In this document: positions 1-36,603 of the stretch, one piece after another | How positions within the stretch are numbered: position 1 is the first letter of the stretch | How the letters are laid out: every line of letters starts with the position of its first letter | DNA from: a virus | Length of the DNA stretch: 36,603 bases | Strand: one strand, 5' to 3' | Virus record (IMG/VR): IMGVR_UViG_3300046737_000089 | Notes under the pieces: model-generated | What the model was told of the DNA's origin: nothing | Seen by the model: only the letters and a program-made list of their open reading frames with translations | Databases searched by the model: none | Position numbers and translations under genes: made by a program

Positions 1-127
1 ATTCTTTCATATGTCGGTGAACTTAATGTTCTACATATCCTTGTGCGTTTAATTTTTTCGCCAGCATTTGTTAAAAAGTTATAACTCAATTCATATAATT
101 TAGAGTCGTTATATGTTGTTATAAAAT
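1..127. repeat. Terminal direct repeat, copy 1 (identical to 36477..36603); circular-assembly overlap
   Basis: Bases 1..127 (attctttcatatgtcggtgaac...gttgttataaaat) recur exactly at 36477..36603. Confidence 0.9.
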
Positions 128-1163
128 GTTTATTATCAAAGAACGCATGTGTATTCGATGTGTCTCTCGTTCCATTTGCCGCTTCTAATTCATGCCATAA
201 TTTTGTATTAGCATTAAAAACAAATGTATGTTCATCTGTCGTAAAATTAATTTGATAAAACACTTGTCCATTAATTTTATATGCAAACCCTATTGCATCT
301 TGTGGCGCTGTATATCGCTGAATTCTTTCATCCATTTCTCGTGTACTAATTGGCTGCGGACTAATTCCACCTTCAATCATCATGATGGAACCTACGCCAT
401 CAATATCACCTGATAAATAAAATAGTCGGTCAAATGCTTGCGCTATAGAGTCAATCGCTTTAACTCCATGCTCTAACAATAAATTGTTATCGCGTCTAAA
501 TCTAAAGTCTGAAAGCCCGGCATCTACCCAAATCTCACTTTTGTTTTGACCAAAAAAGAAAATCCTTCTTTTTAAAACAGAAATTCCATTTAAAATAGTT
601 GGTCGTGAATTAATTAAAGCGAAATCTAAAATGGGCCATACAGTTCCGTTATCGAGTCCGCTTACATAGAATGTATTCTGAAATCCTGTTGCTCCACTTA
701 TTAATAAAAAAGAGCTATCCATAAACGCTATATCTAATGGCGTAAATCCTCCTGGTAAATTTGGCGTATTATCGATTCCTGTCGCTGTATTTGTGTCCCA
801 TAAAAAACATTTAATCCCATCAACAAATAATATTTGAAATTCATTTGCAGAAATACCTACATGTCCTGTTATTGTTGTGAAAAAATTAGGGGCAATAACA
901 TTAAGTATCAATGTAGAATCCATTCTATAAATTGTGTCGCCTTCTACAAAATAGGTAAATCCTCTAAATACAAAAGATGCCCTTCCTTTATTTCCTTCTG
1001 AGAATGTGCCACGTTCTTCTTTTCCTGGTGTAGGGTGCAAATAATTCTGTTTCTTTCCATGCGGAGAAAATACCTCGTACATATTAATAGTACGCTCGGC
1101 ATTAACTTTAGTAATTACGTCTTCATGCAAGCTTCCAACAACTGGGAAGTCCATACGCTTCAT
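1..1163 (-). CDS. Tail hub / packaged-DNA stabilization protein, P22 gp10-like, N-terminal part (ORF runs off the window start and continues in frame at 36476..36137)
   Basis: ATG at 1163 overlaps the upstream stop (ATGA). My translation MKRMDFPVVGSLHEDVITKVNAERTINMYEVFSP... is open to base 1. Base 89 equals 36565 and 1163-89 is divisible by 3, so the frame joins ORF 36137..36565. N-terminal (xINMYxxxxP) and C-terminal layout resemble P22 gp10. Not in the ORF track because it is open-ended. Confidence 0.7.
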   Translation of the reverse strand, partial: MKRMDFPVVGSLHEDVITKVNAERTINMYEVFSPHGKKQNYLHPTPGKEERGTFSEGNKGRASFVFRGFTYFVEGDTIYRMDSTLILNVIAPNFFTTITGHVGISANEFQILFVDGIKCFLWDTNTATGIDNTPNLPGGFTPLDIAFMDSSFLLISGATGFQNTFYVSGLDNGTVWPILDFALINSRPTILNGISVLKRRIFFFGQNKSEIWVDAGLSDFRFRRDNNLLLEHGVKAIDSIAQAFDRLFYLSGDIDGVGSIMMIEGGISPQPISTREMDERIQRYTAPQDAIGFAYKINGQVFYQINFTTDEHTFVFNANTKLWHELEAANGTRDTSNTHAFFDNKHFITTYNDSKLYELSYNFLTNAGEKIKRTRICRTLSSPTYER

Positions 1164-1900
1164 GGATTAAGCACCCCTAAAACTCCATAAATAGAGTTGT
1201 AAACATACTGGTAAGGAGTCATTAATAATCCATCAGGATTAATAATCATATTTATTTCAGCCGATGTTTCAATGTTTGCCAGCATCTTTTTATATTCGTC
1301 TTCTGTAGTTGCAGACCATGATCCAGAAGGATAATAAGCAAGTAATTCGCGCGCCAATGCATATTTTAAAAACCTATAATATTTAGGTGGCACTTCTGTT
1401 ATCACTTGGAACAAAGATAATCTATCAAACATAAACTTCGCTCTAATCTGACAGCTATACGCTTGATCAGGTTTAGGATAAAAAGTTAAGTTAGTTTGTA
1501 AATCTAAGTTGTCCATAAAGACTGCGCCCGGTCTTGTTTGTCCTTGAGCAAAACGCACTTGATTTAGTATGACTGCTCTATCAACAATATTTACGGGATA
1601 ACTTATTTGTTGAATTGTTACAGTTACAAAATCAAGCTCTACAATTCTATTAAAATTAAAATCAGCAGGTACTATATTAGAAATTACATAAGTACCTTGA
1701 TTAGGAACCAAAGTTACATCAATAGTTTTTATAAAAGGAATAAGGACGCTTGCGCCAGAAAAAGAATCTAGAAGGTCATTTAAAACATAAAGCCCCGTAT
1801 TAACGTCACTTGCAGAGGGGACAACATCAGGCGATATCTCCCCCAACAAGTAAAAGGCATTATTAATAATGTCATTAACAGTTCTAGAATCTTGCGCCAT
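1160..1900 (-). CDS. Head-to-tail adaptor, P22 gp4-like (putative)
   Basis: 246 aa directly upstream of the gp10-like gene with ATGA overlap. N-terminus DIINNAFYLLGEISPDVVPSASDVNTGLYVLNDLLDSF resembles the gp4 N-terminal helix pattern, and the position fits. Confidence 0.5.
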   Translation of the reverse strand: MAQDSRTVNDIINNAFYLLGEISPDVVPSASDVNTGLYVLNDLLDSFSGASVLIPFIKTIDVTLVPNQGTYVISNIVPADFNFNRIVELDFVTVTIQQISYPVNIVDRAVILNQVRFAQGQTRPGAVFMDNLDLQTNLTFYPKPDQAYSCQIRAKFMFDRLSLFQVITEVPPKYYRFLKYALARELLAYYPSGSWSATTEDEYKKMLANIETSAEINMIINPDGLLMTPYQYVYNSIYGVLGVLNP

Positions 1901-2283
1901 TATTTAACTACCTTTGGTCGACCACGTTTCTTTACTTCGCTTCTTGGCGACCGAGTCCCATTCCCTTCTCTGGCATTTTCCTCTCGGGTGCTGTGCATCG
2001 AGAAGTCGGGGTTATGTTGTTCGTATCTGGGTTCTTCCCGCTCACTGGACGTTTCGGGTTGGTTGCTACAAATCCGCTGCCTTGGTTTTTCATAAGTTAA
2101 TACCTCTTCATTTGGCAAATAGTTAGTTTTATCAAACCATTTACCCGTTTTTAATAATATGATTGCGTCATTGTAGGAACACGTTTTAAATAGTCCGCCA
2201 CAATAAAGCTTATAAACACGCTTCAAGCGCGCAATGTCTGCGCGCTCGTTCGTGTCAAATAGATAGTGCGAGTGCAACATCAT
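1900..2283 (-). CDS. Hypothetical protein with Arg/Glu-rich basic C-terminus
   Basis: 127-aa ORF packed between the coat and adaptor genes with overlapping stops and starts. Confidence 0.5.
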   Translation of the reverse strand: MMLHSHYLFDTNERADIARLKRVYKLYCGGLFKTCSYNDAIILLKTGKWFDKTNYLPNEEVLTYEKPRQRICSNQPETSSEREEPRYEQHNPDFSMHSTREENAREGNGTRSPRSEVKKRGRPKVVK

Positions 2284-3506
2284 AATGAAAGCAACTTAAC
2301 GCCATATTGATCGTGCCATTTGAAACCAAATAACAAGTCAATACGAAGCATGTTAACGTCATTCAATAAGCTGCCTTGTCGTTCTACCCGCAAGGAAACA
2401 TTTAAGTCTTTGTCCGTGACCACCGAAGTATTTACATTGTCTAAAACTTCCATTGGAGGAATAACAATATCAAGACCGCGAGGATGATATGCAGGGTTAA
2501 CGTGATAACGAGAACCTGGCGTACCTATCAAAATCACAGGCATTGCAGCGACTACAGGCGTACTAACATTTCTGTAAGGGTCTGCTGGGTCAGAGATAAT
2601 CGGAGGGCTTACTATTACTTGTCCTAATCCACCCGCAGTAGAATCAACTTGGTTTTGAACGGTGAAATCCATCAATAAGCCAGTGTCGCTTCTATCAATT
2701 GGATTGACAGCATTTACACCAGTAAATTGAATGGTGTCGCCTGGTAAATAAACGCCAGTCACACTTGCGCCTAAACCGCTTAGATTCACAGTAGAGTCAC
2801 CACTTGCAGGAGTTGATGCTACAACAGCACCAGCAGCACCTACGCCAACCGTATGAAAAGCCACGGATTGGTTAGAGAACAAGTCGAACACTGAGTAGTG
2901 ACCCAGACGTGATGCAAACGTAATGTCTTCATTTAAGGTCGGGTTAAATGCATTTTGGTTAGCTGACTTCAATGCGCTTGCTTGGAAAGGAGCCAAAGCT
3001 AAATACCCATCATTCATGATTTGCATTGCTTGGGTTTCCATCTTCGCGTAAACCTGATCGACAACAGCAAATGAGTTGACAGGAGCAGAAGGATTTCCGG
3101 AAACATAATTTAACTGAGTAATTGCACCCTGCGCGATAATACTTTCAGCTTGTTTACAAAGCGCTTGAACAGCAGGACGAATATATCGTTCATTAAAGGG
3201 AGCTTGGTCAGTATTCATGAATAATGTTAATTCACGGGTACTGTATTCACGCGTCACATTTAATTGATAATCAATCGATAACGGTTCGGTTTTTTCAATA
3301 GAATCTTGAAGAACACCAACGCGCCCTTGATTAACAGTAACTTGAGTTTGTTTACGCAAACGGATAGTGTCGCCTACTTGATAATCGGCTTGTTTAAAGT
3401 CCGATTCATAAGTACGTGCACCAGTTAAAAGCAAAGAATTGTTAGTCGCTAATTCTGCAAGCGCAGCATTAGCGATAAGTTCTGTAACGGGAATTTGATT
3501 AGCCAT
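2280..3506 (-). CDS. Major capsid (coat) protein, P22-coat-like
   Basis: 408 aa following the scaffold gene. Overall layout and motifs (e.g. GDTIQFTGVNAVNP versus P22 GDKISFAGVKF) and the position fit. Confidence 0.8.
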   Translation of the reverse strand: MANQIPVTELIANAALAELATNNSLLLTGARTYESDFKQADYQVGDTIRLRKQTQVTVNQGRVGVLQDSIEKTEPLSIDYQLNVTREYSTRELTLFMNTDQAPFNERYIRPAVQALCKQAESIIAQGAITQLNYVSGNPSAPVNSFAVVDQVYAKMETQAMQIMNDGYLALAPFQASALKSANQNAFNPTLNEDITFASRLGHYSVFDLFSNQSVAFHTVGVGAAGAVVASTPASGDSTVNLSGLGASVTGVYLPGDTIQFTGVNAVNPIDRSDTGLLMDFTVQNQVDSTAGGLGQVIVSPPIISDPADPYRNVSTPVVAAMPVILIGTPGSRYHVNPAYHPRGLDIVIPPMEVLDNVNTSVVTDKDLNVSLRVERQGSLLNDVNMLRIDLLFGFKWHDQYGVKLLSL

Positions 3507-3566
3507 GACTCACCTTATGTTTAATAAATTAATTATTGAATTAAAGGTAAGTCGAAGGCTTAAATA

Positions 3567-4421
3567 TTAACGTCTACCACGTGGGGCTTCGCCGCTTAAT
3601 TGCGCTCTTCGCTCTGCCTTTAATTCAGCAAGAGTTTTTTGAGCGAAAGGTTTAGCAAATGAGCCAGATGACGACCCTACCGGTTTAACTGGTGGTGGCG
3701 TCTTAGTAATATTGTTTTTTGAAACCATATCTGCCATATGCCGAACAAGCTCTCGCTTCATTTCGTAAGCAGGTAGTTTTTGTAATCGATCGACTTCACG
3801 TGGATTTGAAGCTAAGTAATAGCCTAGTTCGCCAGGGTTGGGAAAATCTGACAATTCGCTTGCGATAGTGCCATTCATCCCAGATGCTCTAATCACTTTT
3901 TCAAAATCAGAATACCTTTCTTTGGCATCTTCAAATGAATCTTGAAAGTGTTCAAAGCGTTTTGCTTCTACTTCTTTCTGAGAGCGCTCTTGCTGTTGCT
4001 TCTCTTGAGCGTTCAAGTGTTGTGACATTTCTTGTTGATAGTTGAAAATTGCTTGACCTTCTGGCGTGCTCGTGTCGATATAACGTCCCGTAATAGGGTC
4101 GTTGTAACCGGTGGGCGATTGCGCACCATAAGGAGTTTGCGGCTGAGGCGCATTATTTCTTGCGCGTTCTTGGTCTAGCTCTGCCCGAACTTTTGCAATT
4201 TCTCGTTCATATTTCTTTTGCTCTTTGCCTAATCTGCGTTTTGCAAACTCAGGCAACTCACCTTCTGCATTCTCAGTAGGCGCAGCTTCCGTAGAAGTAG
4301 ACGCTTTCTCTTCGACTGGCTCAGGTGTCGACAGGGTCTCTGTCGGTGCTTCAAAAGAATTCTTACTATTACTCTCAACAACTGGCTGACTAACTGTCTC
4401 CACATTAAGTGTTCCTGACAT
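3567..4421 (-). CDS. Scaffolding protein
   Basis: 284 aa, highly charged and Glu/Gln/Lys-rich with helical character, lying between the portal and coat genes. Confidence 0.6.
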   Translation of the reverse strand: MSGTLNVETVSQPVVESNSKNSFEAPTETLSTPEPVEEKASTSTEAAPTENAEGELPEFAKRRLGKEQKKYEREIAKVRAELDQERARNNAPQPQTPYGAQSPTGYNDPITGRYIDTSTPEGQAIFNYQQEMSQHLNAQEKQQQERSQKEVEAKRFEHFQDSFEDAKERYSDFEKVIRASGMNGTIASELSDFPNPGELGYYLASNPREVDRLQKLPAYEMKRELVRHMADMVSKNNITKTPPPVKPVGSSSGSFAKPFAQKTLAELKAERRAQLSGEAPRGRR

Positions 4422-4617
4422 ACTATTTCTACCTCAAGTTTACGGTTTACTTTCAAACCCTATGCGTTTGGCAGCATATTAGCCCTATACATTTGTAAAG
4501 CTGCATATTCACTTATTACCGATTATATTATAATAAATTTAAATAATGCGCAATAGTATATTTATACTAAAAGATAATTTATTTTTAAATTATTGTTATT
4601 TCGGGTTATGGTGTAAA

Positions 4618-4649
4618 ATAGGTTGGTTCAATAGTGAGATAGGTTGGTT
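4618..4649 (+). promoter_or_regulatory. Two 11-bp direct repeats ATAGGTTGGTT (4618..4628, 4639..4649), 21 bp apart, just upstream of the alpA-like start
   Basis: Read directly from the sequence; the spacing is two helical turns and they end 5 bp before the ATG at 4654. Confidence 0.5.
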
Positions 4650-4653
4650 AAAT

Positions 4654-4890
4654 ATGAACTTTGAAGACAATAAATGGTTAAGAATAGATGAAGTAGTTCG
4701 GTTTACTCGATTAAGTATAACAACGATATATCGGCGAGGAGATAACGGCACTTTCCCCCAAAGAGTTAAAGTTAATAAAATTAATCGATGGGTAGCATCT
4801 GAAGTATACGAGTGGATAAAAAGAAAGCCCGTACATTCAAGTCATGATGAATGGATTATGCCACAGCTTCTTGTTCATCTGGCTCTTTAG
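4654..4890 (+). CDS. alpA: AlpA/Xis-family helix-turn-helix protein (start moved to MNFEDNKW...)
   Basis: LRIDEVVRFTRLSITTIYRRGDNGTFPQRVKVNKINRWVASEVYEWI matches the Phage_AlpA pattern. The upstream part of tracked ORF 4546.. is AT-rich leader. Confidence 0.7.
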   Translation: MNFEDNKWLRIDEVVRFTRLSITTIYRRGDNGTFPQRVKVNKINRWVASEVYEWIKRKPVHSSHDEWIMPQLLVHLAL

Positions 4891-7171
4891 GGCGTAGCGG
4901 TTGCTGAGTAAGGTTATGGATATGCTTTATGGTTTCGAAATGCTTGTCTGAAACATCGGCATGAGCAGCTGCAATCTTAGCTGCGCTCTCAACCATAGCC
5001 GCCTTATAATCGAGTCCGCCACGTTGTAAGTCAGCATAAGCGCGTATTTTAGATGATTGCGCTTCAATCATGGCTTGACTCATTTTAACCTGATTTAGTT
5101 CACGTTTAGCTTTGACATCGTCCTGCGCACCCTGCAATTTTGCCATCTGTATTTGCTGTTCTGGATTTGGTGGTGGCGGCGGTGCTGGTGGTGGTGGCGG
5201 TTTACCTTCCGATTTAGCCAATACATCTGGCGGAACTAACGTTTTTAAACGATTCACTAATTCAATGTTATCTTCAATATCAATATTTTTAGCGATGATA
5301 TCTGCGATTAATGGAAGCATTTGCGGAGAAGTTTGCGCTAGCTGTATCAAAACTTGTAATGCTTCTTCTTTTTGTGCAGCATAATTTGCGCCTGCAGTAA
5401 TCTTAATATCAAACTCACCTTTACTTAGGTCGTTTGACATTCCATTAGCAATCTTCTTATTAACAGTAATCTGTTTGGATTTTCCATCAACGCCTTGCGC
5501 AGATAAAACGCGCTCGGTGTCATAAACTTGCGGTAGCATTGATAATATAACTCGTCCTATTTGTTCTTGCGCTATTTTCAGGTTATCAAAGAAAACAAGG
5601 TTTGAAGAATTGCCAATTTTTTGTTGTTCACGAATTGCCTTTCCAGATAATTGACCAAAGGCGCGTCCATCATTCATTTCTTGGGGATAGCCAATAATGC
5701 TGCGCAAGTCTTTATCGGCTTGCTGCATGTTCATTAATAATGTTTGCGGCAATTCAGGAACAGGTAATCGAATCGGTTCTTTTTGTGTTCTGTCATCGGG
5801 TTTATAGAGTAATACGCCCGCTTGGTTTGCCGGGTTTTTCCATAAAAGTTCATAGCCTTGAATATTACTTGGAGTAGCTAAGAACTGTTCGCGCCGATTG
5901 TTCTTTGCTGCTTGAGCAGTATCACTCGCCAAGAAATTTAAAAATCTTTGAGGGTCTTTAGCATAAGTAACCAACGATGTAATCGTGGTCTTTCCCTCGA
6001 TAACTATTTCATCACCCATGACAGCAGCAAATGGAAAATGCTTGCTGGGCCATTCGTAGGTCTCAATAATATGCCCGGCAATCGCTTTATAACAAATGAT
6101 TTTATAATCACGCGAACGACGTTTGCTTACTATTGTAGGCATTACATCTACGCCAGCCATCATCGGAGGCGCAGCAGGAGTTTGTGGTGGCATTTCCGGA
6201 ATTCCGGAAGGCGGCATCATTCCTGGTTGTTGTGGCGGCATACCAGGGTTTTGAGGTTGCATAGGTTGTTCGGGAGGCGGTGGTGGCGCATTAGCAATCA
6301 TCGATTGCATTTCTTCTTCTTGATATATTTGACGTCCACTCGCAATTCCTTGCGCTGCTTCTGCTTCGGCTTCTTCTGGTTGCTCTAACGCTTTTTTACG
6401 TTTGTTATAATCTTTCTTACTAATTTCTTCGCCATTACTGAGCTGATATAAAGTAAAGTTATACCATTGCTTTTCATAATATTCACAAATAGTAATGCCT
6501 TTAATATCGCCCCAATTAAAATATTCAGTGTTATAGCTTGCAGGAAAAGACTGCGGATAAGGGATGTCTGGGTATTTTTCTTCAAAGTCATCACGATTCA
6601 TTGTGTCGTAACGAAACATGAAATTGCCGTCTGTCTTCGTCATAGATGTAGCGTTTGGATCCCAACCTACCCTATCAGAATATTTCTCAGCTTCGATAAA
6701 AATATCTTGCTTAAATGATTTAGGCGAAATGTAATCAGTGCGTACGCGAATAAATCCCATACCACCACTTACAGCATTAGCAAATGCTGTTTGATAAGCA
6801 ATGTCAGCTTTCGATCGATATTCAATCCCACGGATAATATCGGCACGTAATGTAATATCTTCTTGTGAGCCAATACCATTTAAAGAACTAACTTCTAAAT
6901 TACAGGTGTTATAACGTTGCTCGCCAATAAGCTTACGATAATAATCATAGAGTTTATTGTAAGTGAAGATTGGTTTATTTAAGGCTTGGAAAGCTTGGCG
7001 TTCGAAAAGAGTCCATTGATCGTAAAATAAAAAACGACGGTCTACGCGGCTACGATTAATATTATGTTGATTAAACCTAAAATAACGATTAACGTTTTTA
7101 TAAATGCGATCGAGAATAGCGTTATCGCCCGTATCACTACCAAAAGCACCGATGTTGTAGGAATCTGCCAT
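4856..7171 (-). CDS. Portal protein (large, with a P22-like long C-terminal helical region and Pro/Gln-rich insertions)
   Basis: 771 aa immediately downstream of the large terminase; size and position fit, with a helical C-terminal tail. Confidence 0.85.
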   Translation of the reverse strand: MADSYNIGAFGSDTGDNAILDRIYKNVNRYFRFNQHNINRSRVDRRFLFYDQWTLFERQAFQALNKPIFTYNKLYDYYRKLIGEQRYNTCNLEVSSLNGIGSQEDITLRADIIRGIEYRSKADIAYQTAFANAVSGGMGFIRVRTDYISPKSFKQDIFIEAEKYSDRVGWDPNATSMTKTDGNFMFRYDTMNRDDFEEKYPDIPYPQSFPASYNTEYFNWGDIKGITICEYYEKQWYNFTLYQLSNGEEISKKDYNKRKKALEQPEEAEAEAAQGIASGRQIYQEEEMQSMIANAPPPPPEQPMQPQNPGMPPQQPGMMPPSGIPEMPPQTPAAPPMMAGVDVMPTIVSKRRSRDYKIICYKAIAGHIIETYEWPSKHFPFAAVMGDEIVIEGKTTITSLVTYAKDPQRFLNFLASDTAQAAKNNRREQFLATPSNIQGYELLWKNPANQAGVLLYKPDDRTQKEPIRLPVPELPQTLLMNMQQADKDLRSIIGYPQEMNDGRAFGQLSGKAIREQQKIGNSSNLVFFDNLKIAQEQIGRVILSMLPQVYDTERVLSAQGVDGKSKQITVNKKIANGMSNDLSKGEFDIKITAGANYAAQKEEALQVLIQLAQTSPQMLPLIADIIAKNIDIEDNIELVNRLKTLVPPDVLAKSEGKPPPPPAPPPPPNPEQQIQMAKLQGAQDDVKAKRELNQVKMSQAMIEAQSSKIRAYADLQRGGLDYKAAMVESAAKIAAAHADVSDKHFETIKHIHNLTQQPLRPKEPDEQEAVA

Positions 7172-7174
7172 TCT

Positions 7175-8731
7175 CTAAATTCTAATATTAGGGTTGTATA
7201 TATTACCTATATTAGCATTGTTTCTTAAAGCAGGGAAGGCAAAAGTTAAAGCAAGCGCGTCGCCCTCGTCCGGACTCCGGACACCTCGAGCACGCATTCT
7301 ATCTTTACTTTCTAATGTGACGCGCCCGAGTGAATCTGCATCATAAAATGGAGCGCATAAATCAGAATGTAACGAATCGCTATCAGGAATTGATACAGGG
7401 ACTTCTTTTAACCAATCACCCATTAATGACCATATCTCAGCACGTTTGTTTGCGTATCTATCCTCCTGTAAAGCTACACCTCCAAAGTTAACTGCCTTAA
7501 CTATCTGACCATGACCAAGTTCACGCAAGCGGTCAATAATACCTACGCCAAGACCTGTTACATCAATACAAATAAAATCTGGCTGTTCTGTTTTAATTAA
7601 ATTAATTAATATGCCGACTGTTTGCATCGTATCTTTATTTTGATAGCTTTGGAGACCATAGGCAACGCGCCCTTGGCGAATAATAATAGATGTTCTGTCA
7701 CGATGTGAACCCATATTTTCTGGGTCACCACCTGCTGGATCCACACCTATAAATTTAACCCCAGAAGCACCAACAGTACATTTCCTGGCTTTTTCAACAG
7801 ACAAGCTGGAAATAATGCAATTGCCACCCGTAACAATAAATGCTTCTTCTGCTGTTGAAGGATATTCTTGCTTAAAACCAAGCTCTTTAAGTTGACTACT
7901 GTTAGTCGTAATGCGGCGCCAATGCATCTGCTCGTTATCTAGATTATAAAGCTTCTTATATTCGTGCTCTTCATCAGTTAATGCAAAGTATCCTGGGTCA
8001 CCTACTTTAAGCCCTACAGGTAATGGCTCTCTATATTCATCGCTCCAATACCAAGGAATAAATACGGGTAGAAATTCATTTTCACCACGATTAGCTTCAT
8101 CCCATAAATTATAAAAGATGTTACCTTTACCTTGTGCAGTACTTTCAAGGATGACTTCTGTATTTGCTATCCTAGGGATTGCTTGCATAATGCCATCTAA
8201 ATGTTGTATGCCGTTCTCCCATAAACCTACTTCTGAACCATGAAACAACTGGATTGTATTCGAGCGCCCAATGCCTTTACTGCCTGCTGTGCCTACTTTA
8301 TAACCTGATTCTGGAGAAAGGAAATTAAGTTCTTTAGAACTGTTCGCGCCTTCAATCGGACGAACAAACAAAGGACAGTAAGTATGGTAACGCTTTACCA
8401 TCTCAAATAGATTATCTGTTGCTCTTTGCTCATGAGTAAGAATAAATGCACGATAACCTGTTCTATGTGAAACAATATGATAAAATCGACCGCCAACATA
8501 AGTAGAAATGCCTTGCTGCCTGCCTTTCAAAATAATAACGCGAACACGTCCTGTTTTTTTTCTTTGCTCTTCTATTTTGGAATGTAAATAAAGTTGTGGT
8601 TTATTAAGTGCGAACGGAAGGATTTCGCCAGGTTTCGTCCGAATCATCAAGCATTTGTAGGCATAATGCGGGAAGTTATTTTTTAGTTTTAGTCTTAATT
8701 GAATTTCTCTTTCTGTCATTACTACTGACAT
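7175..8731 (-). CDS. terL: Terminase large subunit
   Basis: 518 aa with a Walker-A-like ILKGRQQGIST and a C-terminal nuclease-type region (FIGVDPAGG...DVTGLGVG...DEGDALAL), upstream of the portal. Confidence 0.9.
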   Translation of the reverse strand: MSVVMTEREIQLRLKLKNNFPHYAYKCLMIRTKPGEILPFALNKPQLYLHSKIEEQRKKTGRVRVIILKGRQQGISTYVGGRFYHIVSHRTGYRAFILTHEQRATDNLFEMVKRYHTYCPLFVRPIEGANSSKELNFLSPESGYKVGTAGSKGIGRSNTIQLFHGSEVGLWENGIQHLDGIMQAIPRIANTEVILESTAQGKGNIFYNLWDEANRGENEFLPVFIPWYWSDEYREPLPVGLKVGDPGYFALTDEEHEYKKLYNLDNEQMHWRRITTNSSQLKELGFKQEYPSTAEEAFIVTGGNCIISSLSVEKARKCTVGASGVKFIGVDPAGGDPENMGSHRDRTSIIIRQGRVAYGLQSYQNKDTMQTVGILINLIKTEQPDFICIDVTGLGVGIIDRLRELGHGQIVKAVNFGGVALQEDRYANKRAEIWSLMGDWLKEVPVSIPDSDSLHSDLCAPFYDADSLGRVTLESKDRMRARGVRSPDEGDALALTFAFPALRNNANIGNIYNPNIRI

Positions 8732-8749
8732 AATCGACCTTTAACATGT

Positions 8750-9106
8750 TCATTCATTATCTACTGCTTTCTTCGATAAAATATATTCAATCTTCTTAAC
8801 GCCAAACGGGAAACTTAAAATATACATACCGTCTCTTTCTGTTACTTCTGCACTTAAAAATGCTTCACGTAAATGCTGATTAACATTCAGTGATGCTAAC
8901 AACATATCTAAGTTATGCGCGTGTCCTGAAGCGTTTTCTCTATGTAAATATTCCATAATCTTCGCATGGTCTTTAACGCAATTTTTCATTTCACAATCTC
9001 TATTAATTATGTTTGATTTAAATTCTTCTGGAAGCTTTACATCAGAAGCAATTACTTCCGTCTTTGCAGCCCGTAATATTCTTTTAGCCCATCTATCGTT
9101 TAACAT
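8750..9106 (-). CDS. Hypothetical protein (immediately upstream of terL)
   Basis: 118-aa ORF in the track, co-directional and tightly packed. Confidence 0.55.
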   Translation of the reverse strand: MLNDRWAKRILRAAKTEVIASDVKLPEEFKSNIINRDCEMKNCVKDHAKIMEYLHRENASGHAHNLDMLLASLNVNQHLREAFLSAEVTERDGMYILSFPFGVKKIEYILSKKAVDNE

Positions 9107-9438
9107 TATAAATTACCATCTTTTCTTAATTGTTTTCTAATTTGGAAAAGCGCTATCCCGACTTTTTCTTCTATGTGTTCAATTGCCTCTTTATCAGAAA
9201 GATTATTAATAAACTTACCTATTTCATACCTTACATTTGCTTCACCAGTACCTTCAGGATGAGCCGCGCATCTACCATAAACAGCTTTAATCTCTAGACC
9301 TTCATCTAGAATAGAATGGTCTAATCGTGAATTAATCTCAAAAGTATTCGCGCTATATTTCGGGAAAGGAGGCGAATCTTTTAAAAAGAGATTAAACTTA
9401 TAATTTAAATCCCGAACAACATCTTCTAATTTAATCAT
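9106..9438 (-). CDS. Hypothetical protein
   Basis: 110-aa ORF whose start/stop abuts its neighbours. Confidence 0.55.
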   Translation of the reverse strand: MIKLEDVVRDLNYKFNLFLKDSPPFPKYSANTFEINSRLDHSILDEGLEIKAVYGRCAAHPEGTGEANVRYEIGKFINNLSDKEAIEHIEEKVGIALFQIRKQLRKDGNL

Positions 9439-9653
9439 AATAAATTCCCCTGAAATATCATTCCTTTGATTTGTTTCTCAGCCAAAGGATGCAATGCATT
9501 AATAGCCGAAGCAAAAGAATACGCTAAGTCAATAGCCATATGCAAATCTTCTTGAGAATTACGGCTTAATCTTGGGTCAACTTTAGCCACTGGCAACGGC
9601 ATAGTTTCTAAACTCGCTGGGTAACCGTCGGGATGAACATCAAAATCAGTCAT
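9435..9653 (-). CDS. Hypothetical protein
   Basis: 72-aa ORF with a 4-nt overlap with the next gene. Confidence 0.5.
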   Translation of the reverse strand: MTDFDVHPDGYPASLETMPLPVAKVDPRLSRNSQEDLHMAIDLAYSFASAINALHPLAEKQIKGMIFQGNLL

Positions 9654-9838
9654 TAAATTTCTCCTCGTTTTTCTTTGTCTATTTCGTTTCGTTCACCACG
9701 ATAACGCGCAAGTCTTTCTTTGTCGCTAATTGGTTTTGGTTTAGCAGCATCTTGAAGTGACACCGAAACGAACTTACCATTTACTATCTTTCCAATGCCA
9801 TTGACTAACTTGCCATCTTTAATTGACATATTTATCAC
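9653..9838 (-). CDS. Hypothetical protein (GTG start in the track; ATG MSIKDGK... at 9829 is possible)
   Basis: 61-aa ORF, packed. Confidence 0.45.
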   Translation of the reverse strand: MINMSIKDGKLVNGIGKIVNGKFVSVSLQDAAKPKPISDKERLARYRGERNEIDKEKRGEI

Positions 9839-9993
9839 TCACATTTAATTATAAATTCTTCTGACTCGATGATTAGTTCTTTAATCTTTAATTTATATTT
9901 ATCACCACATTTCGTGTCGTATATAGCGACTTCAATATCACCGAACCTATCATACGCTTCTTCTAAGCTATGCATCAACTCTAATACTTTCAT
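9835..9993 (-). CDS. Hypothetical 52-aa protein (MKVLELMHSLEEAYDRFGDIEVAIYDTKCGDKYKL...), below the track cutoff
   Basis: My own translation. The ATG overlaps the upstream TGA (ATGA) and it fills an otherwise empty 150-bp gap. Confidence 0.45.
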   Translation of the reverse strand: MKVLELMHSLEEAYDRFGDIEVAIYDTKCGDKYKLKIKELIIESEEFIIKCE

Positions 9994-10202
9994 TTAACGT
10001 TGCCTTCTGCCTCATTTTCTAGGATGCCTTTAATCCTGTCTATTTCTTTCCACGCCGCATGTAAACTTGCTTTTACATATTCATTCTCTTGTGTCAACCG
10101 CATAATCATACGGCGATTAAATTCTGCGATATCAAATGGTTTCTTTTCGTTTATCATTTTTTCTCTCTTCACACGTCTTACAGGGAAATTCGAAATCTTC
10201 AA
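9990..10202 (-). CDS. Hypothetical protein (likely start MINEKKPF... at 10157)
   Basis: ORF track; coiled-coil-like sequence. Confidence 0.5.
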   Translation of the reverse strand: MKISNFPVRRVKREKMINEKKPFDIAEFNRRMIMRLTQENEYVKASLHAAWKEIDRIKGILENEAEGNVK

Positions 10203-10437
10203 ATTCTATTTCTGGAAAAACTTTACCGCAAATACAGGTTACGGAAGACCATCCGGCGGGTAAAGTATCATGATGAGTCCCTGGCACAAACATAATCTGA
10301 TGTCCGCAACTTACTTTAAATATTCTATGCCCTCCATGCCTGGCAGCAGTTATGTTGCAATTATCACAATGAACAATGCGGCACTCCATTCGTTTTTTAT
10401 ATTCATCCATTAGTTGCTGGGAAGTTTCTATAATCAT
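10132..10437 (-). CDS. Cys/His-rich putative zinc-binding protein
   Basis: 101 aa with several CxxC/CxC/H clusters (CDNCN, CGH, CICG, CKTC). Confidence 0.5.
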   Translation of the reverse strand: MIIETSQQLMDEYKKRMECRIVHCDNCNITAARHGGHRIFKVSCGHQIMFVPGTHHDTLPAGWSSVTCICGKVFPEIEFEDFEFPCKTCEERKNDKRKETI

Positions 10438-10679
10438 TTCTCTTCTTCTTTATGCCAACTAATAAATGTTACAGGAGAAATCGATGCATCCTTACAGTAT
10501 ATGTACTGCACATTAAATCCATTGCTCCTCAAGCATTCTTGTTCCTTATCGCTAAGGATTCCATTAACCTGCGCTGTATATTGACCATTATTAGCTGCAT
10601 TTATAATCTGCAGCCTCAAATTATATCCAATCCCCGTATGGTTGATATCGCTGATTTTTCTCATTTCATCTGCTGTCAT
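10434..10679 (-). CDS. Hypothetical protein
   Basis: 81-aa ORF with 4-nt overlaps on both sides. Confidence 0.5.
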   Translation of the reverse strand: MTADEMRKISDINHTGIGYNLRLQIINAANNGQYTAQVNGILSDKEQECLRSNGFNVQYIYCKDASISPVTFISWHKEEEK

Positions 10680-10912
10680 TTCTTTTCTCTATTTATCATT
10701 GTAATAACAAAATCATTTTCGCCAGCATAACATTTTACGGTTTCACCTGTTGCCAATGCTTCAGCCATTAACCTCTTATTCTCTTTAATATTCATATTTA
10801 AAAAATCTAACCATTCATAAATATCTGCTGATTTCTTCTGTAATTCATCGGTGTCATTTGCTTTCAATATACATGATGGACCATTCTGAACTATATATTT
10901 ATCGTCTATCAT
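10676..10912 (-). CDS. Hypothetical protein
   Basis: 78-aa ORF, packed. Confidence 0.5.
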   Translation of the reverse strand: MIDDKYIVQNGPSCILKANDTDELQKKSADIYEWLDFLNMNIKENKRLMAEALATGETVKCYAGENDFVITMINREKK

Positions 10913-11034
10913 TTCTTTTTCCTTTTGCCTTTCAATATTCCAGTCCCAGCATCAGCTTGATTAAATTCTTTTCCAACTTTAACTGGTATGCCAACTTTCT
11001 TAGCGAACTTTGGATTGTGTGCAACAGCCGCCAT
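10909..11034 (-). CDS. Small basic 41-aa protein (MAAVAHNPKFAKKVGIPVKVGKEFNQADAGTGILKGKRKKK), below the track cutoff
   Basis: My own translation. Its TGA overlaps the next ATG (ATGA) and it lies between the NAMPT-like gene and the next ORF. Confidence 0.45.
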   Translation of the reverse strand: MAAVAHNPKFAKKVGIPVKVGKEFNQADAGTGILKGKRKKK

Positions 11035-11050
11035 AAGGCGTGCTTGTTTT

Positions 11051-12469
11051 TTAGTTTTGCTTGGCATTCGCTCTCTCCCGAATATCGTTTAAATCACTTT
11101 GATTGTAAAGTTTTCCATCTTCATAGACAACACGAAGCAAGCCGCTTTGCTCTTCTTCGGCTGAGCAATGCTCCTTTGTAGAAATAATGTCGTCTTTGTT
11201 TTCTAAGCATAGTAAACCTTGATGAGATTTCTTTTTTGCATCTGTGATTGGGTCTTTAACGATATCAAATGGCTTTCCATGTCTTTCACCATAAGTTGCT
11301 TTAAATGTAATTCCCAAATCATCTCTATTATGTTGTTGTAATAACAAGCCGCCCAGGCCAATGACAAGATTTGATGCGGCATAGTCCATCGCGTGCATGT
11401 CCTGTAATATATGTTTATATCGTTCATAGTACATTCCATCCCCATAAATTAAACCAATCTTTGGGTTTAAAACCTTAAAGCCTTTTGAATTAGTTGTGCT
11501 GCCAAATGTACTGTCTAATAATCTTAAGCAGCCAGTTTTTTCAAATACGTTTGTGCCTTCTTGATTGCCACATATAATCTTATGTGGGTCACCGCTATCT
11601 GGGCGAATAACTACTTTACCATCACGCGCTATTATTTCATCTTTAAGTTGCGGCAATATGTTTACGAGCACTTTCCATAAGTTGTAACTATCAGCAACGA
11701 TGCTAAGAATGCCGGTAGGATACAATTTAAGCATAGCTCGAAAGGCATCGATTTCATTTTCTTTTCCATAAGCGCACATAACACTATGCTCACTAGCTGG
11801 CACGCTATACCCAGAGATACCGTCAGCCATATAGTATTGATCGAGCAGCTTAACGGCGGGAACTGTATCAGTACCGAGAAAATTACATAAGTGAGCGGCT
11901 CCAGAAAGTGCCGCTGTTTCTTCAGAAGAACAACCCCGATAACCAAAGTCATGAAGCATAAAAGGAATTGGACTTGTATCGTCACATGTCATCTCCACAA
12001 ACTTTGTAATTAGCTTTTTCATTTCATAGCTATATGTAGCCACACTAATTGTGTTCCAAACTTTCAGTAATAATGATTCGACGTAACCGACTAACCAATA
12101 AAAATCAGGATGAGTATTAGTAATTGTCATCAATACATTTTTAACAGGCAATACCATTCCTTCAGGCACAGCTTTAATCTTTAATGGTAGATAACCTAAT
12201 TTATACAAGTTCAAAAATGCCGCTACTAGAGAAGATGGACAACTGCCTAATATTTGTTTTCGATAATGCACAGCTTCTTGTATGTCTTCGTAGCTGATTG
12301 GATTTAAATACTGCTTCAAATAATATTGCAATCCAAAAAACATTTGTTCTTTGTATTTATGGTCACTGCGCGATATTAAATAGGAATAAACTTTATTCAT
12401 GCCTTCTGGATATTGTTCGATGTGACCGAATTTATAAGCGTCTGTCATTAATAATAGATTATTGTTCAT
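11051..12469 (-). CDS. nadV: Nicotinamide phosphoribosyltransferase family protein (NAMPT/NadV-like); candidate nicotinamide ADPR-transferase (Namat) of a NARP1-type pair
   Basis: 472 aa with NAMPT-family signatures: LMTDAYKFGH, HDFGYRG, SVPASEHSV, ADSYN, VIRPDSGDP, GLIYGDG. Confidence 0.9.
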   Translation of the reverse strand: MNNNLLLMTDAYKFGHIEQYPEGMNKVYSYLISRSDHKYKEQMFFGLQYYLKQYLNPISYEDIQEAVHYRKQILGSCPSSLVAAFLNLYKLGYLPLKIKAVPEGMVLPVKNVLMTITNTHPDFYWLVGYVESLLLKVWNTISVATYSYEMKKLITKFVEMTCDDTSPIPFMLHDFGYRGCSSEETAALSGAAHLCNFLGTDTVPAVKLLDQYYMADGISGYSVPASEHSVMCAYGKENEIDAFRAMLKLYPTGILSIVADSYNLWKVLVNILPQLKDEIIARDGKVVIRPDSGDPHKIICGNQEGTNVFEKTGCLRLLDSTFGSTTNSKGFKVLNPKIGLIYGDGMYYERYKHILQDMHAMDYAASNLVIGLGGLLLQQHNRDDLGITFKATYGERHGKPFDIVKDPITDAKKKSHQGLLCLENKDDIISTKEHCSAEEEQSGLLRVVYEDGKLYNQSDLNDIRERANAKQN

Positions 12470-13256
12470 TGATTATTTTCTCGTAAAAACTTTCATAGTT
12501 ATAAGACCGAATTTGAGTTATTCCAGCATCTACCAGCGGCGCAGTTCCTTTGCTAAATATCCCATGCGTTATATAAAGGGCAATTTTAGATACTTCACGT
12601 TCTTTTAATTGCTTTGCTATTTCTATAAATGTTGCGCCACCATCACAAATGTCATCAACTATTAATATACGTTTGTTTTTAAAATCAACATAATTAGGCA
12701 ATGTAATTGAATTAATCTTTCCGGTTGTTTGGTCGCGGTCTTTTAGGCACTGCGCAGCTTTAGCGGGAGTCGCTTCGTAGTAACGTTCAAATGCTCCGAA
12801 ATCAGGTAATAACATTAAGTTGCTATTGGTTTCTTCAAAAAGATATTTAATTTCATCATAAGGAATGTAGTTAATGACTTTTGCGTCTATATAGAAATAA
12901 GAACGCTCAGAATGCACATCTAAAGTATGGACTACGTCTTCATTGGTAGAAAAATCATTAAATAATGACTGGAAACATATAGACGCGAAACAAGTATGAT
13001 TCCTTATATATTTATCCTGCCTAGCATAGGGAAGATAAGGAATTATATAGATAATCGGGTGCATAATTAAGTCAGCTAATTGACCAAGCCAAATCAATTC
13101 TGCTTCTTGCTCAAACACCCAATAAACATAAACTTTATCAGTATCTTTTAAATCATCAATATACGGCACTTTCCAAACCTGGCTTGTTTTATCTGGAAAT
13201 ATCGTTGGCTTAATTTCAATACGCTCATGTTCATTAACTTTTAAATAAATTGCCAT
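12459..13256 (-). CDS. Ribose-phosphate pyrophosphokinase (PRPP synthetase)-like protein; candidate ADPR-pyrophosphate synthetase (Adps) of a NARP1-type pair
   Basis: 265 aa with the PRTase/PRPP loop RILIVDDICDGGATFIE and LDVHSE (compare Prs DLHA/S). Overlaps the NAMPT-like gene by 11 nt. Confidence 0.8.
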   Translation of the reverse strand: MAIYLKVNEHERIEIKPTIFPDKTSQVWKVPYIDDLKDTDKVYVYWVFEQEAELIWLGQLADLIMHPIIYIIPYLPYARQDKYIRNHTCFASICFQSLFNDFSTNEDVVHTLDVHSERSYFYIDAKVINYIPYDEIKYLFEETNSNLMLLPDFGAFERYYEATPAKAAQCLKDRDQTTGKINSITLPNYVDFKNKRILIVDDICDGGATFIEIAKQLKEREVSKIALYITHGIFSKGTAPLVDAGITQIRSYNYESFYEKIINEQ

Positions 13257-13268
13257 TTATGCTCCCTC

Positions 13269-13364
13269 TTAAAATCCAATAAACCCGTAATGCATTGCAG
13301 ACGTGCCTAATAAGAAGCCAAGTAGAGCGCACATTATTATAATTAACACACTAATAGAATTCAT
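13269..13364 (-). CDS. 31-aa hydrophobic peptide (MNSISVLIIIMCALLGFLLGTSAMHYGFIGF), putative membrane peptide
   Basis: My own translation; a single TM-like segment that fills the gap after the Prs-like gene. Confidence 0.35.
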   Translation of the reverse strand: MNSISVLIIIMCALLGFLLGTSAMHYGFIGF

Positions 13365-13367
13365 GAT

Positions 13368-13598
13368 TTATCTTTTCTCCAAGCCGCTTTTCAACATTTT
13401 GAATCTCTGCTCGCAATAATCTCCCCATTTATCTTCCGGTGGCAAATCTTCTGAATCGACCCCAAAAGATTCATGATAGGCTATGCCTAATTCACATTTA
13501 ATAGCGGGGCGTCCTTCTAATTCAGTAAACGACGCTCTGAGCACTCTGTTATTATCATTAATCCAGTTTATAAATTTCATTATCTTTTCATTTTGCAT
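13368..13598 (-). CDS. Hypothetical protein
   Basis: 76-aa ORF in the track. Confidence 0.5.
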   Translation of the reverse strand: MQNEKIMKFINWINDNNRVLRASFTELEGRPAIKCELGIAYHESFGVDSEDLPPEDKWGDYCEQRFKMLKSGLEKR

Positions 13599-13729
13599 GT
13601 ATGTATCTCTCCACAGTTAGAACACGTATAAGAATGCTTATCAACAGAGCTTTTAATTAGCTCTTCAAGCTCGGTTATTCTATTCTCTAAACTAAGTATT
13701 ACTTCTAAAAGTTTTATAACCTCAGACAT
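13580..13729 (-). CDS. Hypothetical 49-aa protein (MSEVIKLLEVILSLENRITELEELIKSS...CSNCGEIHTC), below the track cutoff
   Basis: My own translation; TAATG overlap with the upstream stop. Confidence 0.4.
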   Translation of the reverse strand: MSEVIKLLEVILSLENRITELEELIKSSVDKHSYTCSNCGEIHTCKMKR

Positions 13730-13914
13730 TAGTTAATCTCCAATACGCACGTATATTGAATATCAATGTTACGCGTATATTGCTCCCCTAAATTTCTAGC
13801 ATGTAAGATTGCATGTTGCGCTGCTTGTTCGCATAGCTTGTGCGAAACGAAATTATCTATATGCGTCATTCCAACCGCACCGTTTAAATATAAGAAAAAC
13901 ATTAATGACCACAT
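13729..13914 (-). CDS. Hypothetical protein with a hydrophobic N-terminus
   Basis: 61-aa ORF in the track. Confidence 0.45.
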   Translation of the reverse strand: MWSLMFFLYLNGAVGMTHIDNFVSHKLCEQAAQHAILHARNLGEQYTRNIDIQYTCVLEIN

Positions 13915-13919
13915 TTTAA

Positions 13920-14183
13920 TTACCCCTTTAATCCAGCAAAAATTCTATTAATAGCAATCACCTCAGGTGGTACTCCTGATAATGTCTGATGCTTAACCCA
14001 TTCTGGGTCTCGTAATTGCGACACCCATTTTTCAAGCTTTGCGCCAATATCTGCTTTTACTTCATCAGAATAATGCTCGCAAATATAAAGTATGCCGTGC
14101 TCATGCTTGCATGTTTCACAATACATTAATTCACCCTCACACTCTAAGACGGTAAAGTTTCTAAAAGATGAATATCTAGCCAC
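13920..14183 (-). CDS. Hypothetical protein (GTG start preceded by GGAGG)
   Basis: 87-aa ORF with a strong Shine-Dalgarno (ccGGAGGcgcGTG). Confidence 0.55.
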   Translation of the reverse strand: MARYSSFRNFTVLECEGELMYCETCKHEHGILYICEHYSDEVKADIGAKLEKWVSQLRDPEWVKHQTLSGVPPEVIAINRIFAGLKG

Positions 14184-14285
14184 GCGCCTCCGGGTAGTTT
14201 TTTTTCAAAAATCTCAAGCGCTTCTATAGAATTAGCTGCTTCTATTAGAATTTTCACAGCAAGCCCATCTAATAAAAATTTAATC

Positions 14286-14690
14286 TTATACACCCTCATA
14301 ATTGCCCCACACTTTTTGAGCTATATCTCTAAGCTTTCCAGATACAACCGTGGTGGCGGCTTCTTTATCTGGGCCCATCCAATGAATACTCGTTTTACCT
14401 TTTGGTTGCTCACCTAACGAAAATATGGTGACATGTTCCAAATCAAAAAGCACCGTATGGAACTGTCCGCAATCATCTACGTGCTCAACTTCTAATATTC
14501 TTTTCATAGATTTTTTCTCTCTCTGTTGTTTAGGATCATGTGGAAAGAATCCCGCGGCGGCATAAAACTTATAACAACTCATGCACACAAGCAGGTCAGT
14601 TTTTTTGTAATCTGTTATAACGGTAAACTTAGGTGCAATATCTTCTAGCCCGCACGCTTCGCAGGATTTTATTTTGTAATCACTTTTCAT
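14286..14690 (-). CDS. Hypothetical protein with an N-terminal CxxC...CxxC zinc-ribbon-like motif
   Basis: 134-aa ORF with CEAC...CMSC. Confidence 0.55.
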   Translation of the reverse strand: MKSDYKIKSCEACGLEDIAPKFTVITDYKKTDLLVCMSCYKFYAAAGFFPHDPKQQREKKSMKRILEVEHVDDCGQFHTVLFDLEHVTIFSLGEQPKGKTSIHWMGPDKEAATTVVSGKLRDIAQKVWGNYEGV

Positions 14691-14863
14691 TTAAAATTTC
14701 CAAATCTAAGTTCAATTACAGCTTTCTTCTGTTCCTGCGTCGTTTTCACAGGCTTAAAAAACGCTGCGCAACATTTAGCTAACTCTTTATCTACTTCTTC
14801 ATTATGTTTTTTGGCATTACGCCTATGCCATTCATAATCTTTACTTGTCGGTACGTACATCAT
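14687..14863 (-). CDS. Hypothetical protein (start moved to MMYVPTSK...)
   Basis: The ATG at 14863 forms an ATGA overlap with the stop of the 14860..15039 ORF; the tracked ORF extends to 14884. Confidence 0.45.
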   Translation of the reverse strand: MMYVPTSKDYEWHRRNAKKHNEEVDKELAKCCAAFFKPVKTTQEQKKAVIELRFGNFK

Positions 14864-15039
14864 GATTCCAATTCCTCTATGCACATTATCTCAGTTATAT
14901 TTCTTTCTACACACTCATCAATTTTTACGTGACTCTGTGCGGCACGGAATGCATCTTTGAAAGATTCGGCTTCTACATAAATTAAAGACTGCGGATATCT
15001 ATCTCCTTTTTTTCCAAATAGGATTTTATAAGTCTTCAC
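14860..15039 (-). CDS. Hypothetical 59-aa protein (VKTYKILFGKKGDRYPQSLIYVEAESFKDAF...), GTG start, below the track cutoff
   Basis: My own translation; GTGA overlap with the terS stop, preceded by GAGGAA. Confidence 0.45.
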   Translation of the reverse strand: MKTYKILFGKKGDRYPQSLIYVEAESFKDAFRAAQSHVKIDECVERNITEIMCIEELES

Positions 15040-15422
15040 TCCAATTCCTCAATCTGCTTTTGTCTGTCCTGATGGTCTTTAACAATATCAATCTTATGTT
15101 CATTCTCATGAAGTAATTGTAAATGTCGTGCTAAAAGTTCATTTGCTTTTAATTTTGTTGGCATGAATTTTTCATTTTCATGCTCTGCAATATTTTTAAT
15201 ATTATTTAAAACATATTCTGCAGTTATCCCTAGTTTTTCAGCTTCTTTACTCATAATTTTTTCTATTTTTAACTTAATTTGAGGTTTATTGAGGTTCTCA
15301 TATGCCATCTCTCCAGATGTCTTTTTACTGTATCCAGCTTTAATTGCTGACTGCATTCCATTGCCTGTTTTTATATATTCTCTGACAAATCTTTTTTGCT
15401 TAAGAGTTAATTTCTTTTCCAT
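15036..15422 (-). CDS. terS: Terminase small subunit (Terminase_2-type)
   Basis: LTLKQKRFVREYIKTGNGMQSAIKAGYSKKTSGEMAYENLNKPQIKLKIEKI is a close match to the conserved TerS N-terminal HTH pattern. Confidence 0.85.
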   Translation of the reverse strand: MEKKLTLKQKRFVREYIKTGNGMQSAIKAGYSKKTSGEMAYENLNKPQIKLKIEKIMSKEAEKLGITAEYVLNNIKNIAEHENEKFMPTKLKANELLARHLQLLHENEHKIDIVKDHQDRQKQIEELE

Positions 15423-15597
15423 GATTATCTATTACTTCTAAAATATGTTTTTTAACTTTTAGTAAATGCTCAGGCATATATTCATTTATACTATTAAGTG
15501 CAGCACGAATAGCAACGACACATATACTAATCGCTTCGGACGGCTCTAATGCTGCTAATAAATCTTTTATCTCAACAAGTTTATTTTCATCTATCAT
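15400..15597 (-). CDS. Hypothetical protein
   Basis: 65-aa ORF in the track. Confidence 0.45.
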   Translation of the reverse strand: MIDENKLVEIKDLLAALEPSEAISICVVAIRAALNSINEYMPEHLLKVKKHILEVIDNHGKEINS

Positions 15598-15818
15598 AAA
15601 TTCTTTAACTCATTAATGTAACATTCTTTATGTTCTTCAAAAAATCTTTCCGCGTCTAGCACAGTCCCGGCACGAATAGATGCCAACATATGAAGGTTAA
15701 ATGTATGACAAAAAATTTCCCATGCCAAAATAACTTTATCTTCATGTTCACTAACCGCATCATCTATATTGTCTAACAAACTTAAAATTTCTGCTTTAAT
15801 TTCTAAACTATTCATCAC
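15594..15818 (-). CDS. Hypothetical protein
   Basis: 74-aa ORF in the track. Confidence 0.45.
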   Translation of the reverse strand: MMNSLEIKAEILSLLDNIDDAVSEHEDKVILAWEIFCHTFNLHMLASIRAGTVLDAERFFEEHKECYINELKNL

Positions 15819-15972
15819 TAATTCCTTTTAATTCTTTATAATCCTCAATCTCTTTTTCGACAGTTTTTTTTATCAAAAATAAAATATCTAATGTAATATA
15901 TTTAACTACACGCTTTGTATCTAATATTTGACGAATAGTATTTTTTAATTTAACTTCATCTTTAGGTGTCAT
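15808..15972 (-). CDS. Hypothetical 54-aa protein (MTPKDEVKLKNTIRQILDTKRVVKYITLDILF...), below the track cutoff
   Basis: My own translation; fills a 140-bp gap and overlaps both neighbours. Confidence 0.4.
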   Translation of the reverse strand: MTPKDEVKLKNTIRQILDTKRVVKYITLDILFLIKKTVEKEIEDYKELKGISDE

Positions 15973-16159
15973 TGTTTTCTCGTTTAATTACATCGTAATC
16001 TTTCAATGCATTAAAAAGTTCTTCTGTTATTTCTTTTGTTCCCAATAAAAAACCACGCTTAAAATATTCATCGCCTTCAATCTTGCCATGATATCGTTGT
16101 TCTAAAATAACACGGCAATTATTGAGTAAACTTTTAAGCTTTAAATCTTCAGGTTTCAT
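15962..16159 (-). CDS. Hypothetical protein
   Basis: 65-aa ORF in the track. Confidence 0.45.
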   Translation of the reverse strand: MKPEDLKLKSLLNNCRVILEQRYHGKIEGDEYFKRGFLLGTKEITEELFNALKDYDVIKRENNDT

Positions 16160-16656
16160 AATTGTGACCGTGCAATTTCTATTAACCGTTTGTCCGCTTT
16201 CGTTAAAACATCTAACAATAAACGCTTTTCTTCTAAATAAACTTTAGCAAATTTCGGGTCGTGATAAACAATAGACCCAGTATTACTAATTAAATCCGCA
16301 ACTTTAATTGTTTGAACATATGCGTCGCAGCCACTTAATCTTTCACGTGAGATTTTTTTTCGCGTCTCTCTATTTCCTTCTGCTAAATCAGACAACAACT
16401 CTACCGCTCTGGCAATTAAATAGCTAAATTTTTCTTCCAATTCTCTAAAATGAATGCCGCAATCTTCCATGCAATCATGGAGCCATCCTATTGCTTGCCA
16501 TTCATCAATAGTTATTCCAAAATCTGGATTAAAAACAGATAATGAAATTCCAACTACTTCAGCTAAATGCTCAAAATAAGGATTATGCGTATATTTACGC
16601 CGCTGCTCTTTATGAACGTCTCTAGCAAAAACCATAGCTTTATATGCAATATCCAT
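16156..16656 (-). CDS. HD-domain RelA/SpoT-type hydrolase (small alarmone hydrolase, SAH/Mesh1-like)
   Basis: FARDVHKEQRRKYTHNPYFEHLAEV...AIGWLHDCMEDCGIHFRELEEKF...TIKVADLISN follows the (p)ppGpp-hydrolase HD motif order. At 166 aa it is a single domain with no synthetase. Confidence 0.85.
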   Translation of the reverse strand: MDIAYKAMVFARDVHKEQRRKYTHNPYFEHLAEVVGISLSVFNPDFGITIDEWQAIGWLHDCMEDCGIHFRELEEKFSYLIARAVELLSDLAEGNRETRKKISRERLSGCDAYVQTIKVADLISNTGSIVYHDPKFAKVYLEEKRLLLDVLTKADKRLIEIARSQL

Positions 16657-17018
16657 TAATTAATCCCAGTTAAATAATTGCATTCCATATTATCTTTACC
16701 AGGCGCATGACATTCAGACGTGAAGGTCCAAAAATAAGCCCGGCGTTTATAATGAATTTTAATTTCCTCCTGAGAATCAAATGCCGTCTGGACTTTCGCT
16801 AATAAAGCATTATCATCAATAGTAAAAAAGAAAGGTGTACTAGAAAATCCACCAGACCCGTTAGACATTCCACCACGAATTATTTCAGCTTCCCATGTTT
16901 TTACAAAAACACCTTCTTTTGAGAGCTTAATAATAGTACCAACTTTTTCGCCCCTACCGGTAACATACCCACAAGCAGCTAAACTTAAACACATAATAGA
17001 AATTAAAAATAGTCTCAT
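16656..17018 (-). CDS. Putative lipoprotein
   Basis: Signal peptide plus lipobox MRLFLISIMCLSLAAC|G. Confidence 0.65.
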   Translation of the reverse strand: MRLFLISIMCLSLAACGYVTGRGEKVGTIIKLSKEGVFVKTWEAEIIRGGMSNGSGGFSSTPFFFTIDDNALLAKVQTAFDSQEEIKIHYKRRAYFWTFTSECHAPGKDNMECNYLTGIN

Positions 17019-17038
17019 GGGTCGTTACCTCTATTTAA

Positions 17039-17455
17039 TTATTGATATACACAAGAAACTTTCAAGGGATCCTGGTTAGTATTATTAAACAAATACCCTA
17101 TACGGATATAAGAATTATAATTAGAATCCATAGATTTAATATCGAATTTTAAATACGTTACTGGGATTGTTTCGACTAACTGGTAGCCTCCATCAAAGCT
17201 ATCGTTTGGATTACTAACATAATTAGCTGACATAATCATGATACTTTTTGTCGTATGATTTGCGACTAAATCCTTAACGGTACATTGGATATTGCGTCCA
17301 TTATATTGATCTTTAATTCTATAGGCTGTCACTATATCGTATGGCTGCAAAGTCACATCAGCAAAAGGTATTCTCATACTAAAATCTCTAACCGCAAATG
17401 CATTTGCAGATACAGCTAATAAAGATACACATAAAGCTACATTTAATTTTTTCAT
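17039..17455 (-). CDS. Putative secreted protein
   Basis: N-terminal signal peptide MKKLNVALCVSLLAVSANAFA|V. Confidence 0.6.
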   Translation of the reverse strand: MKKLNVALCVSLLAVSANAFAVRDFSMRIPFADVTLQPYDIVTAYRIKDQYNGRNIQCTVKDLVANHTTKSIMIMSANYVSNPNDSFDGGYQLVETIPVTYLKFDIKSMDSNYNSYIRIGYLFNNTNQDPLKVSCVYQ

Positions 17456-17530
17456 AATTTTCTCGTATTATAATTATCATTTGTCCTGTTATATTGCGTC
17501 CTAGCAAATTGTCCTGTTTACTCCATAAAA

Positions 17531-17654
17531 TGGGGGTTAACGGTAGGATTCGAACCCACGAAGACCTTAGAGCAAATACCCATTCGCTACATTATCGTCA
17601 AGAGAAGCGACGCGACGCTCTCTCTGCCGTTGACCGCTTGGCTGTACGTTAACC
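17531..17654 (-). tRNA. Atypical 124-nt tRNA-like gene with encoded CCA (isotype undeterminable; non-canonical anticodon and variable regions)
   Basis: Minus strand: acceptor GGTTAAC(G)/(C)GTTAACC, discriminator C plus CCA, T-arm GTGGG-TTCGAAT-CCTAC, type-II-like D-arm GCC-AAGCGGTCAAC-GGC. The middle folds into two hairpins with 6-nt loops rather than a 7-nt anticodon loop. Confidence 0.5.
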
Positions 17655-17658
17655 ATAA

Positions 17659-17739
17659 AAATTTAAGCGCCCTTAATCGGTGTTAATCAAGCAAATAATC
17701 CAACGATTAATAAAAAAACAACTAAGGACGCTTAAATTT
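17659..17739 (-). other. Long imperfect hairpin (11 bp aaatttaagcg/cgcttaaattt plus 5 bp cctta/taagg and inner pairings) 4 nt upstream of the tRNA-like gene
   Basis: Inverted repeats read directly from the sequence. Confidence 0.4.
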
Positions 17740-17828
17740 GCTCTCTATTCACTTTATCAAATAAAAGTCGCGTGGAGGGCGACGCTCTCCTGATATCTAA
17801 TATCTACCCACGAATAGAAAGCAAAATT

Positions 17829-17984
17829 CTAAATATTCAAACTATCTTTAACAGGCATAGACGCTTCTCGCCATGCATACGACTTACACTTAGGGCACGC
17901 AATAGGCTCAGCTTTTCTAGGAACCCATACCCAAAGACATCGAGCGCATTTTACGTTATCTACTTTCGTTGCTGTTTTTTTCAT
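17829..17984 (-). CDS. 51-aa zinc-ribbon protein (MKKTATKVDNVKCARCLWVWVPRKAEPIACPKCKSYAWREASMPVKDSLNI), below the track cutoff
   Basis: My own translation. CxxC-x16-CxxC with conserved-looking W/R spacing; overlaps the rsr 3' end by 29 nt. Confidence 0.5.
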   Translation of the reverse strand: MKKTATKVDNVKCARCLWVWVPRKAEPIACPKCKSYAWREASMPVKDSLNI

Positions 17985-19272
17985 GCTCTATAATAAACCT
18001 AAATATATTTTCACTAAAACCGCTTATGTGAATACCTTTATTATAAGCTATTCCGTTCTTATAAGAAGCAACATTAATAATATAATTCTCAATCCTACGT
18101 TTAAGCAAAACGTTATCTGCGTTCTGTTCATCTGTAATAATAATAAGCCGGTCATAAGGAAAGCTTTTATGCAGTGCATTAACAGCAGCGCCTAAATACG
18201 TTCCTCCATTCGACTGACTGTGCATAATGTTTTTTATCAGTGAGAAATTATTTACCGCAGCTACTTCAACAAACGATTCAGAAAATGTGAAAATTCTTAC
18301 ATCTTCAAAATAATTTACTGCCAATAATGCTAACGCACCTGCAGCGTCCATTCGAGTTACTTCAGACTTACCAGACAACCTATCATTCATCGACCCTGAA
18401 ACATCAACTAACACTACCGTTTTTCCGTTCAATTTCTCAAATTTACTTTTCAAAAAAGCCTTTTCTAAAGCAACTGTATATTGGGGCGCATGAACAGCAG
18501 CGGTTATTAATCTAAATGGCAATACTCTTTCAAAATTCGCAACATCAAAATAGGATTCAATCAACTCATTAGATACACCAGCAGCATACATATTACGAAG
18601 GTTTCTAATAAATGCTAATGCACCTAATTTATTTTCTGTCATCAATCGTTCAAATGTTTCTTTCTTATTTGCGCCTGATGATAATGCAACTTCCCATGTG
18701 TCAGGACTTTCTAATTCATTATTAGCAAGCTTTTTCCATATTACCGCTTGCTCTTCATTGTCTGGTTTTGGATGTACTAAAAACATTACATCCCGTAATT
18801 TAATTGCTTTCGACTGATTATTATATTTAGCTAATTGATAAGCATTAAAGTGTGTAAATGCTAATCCCAGTCCTTTTTTCACTTGATTAGGAATTGGTTT
18901 TTTACCATCTTTCCAATAAATCGCTAAAAATTCAGTGATTTCATCAGGGCGAGCAATAATCCTTTCTAACGCGTGAGCCATTCCAGCATATTTTTTTTCA
19001 ACTAAGATTACTAATAACAACAGAGGAACATGACGTAAGTGCATTGCATGACGCGCGCCGAGAGCTAGTAAATAAATGTGTTCATTATCTACTTTCTGAC
19101 ATAACTCAACTAATCTAGACGCATGGTCTTGACCGTTTTCATAGAATGATTTTTCCCACAAAAAACAGCTCATCACTGAACGTTCAAGTTCTTGCAATGG
19201 AGATATCTTAGATGCCCTACCGCCTTCATGCGTAGTTATTAACTCAGGGATAGAATGATTAATTGAAGCCAT
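17956..19272 (-). CDS. rsr: Ro60/Rsr orthologue (TROVE domain plus vWA/MIDAS domain)
   Basis: Collinear matches to Ro60 as I recall it: CFLWEKSFYENG, KLRDVMFLVHPKP, LGALAFIRNLRNM, VLPFRLITA, VVLVDVSGSMN (MIDAS DxSxS), GGTYLG, LIIITDEQ. Confidence 0.9.
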   Translation of the reverse strand: MASINHSIPELITTHEGGRASKISPLQELERSVMSCFLWEKSFYENGQDHASRLVELCQKVDNEHIYLLALGARHAMHLRHVPLLLLVILVEKKYAGMAHALERIIARPDEITEFLAIYWKDGKKPIPNQVKKGLGLAFTHFNAYQLAKYNNQSKAIKLRDVMFLVHPKPDNEEQAVIWKKLANNELESPDTWEVALSSGANKKETFERLMTENKLGALAFIRNLRNMYAAGVSNELIESYFDVANFERVLPFRLITAAVHAPQYTVALEKAFLKSKFEKLNGKTVVLVDVSGSMNDRLSGKSEVTRMDAAGALALLAVNYFEDVRIFTFSESFVEVAAVNNFSLIKNIMHSQSNGGTYLGAAVNALHKSFPYDRLIIITDEQNADNVLLKRRIENYIINVASYKNGIAYNKGIHISGFSENIFRFIIEHEKNSNESR

Positions 19273-19293
19273 ATTTTTCTCACTTTTATTAAT

Positions 19294-19380
19294 GCTTTAT
19301 CAGCTATGACAGAACAAAAATAACAGCGTGTTTTCACCGATTGAAGTAGCCGTTATTACACTAGTCATAGCTGATAAAGC
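19294..19380 (-). ncRNA. Y-RNA-like module C: 17-bp perfect outer stem, conserved internal loop (TAGTGT / TTTGTTCT), 8-bp inner stem, small apical hairpin; ends 21 nt before the rsr ATG
   Basis: gctttatcagctatgac (19380..19364) pairs with gtcatagctgataaagc (19310..19294); aataacgg pairs with ctgttatt. Confidence 0.6.
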
Positions 19381-19386
19381 ACTTAG

Positions 19387-19524
19387 AGATGCTACAGAAC
19401 AAGCGATACACTTATTTTTCGTGCTCTACCAACTGAGCTACCACTCGTTACCGAATGAGATGGACTCGAACCACCGACCACGTCATTACAAGTGAAGTAA
19501 GTGTATCTATCACTAGCAGCATCT
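19387..19524 (-). ncRNA. Y-RNA-like module B (YrlA-type): interrupted long stem enclosing a circularly permuted tRNA-like domain
   Basis: Minus strand: agatgctgc/gtagcatct (9 bp) and gatacactta/taagtgtatc (10 bp) flank an internal loop. Inside are T-arm GGTGG-TTCGAGT-CCATC, a 7-bp acceptor-like stem TCATTCG-GTAA-CGAGTGG closed by a GNRA loop, and a canonical D-arm TA-GCTC-AGTTGGTA-GAGC. Confidence 0.7.
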
Positions 19525-19536
19525 TTAAATACTTTG

Positions 19537-19646
19537 TAAAGTATTGCAGAACAACTAATAAACTCATTTGCCCACCCGGGCCAACCTGAAATTCAGGTAG
19601 TTTGGATTCGAACCGAAGTAAGTATATTAACACTAACAATACTTTA
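19537..19646 (-). ncRNA. Y-RNA-like module A: interrupted long stem enclosing a second, more degenerate permuted tRNA-like domain; begins at the predicted transcription start
   Basis: taaagtattg/caatacttta (10 bp) and taatatact/agtttatta (9 bp, one mismatch) flank the same internal loop. Inside are GG-TTCGAAT-CC T-loop, hairpin acctga-att-tcaggt and mini D-arm GCCC-GGGT-GGGC. Confidence 0.6.
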
Positions 19647-19653
19647 CCTCCTC

Positions 19654-19682
19654 ATAATAATAATAATAATAAACTTTGTCAA
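19654..19682 (-). promoter_or_regulatory. Sigma70-type promoter TTGACA-N17-TATTAT driving the Y-RNA modules and rsr
   Basis: -35 TTGACA at 19682..19677, exact 17-nt spacer, -10 TATTAT at 19659..19654. Near-identical to the promoter at 22572..22600. Confidence 0.65.
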
Positions 19683-19699
19683 CTCTTTTTTAAAAATAT

Positions 19700-19728
19700 T
19701 TGCAAAATATTTTCTATACGCTTAAAAT
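19700..19728 (+). promoter_or_regulatory. Sigma70-type promoter TTGCAA-N17-TAAAAT for the plus-strand Lys-rich gene cluster
   Basis: Hexamers and the 17-nt spacer read directly; divergent from the Y-RNA/rsr promoter. Confidence 0.5.
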
Positions 19729-19759
19729 AAGTTCATTGTCCTTTTTAGTAATAGAAGTC

Positions 19760-19969
19760 ATGGCAGTATTAAAAGCAAAAGAACGAAATAAACTTAAGAA
19801 ATCAACTTTCGGCTTACCTGGCGAAAGAAAATATCCAATGCCCGATAAATCTCATGCTGCCAATGCAAAAGCACGCGCAACGCAGATGGTAAAAAAAGGC
19901 AAACTTTCACCGGCATCTAAAGCAAAAATCGACGCAAAAGCTAACGGCGTCCTAGGAAAAAAGAAATGA
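19760..19969 (+). CDS. Small basic protein (MAVLKAKERNKLKKSTFGLPGERKYPMPDKSHAANAKARATQ...)
   Basis: ATG at 19760 inside tracked ORF 19700..19969, whose upstream part overlaps the promoter. Confidence 0.55.
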   Translation: MAVLKAKERNKLKKSTFGLPGERKYPMPDKSHAANAKARATQMVKKGKLSPASKAKIDAKANGVLGKKK

Positions 19970-20151
19970 GCAACTTACCCAATGATGATGTTCGAGTAAA
20001 TAATCGTTCAACTGCGGTTATGAAAACTAAGAAAGACCAAGACTCCAAAACCATGAATAACATGTCTAAAAAAGCAAGTATGGGAACCGGCAAAAAGAAA
20101 GGCTCAAACAAAAGAAATATTACCGTTAGAAATTCGGTTACTACATACTAA
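19966..20151 (+). CDS. Small Lys/Asn-rich basic protein
   Basis: 61-aa ORF with ATGA overlap with the previous gene. Confidence 0.45.
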   Translation: MSNLPNDDVRVNNRSTAVMKTKKDQDSKTMNNMSKKASMGTGKKKGSNKRNITVRNSVTTY

Positions 20152-20161
20152 GGTAAAATCA

Positions 20162-20287
20162 AATGAAAAAAGCAATGAAATCTGTTAAAAATATGAAAGA
20201 AGAAATGATGGAAAAGAAAGCTATGAAAAAAGCACCTAAAAAAGCTGTCAAAGAAATTAAAAAAATCCATAAAAAAATGGGCTATTA
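20162..20287 (+). CDS. 41-aa Lys-rich protein (MKKAMKSVKNMKEEMMEKKAMKKAPKKAVKEIKKIHKKMGY), below the track cutoff
   Basis: My own translation; AAGG Shine-Dalgarno 8 nt upstream. Confidence 0.4.
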
Positions 20288-20295
20288 AAAGTTAA

Positions 20296-20496
20296 TCAGT
20301 AAATATTTTCAGATTTCGGTGCAGACAAACAGATTTTAGATATTGGCTTTTCTTTTAAGCAGCGATAACAGCTTACCACTTTATCCCAAATTTCTAATTC
20401 TATTAATCCATCAAAAGTATGGTAATTAGCCTGGAAAAAAACCAACTTTTTCTCACAATAAGTTTCTTTACAAAAAAAGCATTTATATTTTTTCAT
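20296..20496 (-). CDS. Hypothetical CxxC...CxxC protein
   Basis: 66-aa ORF with CFFC and CYRC. Confidence 0.5.
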   Translation of the reverse strand: MKKYKCFFCKETYCEKKLVFFQANYHTFDGLIELEIWDKVVSCYRCLKEKPISKICLSAPKSENIY

Positions 20497-20771
20497 AACG
20501 TATTAAACCTTTTTAGATTCCTGCGTAAATAAATAGACCGTGGATTGTATAGTTTTCCTTTCAGAATTAAATGATTTTCAAACATCAATTTATTTTCATA
20601 TTTTTCAGTAAGCCGCCTTTGCTTTTTCATAAGATTCTCATCAGAAAAACGCCCATTAATTTCATCTTGTTCTCTGCGTTCTTTAAAGCCCTCCATAATG
20701 GATTGGTGATATTTAATCACGTCCTCTTTGTTCTTTTTATTAAATTTAAAAAATCTGTCCCAAAAACTCAT
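20493..20771 (-). CDS. Hypothetical basic protein
   Basis: 92-aa ORF with 4-nt overlaps. Confidence 0.5.
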   Translation of the reverse strand: MSFWDRFFKFNKKNKEDVIKYHQSIMEGFKERREQDEINGRFSDENLMKKQRRLTEKYENKLMFENHLILKGKLYNPRSIYLRRNLKRFNTL

Positions 20772-21211
20772 AACGAAAACCCACTTAAAAAATCTGCCAT
20801 CGGTCTATCGCAAATAGTCCTTGCGTATGTCTTCGCTGACATAATTCTAAAATCAATCAAACCACCTTTCACAATTTTATTAATCCGGATTGTGTGGTCG
20901 TCGCATATTTGATAATCATCACTAAAAAGTCCTGCGTACTGCAATGAATCAAATAACGCTTTTTTTATGTTATCCATGTCACGCTTGCGTTTATCCGGAG
21001 GATAGATAATTATCTCCACCATTAAATCGCCATCCATGGGCATTCCGTCCCACTTTTCACCCTTACCAATGCATTGCCAAAGGGTAGCCCTCAAAAGTTG
21101 CCTGTATGCCCTTCCTTGGGCGCTAATAACGATTCTATTCTGCCACTTCTTGTAGTAGTTATTAATCGTGGGTGGATATGGCAAATTAAATTGCAGCATT
21201 TTAGTTAACAT
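20768..21211 (-). CDS. rusA: RusA-family Holliday junction resolvase
   Basis: LPYPPTINNYY..., DMDNIKKALFDSLQYAGLFSDDYQI is the RusA catalytic Asp motif; 147 aa. Confidence 0.85.
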   Translation of the reverse strand: MLTKMLQFNLPYPPTINNYYKKWQNRIVISAQGRAYRQLLRATLWQCIGKGEKWDGMPMDGDLMVEIIIYPPDKRKRDMDNIKKALFDSLQYAGLFSDDYQICDDHTIRINKIVKGGLIDFRIMSAKTYARTICDRPMADFLSGFSL

Positions 21212-21468
21212 CCGCCTGAATCACAGCTGCCACCTGAATCAGAATCACTCGAAGAATCGTAGCTACAAGAACTGTCTGAACTGCTCGTTGTATCACAGCT
21301 AGAACTTGAACCTAAATCTGATAACGCCTCCGCCATAAAGACCTGGTTTATAAAATTAATATTTATATTGCTGTCGTCTTGTCTCGCCAATCTTTTAGCG
21401 CACGAATAACAAGTTGAAATAGTTTCATCTTCCGGCAATATATTATTACACACGTTGCATCTATTCAT
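21205..21468 (-). CDS. Zinc-ribbon protein with a Ser/Asp/Cys-rich C-terminal tail
   Basis: CNVC...CYSC at the N-terminus; tail SSSSCDTTSSSDSSCSYDSSSDSDSGGSCDSGGC. Confidence 0.55.
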   Translation of the reverse strand: MNRCNVCNNILPEDETISTCYSCAKRLARQDDSNININFINQVFMAEALSDLGSSSSCDTTSSSDSSCSYDSSSDSDSGGSCDSGGC

Positions 21469-21814
21469 CTTCCACCTTTACAAGTTGATAGCAAACTGAA
21501 GTATCTAAATCTAATTCCGAGTCATCATCATGACAAACGCCATCTAAATCATAAGATTTAAAATCTGCAAATATACATTGTATATAAATCGTCTCACAAT
21601 CTTTCTGTATTGAAGTGATCTCCCTAAGGCATCCGCTTTTATCTCGATAAATATCACCGACATGAATTCTTCGTTTAGGAGTTTTTTTTTCAACTTCCGT
21701 AAATTCATCTAAAATTTTAGATAAATATTCACAGCTTGCAGTCGTATTAAATAATCCATGCATAACAACCCAATATTTTTTACGTATTTCATCTGCTTCT
21801 TCTCTAGTTAACAT
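21461..21814 (-). CDS. Hypothetical protein, MLT(R/K)EEAD family (paralogue of 25270..25620)
   Basis: Shared N-terminus, a central KPKR+-I-GxIY-D-G motif and a YxLV-x-x-DE C-terminus. Confidence 0.55.
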   Translation of the reverse strand: MLTREEADEIRKKYWVVMHGLFNTTASCEYLSKILDEFTEVEKKTPKRRIHVGDIYRDKSGCLREITSIQKDCETIYIQCIFADFKSYDLDGVCHDDDSELDLDTSVCYQLVKVEDE

Positions 21815-21836
21815 TTCTTTGCCCTCAATTTAGATT

Positions 21837-22313
21837 CTACTTTTCTTTCAAGAGATTTAAAGCTTCCTGTAACATCCCATCACAATGAAGACCCGCTTCA
21901 TCTGCTACAAAGGCAAGTACGCCTGCAATGTTTGATATAGCGTCGATAATATTTTTTTGAGGAACTATATGCTCCACTAAATCTATTAATTGATTGATTA
22001 CCCCTATTACTTGATTCAATTTAATTTCTAAAGCAGCTGTATTAGCCCACTGCGTTCCTTCTAGTAAATAAATTTTATTTATTTTCTTTTTATTTAATTT
22101 AAAATAATTTTCCACACTTTTAAAAATTTCATCTGGAATAGGTTCGCCTATAGCAATCTTTTCTGTCAAATCTCTTAATCGACAGTGAATAGAATGGCTG
22201 AAACATTTCTCGTCATATACAATATTCATCCCAGCTGTAGAAACTAATTTATCAGCGCATTCATTAATAAAACTTCCTAAATCAATAGCCTCTTCTCTAG
22301 TTAACATTTTCAC
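21837..22313 (-). CDS. Hypothetical protein (N-terminus MKMLTREEA)
   Basis: 158-aa ORF in the track. Confidence 0.55.
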   Translation of the reverse strand: MKMLTREEAIDLGSFINECADKLVSTAGMNIVYDEKCFSHSIHCRLRDLTEKIAIGEPIPDEIFKSVENYFKLNKKKINKIYLLEGTQWANTAALEIKLNQVIGVINQLIDLVEHIVPQKNIIDAISNIAGVLAFVADEAGLHCDGMLQEALNLLKEK

Positions 22314-22545
22314 CTCTCAATAATCGTTTAGCATAGTCAATACAATATTCAGCGTAAGCCTTTCCAGTTAGATGCGGCGCTTTTTCTAAATGCGCTTTCA
22401 CTGCTGGGTGTATCTTTACGGGGAAAGCAGATTCAGTTGCTCCCATCTTTTTAATTTCAATTGTAGAAATTGGTGGAACTTTAAATCCACACGGACATTC
22501 TGGTTTATACATCAACGTATCACATTGTGGGCAATTCATTTTCAT
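22297..22545 (-). CDS. Hypothetical zinc-binding protein (CPQC...CPC)
   Basis: 82-aa ORF, the first gene after the promoter at 22572..22600. Confidence 0.55.
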   Translation of the reverse strand: MKMNCPQCDTLMYKPECPCGFKVPPISTIEIKKMGATESAFPVKIHPAVKAHLEKAPHLTGKAYAEYCIDYAKRLLRGENVN

Positions 22546-22571
22546 TCTCCGTTATTATTAATCTCTTCCTC

Positions 22572-22600
22572 ATAATAATAATAATAACAACATTTGTCAA
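22572..22600 (-). promoter_or_regulatory. Sigma70-type promoter TTGACA-N17-TATTAT (twin of 19654..19682)
   Basis: -35 at 22600..22595, 17-nt spacer, -10 at 22577..22572, followed by GAGGA as in the other copy. Confidence 0.6.
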
Positions 22601-22607
22601 ATGGGTT

Positions 22608-23342
22608 TCATTCTTTTTTCATAATTTTATTTTTATCTTCTTCCGTCACAAGTTCAGGGAGATATTTATCGTAGAAATTGCTTTTCTTGAAAAGTGTCGA
22701 GGGTCTCAAGTATTTTTCCATCTCTGGATTATTGCTCCACTGAGAATGCTTCCTAGCGATTACCTGTTTGCATTGTTCCAATGTCACGCCTTCCTTCAAT
22801 CTCTCGAGGATGGGTTTCAGAGTGGTATCGACGTACTGGTAATTTCTTCCTGTCTTCAATCTTAAAAAATCAATAACCAGTTTTGCAGTACTCTGCAAAA
22901 CAGAAGAGAGATGGCTTTGGGGCGCTGAAGTTTCAGGGCGTTTTTTCTTTATTTTAATTTCTTTAAGATCAGTAATAAGATCATTAATTATATTGGGTGA
23001 ACTGAGTTCACTAGCATGGTGAACTGAGTTCACTAGTAGAGGTGAACTGAGTTCACTAGTAGGTAGGTTGATTCGATAGTTATTACCTAATAATTTACTT
23101 TTTTTAACAGGTTTTGTAGGATCAGCTTTAACTAATAATCCCATAAAACAGAGTTGATCGATTATCTTTATGACACCACGTCGACTGAGTCCGGTGATCT
23201 CTGAAATGGTATGATATGATGGGCAACAAAGACCGTCTTTGGCATCATTAACGTAGTACGCTAAACAATGAAGAACAAGACGTTGACCAGGAGTAATGGA
23301 CAGCTTCGTTTGCCATAATTGGAGTAATAAACTGATGCTCAT
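22608..23342 (-). CDS. Replication initiator / replisome organizer (N-terminal winged HTH plus conserved phage C-terminal domain)
   Basis: LHCLAYYVN...CCPSYHTISEITGLSRRGVIKIIDQL (HTH) and a C-terminal ...YLRPSTLFKKSNFYDKY typical of phage replication proteins; iterons lie inside the gene. Confidence 0.7.
   Translation of the reverse strand: MSISLLLQLWQTKLSITPGQRLVLHCLAYYVNDAKDGLCCPSYHTISEITGLSRRGVIKIIDQLCFMGLLVKADPTKPVKKSKLLGNNYRINLPTSELSSPLLVNSVHHASELSSPNIINDLITDLKEIKIKKKRPETSAPQSHLSSVLQSTAKLVIDFLRLKTGRNYQYVDTTLKPILERLKEGVTLEQCKQVIARKHSQWSNNPEMEKYLRPSTLFKKSNFYDKYLPELVTEEDKNKIMKKE
22996..23059. repeat. Three iterons GGTGAACTGAGTTCACTAG (22996..23014, 23018..23036, 23041..23059), each containing GTGAAC-N3-GTTCAC; candidate origin of replication
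   Basis: Exact 19-bp repeats with 22-23 bp periodicity inside the replication-initiator gene, as with lambda ori inside gene O. Confidence 0.75.
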
Positions 23343-23354
23343 GCCAATTCCTGA

Positions 23355-23591
23355 TTAATTAAGTAGGAATATATCGGGGCGAAGATCTTCTTTTTTAATA
23401 CCGTATTTGCTTTCGATTAATACGCATACACGAGCACTCGGAAGATATTTACCACTAATCAATTGGCTTATAGAAGGTTTTTTAATATTGAGGGATTGGG
23501 CTAATTTAAGCTGCGATCCTGCCTGTTTCGCTAACCCTTTTAGTATTTGCTGGATGTGTCTTTTTTCTTCTTCTTTAAGCGCGATCAACAT
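23355..23591 (-). CDS. Cro/CI-type (XRE/YdaS-like) HTH regulator (start moved to MLIALKEEEK...)
   Basis: QLKLAQSLNIKKPSISQLISGKYLPSARVCVLIESKYGI is an HTH pattern; AAGGGA Shine-Dalgarno before the ATG at 23591. The tracked ORF extends to 23717 through the regulatory region. Confidence 0.65.
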   Translation of the reverse strand: MLIALKEEEKRHIQQILKGLAKQAGSQLKLAQSLNIKKPSISQLISGKYLPSARVCVLIESKYGIKKEDLRPDIFLLN

Positions 23592-23656
23592 ATCTTTTCC
23601 CTTATGATAGTTAGTACAACCTAACGAGGATATGATAATAAATAGAGGATCACAAC

Positions 23657-23682
23657 AATTTATAAAAATATTTTTATAAATT
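23657..23682. promoter_or_regulatory. 26-bp perfect palindrome AATTTATAAAAAT|ATTTTTATAAATT in the divergent early control region, next to TTGACA (23686..23691)
   Basis: Read directly; lies between the leftward Cro-like gene and the rightward early operon. Confidence 0.5.
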
Positions 23683-23747
23683 CTCTTGACAACGCCAGTT
23701 AGGTGTGTCAAACTCATTTCGTAATAATAAATATCAGGGAGATATAA

Positions 23748-23945
23748 ATGTCAAAGTCAGACCACATAGAAGATTACGTTGAATATTTAGTTCAGCATAA
23801 TTACGTACGAGAACTTAAAGACCTTTCACGACAAGAGCGCACTAAACTATCATTTTTATTATTATTAGAAAATAATCAATATATAAAATTGATAAGACAA
23901 ATGCACGCTCTAATCAAAAACGAAGTAAAGAAACTTAATAAATAA
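23748..23945 (+). CDS. Hypothetical early protein
   Basis: 65-aa ORF with GGGAG Shine-Dalgarno upstream. Confidence 0.55.
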   Translation: MSKSDHIEDYVEYLVQHNYVRELKDLSRQERTKLSFLLLLENNQYIKLIRQMHALIKNEVKKLNK

Positions 23946-23961
23946 TAATGAGGGTTTGTTT

Positions 23962-24237
23962 ATGAAAAACACACAATACATAGAATACATGACTAATCTG
24001 CGCGCCGCAACTCGCCTTATTTCAGGATTAGTTCCAGAAATACTTGAAGTTATGCAGATGAAAGCGCAATTAGAAAGACATGAAGAAATAGAAATTCTTT
24101 TAATGCCAGACAAAGCATTTCATATTTTAGTAGATAAATACGAAGAAATAGAACCTAAACTTTATAGGTTTAATCCTGACGAAGAATATGGAATTGTACG
24201 CACAATGAACGCTGAAGAAATGCGAGGAGAGGCTTAA
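23962..24237 (+). CDS. Hypothetical early protein (start MKNTQYIEY...)
   Basis: GAGGG Shine-Dalgarno 8 nt before the ATG at 23962; the tracked ORF starts at 23956. Confidence 0.55.
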   Translation: MKNTQYIEYMTNLRAATRLISGLVPEILEVMQMKAQLERHEEIEILLMPDKAFHILVDKYEEIEPKLYRFNPDEEYGIVRTMNAEEMRGEA

Positions 24238-24503
24238 TGAAAGATGAAAAAATACGTAAGTTAGCGAGTAAATGCGCAGACGCTGTACGTGACATAGTAA
24301 TAAACGAAGATGTCTCTATCTACGAAATGGATTCAATTATAGACTTCTTATTTAATTTATTTTTTGCTCAAGCGCTAGCTCATATGCCAGATGAAACTTC
24401 GAAAAAATTTTATATAGATTATCGTGAAGAGAAACTGGGTTGCTTAATTAAACAAACTATTCAAGCTGTAAAAGAATATAAAATATTTGGAGAAAAAAAA
24501 TGA
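24237..24503 (+). CDS. Hypothetical early protein (tandem paralogue of 24500..24805)
   Basis: Shared pattern DAV..I...D.IID.(F/L)F..F....(M/I)P......Y. Confidence 0.55.
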   Translation: MKDEKIRKLASKCADAVRDIVINEDVSIYEMDSIIDFLFNLFFAQALAHMPDETSKKFYIDYREEKLGCLIKQTIQAVKEYKIFGEKK

Positions 24504-24805
24504 ATATCCCAGAAAAAATACAATCACTAATGGCGCAAAGTATTGATGCAGTGGTGGCTATTCTAAAGGATGAGAAATTAAGAGTTCCAGAAACAGATGC
24601 AATCATAGATATGTTTTTTTCATACTTTTTGTCTAATTCTATAGAATGTATTCCAGAGCATACAAGACAAAGATATTTACAACATAGATTAATGCAGCTT
24701 TCACAGTTAATACATAGCTCTCTTGAGGATTTATCAGGCTTTAAAAAAACAGCAGACTGTGAAGATTGTAAGAATGGCACGCATACTAAACCAACACTTC
24801 ATTAA
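24500..24805 (+). CDS. Hypothetical early protein (tandem paralogue of 24237..24503)
   Basis: ATGA overlap and similarity to the previous gene. Confidence 0.55.
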   Translation: MNIPEKIQSLMAQSIDAVVAILKDEKLRVPETDAIIDMFFSYFLSNSIECIPEHTRQRYLQHRLMQLSQLIHSSLEDLSGFKKTADCEDCKNGTHTKPTLH

Positions 24806-24826
24806 CAACATAGGGGAATAATAATA

Positions 24827-25030
24827 ATGAAAACACAGCAGTCAATGATCCTTAAGAATCTTGATGATCTTAAGCAAACTCTAAGAAGTAAAATTGAATC
24901 CAGTTTAATTACAATGGGTGAACATTGTTGTAAAGAGTATGAAAAAGCACTAAAGCGAGAGTGCGACCATATCATGTCTTATATAAATAATTTTATGAAA
25001 GCAACATACGGAATAAATATAGGAGATTAA
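24827..25030 (+). CDS. Hypothetical early protein
   Basis: 67-aa ORF in the track. Confidence 0.5.
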   Translation: MKTQQSMILKNLDDLKQTLRSKIESSLITMGEHCCKEYEKALKRECDHIMSYINNFMKATYGINIGD

Positions 25031-25035
25031 TAATA

Positions 25036-25119
25036 ATGAAAATTGTAACTAATGTTTTTTGGCTCACTGTTCTGTGTGGAACAATGTATTATTCATTTTG
25101 GCTAATAGGGGGAATGTGA
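25036..25119 (+). CDS. 27-aa hydrophobic peptide (MKIVTNVFWLTVLCGTMYYSFWLIGGM)
   Basis: My own translation; GGAG Shine-Dalgarno upstream, one TM-like segment. Confidence 0.35.
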   Translation: MKIVTNVFWLTVLCGTMYYSFWLIGGM

Positions 25120-25120
25120 T

Positions 25121-25255
25121 ATGTACGGAGAATTTGATTGTTTTGATGATAGTTTCGATCAATTTGAACATGATGGTTCAGTCATGTTTGATATAGAGTC
25201 CTATCAAGATGAAGATACTTTTGAGTTTAATCATGAAGAAGAAATACCTTTTTAA
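25121..25255 (+). CDS. 44-aa strongly acidic protein ending EEEIPF (MYGEFDCFDDSFDQFEHDGSVMFDIESYQDEDTFEFNHEEEIPF)
   Basis: My own translation; the start follows the previous stop by 1 nt. The C-terminus resembles the SSB acidic tip (D-D-D-I-P-F). Confidence 0.45.
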   Translation: MYGEFDCFDDSFDQFEHDGSVMFDIESYQDEDTFEFNHEEEIPF

Positions 25256-25269
25256 CCCGGAGAAATAAA

Positions 25270-25620
25270 ATGTTAACTAAAGAAGAAGCGGATAGATTAT
25301 TGGATGCATGTAGTGTGATTGTGGAAAAAAGTACGCCATGTAATTGTATTATAAGTTTTAACAAACTACAAAGAACGATTTGGGAGCTTACAGAAAAACC
25401 TAAACGAAAGCTAGAAATCGGAGAGATTTATTTAAATGATGCCGGGGAGATTTGCAAAATAGAAGCATTTTATGTAGATAACGAACTGAATACCCTAGCA
25501 AGAATCCAAGGTGCCAAATCTGGAGGGTATCTTGTTAGCGGAAAAGAATCTTTTCGATATGCCCACCGTTTAATTTTAGACAAACGCTACAAACTTGTAG
25601 AAATAACTGACGGAGAATAA
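25270..25620 (+). CDS. Hypothetical protein, MLT(R/K)EEAD family (paralogue of 21461..21814)
   Basis: 116-aa ORF; similarity as described for 21461..21814. Confidence 0.55.
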   Translation: MLTKEEADRLLDACSVIVEKSTPCNCIISFNKLQRTIWELTEKPKRKLEIGEIYLNDAGEICKIEAFYVDNELNTLARIQGAKSGGYLVSGKESFRYAHRLILDKRYKLVEITDGE

Positions 25621-25622
25621 CA

Positions 25623-26330
25623 ATGAATGATTTAGTACAAATTAAAGAAGTTCAAGAATATGAATTAATGAAAAGACAAGCGGCTGCTTTTTATCAAAGC
25701 GGTATGTTTTCAGATTTAAAATCTCACGCACAAGCATTAGTTAAAGTGATGGTCGGTAAAGAATTAGGCGTACCACCTTTTGCTAGTATTAGCGGCATTC
25801 ATATGGTCATGGGAAAACCTGTACCAGGCGCAAATTTAATGGCAACTTTAATCGCTCAACATCCAACTTATACTTACCGCGTTCGGGAGTTGACTAATGA
25901 AGTTTGTCATATTGAGTTTTATGACTCAAAAAATAAGAAGATTAGCAAAGAGTCTTCTTTAGGAGTTGCTTCTTTTACAATTAAAGAAGCAGAAACAGCC
26001 GGGCTTTTAGCAAAAAAAGATAGCATCTGGCTGAAATACCCTAAAGATATGTTGTTTGCTCGAGCACTTACGCGCGGGGCTAGACATTTTACTCCTGGGA
26101 TTTTTGGCGGTGTAGCGGTCTATACCGCTGAAGAACTAGGCGTAGAGATTGATGAAGATGATCGTATAGTGGCAACTATAATCGAAGAGGTTAAAGAAAT
26201 CCATGAAGAGCCAACGCTTACAATAGAAGAGCTTTCTTCTTCAGGACATTCTCTATTAGAGCCTGGTTCAGATGAAGCAATTATTGAAGAAATTAAAAAA
26301 ACAAATGTATTAAGTCAGGGGTTCAGATAA
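25623..26330 (+). CDS. recT: RecT-like single-strand annealing protein
   Basis: GVPPFASISGIHMVMGKP..., ...DSIWLKYPKDMLFARALTRGARHFTPGIFGG matches the RecT-family C-terminal motif (W..P..ML..+A...+...P); acidic tail. Confidence 0.65.
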   Translation: MNDLVQIKEVQEYELMKRQAAAFYQSGMFSDLKSHAQALVKVMVGKELGVPPFASISGIHMVMGKPVPGANLMATLIAQHPTYTYRVRELTNEVCHIEFYDSKNKKISKESSLGVASFTIKEAETAGLLAKKDSIWLKYPKDMLFARALTRGARHFTPGIFGGVAVYTAEELGVEIDEDDRIVATIIEEVKEIHEEPTLTIEELSSSGHSLLEPGSDEAIIEEIKKTNVLSQGFR

Positions 26331-26521
26331 TGAAAGTAACAATTAAAGATTTAAATGGCAATACTATGCATGGTGTAATTCATCAAAATGAGTTATTTGA
26401 TTTGTTAGAAAGCTTTAAAGATTCAGATACAAACCTTTTAATTACGCAACGACTAATGGTAGATGATACTATCGAAGTCGTACATCCTATTAATGGCATC
26501 ACAAATTACGAGGAAAAATAA
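26330..26521 (+). CDS. Hypothetical protein
   Basis: 63-aa ORF with ATGA overlap with the recT-like gene. Confidence 0.5.
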   Translation: MKVTIKDLNGNTMHGVIHQNELFDLLESFKDSDTNLLITQRLMVDDTIEVVHPINGITNYEEK

Positions 26522-26522
26522 C

Positions 26523-26963
26523 ATGATTGATTTTAATTTAAAAGAATATGTTCGGAGCGCACTACCGGATGGGCGCTATACATTTAGAATTAAAAACGCT
26601 GAACTTAAATATTCTAAAAGTGGCGACCAAATGGCTAATATTCAGTTAGAAGTAGTTAGCGAATTTAGGCGAGGTCAAACTATTTTTAAAAATCTTAATA
26701 TCTATAATCCTAGTGAAGCTGCTCAACGAATGGCAAGAGAAGAACTTGCAGACATTTGTACGTATGTCGGGATAGATAATTTAAAAGATTTAAAAGAACT
26801 ACATAATAAAATTGTCGACGCTGATGTTATTGCAAAAGAATATATGGGTAAACCAAGCAATGAGGTTAAACGGTTCTATGAAACTGTCGGAATAAAAACA
26901 GATTTTCAAGCTCCTGAACAACCGATAGTTGAGGACAAGTTCAATGATGAAGTTCCGTTCTAA
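26523..26963 (+). CDS. Single-stranded DNA-binding protein (DUF669-like) with acidic C-terminal tip FNDEVPF (start MIDFNLKEY...)
   Basis: Position next to the annealase, OB-like layout (GRYTFRIKNAELKYSKSGDQMANIQLEV) and an SSB-type tail. The tracked ORF start at 26463 overlaps the previous gene. Confidence 0.6.
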   Translation: MIDFNLKEYVRSALPDGRYTFRIKNAELKYSKSGDQMANIQLEVVSEFRRGQTIFKNLNIYNPSEAAQRMAREELADICTYVGIDNLKDLKELHNKIVDADVIAKEYMGKPSNEVKRFYETVGIKTDFQAPEQPIVEDKFNDEVPF

Positions 26964-26970
26964 TTGACTC

Positions 26971-27006
26971 AATCGACTCACTTACCAAAGTGAGTCGATT
27001 TAATTT
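26971..27006 (+). terminator. Hairpin aatcgactcac-ttaccaaa-gtgagtcgatt followed by T/A-rich tract; possible intrinsic terminator or attenuator
   Basis: 11-bp perfect stem directly after the SSB stop; the U-tract is weak (ttaattt). Confidence 0.4.
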
Positions 27007-27025
27007 AATAATAATGAGGTGATTT

Positions 27026-27463
27026 ATGACTGTTTCTATGGATACAACAACTGGTGAAATATATACGATTGATGAATTAATTCATATTATCGAGCATTCC
27101 GAAGAGCAAATAAACAATTATAAAATAATGGCGAATTTTGCAAAAACAAAACTAATGCAACTCGCTGAATTTAATAATGGTGTGAAAACCGCTAGAATTC
27201 AAGGCAAAAACTACAGGTGCAAAGTAGAATTGCCAAGTAAGATAACTTGGGATCAAAAAAAGCTTTCTCGTATGTATAGCATTTATCCTCACGGTACAAT
27301 TATTGATGGCGTAATTAAAATAGCGTCATATAAAGTTGATATGCGAGAATATAAAAAGATTATTAACACAACAGGCGATGAAGAATTTAATAATTTCAAA
27401 AATGAATTATTATCGGCAAATCTAGGTATAACCGGAGCGCCGAAATTCACCATCGTAAAATAA
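27026..27463 (+). CDS. Hypothetical protein
   Basis: 145-aa ORF with GAGG Shine-Dalgarno upstream. Confidence 0.55.
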   Translation: MTVSMDTTTGEIYTIDELIHIIEHSEEQINNYKIMANFAKTKLMQLAEFNNGVKTARIQGKNYRCKVELPSKITWDQKKLSRMYSIYPHGTIIDGVIKIASYKVDMREYKKIINTTGDEEFNNFKNELLSANLGITGAPKFTIVK

Positions 27464-27473
27464 GAGATAAAAA

Positions 27474-27677
27474 ATGTTACTTAAAATAAATGATTCTGAG
27501 TTTACTACTGATTGCGGTGCTCCGTGCCCTGTATGGATAAATATTAATATGATGGAAGCCGTCATTATATCAAGAAAAAATCCAAATAAAATAAAAGTTC
27601 TTTTACCTTCGGGGAAGGAATTTACTGCGGACAGCCATTATTTAGAAAAAATTGTGGAGGCTAAGAATGGTGGTTGA
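27474..27677 (+). CDS. Hypothetical protein
   Basis: 67-aa ORF in the track. Confidence 0.5.
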   Translation: MLLKINDSEFTTDCGAPCPVWININMMEAVIISRKNPNKIKVLLPSGKEFTADSHYLEKIVEAKNGG

Positions 27678-27834
27678 GCCTATTTGTAAGTTCTGCGGTG
27701 AAACTTGTATGCGAGTGGTATGGTTTATTCCACAAACAAAAGAATATCTTTACTCTTGTGAAGAGTGCGCTCGTGAAAATATAATACCAATGGACACAAC
27801 ACAGAAAAACCAGGCAGAGGGGTGCCTGGCTTAA
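27667..27834 (+). CDS. Zinc-ribbon protein (MVVEPICKFCGE...CEEC), start moved to the GGAGG-preceded ATG
   Basis: GGAGGctaagaATG; CxxC...CxxC. Confidence 0.5.
   Translation: MVVEPICKFCGETCMRVVWFIPQTKEYLYSCEECARENIIPMDTTQKNQAEGCLA
27803..27829 (-). terminator. Intrinsic terminator for the minus-strand late operon (stem ccaggca/tgcctgg, loop 6 nt, then TTTTT on the minus strand)
   Basis: Hairpin 27810..27829; the minus strand continues tttttctgtg (27809..27800). Sits at the convergence of the two transcription arms. Confidence 0.5.
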
Positions 27835-27849
27835 CTTAAACGTTATCGA

Positions 27850-28947
27850 TTATGCATTATTATAAGATAATGAAATGATACCGGTTCCTGCTGTGCCTGC
27901 GTTAGTAAATTGATTTTGCGTAGCGCTAGCAAAAATCGTTATCACCCCAGCCGTACTTATTACGAACGAGCCAGTAGCAAATGCAGTATTGTCCGTTACC
28001 AAACAGATGCCATGAGTATCTACTAAAGGACGGAAGTCAGCGGGTAACACAGTAGCCGTCGTAATATTGGCAGTATTAGTTGCTGCGGCTGCTGGAATAC
28101 CAGTAATAGTAATGAATGTCACTTTATCGGTAGAGTTCAACCCTTCAAACCGCTGCACATGAACGCGCCCTGGCTGAGCAGCAGTAAATGGTCCAGTCCA
28201 GCTGACAGGTATGTCAGCATTTTCATATTGCGTAATGAAGCCACCACCTACAGGCCAGAAAAGACCAGACGGTATGCGCACAGGCGCGGCGGCAATATCG
28301 CCTAGCTGAACATAAGATGTTTGGGTCGGAATAGATCCTATACGTACAGGTACGGGCCCACCACCTCCAGCATCAATACCGTCAATATACGATATTAGAG
28401 CACCCTGACCGGAGCCAGTAACGCCAATCTGAGTAAATCCAGGCACATCAGCGCCTATAAATAATCTATCATTAACGTTCTTTCTATTAATAACATCAGT
28501 TATAACACTATTATTGAATAATTTATCACCCGTGAATTGTTGAGCATCAATGCTCACAATTCCTGGATTAGTCGCATCAGCAAATTCTAAAGTTGCTACG
28601 CCACCACTAATAATCAAGCCGTTAGCGTCCGTTGCTGCTACCGGTGCGGCAACAGTAATACTGGAGCTTGAGCCTAAATATAAATCGGTACCAGTAGTAA
28701 ATGGGTCTAAAGCAGTAATTCTCACCATAGAGGTACCGTCAGATGCAACAATCGATAATAAATCGTTGATGAAAACTTTATCAGTTGCGCCATCAATATT
28801 ATTTGGAAAATACGATGCACCCCCAATCGTAGCTAATGTATCGGTCAAGCTTTTATAGGTATGGATAACCGAAGTTACACCAGCACCTTGCGCGTTTGCT
28901 GCTGCAACGCCCCTATTAAATTGAAAACCTCGTAAATCAAATGCCAT
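27850..28947 (-). CDS. Tail fibre / receptor-binding protein, paralogue 2
   Basis: 365 aa. N-terminal about 150 aa and the C-terminal domain align with 28978..30408, e.g. LEFADATNPGIVSIDAQQFTGDKLF versus MEVADATHSGIVTNLPQDFGGPKTF. Confidence 0.65.
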   Translation of the reverse strand: MAFDLRGFQFNRGVAAANAQGAGVTSVIHTYKSLTDTLATIGGASYFPNNIDGATDKVFINDLLSIVASDGTSMVRITALDPFTTGTDLYLGSSSSITVAAPVAATDANGLIISGGVATLEFADATNPGIVSIDAQQFTGDKLFNNSVITDVINRKNVNDRLFIGADVPGFTQIGVTGSGQGALISYIDGIDAGGGGPVPVRIGSIPTQTSYVQLGDIAAAPVRIPSGLFWPVGGGFITQYENADIPVSWTGPFTAAQPGRVHVQRFEGLNSTDKVTFITITGIPAAAATNTANITTATVLPADFRPLVDTHGICLVTDNTAFATGSFVISTAGVITIFASATQNQFTNAGTAGTGIISLSYNNA

Positions 28948-28977
28948 GATTAAGTACCTCGTATGTAAAAAATATGT

Positions 28978-30408
28978 TTATTCCAAATCGTAACTAAATG
29001 CGCACCGGTCAAATCCAATCGGAACAGCAGCAGTAAATGCAGTTGTGCCATCAGAATCATTATGAATAAATACATTTCCAGAACTAGACACTTCAATCAT
29101 GCCAGTTTTAGAAATTGCATTGCTAGATACACGCCAATATCCGAACGTATCAAATGATGGTCTCAGATGAGCTGGTAACGCTGTATTTGAAGAGAATGCT
29201 TCCACAGGAGCAACTTGCGCCGCTGCGCTTCCAACATCAATAAGTTTAATTGTTACTGCTTTTCCTACGCGTACAACAGTAAAATTAAGCGCCGCTGTCG
29301 ATTCAAGATTATTAGTAAAAGTAGATGTGTATGTGAATTCTTCGTAATGATTCAATAATGCTGGTGTTCCACCAGTAGTTAATAATTTAATGCCAGTATT
29401 AATAGACGTTCCGTTAGCGGCTGTAGTTTCAACAATTGCATCTGTAGCAAGCGTTTTAGTCGCAGGCAATGTCAAGCCAGCAGCAGCTATTGAAGCGATA
29501 TCAATATTTCCTATAGCAAATGCGGCTCTATTTGCTACTTGGTCATAATATAAAGAATCTTGTGCATCAAAGTTAAAAATTACATTATTGGCTGTAATAA
29601 TGCCGTTGTCCCAAAATACATTTGGATCCGCTAAAGTAATTGTATTTGCTTTAACAGTAACTCCATTTACATTTATACCATTTGATGGGGTGCGCTCTTG
29701 AATGCTATCACCTACTAGAGTTTGTGCGATTGTAACTGTTTGATTAATGTTATCTAAAACAATTAGTGCATTAAGACCCGCGAAAACGGCAAGCTCTGGA
29801 TTAGCACTAAAAAAACCTGTTTCTTTAAATATCATTGCGAAAATTTGACCAGGAAGATTTGTACTTGCTATAGCGAATCCAGGTGTAGCATTTGGATCGC
29901 TAGTTATAAGTTCTACTCCGAAATCGCCTATTGCTTTTTGTACAATAATTCCATTTGGTGGTTCATCGACCGTAAGATTATCATGGAAAGTTTTTGGGCC
30001 CCCAAAATCTTGAGGCAAGTTAGTGACTATTCCTGAATGGGTCGCGTCCGCAACTTCCATTTGTAATACATTGCCATTAATTTTTGCTGCATTCCCATCT
30101 GTAGCTACGGTAGTTGGACCAACACTTAATCCAGAAGCGCCCGAAAATAAATCAACACCCACTGTAAATGGAGATAATGAAAGTATTTGAGAAACAACAA
30201 CGCCATCAGAGCCAGTAATAAATATTAAGTCATTAACAAGGACAACCTCTTGAGTTACGCCTTGTCCTAAGAAAGGAGGAAACCCTGCTTTAATATCACC
30301 AATCGTAGCCGTTAAATCTGAATATCGATGTAAGGCAGTCGTGAATCTTCCTTGCGTATGAGAAGTAGAAAATCCTCTGTCTAATTGTAAATTTTGCTGA
30401 CTAAACAT
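28978..30408 (-). CDS. Tail fibre / receptor-binding protein, paralogue 1 (start MFSQQNLQLDRGF...)
   Basis: Paralogous to 27850..28947. The ATG at 30408 is preceded by GGAG and follows the upstream stop; the tracked GTG start is at 30420. Confidence 0.65.
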   Translation of the reverse strand: MFSQQNLQLDRGFSTSHTQGRFTTALHRYSDLTATIGDIKAGFPPFLGQGVTQEVVLVNDLIFITGSDGVVVSQILSLSPFTVGVDLFSGASGLSVGPTTVATDGNAAKINGNVLQMEVADATHSGIVTNLPQDFGGPKTFHDNLTVDEPPNGIIVQKAIGDFGVELITSDPNATPGFAIASTNLPGQIFAMIFKETGFFSANPELAVFAGLNALIVLDNINQTVTIAQTLVGDSIQERTPSNGINVNGVTVKANTITLADPNVFWDNGIITANNVIFNFDAQDSLYYDQVANRAAFAIGNIDIASIAAAGLTLPATKTLATDAIVETTAANGTSINTGIKLLTTGGTPALLNHYEEFTYTSTFTNNLESTAALNFTVVRVGKAVTIKLIDVGSAAAQVAPVEAFSSNTALPAHLRPSFDTFGYWRVSSNAISKTGMIEVSSSGNVFIHNDSDGTTAFTAAVPIGFDRCAFSYDLE

Positions 30409-30409
30409 T

Positions 30410-30754
30410 TTATTCTCCACTCGTCCAAGCTAAATTCGTAGCAGTTGTATTTCCAAGCGCACTTACACTTAATACCCGGCGAATTAATCCTCTTATTTCT
30501 TGCCCAGCAATGACGGCTGGAATAAAAGAAATAACCGGTAAATTATTAAGGGTATAAGCCATCTCTAATGCGAGACTTCCTGCGCCACCAACTAAAATTG
30601 AATTAGCGGTCACGCGTCCCACAGATGTCCCATTTTGAGTAATATCAAAAAATGCATCTAATACGACAGGCAATGCCACAGCAAAATGGCGTCCCATTTG
30701 CTCCATTCTTCCAGCTTCATTTGCTAGCTTTTCTCTTAAATCAACGGTTGCCAT
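30410..30754 (-). CDS. Hypothetical protein with a hydrophobic central region (virion or membrane protein)
   Basis: 114-aa ORF between the fibre genes. Confidence 0.5.
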   Translation of the reverse strand: MATVDLREKLANEAGRMEQMGRHFAVALPVVLDAFFDITQNGTSVGRVTANSILVGGAGSLALEMAYTLNNLPVISFIPAVIAGQEIRGLIRRVLSVSALGNTTATNLAWTSGE

Positions 30755-30798
30755 ATTTTACCTTTTTAATAAAAGTTTAAATCATTATATCATCTTTA

Positions 30799-32418
30799 CT
30801 ATAATTTAACATAGAGCCAAAAATAAGCTGTTGGCTGTATATTATTGTGCGCAAGTCCACCGCCCGTAGTGCCGGAAAACGCTAATCCATCAACAGGATG
30901 AATGAGTATTGCTCCTGATGAAGCAAGGAAATTAATAGGGTTAGGTATTGTATGATCATGCGCAGGCATTTCAGGAATTGTTAAGACATGTTCATTTTCC
31001 CCTGCGAATGTCCCAAATGGGGTCGCTGTCCCAGTCCCAGCACTTGCCAATACACGATTAATTATGCTGACTGGTATAGTCATTTGTTTGTTAGCAAAAA
31101 AATCAGCAGTCGGTGACACGCCGCGACCGCCATTAACTGCACATTCTGTTTGATCAAACAACGTCCACCATAAGATATAAAGATTTACGAATCTTTCGCC
31201 AAATGTGGTTGCGCCACTTGCTGATTGATATCCTATCGTTTGAAGAACATTATAAAGTAGCAGCCATCCTCTGAATTGTTCAGGCAAACCTGGATCTCCA
31301 TTTAAACTAAACCGGAGCGCGCCTGTTTCAAAAATAATATTGCTATAACTTAATAAATCGATAAGTACTTTATATTGGTCTTGATTATAAGTTTGATAAA
31401 TATAAGGCGCAGCGCCAAAAGTACCGCGTTGTACTTGTAAATTTGTTATATCGAAACTGCCCAATGTATTTAATGGAAAGCTCCATAAAACATTGATGCT
31501 ATCATCTCGATTCGGGCCTTTACTTTTTCCTACTACAGAAGGAACAACAACAGTAAAAGATTGTCTTGCCCATGCGCCCACTGAAAAATTAAAATTATGA
31601 GTTACTGCACTATCAGCTGAACCACCCGTCCCAAAAAATTGCAATATTTCAAAAACACCAACTCCGGCTGCGTCTGAATGAGTATCAAAAGAAATGGTAA
31701 GCGTTTCTCCTGAAAATGTTTCTACATTTGGGATAGTTTGAGATAAAAAAGCATCTGTCTGAGGAGCGCCGGCAACGGACAATTGATATTGGAAAAAGCG
31801 CGTTGCATTTTCACTAGGAGAATTTGGAAACCCTTCGCCAATTCCTACAACATCCACAAACGCTATAGTACTCGTTTCACCAGCACCCCCTGATTTAACA
31901 AAGTTCCATCCAGATTTAAAATTACTGCCTGTTGGAGTAGGCGTAAAATGTCCATCAATATCTTGGAAAAAACCAGCCGCTGGCGCAAGTCGTGTCATCC
32001 CCGCTGGAATTGGGCTTATAACAGATTCACCCGATGTTAGTGCATCAATAAATATAAATGCGCCGTTCACAATGTGATTTTCAATATCAACATTGGTATT
32101 GATAGGAGTAACGCCGCCTGTTCCTGGTGGAAAATTATCTATTGTACAAATTATATTTCCTGCTGCATCTTTAATTACAACGTAATATAAATCGACACCA
32201 TTATTTTCAAAATACATGGGAACGGGGCTTCCTCCTGTTCCGTCTAAAATAATAGGGTCAAGATAAGGAAAATTGCCTGCTGCATCAGCAAATATAAATT
32301 TTGGTGTAGAGTGGTCTAAGCTGCTAAACGTTGTTATTGAACCACCGGCAGCAGGACGACCCTGTGAATCTAAGAAATACCATTTCGGGCTAGGAGCTAT
32401 ATTAAATGTTGACGGCAT
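30799..32418 (-). CDS. Tail fibre with a C-terminal phage tail-collar domain (start MPSTFNIAPSPKWYFLD...)
   Basis: N-terminus PKWYFLDSQGRPAAGGSITTF is typical of podovirus fibres. C-terminus NEHVLTIPEMPAHDHTIP...GGGLAHNNIQPTAYFWLYVKL is the collar motif. The ATG at 32418 has an AAGG Shine-Dalgarno and avoids overlap with the upstream gene. Confidence 0.75.
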   Translation of the reverse strand: MPSTFNIAPSPKWYFLDSQGRPAAGGSITTFSSLDHSTPKFIFADAAGNFPYLDPIILDGTGGSPVPMYFENNGVDLYYVVIKDAAGNIICTIDNFPPGTGGVTPINTNVDIENHIVNGAFIFIDALTSGESVISPIPAGMTRLAPAAGFFQDIDGHFTPTPTGSNFKSGWNFVKSGGAGETSTIAFVDVVGIGEGFPNSPSENATRFFQYQLSVAGAPQTDAFLSQTIPNVETFSGETLTISFDTHSDAAGVGVFEILQFFGTGGSADSAVTHNFNFSVGAWARQSFTVVVPSVVGKSKGPNRDDSINVLWSFPLNTLGSFDITNLQVQRGTFGAAPYIYQTYNQDQYKVLIDLLSYSNIIFETGALRFSLNGDPGLPEQFRGWLLLYNVLQTIGYQSASGATTFGERFVNLYILWWTLFDQTECAVNGGRGVSPTADFFANKQMTIPVSIINRVLASAGTGTATPFGTFAGENEHVLTIPEMPAHDHTIPNPINFLASSGAILIHPVDGLAFSGTTGGGLAHNNIQPTAYFWLYVKL

Positions 32419-32429
32419 AATTTTACCTT

Positions 32430-33815
32430 TTAAAAAATTCTTCTGGCACCTTCTGCGCCTATGACGGCTGGAATACCGATTCCTGCTGCCCATTTAAGTT
32501 TACTTTGACGCGATAAATCATTCATAATGGATCCAATCTTAGCTATTGATTCGGGCGTCCTTAAAAAATCAAGTCCTTTATTATCAAGATTTCCATATTC
32601 GTTCACTAAACTTTTAGCGTCTGCTTCACGCTGCAAAATTCCTTTTTTAGGAAGCGCTTTAAGGGCTGCTTTTAATTGAGTACCTAATAATAAATTTTTG
32701 GATTCATCGGATAAATTATTTCTAATGGATGTAGTCGCCGTATCATTTTTACTTAAAAGATTTCCAATAGTTTTAGGGTTTATTTGCGATAGTCCTTTTT
32801 TTAAAACAATATTTCTAAGTGTTGTATTTGATAAATAAGGCGCGACTACTTTTTTATAATCTTGTCCTATTGAGTTATATTTATTTAATAAATCTGTGTC
32901 GCCATTTTTAGTCAATGTGTCTGAGATATCATTTTTAAGAGAACTTCTTAAATTTAATAATTGACCGCCTAGTTTTCTGTTGTCGCTATCTTTATTGCTG
33001 CGTAATTTATCGCCTTCACTTCCTAAAGTAGATTGCAAGTCATGGGCTTTTTCAAAACTTGGATTTTCTTTGAAATCGTCGATAGCCTCATTAATATCAT
33101 TGCTATGTTTTGATAAATCTATTTTATCTAAGACGCTTTCAAAATTATTTGGAATTATTGATTTTTCATCAGTCGCAACCGATATTCCAGGAAATTGTTT
33201 AGCTACAGTTGGTGCGTAACCTCTATCTGCGGCTTCAGATTTAATGGCACTATATTGATTATTAAAATCACTTTTGGCAGCCGTATATTTATTTCTTATT
33301 TCATCAGCAACAGGCTTAGTCGCCTCTGAAACGCTGTTACCTTGTAATAAATCATTCATAAAGCTTTTAGCTTTTTGATTTGCTGCTAGTCCTAATTTAT
33401 TCTGTAAAGTTGATAATAATTTTTTACCTCCAGTACTAACTAATTTTGCTAAGTCTGTCGCAGGCGTTGCAAGCTCTGCTCCGGTTGCTAAGCCACGGGC
33501 TAGTGGATCTAATTCTTGTTGTCTTTGTTGTGAAACTTCAGGCATCGGGAAAGCTTGAGGATTGAATGGCTGAGGCGTTGGCACATTTTCTGGCTTTACT
33601 CCAAACAATCCTGCGACTTTTTGATTAGCATAATTTGCAGCTTCAATAGGTACATTTAAAACGTCTCCTATGCCATACCCAATGGCCCTCCCTGCAGTAC
33701 CGCCCGCTTGTAAAATATCTTGAAGAATTCCAGATTTTTCAGGAGAAGATTTTGGCTTGAACCCTAATCCATCATCTTGAGTTTTTTCCACAAAACCTAA
33801 ATTATCATCTGCCAT
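32430..33815 (-). CDS. Internal virion / ejection protein (putative)
   Basis: 461 aa in the position of the P22 ejection proteins; Gly-rich ends. Confidence 0.5.
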   Translation of the reverse strand: MADDNLGFVEKTQDDGLGFKPKSSPEKSGILQDILQAGGTAGRAIGYGIGDVLNVPIEAANYANQKVAGLFGVKPENVPTPQPFNPQAFPMPEVSQQRQQELDPLARGLATGAELATPATDLAKLVSTGGKKLLSTLQNKLGLAANQKAKSFMNDLLQGNSVSEATKPVADEIRNKYTAAKSDFNNQYSAIKSEAADRGYAPTVAKQFPGISVATDEKSIIPNNFESVLDKIDLSKHSNDINEAIDDFKENPSFEKAHDLQSTLGSEGDKLRSNKDSDNRKLGGQLLNLRSSLKNDISDTLTKNGDTDLLNKYNSIGQDYKKVVAPYLSNTTLRNIVLKKGLSQINPKTIGNLLSKNDTATTSIRNNLSDESKNLLLGTQLKAALKALPKKGILQREADAKSLVNEYGNLDNKGLDFLRTPESIAKIGSIMNDLSRQSKLKWAAGIGIPAVIGAEGARRIF

Positions 33816-35110
33816 TATGACGCCCTCTTGTAACCACGAGCGAGCGCTTTTTCTAGATTACTTCGTGGAATAGTTCCTTCTTTACCATCTGGCGAAATAA
33901 CATCTACAGTATCATTTGTAATTTTATTATATTCATCAGTTACATATTTTTGTTCATTATCACTTGTATATTTATCTAATGACATTGCATTTAAGCCAAG
34001 ACTATTTTTAGTATTTTCATCTAAATCTCTTAAATGTTGTTGAAATTTATTCATCCTATTAGTGTAATCTTCACGTGATTCAAAATTTTGTCGATTTAAA
34101 ATAGTCTGAACCATATTCACGGTAGCATCAGTTTTTTGCAATTTAGAACCTGTCATTACATGCTCAGTCGCCGCCGCCAATGCTTTATCATATTCAGCGC
34201 CAACCCCACGAGGAACGCCCCCAAATGCATTAGGTAAAAGTTCATTTTTACCAGTTGGACCAATCTTACCTACAGTTCCATATTTTTTTAAATCATCGAT
34301 GTAAGGAATGGCTTGCCTTAAAGAGATTAACTGATTTTGCATTTGTGTACGTTGGGTAGGGCTTAATACACTAAAACGCTCGCCCGTATGAGGATTATAT
34401 AATGCCGCCGGATGTCCTCTTGAATCAGTTGGCCCAACTGACTGCAAAATATTAGGTGCTTTCGGGTCTGCTCCTGGAAAAGTGTCTTCCTCTGCTTGTG
34501 GCGCAGTCGCATTATTTTGCGTCGCAGGTTGTGCCGCAGATGCAACATTAGGCATTTGTTGCGGAGCGACTTGTGTAGGTGCTCCCATTCCTGGAGTTTG
34601 CGGCGCTCCCATTTGTTGCGCTCCTCCCAGAAGAGGATTTCCTTTTAAGTCATAATATGTAGGCGCGCCCTTCGCTGTAGCTGGGGCTTTACCTTTACTT
34701 AGAAAAGATTGCGCATGAGCAAGAGCTAATTTAATTTGTGCTTGTTGAAGATTTAATGCTGCTTGTACTTTTGCGGGCGCGCCGTTTGCCTCAGCTTTTT
34801 TTGTAATATTATCCCAATATTCACCTTGCGATCTTAATCCCTCAGCAATAGTGGCTGCGTGCTTTTGTGCTAAATCAGCCAAACTCATTTGCGGCGCATA
34901 TTTAGCGGTGTTTTGTGCGGTAGAAGCTTCCGCAGATGCTTTGCTCGCAGCAGATTGAGCCATCTGAGGAGCGTAATTTAATTTGATTTGATTAAGGGCG
35001 TTAACTATTCGTTGGTCACGTAATTTGTTTAATGATGACGCAGTATCGTTATAGGAATCAAACACTGTCCTAGGTTGACCGCCAAATAATGTCTCAAATG
35101 CATTAGCCAT
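33815..35110 (-). CDS. Internal virion / ejection protein (putative), Ala/Gln/Pro-rich
   Basis: 431 aa with low-complexity AQ-rich N-terminal half; position fits. Confidence 0.5.
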   Translation of the reverse strand: MANAFETLFGGQPRTVFDSYNDTASSLNKLRDQRIVNALNQIKLNYAPQMAQSAASKASAEASTAQNTAKYAPQMSLADLAQKHAATIAEGLRSQGEYWDNITKKAEANGAPAKVQAALNLQQAQIKLALAHAQSFLSKGKAPATAKGAPTYYDLKGNPLLGGAQQMGAPQTPGMGAPTQVAPQQMPNVASAAQPATQNNATAPQAEEDTFPGADPKAPNILQSVGPTDSRGHPAALYNPHTGERFSVLSPTQRTQMQNQLISLRQAIPYIDDLKKYGTVGKIGPTGKNELLPNAFGGVPRGVGAEYDKALAAATEHVMTGSKLQKTDATVNMVQTILNRQNFESREDYTNRMNKFQQHLRDLDENTKNSLGLNAMSLDKYTSDNEQKYVTDEYNKITNDTVDVISPDGKEGTIPRSNLEKALARGYKRAS

Positions 35111-35122
35111 AACTTACTCTCA

Positions 35123-35815
35123 TTAATAATTGACCGTGCGCCCTGTATCAGGATTTAACCATGAACCACCAGTATTACCGCCTCCACCCATTCCAGGCAT
35201 TCCAAAAATATCACCAGCAAGCCCGATGCCTTGACCGATCATATTTGTCCATCCTTGCGATTGAGCTTCTTTCTGAGCGGCTTGCGCATTAGCCATGTCT
35301 TCATAATATTTTTGTTGCATCTGCGCTTCTTCAGCAGAAAGATTTGCGCCCATCCCTGCCGCTTGGAAGCCTTGACCTTGCAGCCCTTGATAACCACCCA
35401 AATATTGATTTCTTATTCCAAACATATTTGCCATATATTTATCGAAATCAGTTGCTCGCGTAGATTGCGCTAAATTCGCTGCCGCTGTTTCCTCAGCCCC
35501 TGAGCCAAAATGTCCAGTTAAAAGAGCCTGATTATTCGCTGCTTGTTGCCCTACTTTCTGTTGTGCTAATGCTTCGGGTGATTCTTTATAACTTGATGCA
35601 AACTGGTTATATAATTTCATCGGGTCTTGAGACTGATTAAGCGCATCAATATAAGCTTGATACTGTCCAGGCTCTCGTTGGATAAAAGGGTTTAAATAGC
35701 CTTGTCCTTGCGAAAAAAGCCCTTGTGAACTTGATAGCCCTTGACCTAATTCTTTATTCATTGCGCCAGCAGCGGCTTCACGCCCACCACCAAATAATTC
35801 ATCAATCCAACTCAT
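35123..35815 (-). CDS. Internal virion / ejection protein (putative), Gly/Gln/Ala-rich
   Basis: 230 aa; composition and position fit. Confidence 0.5.
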   Translation of the reverse strand: MSWIDELFGGGREAAAGAMNKELGQGLSSSQGLFSQGQGYLNPFIQREPGQYQAYIDALNQSQDPMKLYNQFASSYKESPEALAQQKVGQQAANNQALLTGHFGSGAEETAAANLAQSTRATDFDKYMANMFGIRNQYLGGYQGLQGQGFQAAGMGANLSAEEAQMQQKYYEDMANAQAAQKEAQSQGWTNMIGQGIGLAGDIFGMPGMGGGGNTGGSWLNPDTGRTVNY

Positions 35816-35822
35816 ATATCAC

Positions 35823-36140
35823 CTATGCCGCTACGGGCGTAAAAGTTACCCATGTTCCAGCTTCTCTAAAATTAAATCGATTCGTTGTTCTGTTATAAAG
35901 TATCGTCCCATCAATAGCGTTGTCTAATTGGTCTCTATCTACTTGTTCCATTGCAATCACAACTGTCACGGGCGTTTCTTGTTTCGTATTATTAAATCTG
36001 TCATGAACAACCACTAACCCTAAGGTTTGTGAAATCGCATCGAAATGGTTTTTCCAAATATCCGTAAGCTTTCCATTTTCATCTACTATTTTTTCCTCAA
36101 TAGGAGGGACTGCCATAAATGCAGCGTTAATATTACTCAT
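35823..36140 (-). CDS. Hypothetical virion protein downstream of the gp10-like hub
   Basis: 105-aa ORF with ATGA-type overlap with the hub gene. Confidence 0.5.
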   Translation of the reverse strand: MSNINAAFMAVPPIEEKIVDENGKLTDIWKNHFDAISQTLGLVVVHDRFNNTKQETPVTVVIAMEQVDRDQLDNAIDGTILYNRTTNRFNFREAGTWVTFTPVAA

Positions 36141-36603
36141 TGTGGCTGTATCTCCATATCGATTGCTGCGCCTAAAATATAAATAGGAACAGCGTTATAT
36201 ATTTCAAATTTCCAAATAGCATCTCTATAAGTTCCTAATCTTTGCCACATGATTCTTATATTTCTATCGCCCGCTTTCCCAAATGATTCACTTCCAAAAG
36301 AATGATAGGTATCTCCACCATCTTCAGAAACGCTTAAGAACACCATTGGGTCAACATCTGCGCTCGCTTCCAATTGTGCTTGCGTTGTCTTAGGTGGTGG
36401 CGGCAATGAACTTAATGGTTTCGTATTTATTTTTCCTACACCTTTCAACATATCCACTTGAAGACGCGCATATTTAATTCTTTCATATGTCGGTGAACTT
36501 AATGTTCTACATATCCTTGTGCGTTTAATTTTTTCGCCAGCATTTGTTAAAAAGTTATAACTCAATTCATATAATTTAGAGTCGTTATATGTTGTTATAA
36601 AAT
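36137..36603 (-). CDS. Tail hub protein, P22 gp10-like, C-terminal part (same gene as 1..1163; whole gene about 500 aa across the junction)
   Basis: Tracked ORF 36137..36565 is in frame with the open ORF at 1..1163 through the 127-bp overlap. C-terminus DRNIRIMWQRLGTYRDAIWKFEIY...ILGAAIDMEIQPQ parallels the gp10 C-terminus. Confidence 0.7.
   Translation of the reverse strand, partial: FITTYNDSKLYELSYNFLTNAGEKIKRTRICRTLSSPTYERIKYARLQVDMLKGVGKINTKPLSSLPPPPKTTQAQLEASADVDPMVFLSVSEDGGDTYHSFGSESFGKAGDRNIRIMWQRLGTYRDAIWKFEIYNAVPIYILGAAIDMEIQPQ
36477..36603. repeat. Terminal direct repeat, copy 2 (identical to 1..127)
   Basis: Exact 127-bp match to the window start. Confidence 0.9.

What the first reader, a model, noticed from the sequence alone, without database searches (positions are those of the whole stretch)
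11051..13256. PRPP-synthetase-like plus NAMPT-like overlapping gene pair without any NMNAT: candidate NARP1-type NAD+ reconstitution (counter-defence) system
Two co-directional genes overlap by 11 nt (12459..12469), which implies co-expression.

- The upstream 265-aa protein carries the Prs/PRTase ribose-phosphate loop (RILIVDDICDGGATF) and a DVHSE element.
- The downstream 472-aa protein has the full NAMPT/NadV signature set (MTDAYKFGH, HDFGYRG, PASEHSV, IRPDSGDP, GLIYGDG).
- I could find no NMN adenylyltransferase or Nudix motif in any ORF of the 36.5-kb genome, so the classical Nam to NMN to NAD route (NadV plus NMNAT, the KVP40/NARP2 type) cannot be completed by the phage alone.

As I recall, exactly this two-enzyme composition was reported in 2024 (Sorek laboratory) as NARP1. 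There a Prs homologue (Adps) pyrophosphorylates ADP-ribose and a NAMPT homologue (Namat) condenses ADPR-PP with nicotinamide to rebuild NAD+ from the products of NAD-depleting defences (Thoeris, DSR1/2, SIR2-HerA and similar).

The pair sits in an accessory stretch that also contains an alarmone hydrolase and a Ro/Y-RNA module, which is consistent with a counter-defence role. The alternative is an ordinary PRPP supply plus NMN synthesis that relies on host NadD/NadR.
Basis: partly seen in the sequence, partly recalled or inferred. Interest (0 to 1): 0.85.

Follow-up and report, generated by a model that had tools for sequence, protein, structure and literature searches.

The report
NARP1-like NAD-rebuilding pair, clamp-less transferase
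A small P22-like phage carries two overlapping genes that most likely rebuild NAD+ from the fragments left by NAD-destroying bacterial defences. The second enzyme belongs to an unstudied sister branch that lacks the adenine "clamp" published as the hallmark of such enzymes.

Summary
Two minus-strand genes, 12459-13256 (265 aa) and 11051-12469 (472 aa), overlap by 11 nt. The genome is closed and encodes no NMNAT or Nudix protein.

- **First protein.** It is an Adps (ADP-ribose pyrophosphokinase), not a housekeeping Prs. It groups with validated Adps (99% bootstrap). It has the remodelled Adps loop C-D-G-G-A-T-F, the catalytic lysine and the truncated C-terminus, and it scores far below Prs cut-offs.
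- **Second protein.** It has a complete Nampt/Namat catalytic core but fails the published Namat signature. It reads GGLLLQQHNRD where Namat has GS[FY]xYx[YF]xTRD.
- **Placement.** It lies in a separate clade (91% bootstrap) outside the canonical aromatic Namat clade (100%). Both sit inside one Adps-associated superclade (100%) that excludes the KVP40, Xanthomonas and human Nampt.
- **Association.** Every member of this clade with readable upstream DNA has an Adps gene in front, in phages and in Pedobacter-type nrtR-prs-nadV operons.

Best reading (about 0.6): NARP1-type chemistry, ADPR to ADPR-PP to NAD+, done by an early-branching transferase without the clamp that may be less selective. Rival (about 0.2): NMN synthesis completed by the host. 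This is a new variant of a known system and is moderately interesting.

The parts
12459..13256 (-). adps-like gene (265 aa): PRPS-fold ADP-ribose pyrophosphokinase candidate
   Evidence: - ORF.
- phrog_619 E=2e-49.
- TIGR01251 84 bits against a cut-off of 113, compared with validated Adps at 98-140 and E. coli Prs at 423.
- In an NJ tree it falls in a clade with SPbetaL1, Ounavirinae, ICP1 and GH15 Adps, 99% bootstrap.
- Residues mapped from the ICP1 Adps structure: F20, R79, H115, D152, K172, D201-D202, and loop C204-D-G-G-A-T-F210.
- AF2 model pLDDT 92; PRPS fold with TM 0.70-0.75.
11051..12469 (-). Nampt/Namat-family nicotinamide transferase (472 aa), clamp-less sister lineage of Namat
   Evidence: - PF18127 + PF04095, and NF006629 at 556 bits.
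- Catalytic core conserved: D10, Y12, F175, R178, D201, H228, R289, D291, G343, D344, R382, D383.
- The clamp-helix (SCH) equivalent at residues 373-383 reads GGLLLQQHNRD.
- Trees.
- AF2 model pLDDT 87.
12459..12469 (-). 11-nt overlap ATGAACAATAA (transferase start codon inside the adps 3' end)
   Evidence: Sequence read directly. Translational coupling is inferred. Overlaps or very short gaps recur in related loci.
13262..13268 (-). Shine-Dalgarno GAGGGAG, 5 nt upstream of the adps ATG
   Evidence: Read directly. No convincing promoter or terminator lies next to the pair: one search found counts below shuffled expectation. The pair is therefore probably read as part of the long minus-strand unit.

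Best explanation
The pair is a NARP1-type NAD+ reconstitution module of a previously uncharacterised lineage.

**Step 1 (inferred from sequence and structure mapping).** The 265-aa enzyme is an Adps. It binds ADP-ribose across the ancestral ATP + ribose-5-phosphate surface of the PRPS fold. It uses its remodelled loop C204-D-G-G-A-T-F210 and Lys172 to transfer the beta,gamma-pyrophosphate of ATP to the distal ribose, giving ADPR-PP.

**Step 2 (inferred from operon logic and phylogeny).** The 472-aa Nampt-family enzyme is translationally coupled to Adps. It displaces the pyrophosphate with nicotinamide and gives NAD+ directly, so no NMNAT is needed.

**What differs from canonical NARP1.** The transferase lacks the aromatic adenine clamp of canonical Namat. 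It probably binds the AMP part of ADPR-PP differently or less selectively, and it may also make NMN from PRPP.

**Biological role (inferred by analogy).** To keep NAD+ available when the host fires NADase defences such as Thoeris, DSR, SIR2-HerA or SEFIR.
For: **Adps membership.**
- 99% bootstrap with validated Adps against archaeal and E. coli Prs.
- All four loop or hairpin positions that separate Adps from Prs are in the Adps state: C204, G206, F210, I181, where Prs has I, T, L/I/M and S/V/M.
- Catalytic K172 is present, along with F20, R79, H115, D152, D201 and D202.
- There are only 36 residues after the TH motif, against 67 in E. coli Prs, so the alpha11-12 module is missing.
- These criteria come from the ICP1 Adps structures (PMC13586617).
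- Purified SPbetaL1 Adps made no PRPP.

**The loop is a family-wide feature.**
- 240 of 250 relatives carry DD[IL]CDGGxTF.

**Transferase placement and shared residues.**
- The transferase lies in one superclade with all canonical Namat (100% bootstrap). That superclade excludes the KVP40-like, Salicola phage SCTP-2, Xanthomonas, Acidobacteria and human Nampt, none of which has an Adps neighbour.
- It shares with Namat the invariant IGxIYGD (Nampt: VRxIQGD), EHSVMC, and G386/A391/T392. It has the Namat state at 24 of 55 discriminating columns.

**Gene association.**
- Every window-clade locus with upstream DNA has a co-directional Adps gene: the window itself, L013-L015, L017, L037, L096-L103, L106, L176 and L177.

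**Absence of an alternative route.**
- The genome is closed and has no NMNAT or Nudix gene.

**Biochemical precedent.**
- Even KVP40 Nampt converts ADPR-PP to NAD+ in vitro.

**Bacterial context.**
- In bacteria the same pair sits behind NrtR, a repressor released by ADPR.
Against: **The published Namat signature is absent.**
- SPbetaL1 F392, Y396 and T398 correspond to L375, Q379 and N381 here.
- S190, S391 and A/S362 are all Gly, as in Nampt.
- The clamp helix reads like that of the Nampt of Salicola phage SCTP-2 (GGQLLQAHNRDD), which sits next to an NMNAT/Nudix gene.

**Clamp loss has measured consequences.**
- In SPbetaL1 Namat the clamp double mutant R40A/F392G lost about 17-fold ADPR-PP-dependent activity and lost anti-defence function, while keeping NMN synthesis.
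- Haemophilus ducreyi NadV has a degraded clamp and is used as an NMN-forming enzyme.

**Limits of this analysis.**
- No member of the window clade has been assayed.
- The trees are neighbour-joining with few Prs and Nampt outgroups.
- Adps F92 (an adenine contact) is Ile84 here, although it also varies in other Adps.
Confidence: 0.6

Rival explanations
1. Classical salvage booster. The upstream enzyme supplies PRPP (or the transferase simply draws on host PRPP). The downstream enzyme is an ordinary Nampt making NMN, and host NadR/NadM or PncC+NadD+NadE finish the job.
For: - The transferase has a Nampt-type clamp helix (GGLLLQQHNRD) and Nampt-state Gly at three ligand-contact positions.
- Clamp mutants of a real Namat keep NMN synthesis but lose ADPR-PP use.
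- Bacterial prs-nadV operons were originally read this way (PMC2330246).
- NF006629 is passed, although it does not separate Namat from Nampt.
Against: - The upstream protein has the Adps donor loop rather than the Prs ribose-5-phosphate loop DxTGGT. It groups with enzymes shown to make ADPR-PP and not PRPP.
- A dedicated Adps would then be pointless, yet it is kept in every clade member.
- Phage Nampt enzymes that work through NMN almost always come with their own Nmnat: 94% in Osterman et al.. None is present here.
Confidence: 0.2
2. Same NARP1-type chemistry, but not a counter-defence device. The pair would be a general ADPR-recycling and NAD+-homeostasis module inherited from bacterial nrtR-adps-nadV operons, for example to recycle ADPR from ADP-ribosyltransferase or NAD-consuming reactions during infection.
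For: - The closest cellular relatives (56-57% identity) are chromosomal genes of Pedobacter and Mucilaginibacter behind NrtR.
- 41 of 80 genome loci combine NrtR, Adps-like and Nampt-family genes.
- Authors of the Namat structure paper also propose housekeeping roles for bacterial NARP1.
Against: - In phages every tested NARP1 acted against NAD-depleting defences.
- The pair sits among small accessory ORFs of a phage that has no NrtR.
- ADPR is scarce unless an NADase fires.
Confidence: 0.12

Closest known systems
NARP1 (Adps + Namat) of phages Bas63, SPbetaL1, Fado, ICP1 (NrsAB) and DyoEdafos, and of Paenibacillus foliorum
   Same: - Two-gene operon with adps first and the Nampt-family transferase second.
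- Adps clade membership, remodelled C-D-G-x-x-T/S-F loop, catalytic Lys and truncated C-terminus.
- Complete nicotinamide/ribose catalytic core.
- No NMNAT in the genome.
- Shared IGxIYGD and EHSVMC motifs.
   Different: - The transferase lacks the aromatic clamp helix (GGLLLQQHNRD instead of GS[FY]TYQ[YF]NTRD) and has a shorter clamp loop.
- It belongs to a sister clade with at most 42.5% identity to any cultured-phage homologue.
- No clade member has been tested biochemically.
NARP2 (Nampt/NadV + bifunctional Nmnat-Nudix) of Vibrio phage KVP40; also Salicola phage SCTP-2
   Same: - Nampt-type GGxLLQ...RD helix.
- Gly at the positions equivalent to S190, S391 and A362.
- Short beta1-beta2 loop.
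   Different: - No Nmnat or Nudix gene in a closed genome.
- An Adps gene is present.
- The transferase is phylogenetically outside the KVP40/Xanthomonas/human group (100% bootstrap for the split).
- It has G/Y instead of R/Q in the xGD strand.
Bacterial NrtR-regulated prs-nadV operons (Rodionov et al. 2008, PMC2330246)
   Same: - A prs paralogue directly upstream of nadV.
- The nearest cellular relatives of the window transferase (Pedobacter, Mucilaginibacter, candidate-phyla-radiation MAGs) have exactly nrtR - adps-like - transferase.
   Different: - The phage has no NrtR.
- The 2008 reading (extra PRPP supply for NMN synthesis) predates the discovery of Adps. The prs paralogues seen here carry the Adps loop.

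Membership tests
Adps (ADPR-PP synthetase, NARP1 step 1) | PRPS-like two-domain fold | tested here: met
   AF2 model pLDDT 92. Foldseek best matches are PRPP synthetases, TM 0.70-0.75 with 16-22% identity.
Adps (ADPR-PP synthetase, NARP1 step 1) | Falls in the Adps clade, separate from cellular Prs | tested here: met
   NJ tree, 99% bootstrap with SPbetaL1, Ounavirinae, ICP1 and GH15 Adps against E. coli and three archaeal Prs (few outgroups). TIGR01251 gives 84 bits, like validated Adps (98-140) and unlike E. coli Prs (423).
Adps (ADPR-PP synthetase, NARP1 step 1) | Remodelled donor ('PP') loop, ICP1 C215-S220 plus lid F221, instead of the Prs I-[DS]-T-G-G-T-[LIM] | tested here: met
   C204-D205-G206-G207-A208-T209-F210. 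The same loop is found in 240 of 250 relatives.
Adps (ADPR-PP synthetase, NARP1 step 1) | Catalytic lysine on the beta-hairpin (ICP1 K185 / SPbetaL1 K162), and conserved R87, H121, D161, D212, D213 | tested here: met
   K172, R79, H115, D152, D201 and D202, all invariant in the window family.
Adps (ADPR-PP synthetase, NARP1 step 1) | Aromatic contacts to the ADPR adenine (F18 of the neighbouring protomer, F92) | tested here: inconclusive
   F20 is present and invariant. F92 aligns with Ile84 (V/I across the family), but this position also varies among other Adps references (I, E, C, N).
Adps (ADPR-PP synthetase, NARP1 step 1) | Loss of the C-terminal alpha11-alpha12 filament module | tested here: met
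   265 aa in total. 36 residues follow the TH motif, against 67 in E. coli Prs and 40 in ICP1 Adps.
Adps (ADPR-PP synthetase, NARP1 step 1) | Makes ADPR-PP from ADPR + ATP and no PRPP from ribose-5-phosphate | not testable with these tools
   Needs purified protein and LC-MS.
Namat (nicotinamide ADPR-transferase, NARP1 step 2) | Nampt-like catalytic core: nicotinamide, ribose and phosphate contacts and the catalytic His | tested here: met
   The equivalents of D13, Y15, F189, R192, D215, A242, R306, D308, G360, D361, R399 and D400 are all conserved, and the EHS histidine is present. This feature is shared with Nampt, so it does not discriminate.
Namat (nicotinamide ADPR-transferase, NARP1 step 2) | [quoted passage not shown] | tested here: not met
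   The window reads G-G-L-L-L-Q-Q-H-N-R-D. 116 of its 120 closest relatives read GG[LI]LLQ..RD. All eight cultured-phage transferases that have an Adps neighbour carry the aromatic motif, as do the great majority of the IMG/VR and genome loci outside the window clade.
Namat (nicotinamide ADPR-transferase, NARP1 step 2) | Clamp-loop (SCL) stacking residue (Arg, or Lys/Tyr followed by a stacking residue) | tested here: inconclusive
   The loop is S-D-H37-K-Y-K and is shorter than in SPbetaL1. The clade consensus is K at the R40 position. Nampt of NARP2 phages also has K/F here, so the loop is not diagnostic.
Namat (nicotinamide ADPR-transferase, NARP1 step 2) | Placement inside the canonical Namat clade | tested here: not met
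   The aromatic Namat clade is monophyletic at 100% without the window clade. The window clade has 91% support, or 86% with the clamp columns removed. Both sit in one superclade at 100%.
Namat (nicotinamide ADPR-transferase, NARP1 step 2) | adps gene within ten genes (operational criterion of Osterman et al. and Lan et al.) | tested here: met
   adps is immediately upstream and overlaps by 11 nt.
Namat (nicotinamide ADPR-transferase, NARP1 step 2) | Prefers ADPR-PP over PRPP and yields NAD+ | not testable with these tools
   Needs a competition assay with both donors.
NARP2 (Nampt + Nmnat) | Nmnat (often fused to Nudix) encoded in the same genome | tested here: not met
   None found by motif scan, Pfam or phmmer in a closed genome.
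NARP2 (Nampt + Nmnat) | Transferase in the KVP40-type Nampt clade | tested here: not met
   It is separated from phi-ST2 (KVP40-like), Miro and SCTP-2 by a 100% bootstrap split.
NrtR-regulated prs-nadV operon | NrtR (Nudix + winged-helix) regulator next to the pair | tested here: not met
   No Nudix or NrtR gene in the window. NrtR is present in the bacterial relatives L014 and L096-L103.

The most novel reading that the evidence does not exclude
The window clade may be a 'proto-NARP1'. On this reading, Nampt-family enzymes became partners of Adps before the aromatic selectivity clamp evolved.

- These clamp-less enzymes would use ADPR-PP through a different adenine cradle. Candidate elements are the clade-invariant His380, Leu375 and Lys/His37, together with the pocket-opening Gly339 and Gly386 that they share with Namat.
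- Alternatively they would be truly bifunctional, making NAD+ from ADPR-PP and NMN from PRPP.
- As a corollary, the long-unexplained 'second prs' of bacterial NrtR-regulated prs-nadV operons would be an Adps. Those operons would then be ADPR-induced ADPR-recycling modules rather than PRPP/NMN salvage.
Probability: 0.4. Interest if true: 0.6.

Novelty: new variant of a known kind. Interest (0 to 1): 0.45.

Why it matters
NARP1 is already known and common: 4.3% of sequenced phages. A plain new instance would be routine. This instance adds three things.

- **A test of the published rule.** The rule 'aromatic clamp = ADPR-PP specificity' (PMC12774641) was derived from one clade. Here a large, conserved, Adps-linked sister clade lacks the clamp. 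It has no member in cultured phages: best identity is 42.5%. It is abundant in metagenomes, in Bacteroidota and in bacteria of the candidate phyla radiation. If it still makes NAD+ from ADPR-PP, the clamp is a late refinement rather than the determinant. The shared G/Y and Gly substitutions then become candidates for the 'additional determinants' the authors could not find when they grafted the clamp onto human Nampt.
- **A practical warning for annotation.** Homology or operon-based annotation will call this pair NARP1, while a clamp-motif rule will call it Nampt.
- **A link to an older puzzle.** It connects phage counter-defence to the 2008 question of why NrtR, an ADPR sensor, controls a dedicated prs paralogue.

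Tried and rejected
- **Megablast of the region against phage records.** No match, so there is no close cultured relative.
- **NCBIfam NF006629 as a Namat/Nampt discriminator.** Rejected. SPbetaL1 Namat scores 594, ICP1 488, the KVP40-like protein 506, SCTP-2 595 and the window 556, so all pass.
- **Foldseek of the AF2 model.** Human NAMPT (TM 0.90), Namat 9w5x (0.91) and H. ducreyi NadV (0.91) are indistinguishable. There is no Adps structure in the PDB copy.
- **PDB sequence search.** Namat and Nampt are nearly equidistant, 338 against 318 bits.
- **NARP3.** Considered and rejected. It is PnuC + NadR, and neither is present here.
- **A RyR/RyDEP-type or other NAD-related helper next to the pair.** The 10 small neighbouring ORFs have no Pfam hit.
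- **Own promoter or terminator for the pair.** Nothing above shuffled expectation.
- **Rfam at gathering threshold and a tRNA scan of the window.** Nothing found.
- **A first large NJ run with Biopython.** It timed out and was redone with a numpy NJ.
- **Host identification.** Not achieved.
Full report
**1. Observation.**
- One search shows two minus-strand ORFs, 12459..13256 (265 aa) and 11051..12469 (472 aa), sharing 11 nt.
- The downstream ATG lies inside the last codons of the upstream gene. A GAGGGAG ribosome-binding site precedes the upstream ATG.
- Both proteins have overwhelming family matches. The upstream protein hits PF00156/PF14572 weakly and phrog_619 at E=2e-49. The downstream protein hits PF18127 + PF04095, NF006629 at 556 bits and phrog_448 at E=1e-165.

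**2. Genome context.**
- The window is a P22-like phage. Searches identify the coat, scaffold, portal, large terminase, small terminase, RusA, a RecT-like protein, a Ro60/TROVE-vWA protein and an HD_4 phosphohydrolase.
- Its ends repeat exactly over 127 nt, so the genome is closed.
- No NMNAT or Nudix gene exists by six-frame motif scan, by Pfam on 41 ORFs other than the pair or by phmmer.
- The pair lies between terS (15036-15422) and terL (7175-8731) among many small ORFs.
- Two related P22-like contigs, whose transferases are 79-81% identical to the window's, keep the pair at the same place.

**3. What NARP1 is.**
- Osterman et al. (bioRxiv 10.1101/2024.02.11.579819) showed that a Prs homologue (Adps) pyrophosphorylates ADPR and makes no PRPP.
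- They also showed that a Nampt homologue (Namat) joins ADPR-PP to nicotinamide to give NAD+.
- 97% of Adps-clade genes have a Namat neighbour. The separate NARP2 clade (KVP40 Nampt) nearly always comes with an Nmnat.
- Two later structural papers give sequence criteria.
  - Lan et al. 2026 (PMC12774641) define the Namat 'selectivity clamp'. [quoted passage not shown]
  - Liu et al. 2026 (PMC13586617) solved ICP1 Adps. ADPR lies on the ancestral ATP + R5P surface, the loop C215-S220 is rewired to hold the donor ATP, K185 is catalytic, and the C-terminal alpha11-12 module is lost.

**4. The upstream protein is an Adps by every sequence test available.**
- It scores 84 bits on TIGR01251 (cut-off 113). 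Validated Adps score 98-140 and E. coli Prs scores 423.
- In an NJ tree it sits with SPbetaL1, Ounavirinae, ICP1 and GH15 Adps at 99% bootstrap, against E. coli and archaeal Prs.
- Mapping the ICP1 residues gives F20, R79, H115, D152, K172, I181, D201, D202 and the loop C204-D-G-G-A-T-F210.
- The four positions that differ between Adps and Prs are all in the Adps state, and the C-terminus is short.
- Only F92 is not conserved (Ile84), and that position also varies in other Adps.
- 240 of 250 relatives carry DD[IL]CDGGxTF.
- The AF2 model (pLDDT 92) has the PRPS fold.

**5. The downstream protein is not a canonical Namat.**
- Its catalytic core is intact. That core is common to Namat and Nampt.
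- At the clamp helix it reads GGLLLQQHNRD. All eight cultured-phage transferases with an Adps neighbour read GS[FY][TS]YQ[YFC]x[TS]RD. NARP2-type and cellular Nampt read GG[GAQ]LLQxxxRD.
- Of the 120 closest database relatives (55-98% identity), 116 share the non-aromatic motif.
- I scored 55 alignment columns that separate canonical Namat from classical Nampt. The window clade has the Namat residue at 24, the Nampt residue at 15 and a third residue at 16.
- The discriminating ligand-contact positions (S190, A/S362, S391) are all in the Nampt state (Gly), and the adenine-contact positions F392, Y396 and T398 are Leu, Gln and Asn.
- It does share with Namat the invariant IGxIYGD (Nampt has VRxIQGD), EHSVMC, and G/A/T after the RD pair.
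- NF006629, PDB sequence scores and Foldseek cannot tell the two kinds apart.

**6. Phylogeny (69 taxa, NJ, 200-300 bootstraps).**
- All Adps-associated transferases form one superclade at 100%. It excludes the KVP40-like, Miro, SCTP-2, Xanthomonas, Acidobacteria and human Nampt, none of which has an Adps neighbour.
- Inside it, the aromatic Namat clade is monophyletic at 100%.
- The window clade is a separate branch at 91%, or 86% when the clamp columns are removed.
- One viral locus (L018, GGILLQCCTRD) sits at the base of the aromatic clade.
- The simplest reading is that partnership with Adps predates the aromatic clamp.
- Caveats: distance method, few outgroups, root on human NAMPT.

**7. 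Association.**
- In every window-clade locus with enough upstream DNA, a co-directional Adps-like gene lies directly upstream, usually overlapping or within about 200 nt.
- These loci are the window, L013, L014, L015, L017, L037, L096-L103, L106, L176 and L177.
- The clade has no member in cultured phages: best identity is 42.5%, to Salicola phage SCTP-2, whose gene sits beside an NMNAT/Nudix gene.
- The nearest cellular members are chromosomal genes of Pedobacter and Mucilaginibacter and of MAGs from the candidate phyla radiation, arranged nrtR - adps-like - transferase.
- This is the prs-nadV operon of Rodionov et al. 2008. Its repressor NrtR is released by ADPR, and its extra 'prs' was unexplained in that paper.

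**8. Mechanism.**
- Shown: gene structure, family and clade membership, residue conservation, and absence of NMNAT.
- Inferred: an enzyme built like Adps should make ADPR-PP rather than PRPP. ADPR-PP has no known consumer other than the coupled transferase, so the pair most likely runs ADPR to ADPR-PP to NAD+.
- Even KVP40 Nampt accepts ADPR-PP in vitro, so a clamp-less enzyme can plausibly do the reaction. It may be less selective.
- The opposing facts are the clamp-mutant data for SPbetaL1 Namat and the example of H. ducreyi NadV. That enzyme has a degraded clamp and is used as an NMN producer.
- I give NARP1-type chemistry about 0.6, plain NMN salvage about 0.2, and the same chemistry with a non-defence role about 0.1.

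**9. Verdict.**
- The pair should be filed as NARP1-like, with a bona fide Adps and a clamp-less, early-branching Namat relative. It should not be filed as a proven Namat.
- Novelty: a new variant of a known system. Interest is moderate.

Noticed in passing
window 1-127 and 36477-36603: There is an exact 127-nt direct repeat at the two contig ends. This is an assembly overlap of a circular or terminally redundant genome, so the unique genome is about 36,476 bp and complete.
   Followed up: yes
window 17956-19272 (-) and 19390-19507 (-): A Ro60/TROVE + vWA protein is present (Pfam, phrog_850). A sub-threshold, full-length YrlA (Y RNA-like) match lies just upstream of it (36.8 bits against a gathering score of 69, E=1e-5), overlapping a weak tRNA-like hit at 19451-19516. 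A phage Ro/Y-RNA module is plausible but not proven.
   Followed up: partly
window 16156-16656 (-): A 166-aa HD_4 (RelA/SpoT-type HD) phosphohydrolase is present: PF13328 E=2e-7, phrog_990 E=8e-31. It is a candidate alarmone or nucleotide-signal hydrolase. Its substrate is not examined here.
   Followed up: no
window 7175-15422 (-); L176, L177: The adps-transferase pair and about 20 small ORFs without any family match sit between the small (15036-15422) and large (7175-8731) terminase genes. This unusual split of terS and terL is conserved in two related P22-like contigs. In L176 a Band_7/SPFH gene is inserted right after the transferase.
   Followed up: partly
window 13269-13364 (-): A 31-codon hydrophobic ORF (MNSISVLIIIMCALLGFLLGTSAMHYGFIGF) lies in the short gap upstream of adps. 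Its stop codon overlaps by one base the Shine-Dalgarno sequence of adps. It may be a small membrane peptide or it may be noise.
   Followed up: no
L096-L175 (bacterial genome loci): Of 80 bacterial loci with a Nampt-family gene, 53 have an Adps-like gene in the flank, 43 have an NrtR-like gene, and 41 have both. Most of these carry the aromatic Namat motif. I found no paper in the library that connects the ADPR-sensing NrtR prs-nadV regulon with NARP1.
   Followed up: partly
PDB 9ke8 (Haemophilus ducreyi NadV) in the tree: The NMN-forming NadV of H. ducreyi nests inside the aromatic Namat clade but has a degraded clamp (GAQTYQRNTRD). This suggests secondary reversion from Namat to Nampt.
   Followed up: partly
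L018 8001-9446: An IMG/VR phage transferase has an intermediate helix, GGILLQCCTRDTY, and an Adps-like gene 1.3 kb upstream. It branches at the base of the aromatic Namat clade with 51-66% bootstrap. It is a possible transitional form.
   Followed up: no
L014, L096-L106: The bacterial members of the window clade (including those from the candidate phyla radiation) have a clamp-helix equivalent two residues shorter, GGILRNHSRD. The His before [NS]RD is the only clamp-helix (SCH) residue specific to and invariant across the whole clade.
   Followed up: no

What the first reader, a model, noticed from the sequence alone, without database searches (positions are those of the whole stretch)
17956..19682. 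Phage-encoded Ro60/Rsr with three tandem Y-RNA-like modules behind a consensus promoter
The 438-aa protein is collinear with Ro60: TROVE motifs plus a vWA MIDAS (DVSGSMN ... GGT ... TDEQ).

Immediately upstream on the same strand, with no plausible coding capacity, lie three consecutive structured RNA modules: 19646..19537, 19524..19387 and 19380..19294. Each is built as a long outer stem, an asymmetric internal loop, an inner stem and an apical domain.

- In two modules the apical domain is a tRNA mimic in circularly permuted order: T-arm, then an acceptor-like stem closed by a loop, then a D-arm.
- Module B is very clean: GGTGG-TTCGAGT-CCATC / TCATTCG-GTAA-CGAGTGG / TA-GCTC-AGTTGGTA-GAGC.
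- As I recall, this is the architecture described for bacterial YrlA Y RNAs, which are encoded next to rsr and tether Rsr to exoribonucleases.

A TTGACA-N17-TATTAT promoter (19682..19654) places the transcription start at the first base of module A. A podovirus carrying a complete Ro RNP (protein plus a three-member Y-RNA array) is unusual. It suggests RNA quality control, RNA-repair hijacking or counter-defence against RNA-targeting immunity.
Basis: partly seen in the sequence, partly recalled or inferred. Interest (0 to 1): 0.85.

Follow-up and report, generated by a model that had tools for sequence, protein, structure and literature searches.

The report
Phage Ro60-like protein with three Y RNAs
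This phage carries a ring-shaped Ro60-type RNA-binding protein gene preceded by three small structured RNAs. The arrangement is not a rarity: it is the standard layout of a very widespread, divergent and apparently uncatalogued branch of the known Ro60/Y-RNA system.

Summary

**Protein.** ORF 17956..19272(-) is a TROVE + vWA(MIDAS) protein.
- Its predicted fold matches only Ro60-family structures at the top of the list. The closest is phiRo60 of Thermus phage phiLo.
- It is a short (~435 aa) clade, not an Rsr equivalog.

**RNA modules.** Three tandem modules lie between a near-consensus promoter and the start codon: A 19647..19536, B 19524..19387, C 19380..19294. All three share one grammar:
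- variable outer stem
- bulged U
- two pairs (R-G/C-Y)
- asymmetric loop (5' YG.A / 3' G.UURUU)
- inner stem of fixed length
- UACUUC
- variable apical part

**Evidence from relatives.**
- A covariance model built from relatives found 164 copies next to TROVE genes in 467 kb. All lie on the gene's strand.
- 70 of 80 viral loci carry a copy, usually in arrays of 1-4.
- Covariation is strong: 90% of cells paired against 53% when shuffled.

**Apical parts.**
- Module B is a YrlA-type tRNA mimic (T arm, acceptor-like stem, D arm). It scores below Rfam's threshold.
- Module A has only a T-loop plus two hairpins.
- Module C is a short hairpin.

**Prior knowledge.** Phage Ro60/Y-RNA pairs have been known since 2014 and 2025.

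**Classification:** new variant of a known kind.

The parts
19654..19682 (-). Sigma-70-type promoter TTGACA-N17-TATTAT. The predicted start falls at about 19647, the first base of module A.
   Evidence: Matches 11 of 12 positions. The same promoter sits in the same place in L013 and L016. Function is inferred, not shown.
19536..19647 (-). Module A. Outer stem of 12 bp (19647..19636 with 19547..19536), then bulged U, A-G/C-U pairs (UAGUG 19635..19631; UGUUCU 19553..19548), inner stem and UACUUC. The apical part has a T-loop (GGUUCGAAUCC) and two hairpins.
   Evidence: Model R1 gives 33.0 bits, E 1.2e-5. The MFE shows the bulged-U helix. No tRNA or YrlA model match. L013 keeps the hairpin through G-U changes.
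19387..19524 (-). Module B, a YrlA-type tRNA mimic. It has the same core (UAGUG 19515..19511; UGUUCU 19401..19396). After UACUUC come a small hairpin, T arm 19475..19459, acceptor-like hairpin 19458..19441, UA and D arm 19438..19423.
   Evidence: Rfam YrlA gives 36.8 bits (gathering score 69), E 1.7e-6, full length; the tRNA model gives 25 bits. Covariation is seen in T arm and acceptor-like stem across 13 relatives.
19294..19380 (-). Module C, short type. 17-bp outer stem, same core (UAGUG 19363..19359; UGUUCU 19316..19311), 9-bp inner stem, UACUUC and a small apical hairpin with a GAAAAC tail.
   Evidence: R1 gives 44.7 bits, E 6e-9. MFE is -36.7 kcal/mol, z -7.5.
17956..19272 (-). Ro60-like protein of 438 aa, with a TROVE/HEAT ring and a vWA domain with MIDAS. 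The start codon lies 21 nt after module C.
   Evidence: Pfam TROVE and vWA_Ro60. PHROG 850. phiLo phiRo60 at E 1e-48 by profile. AF2 pLDDT 84.9. The top 13 Foldseek hits are all Ro60 family.
17829..17984 (-). 51-aa zinc-ribbon ORF (CxxC...CPxCKSY.W) that overlaps the stop of the Ro60-like gene by 29 nt. It may be a clade-specific accessory.
   Evidence: Conserved at the same position in L013-L018 and L210, but in only 5 of 160 broader loci. Only weak zinc-ribbon Pfam hits.
17767..17783 (-). Terminator-like hairpin followed by a T run. It is the likely end of the promoter / Y RNAs / Ro60-like / zinc-ribbon transcription unit.
   Evidence: The scan listed one terminator-like site between promoter and Ro60-like gene on this strand (19339..19324, inside module C's apical hairpin/inner stem; a weak match: 5 pairs, 3 G-C), which I read as part of the module rather than a terminator.

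Best explanation
The locus is one transcription unit: promoter, three Y-RNA-like modules, a Ro60-like (TROVE+vWA) gene, a small zinc-ribbon ORF, then a terminator.

**Proposed mechanism (inferred)**
- The three modules are cut out of the leader of the mRNA.
- Each binds the ring protein through the shared core: a helix with a bulged U and two R-G/C-Y pairs, an asymmetric loop, an inner stem of fixed length, and the UACUUC element.
- The fixed length of the inner stem points to a two-part docking site read as a unit.
- Each module displays a different apical part (T-loop type, full tRNA mimic, short hairpin). Each probably tethers the protein to a different host factor, such as PNPase or enzymes that recognise the tRNA elbow.
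- By analogy with bacterial Rsr/Y RNA/PNPase and phiLo phiRo60/Yrl/PNPase, the RNP would redirect or dampen host RNA decay or repair during infection, possibly as a counter-defence.

**Shown here**
- Protein family and predicted fold.
- RNA structure and covariation.
- Strict genetic linkage and shared strand with the gene.

**Inferred only**
- Expression and processing of the RNAs.
- Protein-RNA binding.
- Host partners and biological role.
For: **Protein**
- TROVE and vWA_Ro60 score above Pfam cut-offs.
- A profile search of PDB gives phiLo phiRo60 at 1e-48, human RO60 at 4e-12, Xenopus Ro60 at 5e-9 and D. radiodurans Rsr at 2e-5.
- The AF2 model has pLDDT 84.9 and pTM 0.79.
- The first 13 Foldseek matches are all Ro60-family, with TMq 0.57-0.71.

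**RNA**
- Model R1, built from 9 short modules, finds 164 matches at E<=1 in 467 kb. All are on the strand of the TROVE gene.
- Of the 123 matches in the 80 sampled viral loci (L139-L218), 116 lie upstream. The nearest copy ends a median of 112 nt before the start codon.
- It finds 48 more matches, again all on the gene's strand, upstream of homologs in bacterial and archaeal assemblies.
- In 880 kb of viral loci pre-selected to contain the sequence motifs, every match at E<0.01 lay in a locus with a TROVE gene within about 350 nt, or (L043) at a contig end.
- Covariation: 90.4% of cells paired against 53.1% shuffled; score 0.898 against 0.216 (0 of 500 shuffles); at most 0.134 when partners are slid.
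- Two pairs that were not in the model's structure covary perfectly: col 11/163 is G-C 92, A-U 36, U-A 1; col 12/162 is G-C 127, C-G 2, U-A 1.
- The tRNA-like domain shows covariation in T arm and acceptor-like stem in a plain MAFFT alignment.
- In crAss-like loci the modules lie downstream of the gene. They are therefore not simply a 5' leader.

**Precedent**
- M. smegmatis YrlA and YrlB lie upstream of rsr and are processed from one precursor (PMC4201824).
- phiLo phiRo60 binds two upstream Yrl RNAs and host PNPase (PMC12135203).
- The Ro60-like gp130 of phage Bas63 counters the Ppl defence system (bioRxiv 10.1101/2024.10.10.617714).
Against: - There are no expression, processing or binding data for this locus or for any member of this clade.
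- The YrlA Rsr-binding motif GNCGAA(N)G is absent, and Rfam's YrlA threshold is not reached.
- R1 finds nothing at the phiLo locus. The only biochemically studied phage relative therefore uses different RNAs, and transfer of its PNPase result is weak: the proteins share 29% identity.
- Alignment A4 was fitted to the model's structure, which inflates the paired percentages.
- No PNPase or RNA-repair gene lies nearby in the window.
Confidence: 0.8

Rival explanations
1. The modules act in cis. They are binding sites in the 5' leader through which the Ro60-like protein autoregulates translation or stability of its own mRNA, and no stable free small RNAs are made.
For: - In most loci the modules lie directly upstream on the same strand.
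- Module C ends 21 nt before the start codon.
- No convincing terminator separates them from the gene; the one listed site on this strand lies inside module C.
Against: - In crAss-like phages, including crAss001, and in Microcystis phage Mvi-JY20 the same modules lie downstream of the gene, often among tRNA genes.
- Arrays of 2-4 different modules, and an elaborate tRNA-like apical domain with covariation, are hard to explain by autoregulation alone.
- M. smegmatis Y RNAs in the same position are processed to free RNAs (PMC4201824).
Confidence: 0.1
2. The tRNA-like module works mainly on its own, as a decoy or substrate for host tRNA-directed enzymes such as anticodon nucleases, modification enzymes or RNase P. 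The protein only stabilises it.
For: - Module B keeps the conserved T-loop and D-loop nucleotides that form the tRNA elbow.
- YrlA is modified by tRNA enzymes and cut by RNase P in M. smegmatis (PMC4201824).
- In crAss-like loci one module encloses a sequence scoring as a true tRNA at 59-63 bits.
Against: - Short-type modules with no tRNA-like part are the most numerous class detected: 104 of 123 matches are 90 nt or shorter, although the model is biased toward them.
- The invariant core shared by all types points to a common protein partner.
- No anticodon-loop conservation was seen.
Confidence: 0.1
3. The region is decayed tRNA genes, or chance hairpins in AT-rich intergenic DNA, with no function linked to the protein.
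For: - ARAGORN finds no tRNA.
- Rfam at gathering scores finds nothing.
- The region is AT-rich, with GC about 0.35.
Against: - Stems covary across loci with 38-91% protein identity.
- Matches share the gene's strand and lie adjacent to it in hundreds of contigs.
- Folding z-scores run from -2.9 to -7.5.
Confidence: 0.02

Closest known systems
YrlA (Rfam RF02553), the bacterial Y RNA encoded next to rsr (Chen et al. 2014, PMC4201824)
   Same: - Modular RNA whose 5' and 3' ends form a long stem with an internal loop.
- A YUAY element (here UUAC) follows the inner stem.
- Then come T arm, acceptor-like hairpin, UA and D arm.
- It is encoded within a few hundred nt of a Ro60 homolog on the same strand.
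- Module B aligns to the whole model.
   Different: - Scores are 36.8 bits here and 32-56 bits in relatives, against a gathering score of 69.
- GNCGAA(N)G is replaced by a bulged U, R-G/C-Y pairs and a YG.A / G.UURUU loop.
- An extra small hairpin lies between UACUUC and the T arm.
- The partner protein is a ~435-aa clade, not an Rsr equivalog.
phiRo60 with Yrl1/Yrl2 of Thermus phage phiLo (PDB 9KOP/9L5Y; PMC12135203)
   Same: - Phage-encoded Ro60 homolog and the closest solved structure (E 1e-48 by profile; TMq 0.71).
- Y-like RNAs lie upstream of the gene.
- It forms complexes with host PNPase.
   Different: - Protein identity is only 29%, and phiRo60 is about 500 aa.
- Its Yrl RNAs were picked by a CGAA motif.
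- Model R1 finds no module at the phiLo locus.
M. smegmatis YrlA/YrlB, S. Typhimurium YrlA/YrlB and D. radiodurans Yrn1/Yrn2
   Same: [quoted passage not shown]
- In M. smegmatis both lie upstream of rsr and come from one precursor (PMC4201824).
- This matches the A/B/C array here.
   Different: - Three to four modules per array are frequent here.
- All modules here share one strict core, which the bacterial YrlB and Yrn2 RNAs were not reported to share.
Metazoan Y RNA bound by Ro60 (Xenopus structure 1YVP)
   Same: The terminal stem carries a conserved helix with a single bulged pyrimidine. Ro60 reads this helix on its outer surface.
   Different: - The sequence differs: GGUCCGA/UUGAC against U-RG...CY with UUGUU.
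- Metazoan Y RNAs have no tRNA-like domain.
- The similarity in binding mode is inferred only.
Phage Bas63 gp130, a Ro60-like protein that counters the Ppl defence (bioRxiv 10.1101/2024.10.10.617714)
   Same: It is a phage Ro60-like protein encoded next to tRNA-like genes, with a measured counter-defence phenotype.
   Different: Its similarity to Ro60 was reported by structure only. I did not test whether it belongs to this clade or has these modules.

Membership tests
Ro60 / TROVE protein family | TROVE domain followed by a Ro60-type vWA domain | tested here: met
   Pfam TROVE scores 55.2 bits (cut-off 23). vWA_Ro60 scores 33.8 bits (cut-off 27.7).
Ro60 / TROVE protein family | MIDAS motif (DxSxS ... 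T ... D) in the vWA domain | tested here: met
   DVSGS, GGT and TDEQ are in the sequence. They are invariant in 20 homologs.
Ro60 / TROVE protein family | Ring of HEAT-like helices closed by the vWA domain | tested here: met
   The AF2 model has pLDDT 84.9. The Foldseek top 13 are all Ro60-family chains, with TMq 0.57-0.71 over the whole length. This is a prediction, not a solved structure.
Rsr (bacterial Ro60 ortholog, NCBIfam NF041674 equivalog) | Score above the curated equivalog cut-off | tested here: not met
   21.9 bits against a cut-off of 900. Only the vWA part matches.
Ro60 / TROVE protein family | Binds Y RNA on the outer surface and misfolded RNA ends in the central hole | not testable with these tools
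   This needs EMSA or pull-down experiments.
YrlA (RF02553) | Reaches Rfam's gathering score | tested here: not met
   Module B scores 36.8 against 69. Relatives score 32-56. Nothing is found at the gathering threshold.
YrlA (RF02553) | T arm, acceptor-like stem-loop and D arm in that order, with conserved tRNA elbow nucleotides | tested here: met
   Met for module B only. The T arm is 98.5% paired with 3 covarying pairs. The acceptor-like stem is 90.9% paired with 5 covarying pairs. The D stem is invariant. Not met for A or C.
YrlA (RF02553) | GNCGAA(N0-1)G motif near the 5' end (the proposed Rsr site) | tested here: not met
   The 5' strands read (Y)UAGUG here and UGGUG in most relatives.
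YrlA (RF02553) | Encoded within 4 kb of the Ro60 homolog on the same strand | tested here: met
   All three modules lie within 375 nt upstream on the same strand. The same holds family-wide.
Y RNA (generic) | 5' and 3' ends pair into a long stem that holds a conserved bulged helix | tested here: met
   The bulged U is present in 127 of 130 sequences. It is flanked by covarying pairs.
Y RNA (generic) | Stable small RNA bound by, and dependent on, Ro60 | not testable with these tools
   This needs Northern blots, RNA-seq and co-purification.

The most novel reading that the evidence does not exclude
The three modules belong to a large Y-RNA subfamily that is not catalogued in Rfam 15 and that I did not find described.

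- It has its own docking core: bulged U, R-G/C-Y pairs, an inner stem of fixed length, and UACUUC.
- It carries interchangeable apical parts: short hairpin, T-loop type, full tRNA mimic, and in crAss-like phages an enclosed near-canonical tRNA.
- It always partners a short ~435-aa Ro60 clade. That clade is spread through crAss-like, Xanthomonas, Caulobacter/Brevundimonas jumbo, Rhizobium and cyanobacterial phages, and through many bacterial genomes.

Phages would then carry a plug-in adaptor RNP that couples one ring protein to several host RNA enzymes at once, plausibly as a counter-defence.
Probability: 0.45. Interest if true: 0.65.

Novelty: new variant of a known kind. Interest (0 to 1): 0.5.

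Why it matters
**What is ordinary.** Ro60/Y-RNA particles are known from animals, bacteria and a few phages. This locus on its own is an ordinary member of that kind.

**What the follow-up adds.**
- Most phage and many bacterial Ro60-like genes belong to a short clade.
- The partner RNAs of that clade escape the curated YrlA model.
- No ncRNA was annotated in the eight deposited phage records inspected, including crAss001 and Xanthomonas phage Tenjo.

**What this makes testable.**
- A defined core motif and a working covariance model make these RNAs findable.
- The two conserved elements held a fixed distance apart give a concrete binding hypothesis.
- The modules offer a handle on why so many phages carry this RNP.
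- One phage Ro60-like protein has been reported to counter a defence system, so a role in the phage-host arms race can now be tested in cultured phages.

Tried and rejected
1. **Near relatives among deposited phages.** Megablast of 25 kb found nothing, and blastn of the locus found only a 180-nt crAss TROVE match. Related loci therefore had to come from metagenomes.
2. **Rfam at gathering scores and ARAGORN on the window.** Neither found anything. Only the permissive mode showed the YrlA match.
3. **Exact-pattern scan of viral contigs** with TAGTG..TACTTC..TGTTCT. Most of the 120 stretches were chance matches in coding DNA. Only those with complementary stems were real, and all of those sat by a TROVE gene or at a contig end.
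4. **The strict window motif UAGUG/GUUCU.**
   - It missed most relatives: 7 of 80 viral and 0 of 80 genome loci.
   - The family mostly uses UGGUG/GUUCC.
   - That difference turned out to be a covarying pair.
5. **MAFFT alignment of 18 short modules.** It mixed two registers of the inner stem, so I rebuilt the alignment from the 9 consistent sequences.
6. **R1 with filters off.** It scored A and B poorly because of their long apical inserts. R1 therefore undercounts long modules.
7. **Defence and repair links.**
   - PADLOC models matched neither the protein nor its neighbours.
   - No RtcB, RtcA or PNPase was found among the window ORFs I scanned.
   - So the bacterial rsr-rtcBA operon context does not apply.
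8. **The leader ORF idea.** The 63-aa TTG ORF is broken in L013.
9. **Papers not held.** The 2020 Annual Review on bacterial Ro60 and the supplementary phage list of Chen et al. 2014 were not held. I therefore could not check whether any member of this clade was in their 22 phages.
Full report
**The window.** It is phage DNA. It encodes a major head protein (2280-3506), portal (4856-7171), large terminase (7175-8731), small terminase (15036-15422), RusA (20768-21211) and a tail fibre protein (30799-32493). No deposited phage is close at the DNA level.

**The protein.** ORF 17956..19272(-) encodes 438 aa.
- It matches Pfam TROVE and vWA_Ro60 above their cut-offs and PHROG 850, 'RNA-binding protein'.
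- By sequence the only solved relatives found with phmmer are 9KOP/9L5Y, the Ro60 homolog of Thermus phage phiLo (E 2e-30; paper PMC12135203).
- A profile of the family reaches human RO60 (4e-12), Xenopus Ro60 (5e-9) and D. radiodurans Rsr (2e-5).
- An AlphaFold2 model is confident, with pLDDT 84.9 and pTM 0.79.
- Its 13 best Foldseek matches in the PDB are all Ro60-family chains aligned over the whole length, with TMq 0.57-0.71. Isolated vWA domains follow only after those.
- It is not an Rsr equivalog: NCBIfam NF041674 gives 21.9 bits against a cut-off of 900.
- It belongs to a clade of about 435 aa that is about 100 aa shorter than Ro60/Rsr and is very large. More than 8000 proteins score E<=1e-10. 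At least 564 stretches occur in viral contigs and at least 551 in bacterial or archaeal assemblies.
- Cultured carriers include crAss001, Xanthomonas/Xylella phages (Tenjo, Usme), Caulobacter and Brevundimonas jumbo phages, Rhizobium phages and Microcystis phage Mvi-JY20.

**The RNA region in the window.** The 375 nt between the promoter and the start codon fold into three separate long hairpins (z -6.2). Individually they give z -2.9, -3.5 and -7.5. All three have the same plan:
- An outer stem: 12 bp in A, 9 bp in B and 17 bp in C.
- A bulged U.
- Two pairs, A-G with C-U.
- An asymmetric loop.
- An inner stem of about 9 bp.
- UUACUUC (CUACUUC in module C).
- A variable apical part.
- On the way back, the 3' strand UUGUUCU.

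Module B's apical part is T arm, acceptor-like hairpin, UA and D arm. It aligns end to end with Rfam YrlA at 36.8 bits, E 1.7e-6, below the gathering score of 69. Module A has a T-loop sequence on a weak stem and two further hairpins. No tRNA or YrlA model matches it. Module C has a small hairpin only.

The TTGACA-N17-TATTAT promoter (11 of 12) is kept in the 91% and 68% identity relatives L013 and L016. No convincing terminator precedes the gene: the one site listed on this strand (19339..19324) lies inside module C. A terminator-like site follows the small downstream ORF. The only sizeable ORF across the modules (63 aa, TTG start) is cut by a stop codon in L013. The same base change keeps a G-U pair in the RNA hairpin.

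**Related loci.**
- L016 (68% protein identity) also has three modules behind the same promoter, in a different order.
- A regular-expression scan showed the same plan beside TROVE genes in loci with only 38-52% protein identity. The stem sequences there are completely different but still complementary.
- An exact-pattern scan of viral contigs returned mostly chance matches. The few with both stems complementary were each within 350 nt of a TROVE gene or at a contig end.

**A covariance model.** I built R1 from nine short modules.
- In 467 kb (the window plus 98 TROVE loci) it found 164 matches at E<=1. Every one lies on the strand of the TROVE gene.
- Of 80 sampled viral loci, 70 have at least one match among the best 150, and 41 have two to four.
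- 116 of 123 matches are upstream. The nearest copy ends a median of 112 nt before the start codon.
- In the window, C scores 44.7 bits and A 33.0 bits. B is missed because of its long apical insert.
- In 80 loci from bacterial and archaeal assemblies there are 48 further matches at E<=0.01. All are upstream and on the gene's strand.
- As a control I searched 880 kb of viral loci chosen only because they contain the three sequence motifs. Matches at E<0.01 occurred only in the loci with a TROVE gene beside them, or (L043) at a contig end (five of these were training sequences).
- In deposited genomes R1 finds modules in Xanthomonas phage Tenjo, crAss001, Microcystis phage Mvi-JY20, CcrColossus and Rhizobium phage TM30. 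It finds none in phiLo, HGTV-1 or Kabachok.
- None of these records annotates an RNA there.

**Covariation.**
- On the 130 distinct aligned modules, the 16 modelled pairs are 90.4% paired against 53.1% in shuffles. All 16 pairs show double changes. The covariation score is 0.898 against 0.216 shuffled (0 of 500) and at most 0.134 with slid partners.
- This alignment was fitted to the model, which favours the structure.
- Two pairs that were not in the model give an independent test. The second base of U-R-G-Y-G and the last base of GUUC-Y are G-C in 92 sequences, A-U in 36 and U-A in 1, with no exception. The next pair is G-C 127, C-G 2, U-A 1. The window uses the A-U form.
- The U before these pairs is present in 127 of 130 sequences and has no partner, so it is a bulge.
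- UACUUC is nearly invariant (121-130 of 130 per position).
- The number of nucleotides between the two conserved elements is constant in over 95% of sequences. This suggests that one partner reads both elements together.
- For the tRNA-like type I used a plain MAFFT alignment of 13 modules. It gives 91.6% paired against 66.6% shuffled, with three covarying pairs in the T arm, five in the acceptor-like stem and an invariant D stem.
- These long modules reach only 32-56 bits with Rfam YrlA. No Rfam family matches the short type.

**What it most likely is.** This is a Ro60-like RNP operon whose Y-like RNAs are transcribed with the protein gene.
- The closest precedent for the layout is M. smegmatis. 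There YrlA and YrlB lie upstream of rsr, come from one precursor and bind Rsr. In the species studied, one Y RNA is tRNA-like and another is a plain hairpin (PMC4201824).
- The conserved YUAY that follows the stem in YrlA corresponds to UUAC here.
- The docking motif differs. YrlA has GNCGAA(N)G and metazoan Y RNAs have GGUCCGA with a bulged C. This family has a bulged U with R-G/C-Y pairs and a UUGUU strand.
- The function is inferred from relatives. D. radiodurans and Salmonella Y RNAs tether Rsr to PNPase. phiLo phiRo60 and its Yrl RNAs bind host PNPase and slow it (PMC12135203). The Ro60-like gp130 of phage Bas63 counters the Ppl defence.
- The modules lie downstream of the gene in crAss-like phages. 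That argues against a purely cis-acting leader.

**Novelty.** The kind of system is known, and phage examples are published. Three things seem not to be described.
- The distinct core.
- The set of apical types.
- The pairing with the short Ro60 clade.

This rests on Rfam 15 and on the literature I could search. I could not read the 2020 review or the 2014 supplementary tables. I file it as a new variant of a known kind.

Noticed in passing
window 11051-13256 (-): A nicotinamide phosphoribosyltransferase (472 aa, PHROG 448, E 1e-165) sits next to a 265-aa protein with phosphoribosyl-transferase and PRPP-synthetase-associated domains. This is an NAD+ salvage pair of the kind phages use against NAD-depleting defences. 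L016 has the same neighbour.
   Followed up: partly
window 17829-17984 (-): A 51-aa zinc-ribbon ORF (CxxC...CPxCKSYxW) overlaps the stop codon of the Ro60-like gene. It is conserved in the same position in L013-L018 and L210, but in only 5 of 160 more distant loci. It may be a clade-specific partner.
   Followed up: partly
L010 2775-2917, L011 4418-4551, L012 4422-4556 (crAss-like contigs): One module with the usual core (GUAGUG ... UACUUC ... UGUUCU) encloses a sequence that Rfam scores as a real tRNA (59-63 bits; L010 2805-2876, L011 4444-4515, L012 4448-4520). The result is a near-canonical tRNA held inside a Y-RNA stem.
   Followed up: no
L013 2589-2729: In the 91% identity relative, the 3' half of module B (AAUUAGUUUAUUAGUUGUUCU) is the 3' half of module A. 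It no longer pairs with B's own inner 5' strand. This looks like recombination between tandem modules, or a decaying copy.
   Followed up: no
window 16156-16656 (-); L017 2485-2997: An HD_4 (RelA/SpoT-type HD hydrolase) domain protein lies a few genes downstream of the Ro60-like gene, both here and in L017.
   Followed up: no
L009 1548-2072; L010 6-253: A tmRNA (52.5 bits) and a group I intron (85.9 bits) lie near the TROVE gene in crAss-like contigs that also carry tRNA clusters.
   Followed up: no
window 19647-19653 (-): GAGGAGG lies between the -10 box and module A, 7 nt before the TTG of the non-conserved 63-aa ORF. It is probably at or before the transcription start, so it may not be in the RNA at all.
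   Followed up: partly
short-type modules in many loci (alignment A2/A3): After UACUUC, the apical loops of short modules often carry a UUC...GAA mini-helix followed by an A-rich tail (GAAAAC, GAAAUGAAAAAC). This is reminiscent of the CGAA motif used to pick Yrl RNAs in phiLo (PMC12135203).
   Followed up: no

What the first reader, a model, noticed from the sequence alone, without database searches (positions are those of the whole stretch)
19294..19646. Conserved asymmetric internal loop (5' UAGUG(U/A) opposite UUGUUCU-G) shared by all three modules: candidate Rsr-binding site
The stem sequences of the three modules are unrelated, but each has the same internal loop at the same architectural position.

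- The 5' side is TAGTGT (19635..19630), TAGTGA (19515..19510) and TAGTGT (19363..19358).
- The 3' side is TTGTTCT followed by G (19554..19548, 19402..19396, 19317..19311). On the plus strand this reads as AGAACAA three times.

Conservation of unpaired nucleotides while the flanking helices differ in sequence but keep pairing is the signature of a protein-recognition element. It differs from the vertebrate Y-RNA Ro-binding helix as I remember it, so it may define a distinct recognition mode.
Basis: seen in the sequence. Interest (0 to 1): 0.7.

Follow-up and report, generated by a model that had tools for sequence, protein, structure and literature searches.

The report
Rsr-binding motif of phage Y RNAs
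The repeated UAGUG / UUGUUCU loop is real and is an AT-rich version of the known docking site where bacterial Y RNAs are thought to bind the Ro60-like protein Rsr, so it is a divergent member of a known system, not a new recognition mode.

Summary
On the minus strand, three hairpin modules (19647-19536, 19524-19387, 19383-19291) lie between a strong sigma-70-like promoter and an rsr gene with TROVE and vWA_Ro60 domains (19272-17956). Their stems are unrelated. Each carries UAGUG(U/A) on the 5' side and UUGUUCU on the 3' side.

The element is not wholly unpaired. It consists of an outer stem, one bulged U, two base pairs (AG with CU), and then an internal loop (5' UG.. opposite 3' ..UUGUU).

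The same element flanks Rsr relatives (38-91% identical) in 93 of 99 loci. These include soil bacteria, one archaeal MAG and phages; the cultured phages crAss001 and Xanthomonas phage Tenjo, fetched separately, carry it too. The consensus is U-R-G-Y-G-N-A-G on the 5' side and (C)UUR-UU-C-Y on the 3' side. The R:Y pair covaries (G-C 253, A-U 32). All 214 covariance-model hits lie on the rsr strand.

The majority form, UGGCGAAG, contains the published GNCGAAN0-1G motif that Chen et al. 2014 proposed as the Rsr site. In a Thermus phage RNA, mutating its CGAA core weakens Ro60 binding.

The window therefore holds YrlA/YrlB-like Y RNAs with a sequence-variant Rsr-binding module. The idea of a "distinct recognition mode" is not. 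Binding itself is untested.

The parts
19654..19682 (-). Sigma-70-like promoter, TTGACA-17 nt-TATTAT. The transcript would start a few bases before module 1.
   Evidence: It matches 11 of 12 positions and is the best hit in the region. It is conserved in relatives L093 and L096. No convincing terminator lies between module 3 and rsr.
19536..19647 (-). Module 1. It has a 12-bp outer stem, a bulged U, the AG/CU pairs, a loop of UG opposite UUGUU, and an inner stem. The apical part has a T-loop-like GGUUCGAAUCC (19614-19604) and two small hairpins, but no D arm.
   Evidence: Fold (z -2.9). Model R1 scores it 20.3 bits, E 0.0017.
19630..19635 (-). Module 1, 5' motif UAGUGU (U bulged, AG paired, UG in the loop).
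19547..19554 (-). Module 1, 3' motif UUGUUCU plus G (UUGUU in the loop, CU paired with AG, G closes the outer stem).
19387..19524 (-). Module 2, a YrlA-like Y RNA. It has a 9-bp outer stem, the motif, a 10-bp inner stem, UUAC, a hairpin with the 7-nt loop CUUGUAA, a T arm (19472-19462), an acceptor-like hairpin and a D arm (19440-19423).
   Evidence: Rfam YrlA scores it 36.8 bits, E 3e-6, below the gathering score of 69. Fold (z -3.5). Arm coordinates.
19510..19515 (-). Module 2, 5' motif UAGUGA.
19395..19402 (-). Module 2, 3' motif UUGUUCU plus G.
19291..19383 (-). Module 3, a short YrlB-like module. It has a 19-bp outer stem, the motif, a 9-bp inner stem, CUAC and a small hairpin. It has no T or D arm. 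It ends about 20 nt before the rsr start codon.
   Evidence: Fold (z -7.9). Model R1 scores it 42.6 bits, but it was one of the seed sequences.
19358..19363 (-). Module 3, 5' motif UAGUGU.
19310..19317 (-). Module 3, 3' motif UUGUUCU plus G.
17956..19272 (-). rsr, a Ro60 orthologue of 438 aa.
   Evidence: Pfam TROVE 9e-15 and vWA_Ro60 4e-8. The closest solved structure is Thermus phage phiLo Ro60, 9KOP/9L5Y, E 2e-30. The MIDAS-type residues D290, S292 and S294, and the basic residues K132, K133 and K169, are invariant or nearly so in the clade.

Best explanation
The three modules are phage-encoded bacterial-type Y RNAs. One is a full YrlA-like tRNA mimic, one is partial, and one is short and YrlB-like. 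The shared element is their Rsr (Ro60)-binding module.

Shown here:
- The modules lie in the leader of rsr, downstream of one promoter-like site.
- Each has a long terminal stem interrupted by a bulged U, two pairs (R-G with C-Y) and an asymmetric loop with invariant G (5' side) and UU (3' side).
- The flanking helices covary while these bases stay fixed.
- The element recurs, only on the rsr strand, in nearly every locus that encodes a relative of this Rsr.

Inferred:
- The array is transcribed with rsr and cut into separate RNAs.
- The Rsr ring docks by its outer surface on the distorted helix, as Ro60 does on the bulged lower stem of vertebrate Y RNAs and as proposed for the GNCGAA motif of YrlA.
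- The differing apical domains then gate the Rsr cavity or tether different partners, such as a host exoribonuclease like PNPase. That would let the phage redirect host RNA decay.
For: - rsr identity: TROVE plus vWA_Ro60.
- Module 2 is the only significant Rfam hit, to YrlA at E 3e-6, with T and D arms in YrlA order.
- All three modules fold to the same plan.
- In loci with Rsr relatives, a motif-plus-stem scan finds 317 modules on the rsr strand and 43 on the antisense control, in 93 of 99 loci, with 1-7 modules per locus.
- An anchor that ignores the motif (T arm plus D arm) gives 90 tRNA-like cores. 74 are enclosed by URGYG...UUCY plus a stem of at least 5 bp, against 63 of 1800 random positions.
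- The R:Y pair covaries: G-C 253, A-U 32, G-U 10, A-C 2.
- On 40 short modules, the covariation score is 0.825 against 0.13-0.22 when partners are slid. All 8 inner-stem pairs change on both sides.
- Covariance model R1 gives 214 hits at E<=0.01, all on the rsr strand. In the window, the three modules are the only hits below E 0.1.
- The consensus 5' U-G-G-Y-G-A-A-G contains GGCGAAG, which is the published GNCGAAN0-1G motif (PMC4201824).
- Mutating the CGAA core reduces phiLo Ro60 binding 3-4 fold (PMC12135203).
- Three of the four basic residues that contact Yrl2 in phiLo Ro60 align with conserved K132, K133 and K169 here.
Against: - No binding, expression or processing data exist for this phage or its clade.
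- None of the three modules contains GNCGAA or CGAA in the motif. They read AGUGUUAA, AGUGAUAG and AGUGUAAU. In the clade, only 26 of 295 modules match GNCGAAN0-1G exactly.
- The equivalence to the known motif therefore rests on position and on a graded series of variants, not on identity.
- Rfam YrlA stays below its gathering score (36.8 against 69).
- The motif scan and the covariance model both presuppose the motif. Only the T/D-arm anchor is independent of it.
- This Rsr clade is remote from the proteins whose RNA contacts are known. D. radiodurans and Xenopus Ro60 are not found by sequence at E<0.01.
Confidence: 0.75

Rival explanations
1. The conserved element is mainly a processing signal. 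An RNase would recognise the bulge and loop at the base of each hairpin to release the modules from the polycistronic rsr leader, independently of Rsr.
For: The modules are packed 10-12 nt apart downstream of one promoter-like site, with no terminator before rsr, so some processing is likely. Arrays of 1-7 modules are the rule in relatives.
Against: The motif lies 9-19 bp inside the outer stem, not at the module boundaries. In crAss-like phages the modules lie downstream of the TROVE gene, yet they keep the motif. The positional homologue in other Y RNAs is tied to Ro60/Rsr binding by experiment (PMC4201824, PMC12135203). The two roles are not mutually exclusive.
Confidence: 0.1
2. The element binds a different partner, or is a purely structural hinge. 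The partner could be a host factor that recognises tRNA-like RNAs or an effector nuclease. The hinge would orient the apical domain. In this view Rsr binds elsewhere.
For: A second, equally conserved motif follows the inner stem: (U/C)UACUUC. In YrlA, the junction between the modules is kinked (bioRxiv 10.1101/312249).
Against: The element is present in short modules that lack any tRNA-like domain (module 3). It is therefore the only feature besides YUAC-UUC that is common to every module next to rsr. In all characterised Y RNAs the terminal stem carries the Ro60 site (PMC4201824, PMC4726728).
Confidence: 0.1
3. The shared loop only reflects recent duplication of one module within this phage and has no selected function.
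For: The three modules are adjacent paralogues. In L093, module 2 carries a 3' half copied from module 1, so the modules do exchange sequence.
Against: The stems share no sequence while the motif is identical. The motif persists in loci whose Rsr is only 38-52% identical, with compensatory changes in both helices.
Confidence: 0.02

Closest known systems
YrlA and YrlB of Salmonella Typhimurium and the YrlA-like RNAs of >250 bacteria and phages (Chen et al. 2014, PMC4201824; Rfam RF02553)
   Same: - Encoded next to rsr on the same strand.
- A long stem formed by the 5' and 3' ends carries a short conserved 5'-strand motif.
- YUAY follows the inner stem, then a V hairpin, a T arm, an acceptor-like hairpin and a D arm (module 2).
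- A short partner without the tRNA-like domain is also present (module 3, resembling YrlB).
   Different: - The motif reads U-A-G-U-G-W instead of GNCGAAN0-1G.
- In this clade the 3' strand (UU-C-Y, often CUUGUUCY) is conserved too, and a bulged U precedes the motif. The literature states that only the 5' strand is conserved.
- Rfam scores are 33-56 bits for the whole clade, below the gathering score of 69.
- The modules come in arrays of up to seven.
Yrl1 and Yrl2 of Thermus phage phiLo with phiRo60 (PMC12135203; PDB 9KOP, 9L5Y)
   Same: These are phage-encoded Y RNA-like hairpins upstream of a phage Ro60 gene. phiRo60 is the closest solved relative of the window's Rsr (E 2e-30). Basic residues that contact the RNA stem are conserved. 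Binding there depends partly on the motif.
   Different: phiLo uses CGAA, which the window's modules lack. Model R1 finds no hit in the phiLo locus. The proteins are only about 29% identical.
Vertebrate Y RNA lower stem (Ro60 site: helix with a bulged C and a 3-nt bulge on the opposite strand; PMC4726728)
   Same: A terminal stem carries one bulged pyrimidine on the 5' strand, followed by a short purine/pyrimidine helix and extra unpaired bases on the 3' strand. The 5' bases are conserved. The core G-G-[Y]-G-A over U-U-C-C can be drawn like U-C-[C]-G-A over U-U-G-A, but this drawing is my inference.
   Different: The sequence differs (no GGUCCGA / UUGAC). There is no polymerase III-type 3' U tract. 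The apical domain is tRNA-like. The G-U and A-U pairs in my drawing are not supported by covariation, because the bases are invariant.
Deinococcus radiodurans Yrn1
   Same: It is bound by Rsr through its terminal stem, has a T-arm-like hairpin and tethers Rsr to PNPase. It is the model for the mechanism proposed here.
   Different: There is no detectable sequence relationship. According to Chen et al. 2014, the T and D elements are ordered differently.

Membership tests
YrlA-type bacterial Y RNA (Chen et al. 2014; Rfam RF02553) | Encoded close to a Ro60/Rsr gene and on the same strand | tested here: met
   The modules end about 20 nt upstream of rsr on the same strand. In relatives, all 214 model hits are on the rsr strand.
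YrlA-type bacterial Y RNA (Chen et al. 2014; Rfam RF02553) | tRNA-like domain with a T arm, an acceptor-like hairpin and a D arm, in that order | tested here: met
   Module 2 has GGUUCGAGUCC at 19472-19462 and UAGCUCAGUUGGUAGAGC at 19440-19423, aligned to the YrlA model. Module 1 has only a T-loop-like sequence. Module 3 has neither.
YrlA-type bacterial Y RNA (Chen et al. 2014; Rfam RF02553) | Score at or above the Rfam gathering threshold (69 bits) | tested here: not met
   The score is 36.8 bits, E 3e-6. All 20 relatives tested at the gathering threshold also fail. Streptomyces and Gordonia phage loci, which belong to Rsr groups outside this clade, reach only 43-47 bits, so the threshold appears narrow.
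YrlA-type bacterial Y RNA (Chen et al. 2014; Rfam RF02553) | GNCGAAN0-1G motif near the 5' end | tested here: not met
   The literal motif is absent from all three modules. The same position holds AGUGUUAA, AGUGAUAG and AGUGUAAU. In the clade, 26 of 295 modules match exactly, and the consensus UGGYGAAG bridges the two forms.
YrlA-type bacterial Y RNA (Chen et al. 2014; Rfam RF02553) | Conserved YUAY after the stem, beginning the V region | tested here: met
   UUAC is at 19621-19618 and 19500-19497, and CUAC at 19349-19346. In 150 aligned relatives the U is 150/150, the A 119/150 and the C 150/150.
YrlA-type bacterial Y RNA (Chen et al. 2014; Rfam RF02553) | Bound by Rsr in vivo or in vitro | not testable with these tools
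   This needs EMSA, a pull-down or a structure.
Metazoan Y RNA | Conserved lower-stem sequence GGUCCGA paired with UUGAC | tested here: not met
   It is absent from 19291-19647.
Metazoan Y RNA | Terminal helix with a single bulged pyrimidine on the 5' strand and extra unpaired bases on the 3' strand | tested here: met
   The predicted folds of all three modules show a bulged U and a loop of 2-5 nt (5' side) against 5-7 nt (3' side). The flanking pairs are supported by covariation.
Kink-turn / loop E (considered as alternative RNA motifs) | Tandem sheared G-A pairs next to a 3-nt bulge (kink-turn), or AGUA/GAA (loop E) | tested here: not met
   The 3' strand next to the C-Y pair is an invariant UU, with no GA. 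This was judged by inspection only.

The most novel reading that the evidence does not exclude
In this large and experimentally untouched clade of short (about 435 aa) Rsr proteins, recognition would not depend on CGAA. It would depend on a two-stranded signature: a bulged U, two invariant G on the 5' strand and an invariant UU-C on the 3' strand. These would form a doubly distorted helix closer to the vertebrate Ro60 site than to the Salmonella-type model. If so, the bacterial recognition rule ("only the 5' strand is conserved") would need revising. Hundreds of unannotated Y RNAs, including those of the cultured gut phage crAss001, would become testable Rsr ligands.
Probability: 0.35. Interest if true: 0.5.

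Novelty: new member of a known kind. Interest (0 to 1): 0.35.

Why it matters
The element identifies the three hairpins upstream of this phage's rsr as Y RNAs and marks where the protein most likely docks.

The comparative set collected here gives a natural mutagenesis table for that site: about 300 modules from roughly 100 loci.
- Positions that never change: the bulged U, two G, and UU-C.
- One pair that covaries: R with Y.
- The published CGAA core is dispensable in sequence. C is replaced by U in about two thirds of the modules found by the motif scan and about half of the best model hits.

That yields precise, cheap binding experiments.

The same motif also exposes unannotated Y RNA arrays in cultured phages (crAss001, Xanthomonas phage Tenjo). 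In those systems the function of a phage Ro60-Y RNA particle could be studied genetically.

Tried and rejected
- Rfam at gathering thresholds found nothing in the window. ARAGORN found no tRNA.
- DNA-level search of the phage collection found no close relative, only a weak hit in a crAss-like TROVE gene.
- My first alignment of the motif to GNCGAA (C-U-A-G-U-G against C-G-A-A-U-G, taken from the Rfam consensus) was dropped. The bacterial relatives showed the true register, UGGCGAAG.
- The Rfam model itself mis-places its 5' end on the inner stem of these RNAs.
- Kink-turn and loop E readings were rejected by inspection, because there is no G-A next to the C-Y pair.
- An unbiased search for any perfect 7-bp closure around the T/D cores picked the motif-flanking stem in only about half of the cases and other stems in the rest. 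It was replaced by the enclosure test.
- The G-U / A-U pairs of a vertebrate-like drawing cannot be tested, because the bases do not vary.
- phiLo's Yrl boundaries could not be recovered from the text, and model R1 finds nothing there.
- Several reviews and Green et al. 1998 are not held in the library. No supplements are held for Chen et al. 2014.
- Relaxed ARAGORN on the element downstream of rsr gave only a dubious call.

Full report
**The observation.** Read on the minus strand, window 19647-19291 contains three consecutive hairpin modules. The short words are not enriched in the window as a whole. The paired arrangement TAGTGW-N40-70-TTGTTCTG, however, is expected 0.01 times per window. 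The whole 366-nt stretch folds far better than shuffles (z -6.1). Each module folds alone into the same plan: an outer stem of 12, 9 or 19 bp, one bulged U, two pairs (A-G with C-U), an internal loop, an inner stem of 6-10 bp, and a variable apical part. The three outer and inner stems share no sequence.

Two details of the finding need correcting. AG and CU are paired, so the loop proper is 5' UG(N0-3) opposite 3' (N0-2)UUGUU. The trailing G is the closing pair of the outer stem, not part of the loop.

**Surroundings.** The window is a tailed phage, with portal, large terminase, major head protein, RecT, a replication initiator and tail fibre proteins. A strong sigma-70-like promoter match (TTGACA-17-TATTAT, 11 of 12 positions) ends a few bases before module 1. 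No convincing terminator separates module 3 from the next gene. That gene (19272-17956, 438 aa) is an Rsr/Ro60 orthologue. It hits Pfam TROVE and vWA_Ro60. Its closest solved structure is the Ro60 of Thermus phage phiLo. Module 2 is the only significant Rfam hit in the region. It matches YrlA at 36.8 bits, E 3e-6, below the gathering score of 69, with a T arm and a D arm in YrlA order. Module 1 keeps only a T-loop-like sequence. Module 3 is a short hairpin.

**Related loci.** I collected loci that encode relatives of this Rsr:
- 12 IMG/VR viral contigs (38-52% identity).
- 80 genomes, mostly Acidobacteriota and Caulobacterales, plus a WWE3 bacterium, a Clostridiales MAG and a DHVE2 archaeon.
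- Contigs carrying the closest proteins, at 91, 68, 65 and 58% identity.
- Cultured phages: crAss001, Xanthomonas phage Tenjo and others.

The element is present almost everywhere. A scan for U-R-G-Y-G ... UUC-N with an adjacent outer stem of at least 6 bp finds 317 modules on the rsr strand against 43 on the antisense strand. They occur in 93 of 99 loci, with 1 to 7 modules per locus.

That scan presupposes the motif, so I also anchored on the T and D arms alone. Of 90 tRNA-like cores, 74 are enclosed by the motif plus a stem, against 63 of 1800 random positions in the same loci (listing).

A covariance model built from 40 short modules gives 214 hits at E<=0.01 across 100 loci, and every one is on the rsr strand. 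In the window, the three modules are the only hits below E 0.1.

**Anatomy of the conserved element.** In the 150 best hits aligned to the model, the 5' strand reads:
- U (150/150)
- R (G 138, A 11)
- G (150/150)
- Y (C 79, U 71)
- G (149/150)
- N
- A (137/150)
- G (136/150)

The 3' strand reads G-(C)-(U)-(U)-R, then U (147/150), U (148/150), C (146/150) and Y (C 138, U 12). The motif-independent tables agree.

R and Y form a pair that covaries: G-C 253, A-U 32, G-U 10, A-C 2. The A-U form occurs in several separate lineages:
- the window's own group
- crAss-like phages
- contigs L005 and L006
- a WWE3 bacterium
- single modules inside otherwise G-C-type arrays (L021, L023)

On the 40-sequence alignment, the two helices flanking the loop are 89% paired. 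The covariation score is 0.825, against 0.13-0.22 when the partners are slid. All eight pairs of the inner stem change on both sides, and the inner stem played no part in selecting the sequences.

The full word UUGUUCU is typical of the AT-rich lineages. Across the clade, only R-UU-C-Y is general on the 3' strand.

**What it is.** The majority form, UGGCGAAG, contains GGCGAAG. This is the GNCGAAN0-1G motif that Chen et al. 2014 found near the 5' end of YrlA and YrlB RNAs. It overlaps the sequences needed for Rsr binding in D. radiodurans Yrn1, and they proposed it as the Rsr recognition site (PMC4201824).

In Thermus phage phiLo, single substitutions in the CGAA core of Yrl2 raise the Kd for the phage Ro60 three- to four-fold (PMC12135203).

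The rest of the architecture also matches YrlA. The inner stem takes the place of the anticodon stem. It is followed by the conserved YUAY (here UUAC, UUAC and CUAC), a V hairpin, a T arm, an acceptor-like hairpin and a D arm.

The window's motif is thus the positional homologue of the published Rsr site, with an A-U pair in place of G-C and GUG(U/A) in place of GCGA. It does not match the published pattern literally. In this clade only 26 of 295 modules do, because U replaces C in most.

Rfam's YrlA model misses the whole clade at its threshold. Scores are 33-56 bits. It also places its 5' end on the wrong helix.

**How it most likely works.** What is shown is the anatomy, the conservation, the covariation and the linkage to rsr. 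What is inferred is the following:
- The array is made as one transcript with rsr and cut into separate RNAs.
- Rsr docks by its outer surface on the distorted helix.
- The different apical domains gate the ring or tether different partners. Known precedents are PNPase with Yrn1 and with the phiLo RNAs.

Two weaker points support docking. First, three of the four basic residues that face Yrl2 in the phiLo complex are conserved here. R137, K141, K142 and R178 of the paper correspond to R145, K149, K150 and R186 of the deposited chain, an assignment I made from their identical spacing. Three of these align with K132, K133 and K169 here, which are invariant or nearly so in the clade. The fourth aligns with a proline. 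Second, the vertebrate Ro60 site is likewise a terminal helix with one bulged pyrimidine on the 5' strand and a bulge on the opposite strand, and both bulges are needed for binding (PMC4726728).

The core can be drawn as G-G-[Y]-G-A over U-U-C-C, which resembles the vertebrate U-C-[C]-G-A over U-U-G-A. The bases involved do not vary, so this drawing cannot be tested here and remains my inference.

**Rivals.**
- A pure processing signal is unlikely. The motif lies 9-19 bp inside the outer stem. It is also kept in crAss-like phages, where the modules follow the TROVE gene.
- A site for another partner cannot be excluded. However, apart from YUAC-UUC, the motif is the only feature common to every module, including those with no tRNA-like part.
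- Mere recent duplication is contradicted by the comparative data.

**Novelty and value.** Phage and bacterial Y RNAs next to rsr, and a short conserved motif for Rsr in their terminal stem, are known. This is a divergent new member of that kind.

What goes beyond the accessible literature is modest:
- In this clade the 3' strand is conserved too. The literature says only the 5' strand is.
- A bulged U precedes the motif.
- CGAA is not required in sequence.
- Arrays of up to seven modules are common.
- Cultured phages such as crAss001 carry unannotated modules. The crAss001 papers I could search mention the TROVE protein as an early gene but no Y RNA.

No binding has been tested, so the functional claim rests on homology.

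Noticed in passing
window 17530-17655 (- strand), about 300 nt downstream of the rsr stop: A tRNA-like element. It has an 8-bp acceptor-like stem, GGUUAACG/CGUUAACC, followed by CCCA. Next to it is a T arm, GUGGG-UUCGAAU-CCUAC. A long structured insert takes the place where the D and anticodon arms should be. ARAGORN and Rfam do not call it; only a relaxed ARAGORN run gives a dubious intron-containing tRNA. Relative L097 has a true tRNA at the equivalent place.
   Followed up: partly
L100 (Bacteroides phage crAss001, MH675552) 2965-3054, 3062-3139, 3542-3685: The cultured gut phage crAss001 has at least three unannotated Y RNA-like modules, with UAGUGU ... GUUGUUCU, just downstream of its TROVE gene gp96. 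The crAss001 papers I could search mention the TROVE protein as an early gene but no Y RNA. Xanthomonas phage Tenjo (L101 790-1470) has several modules upstream of its unannotated Rsr: the motif scan found three and model R1 two more.
   Followed up: partly
window 19615-19621, 19494-19500, 19343-19349 (- strand); relatives: A second, nearly invariant motif, (U/C)UACUUC, follows the inner stem in every module. It starts a hairpin whose 7-nt loop often looks like an anticodon loop (CU-NNN-AA; CUUGUAA in module 2, CUGUUAA in many relatives). It corresponds to the YUAY and V arm of Chen et al. 2014. It may be the second contact surface.
   Followed up: partly
L012 4448-4520; L100 3145-3288: In crAss-like phages, the tRNA model scores 47-59 bits on sequences inside or directly next to Y RNA modules. 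These may be real tRNAs embedded in Y RNA stems, or very tRNA-like Y RNAs.
   Followed up: no
L093 2243-2387 (Rsr 91% identical to the window's): Module 2 of this close relative has the 3' half of its inner stem replaced by a copy of module 1's (…AAUUAGUUUAUUAGUUGUUCUG). This breaks the inner stem and suggests recombination between modules through the shared motif.
   Followed up: no
window 17829-17984 (- strand), overlapping the 3' end of rsr: A 51-aa ORF with two CxxC pairs (CARC ... CPKC, zinc-ribbon-like) overlaps the end of rsr. A small ORF of similar size sits at the same place in relatives L093-L095, L097 and L098. It is a possible conserved partner of the phage Rsr.
   Followed up: no
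loci L013-L092 (bacterial and archaeal genomes): Rfam's YrlA gathering score (69 bits) misses every Y RNA of this Rsr clade (33-56 bits). It also misses those of the Streptomyces and Gordonia phages tested. Standard annotation therefore leaves these arrays (1-7 modules per locus) unmarked.
   Followed up: yes
window 11051-12469 (- strand): The phage encodes a nicotinamide phosphoribosyltransferase (PHROG 448, E 1e-165), an NAD-salvage enzyme.
   Followed up: no
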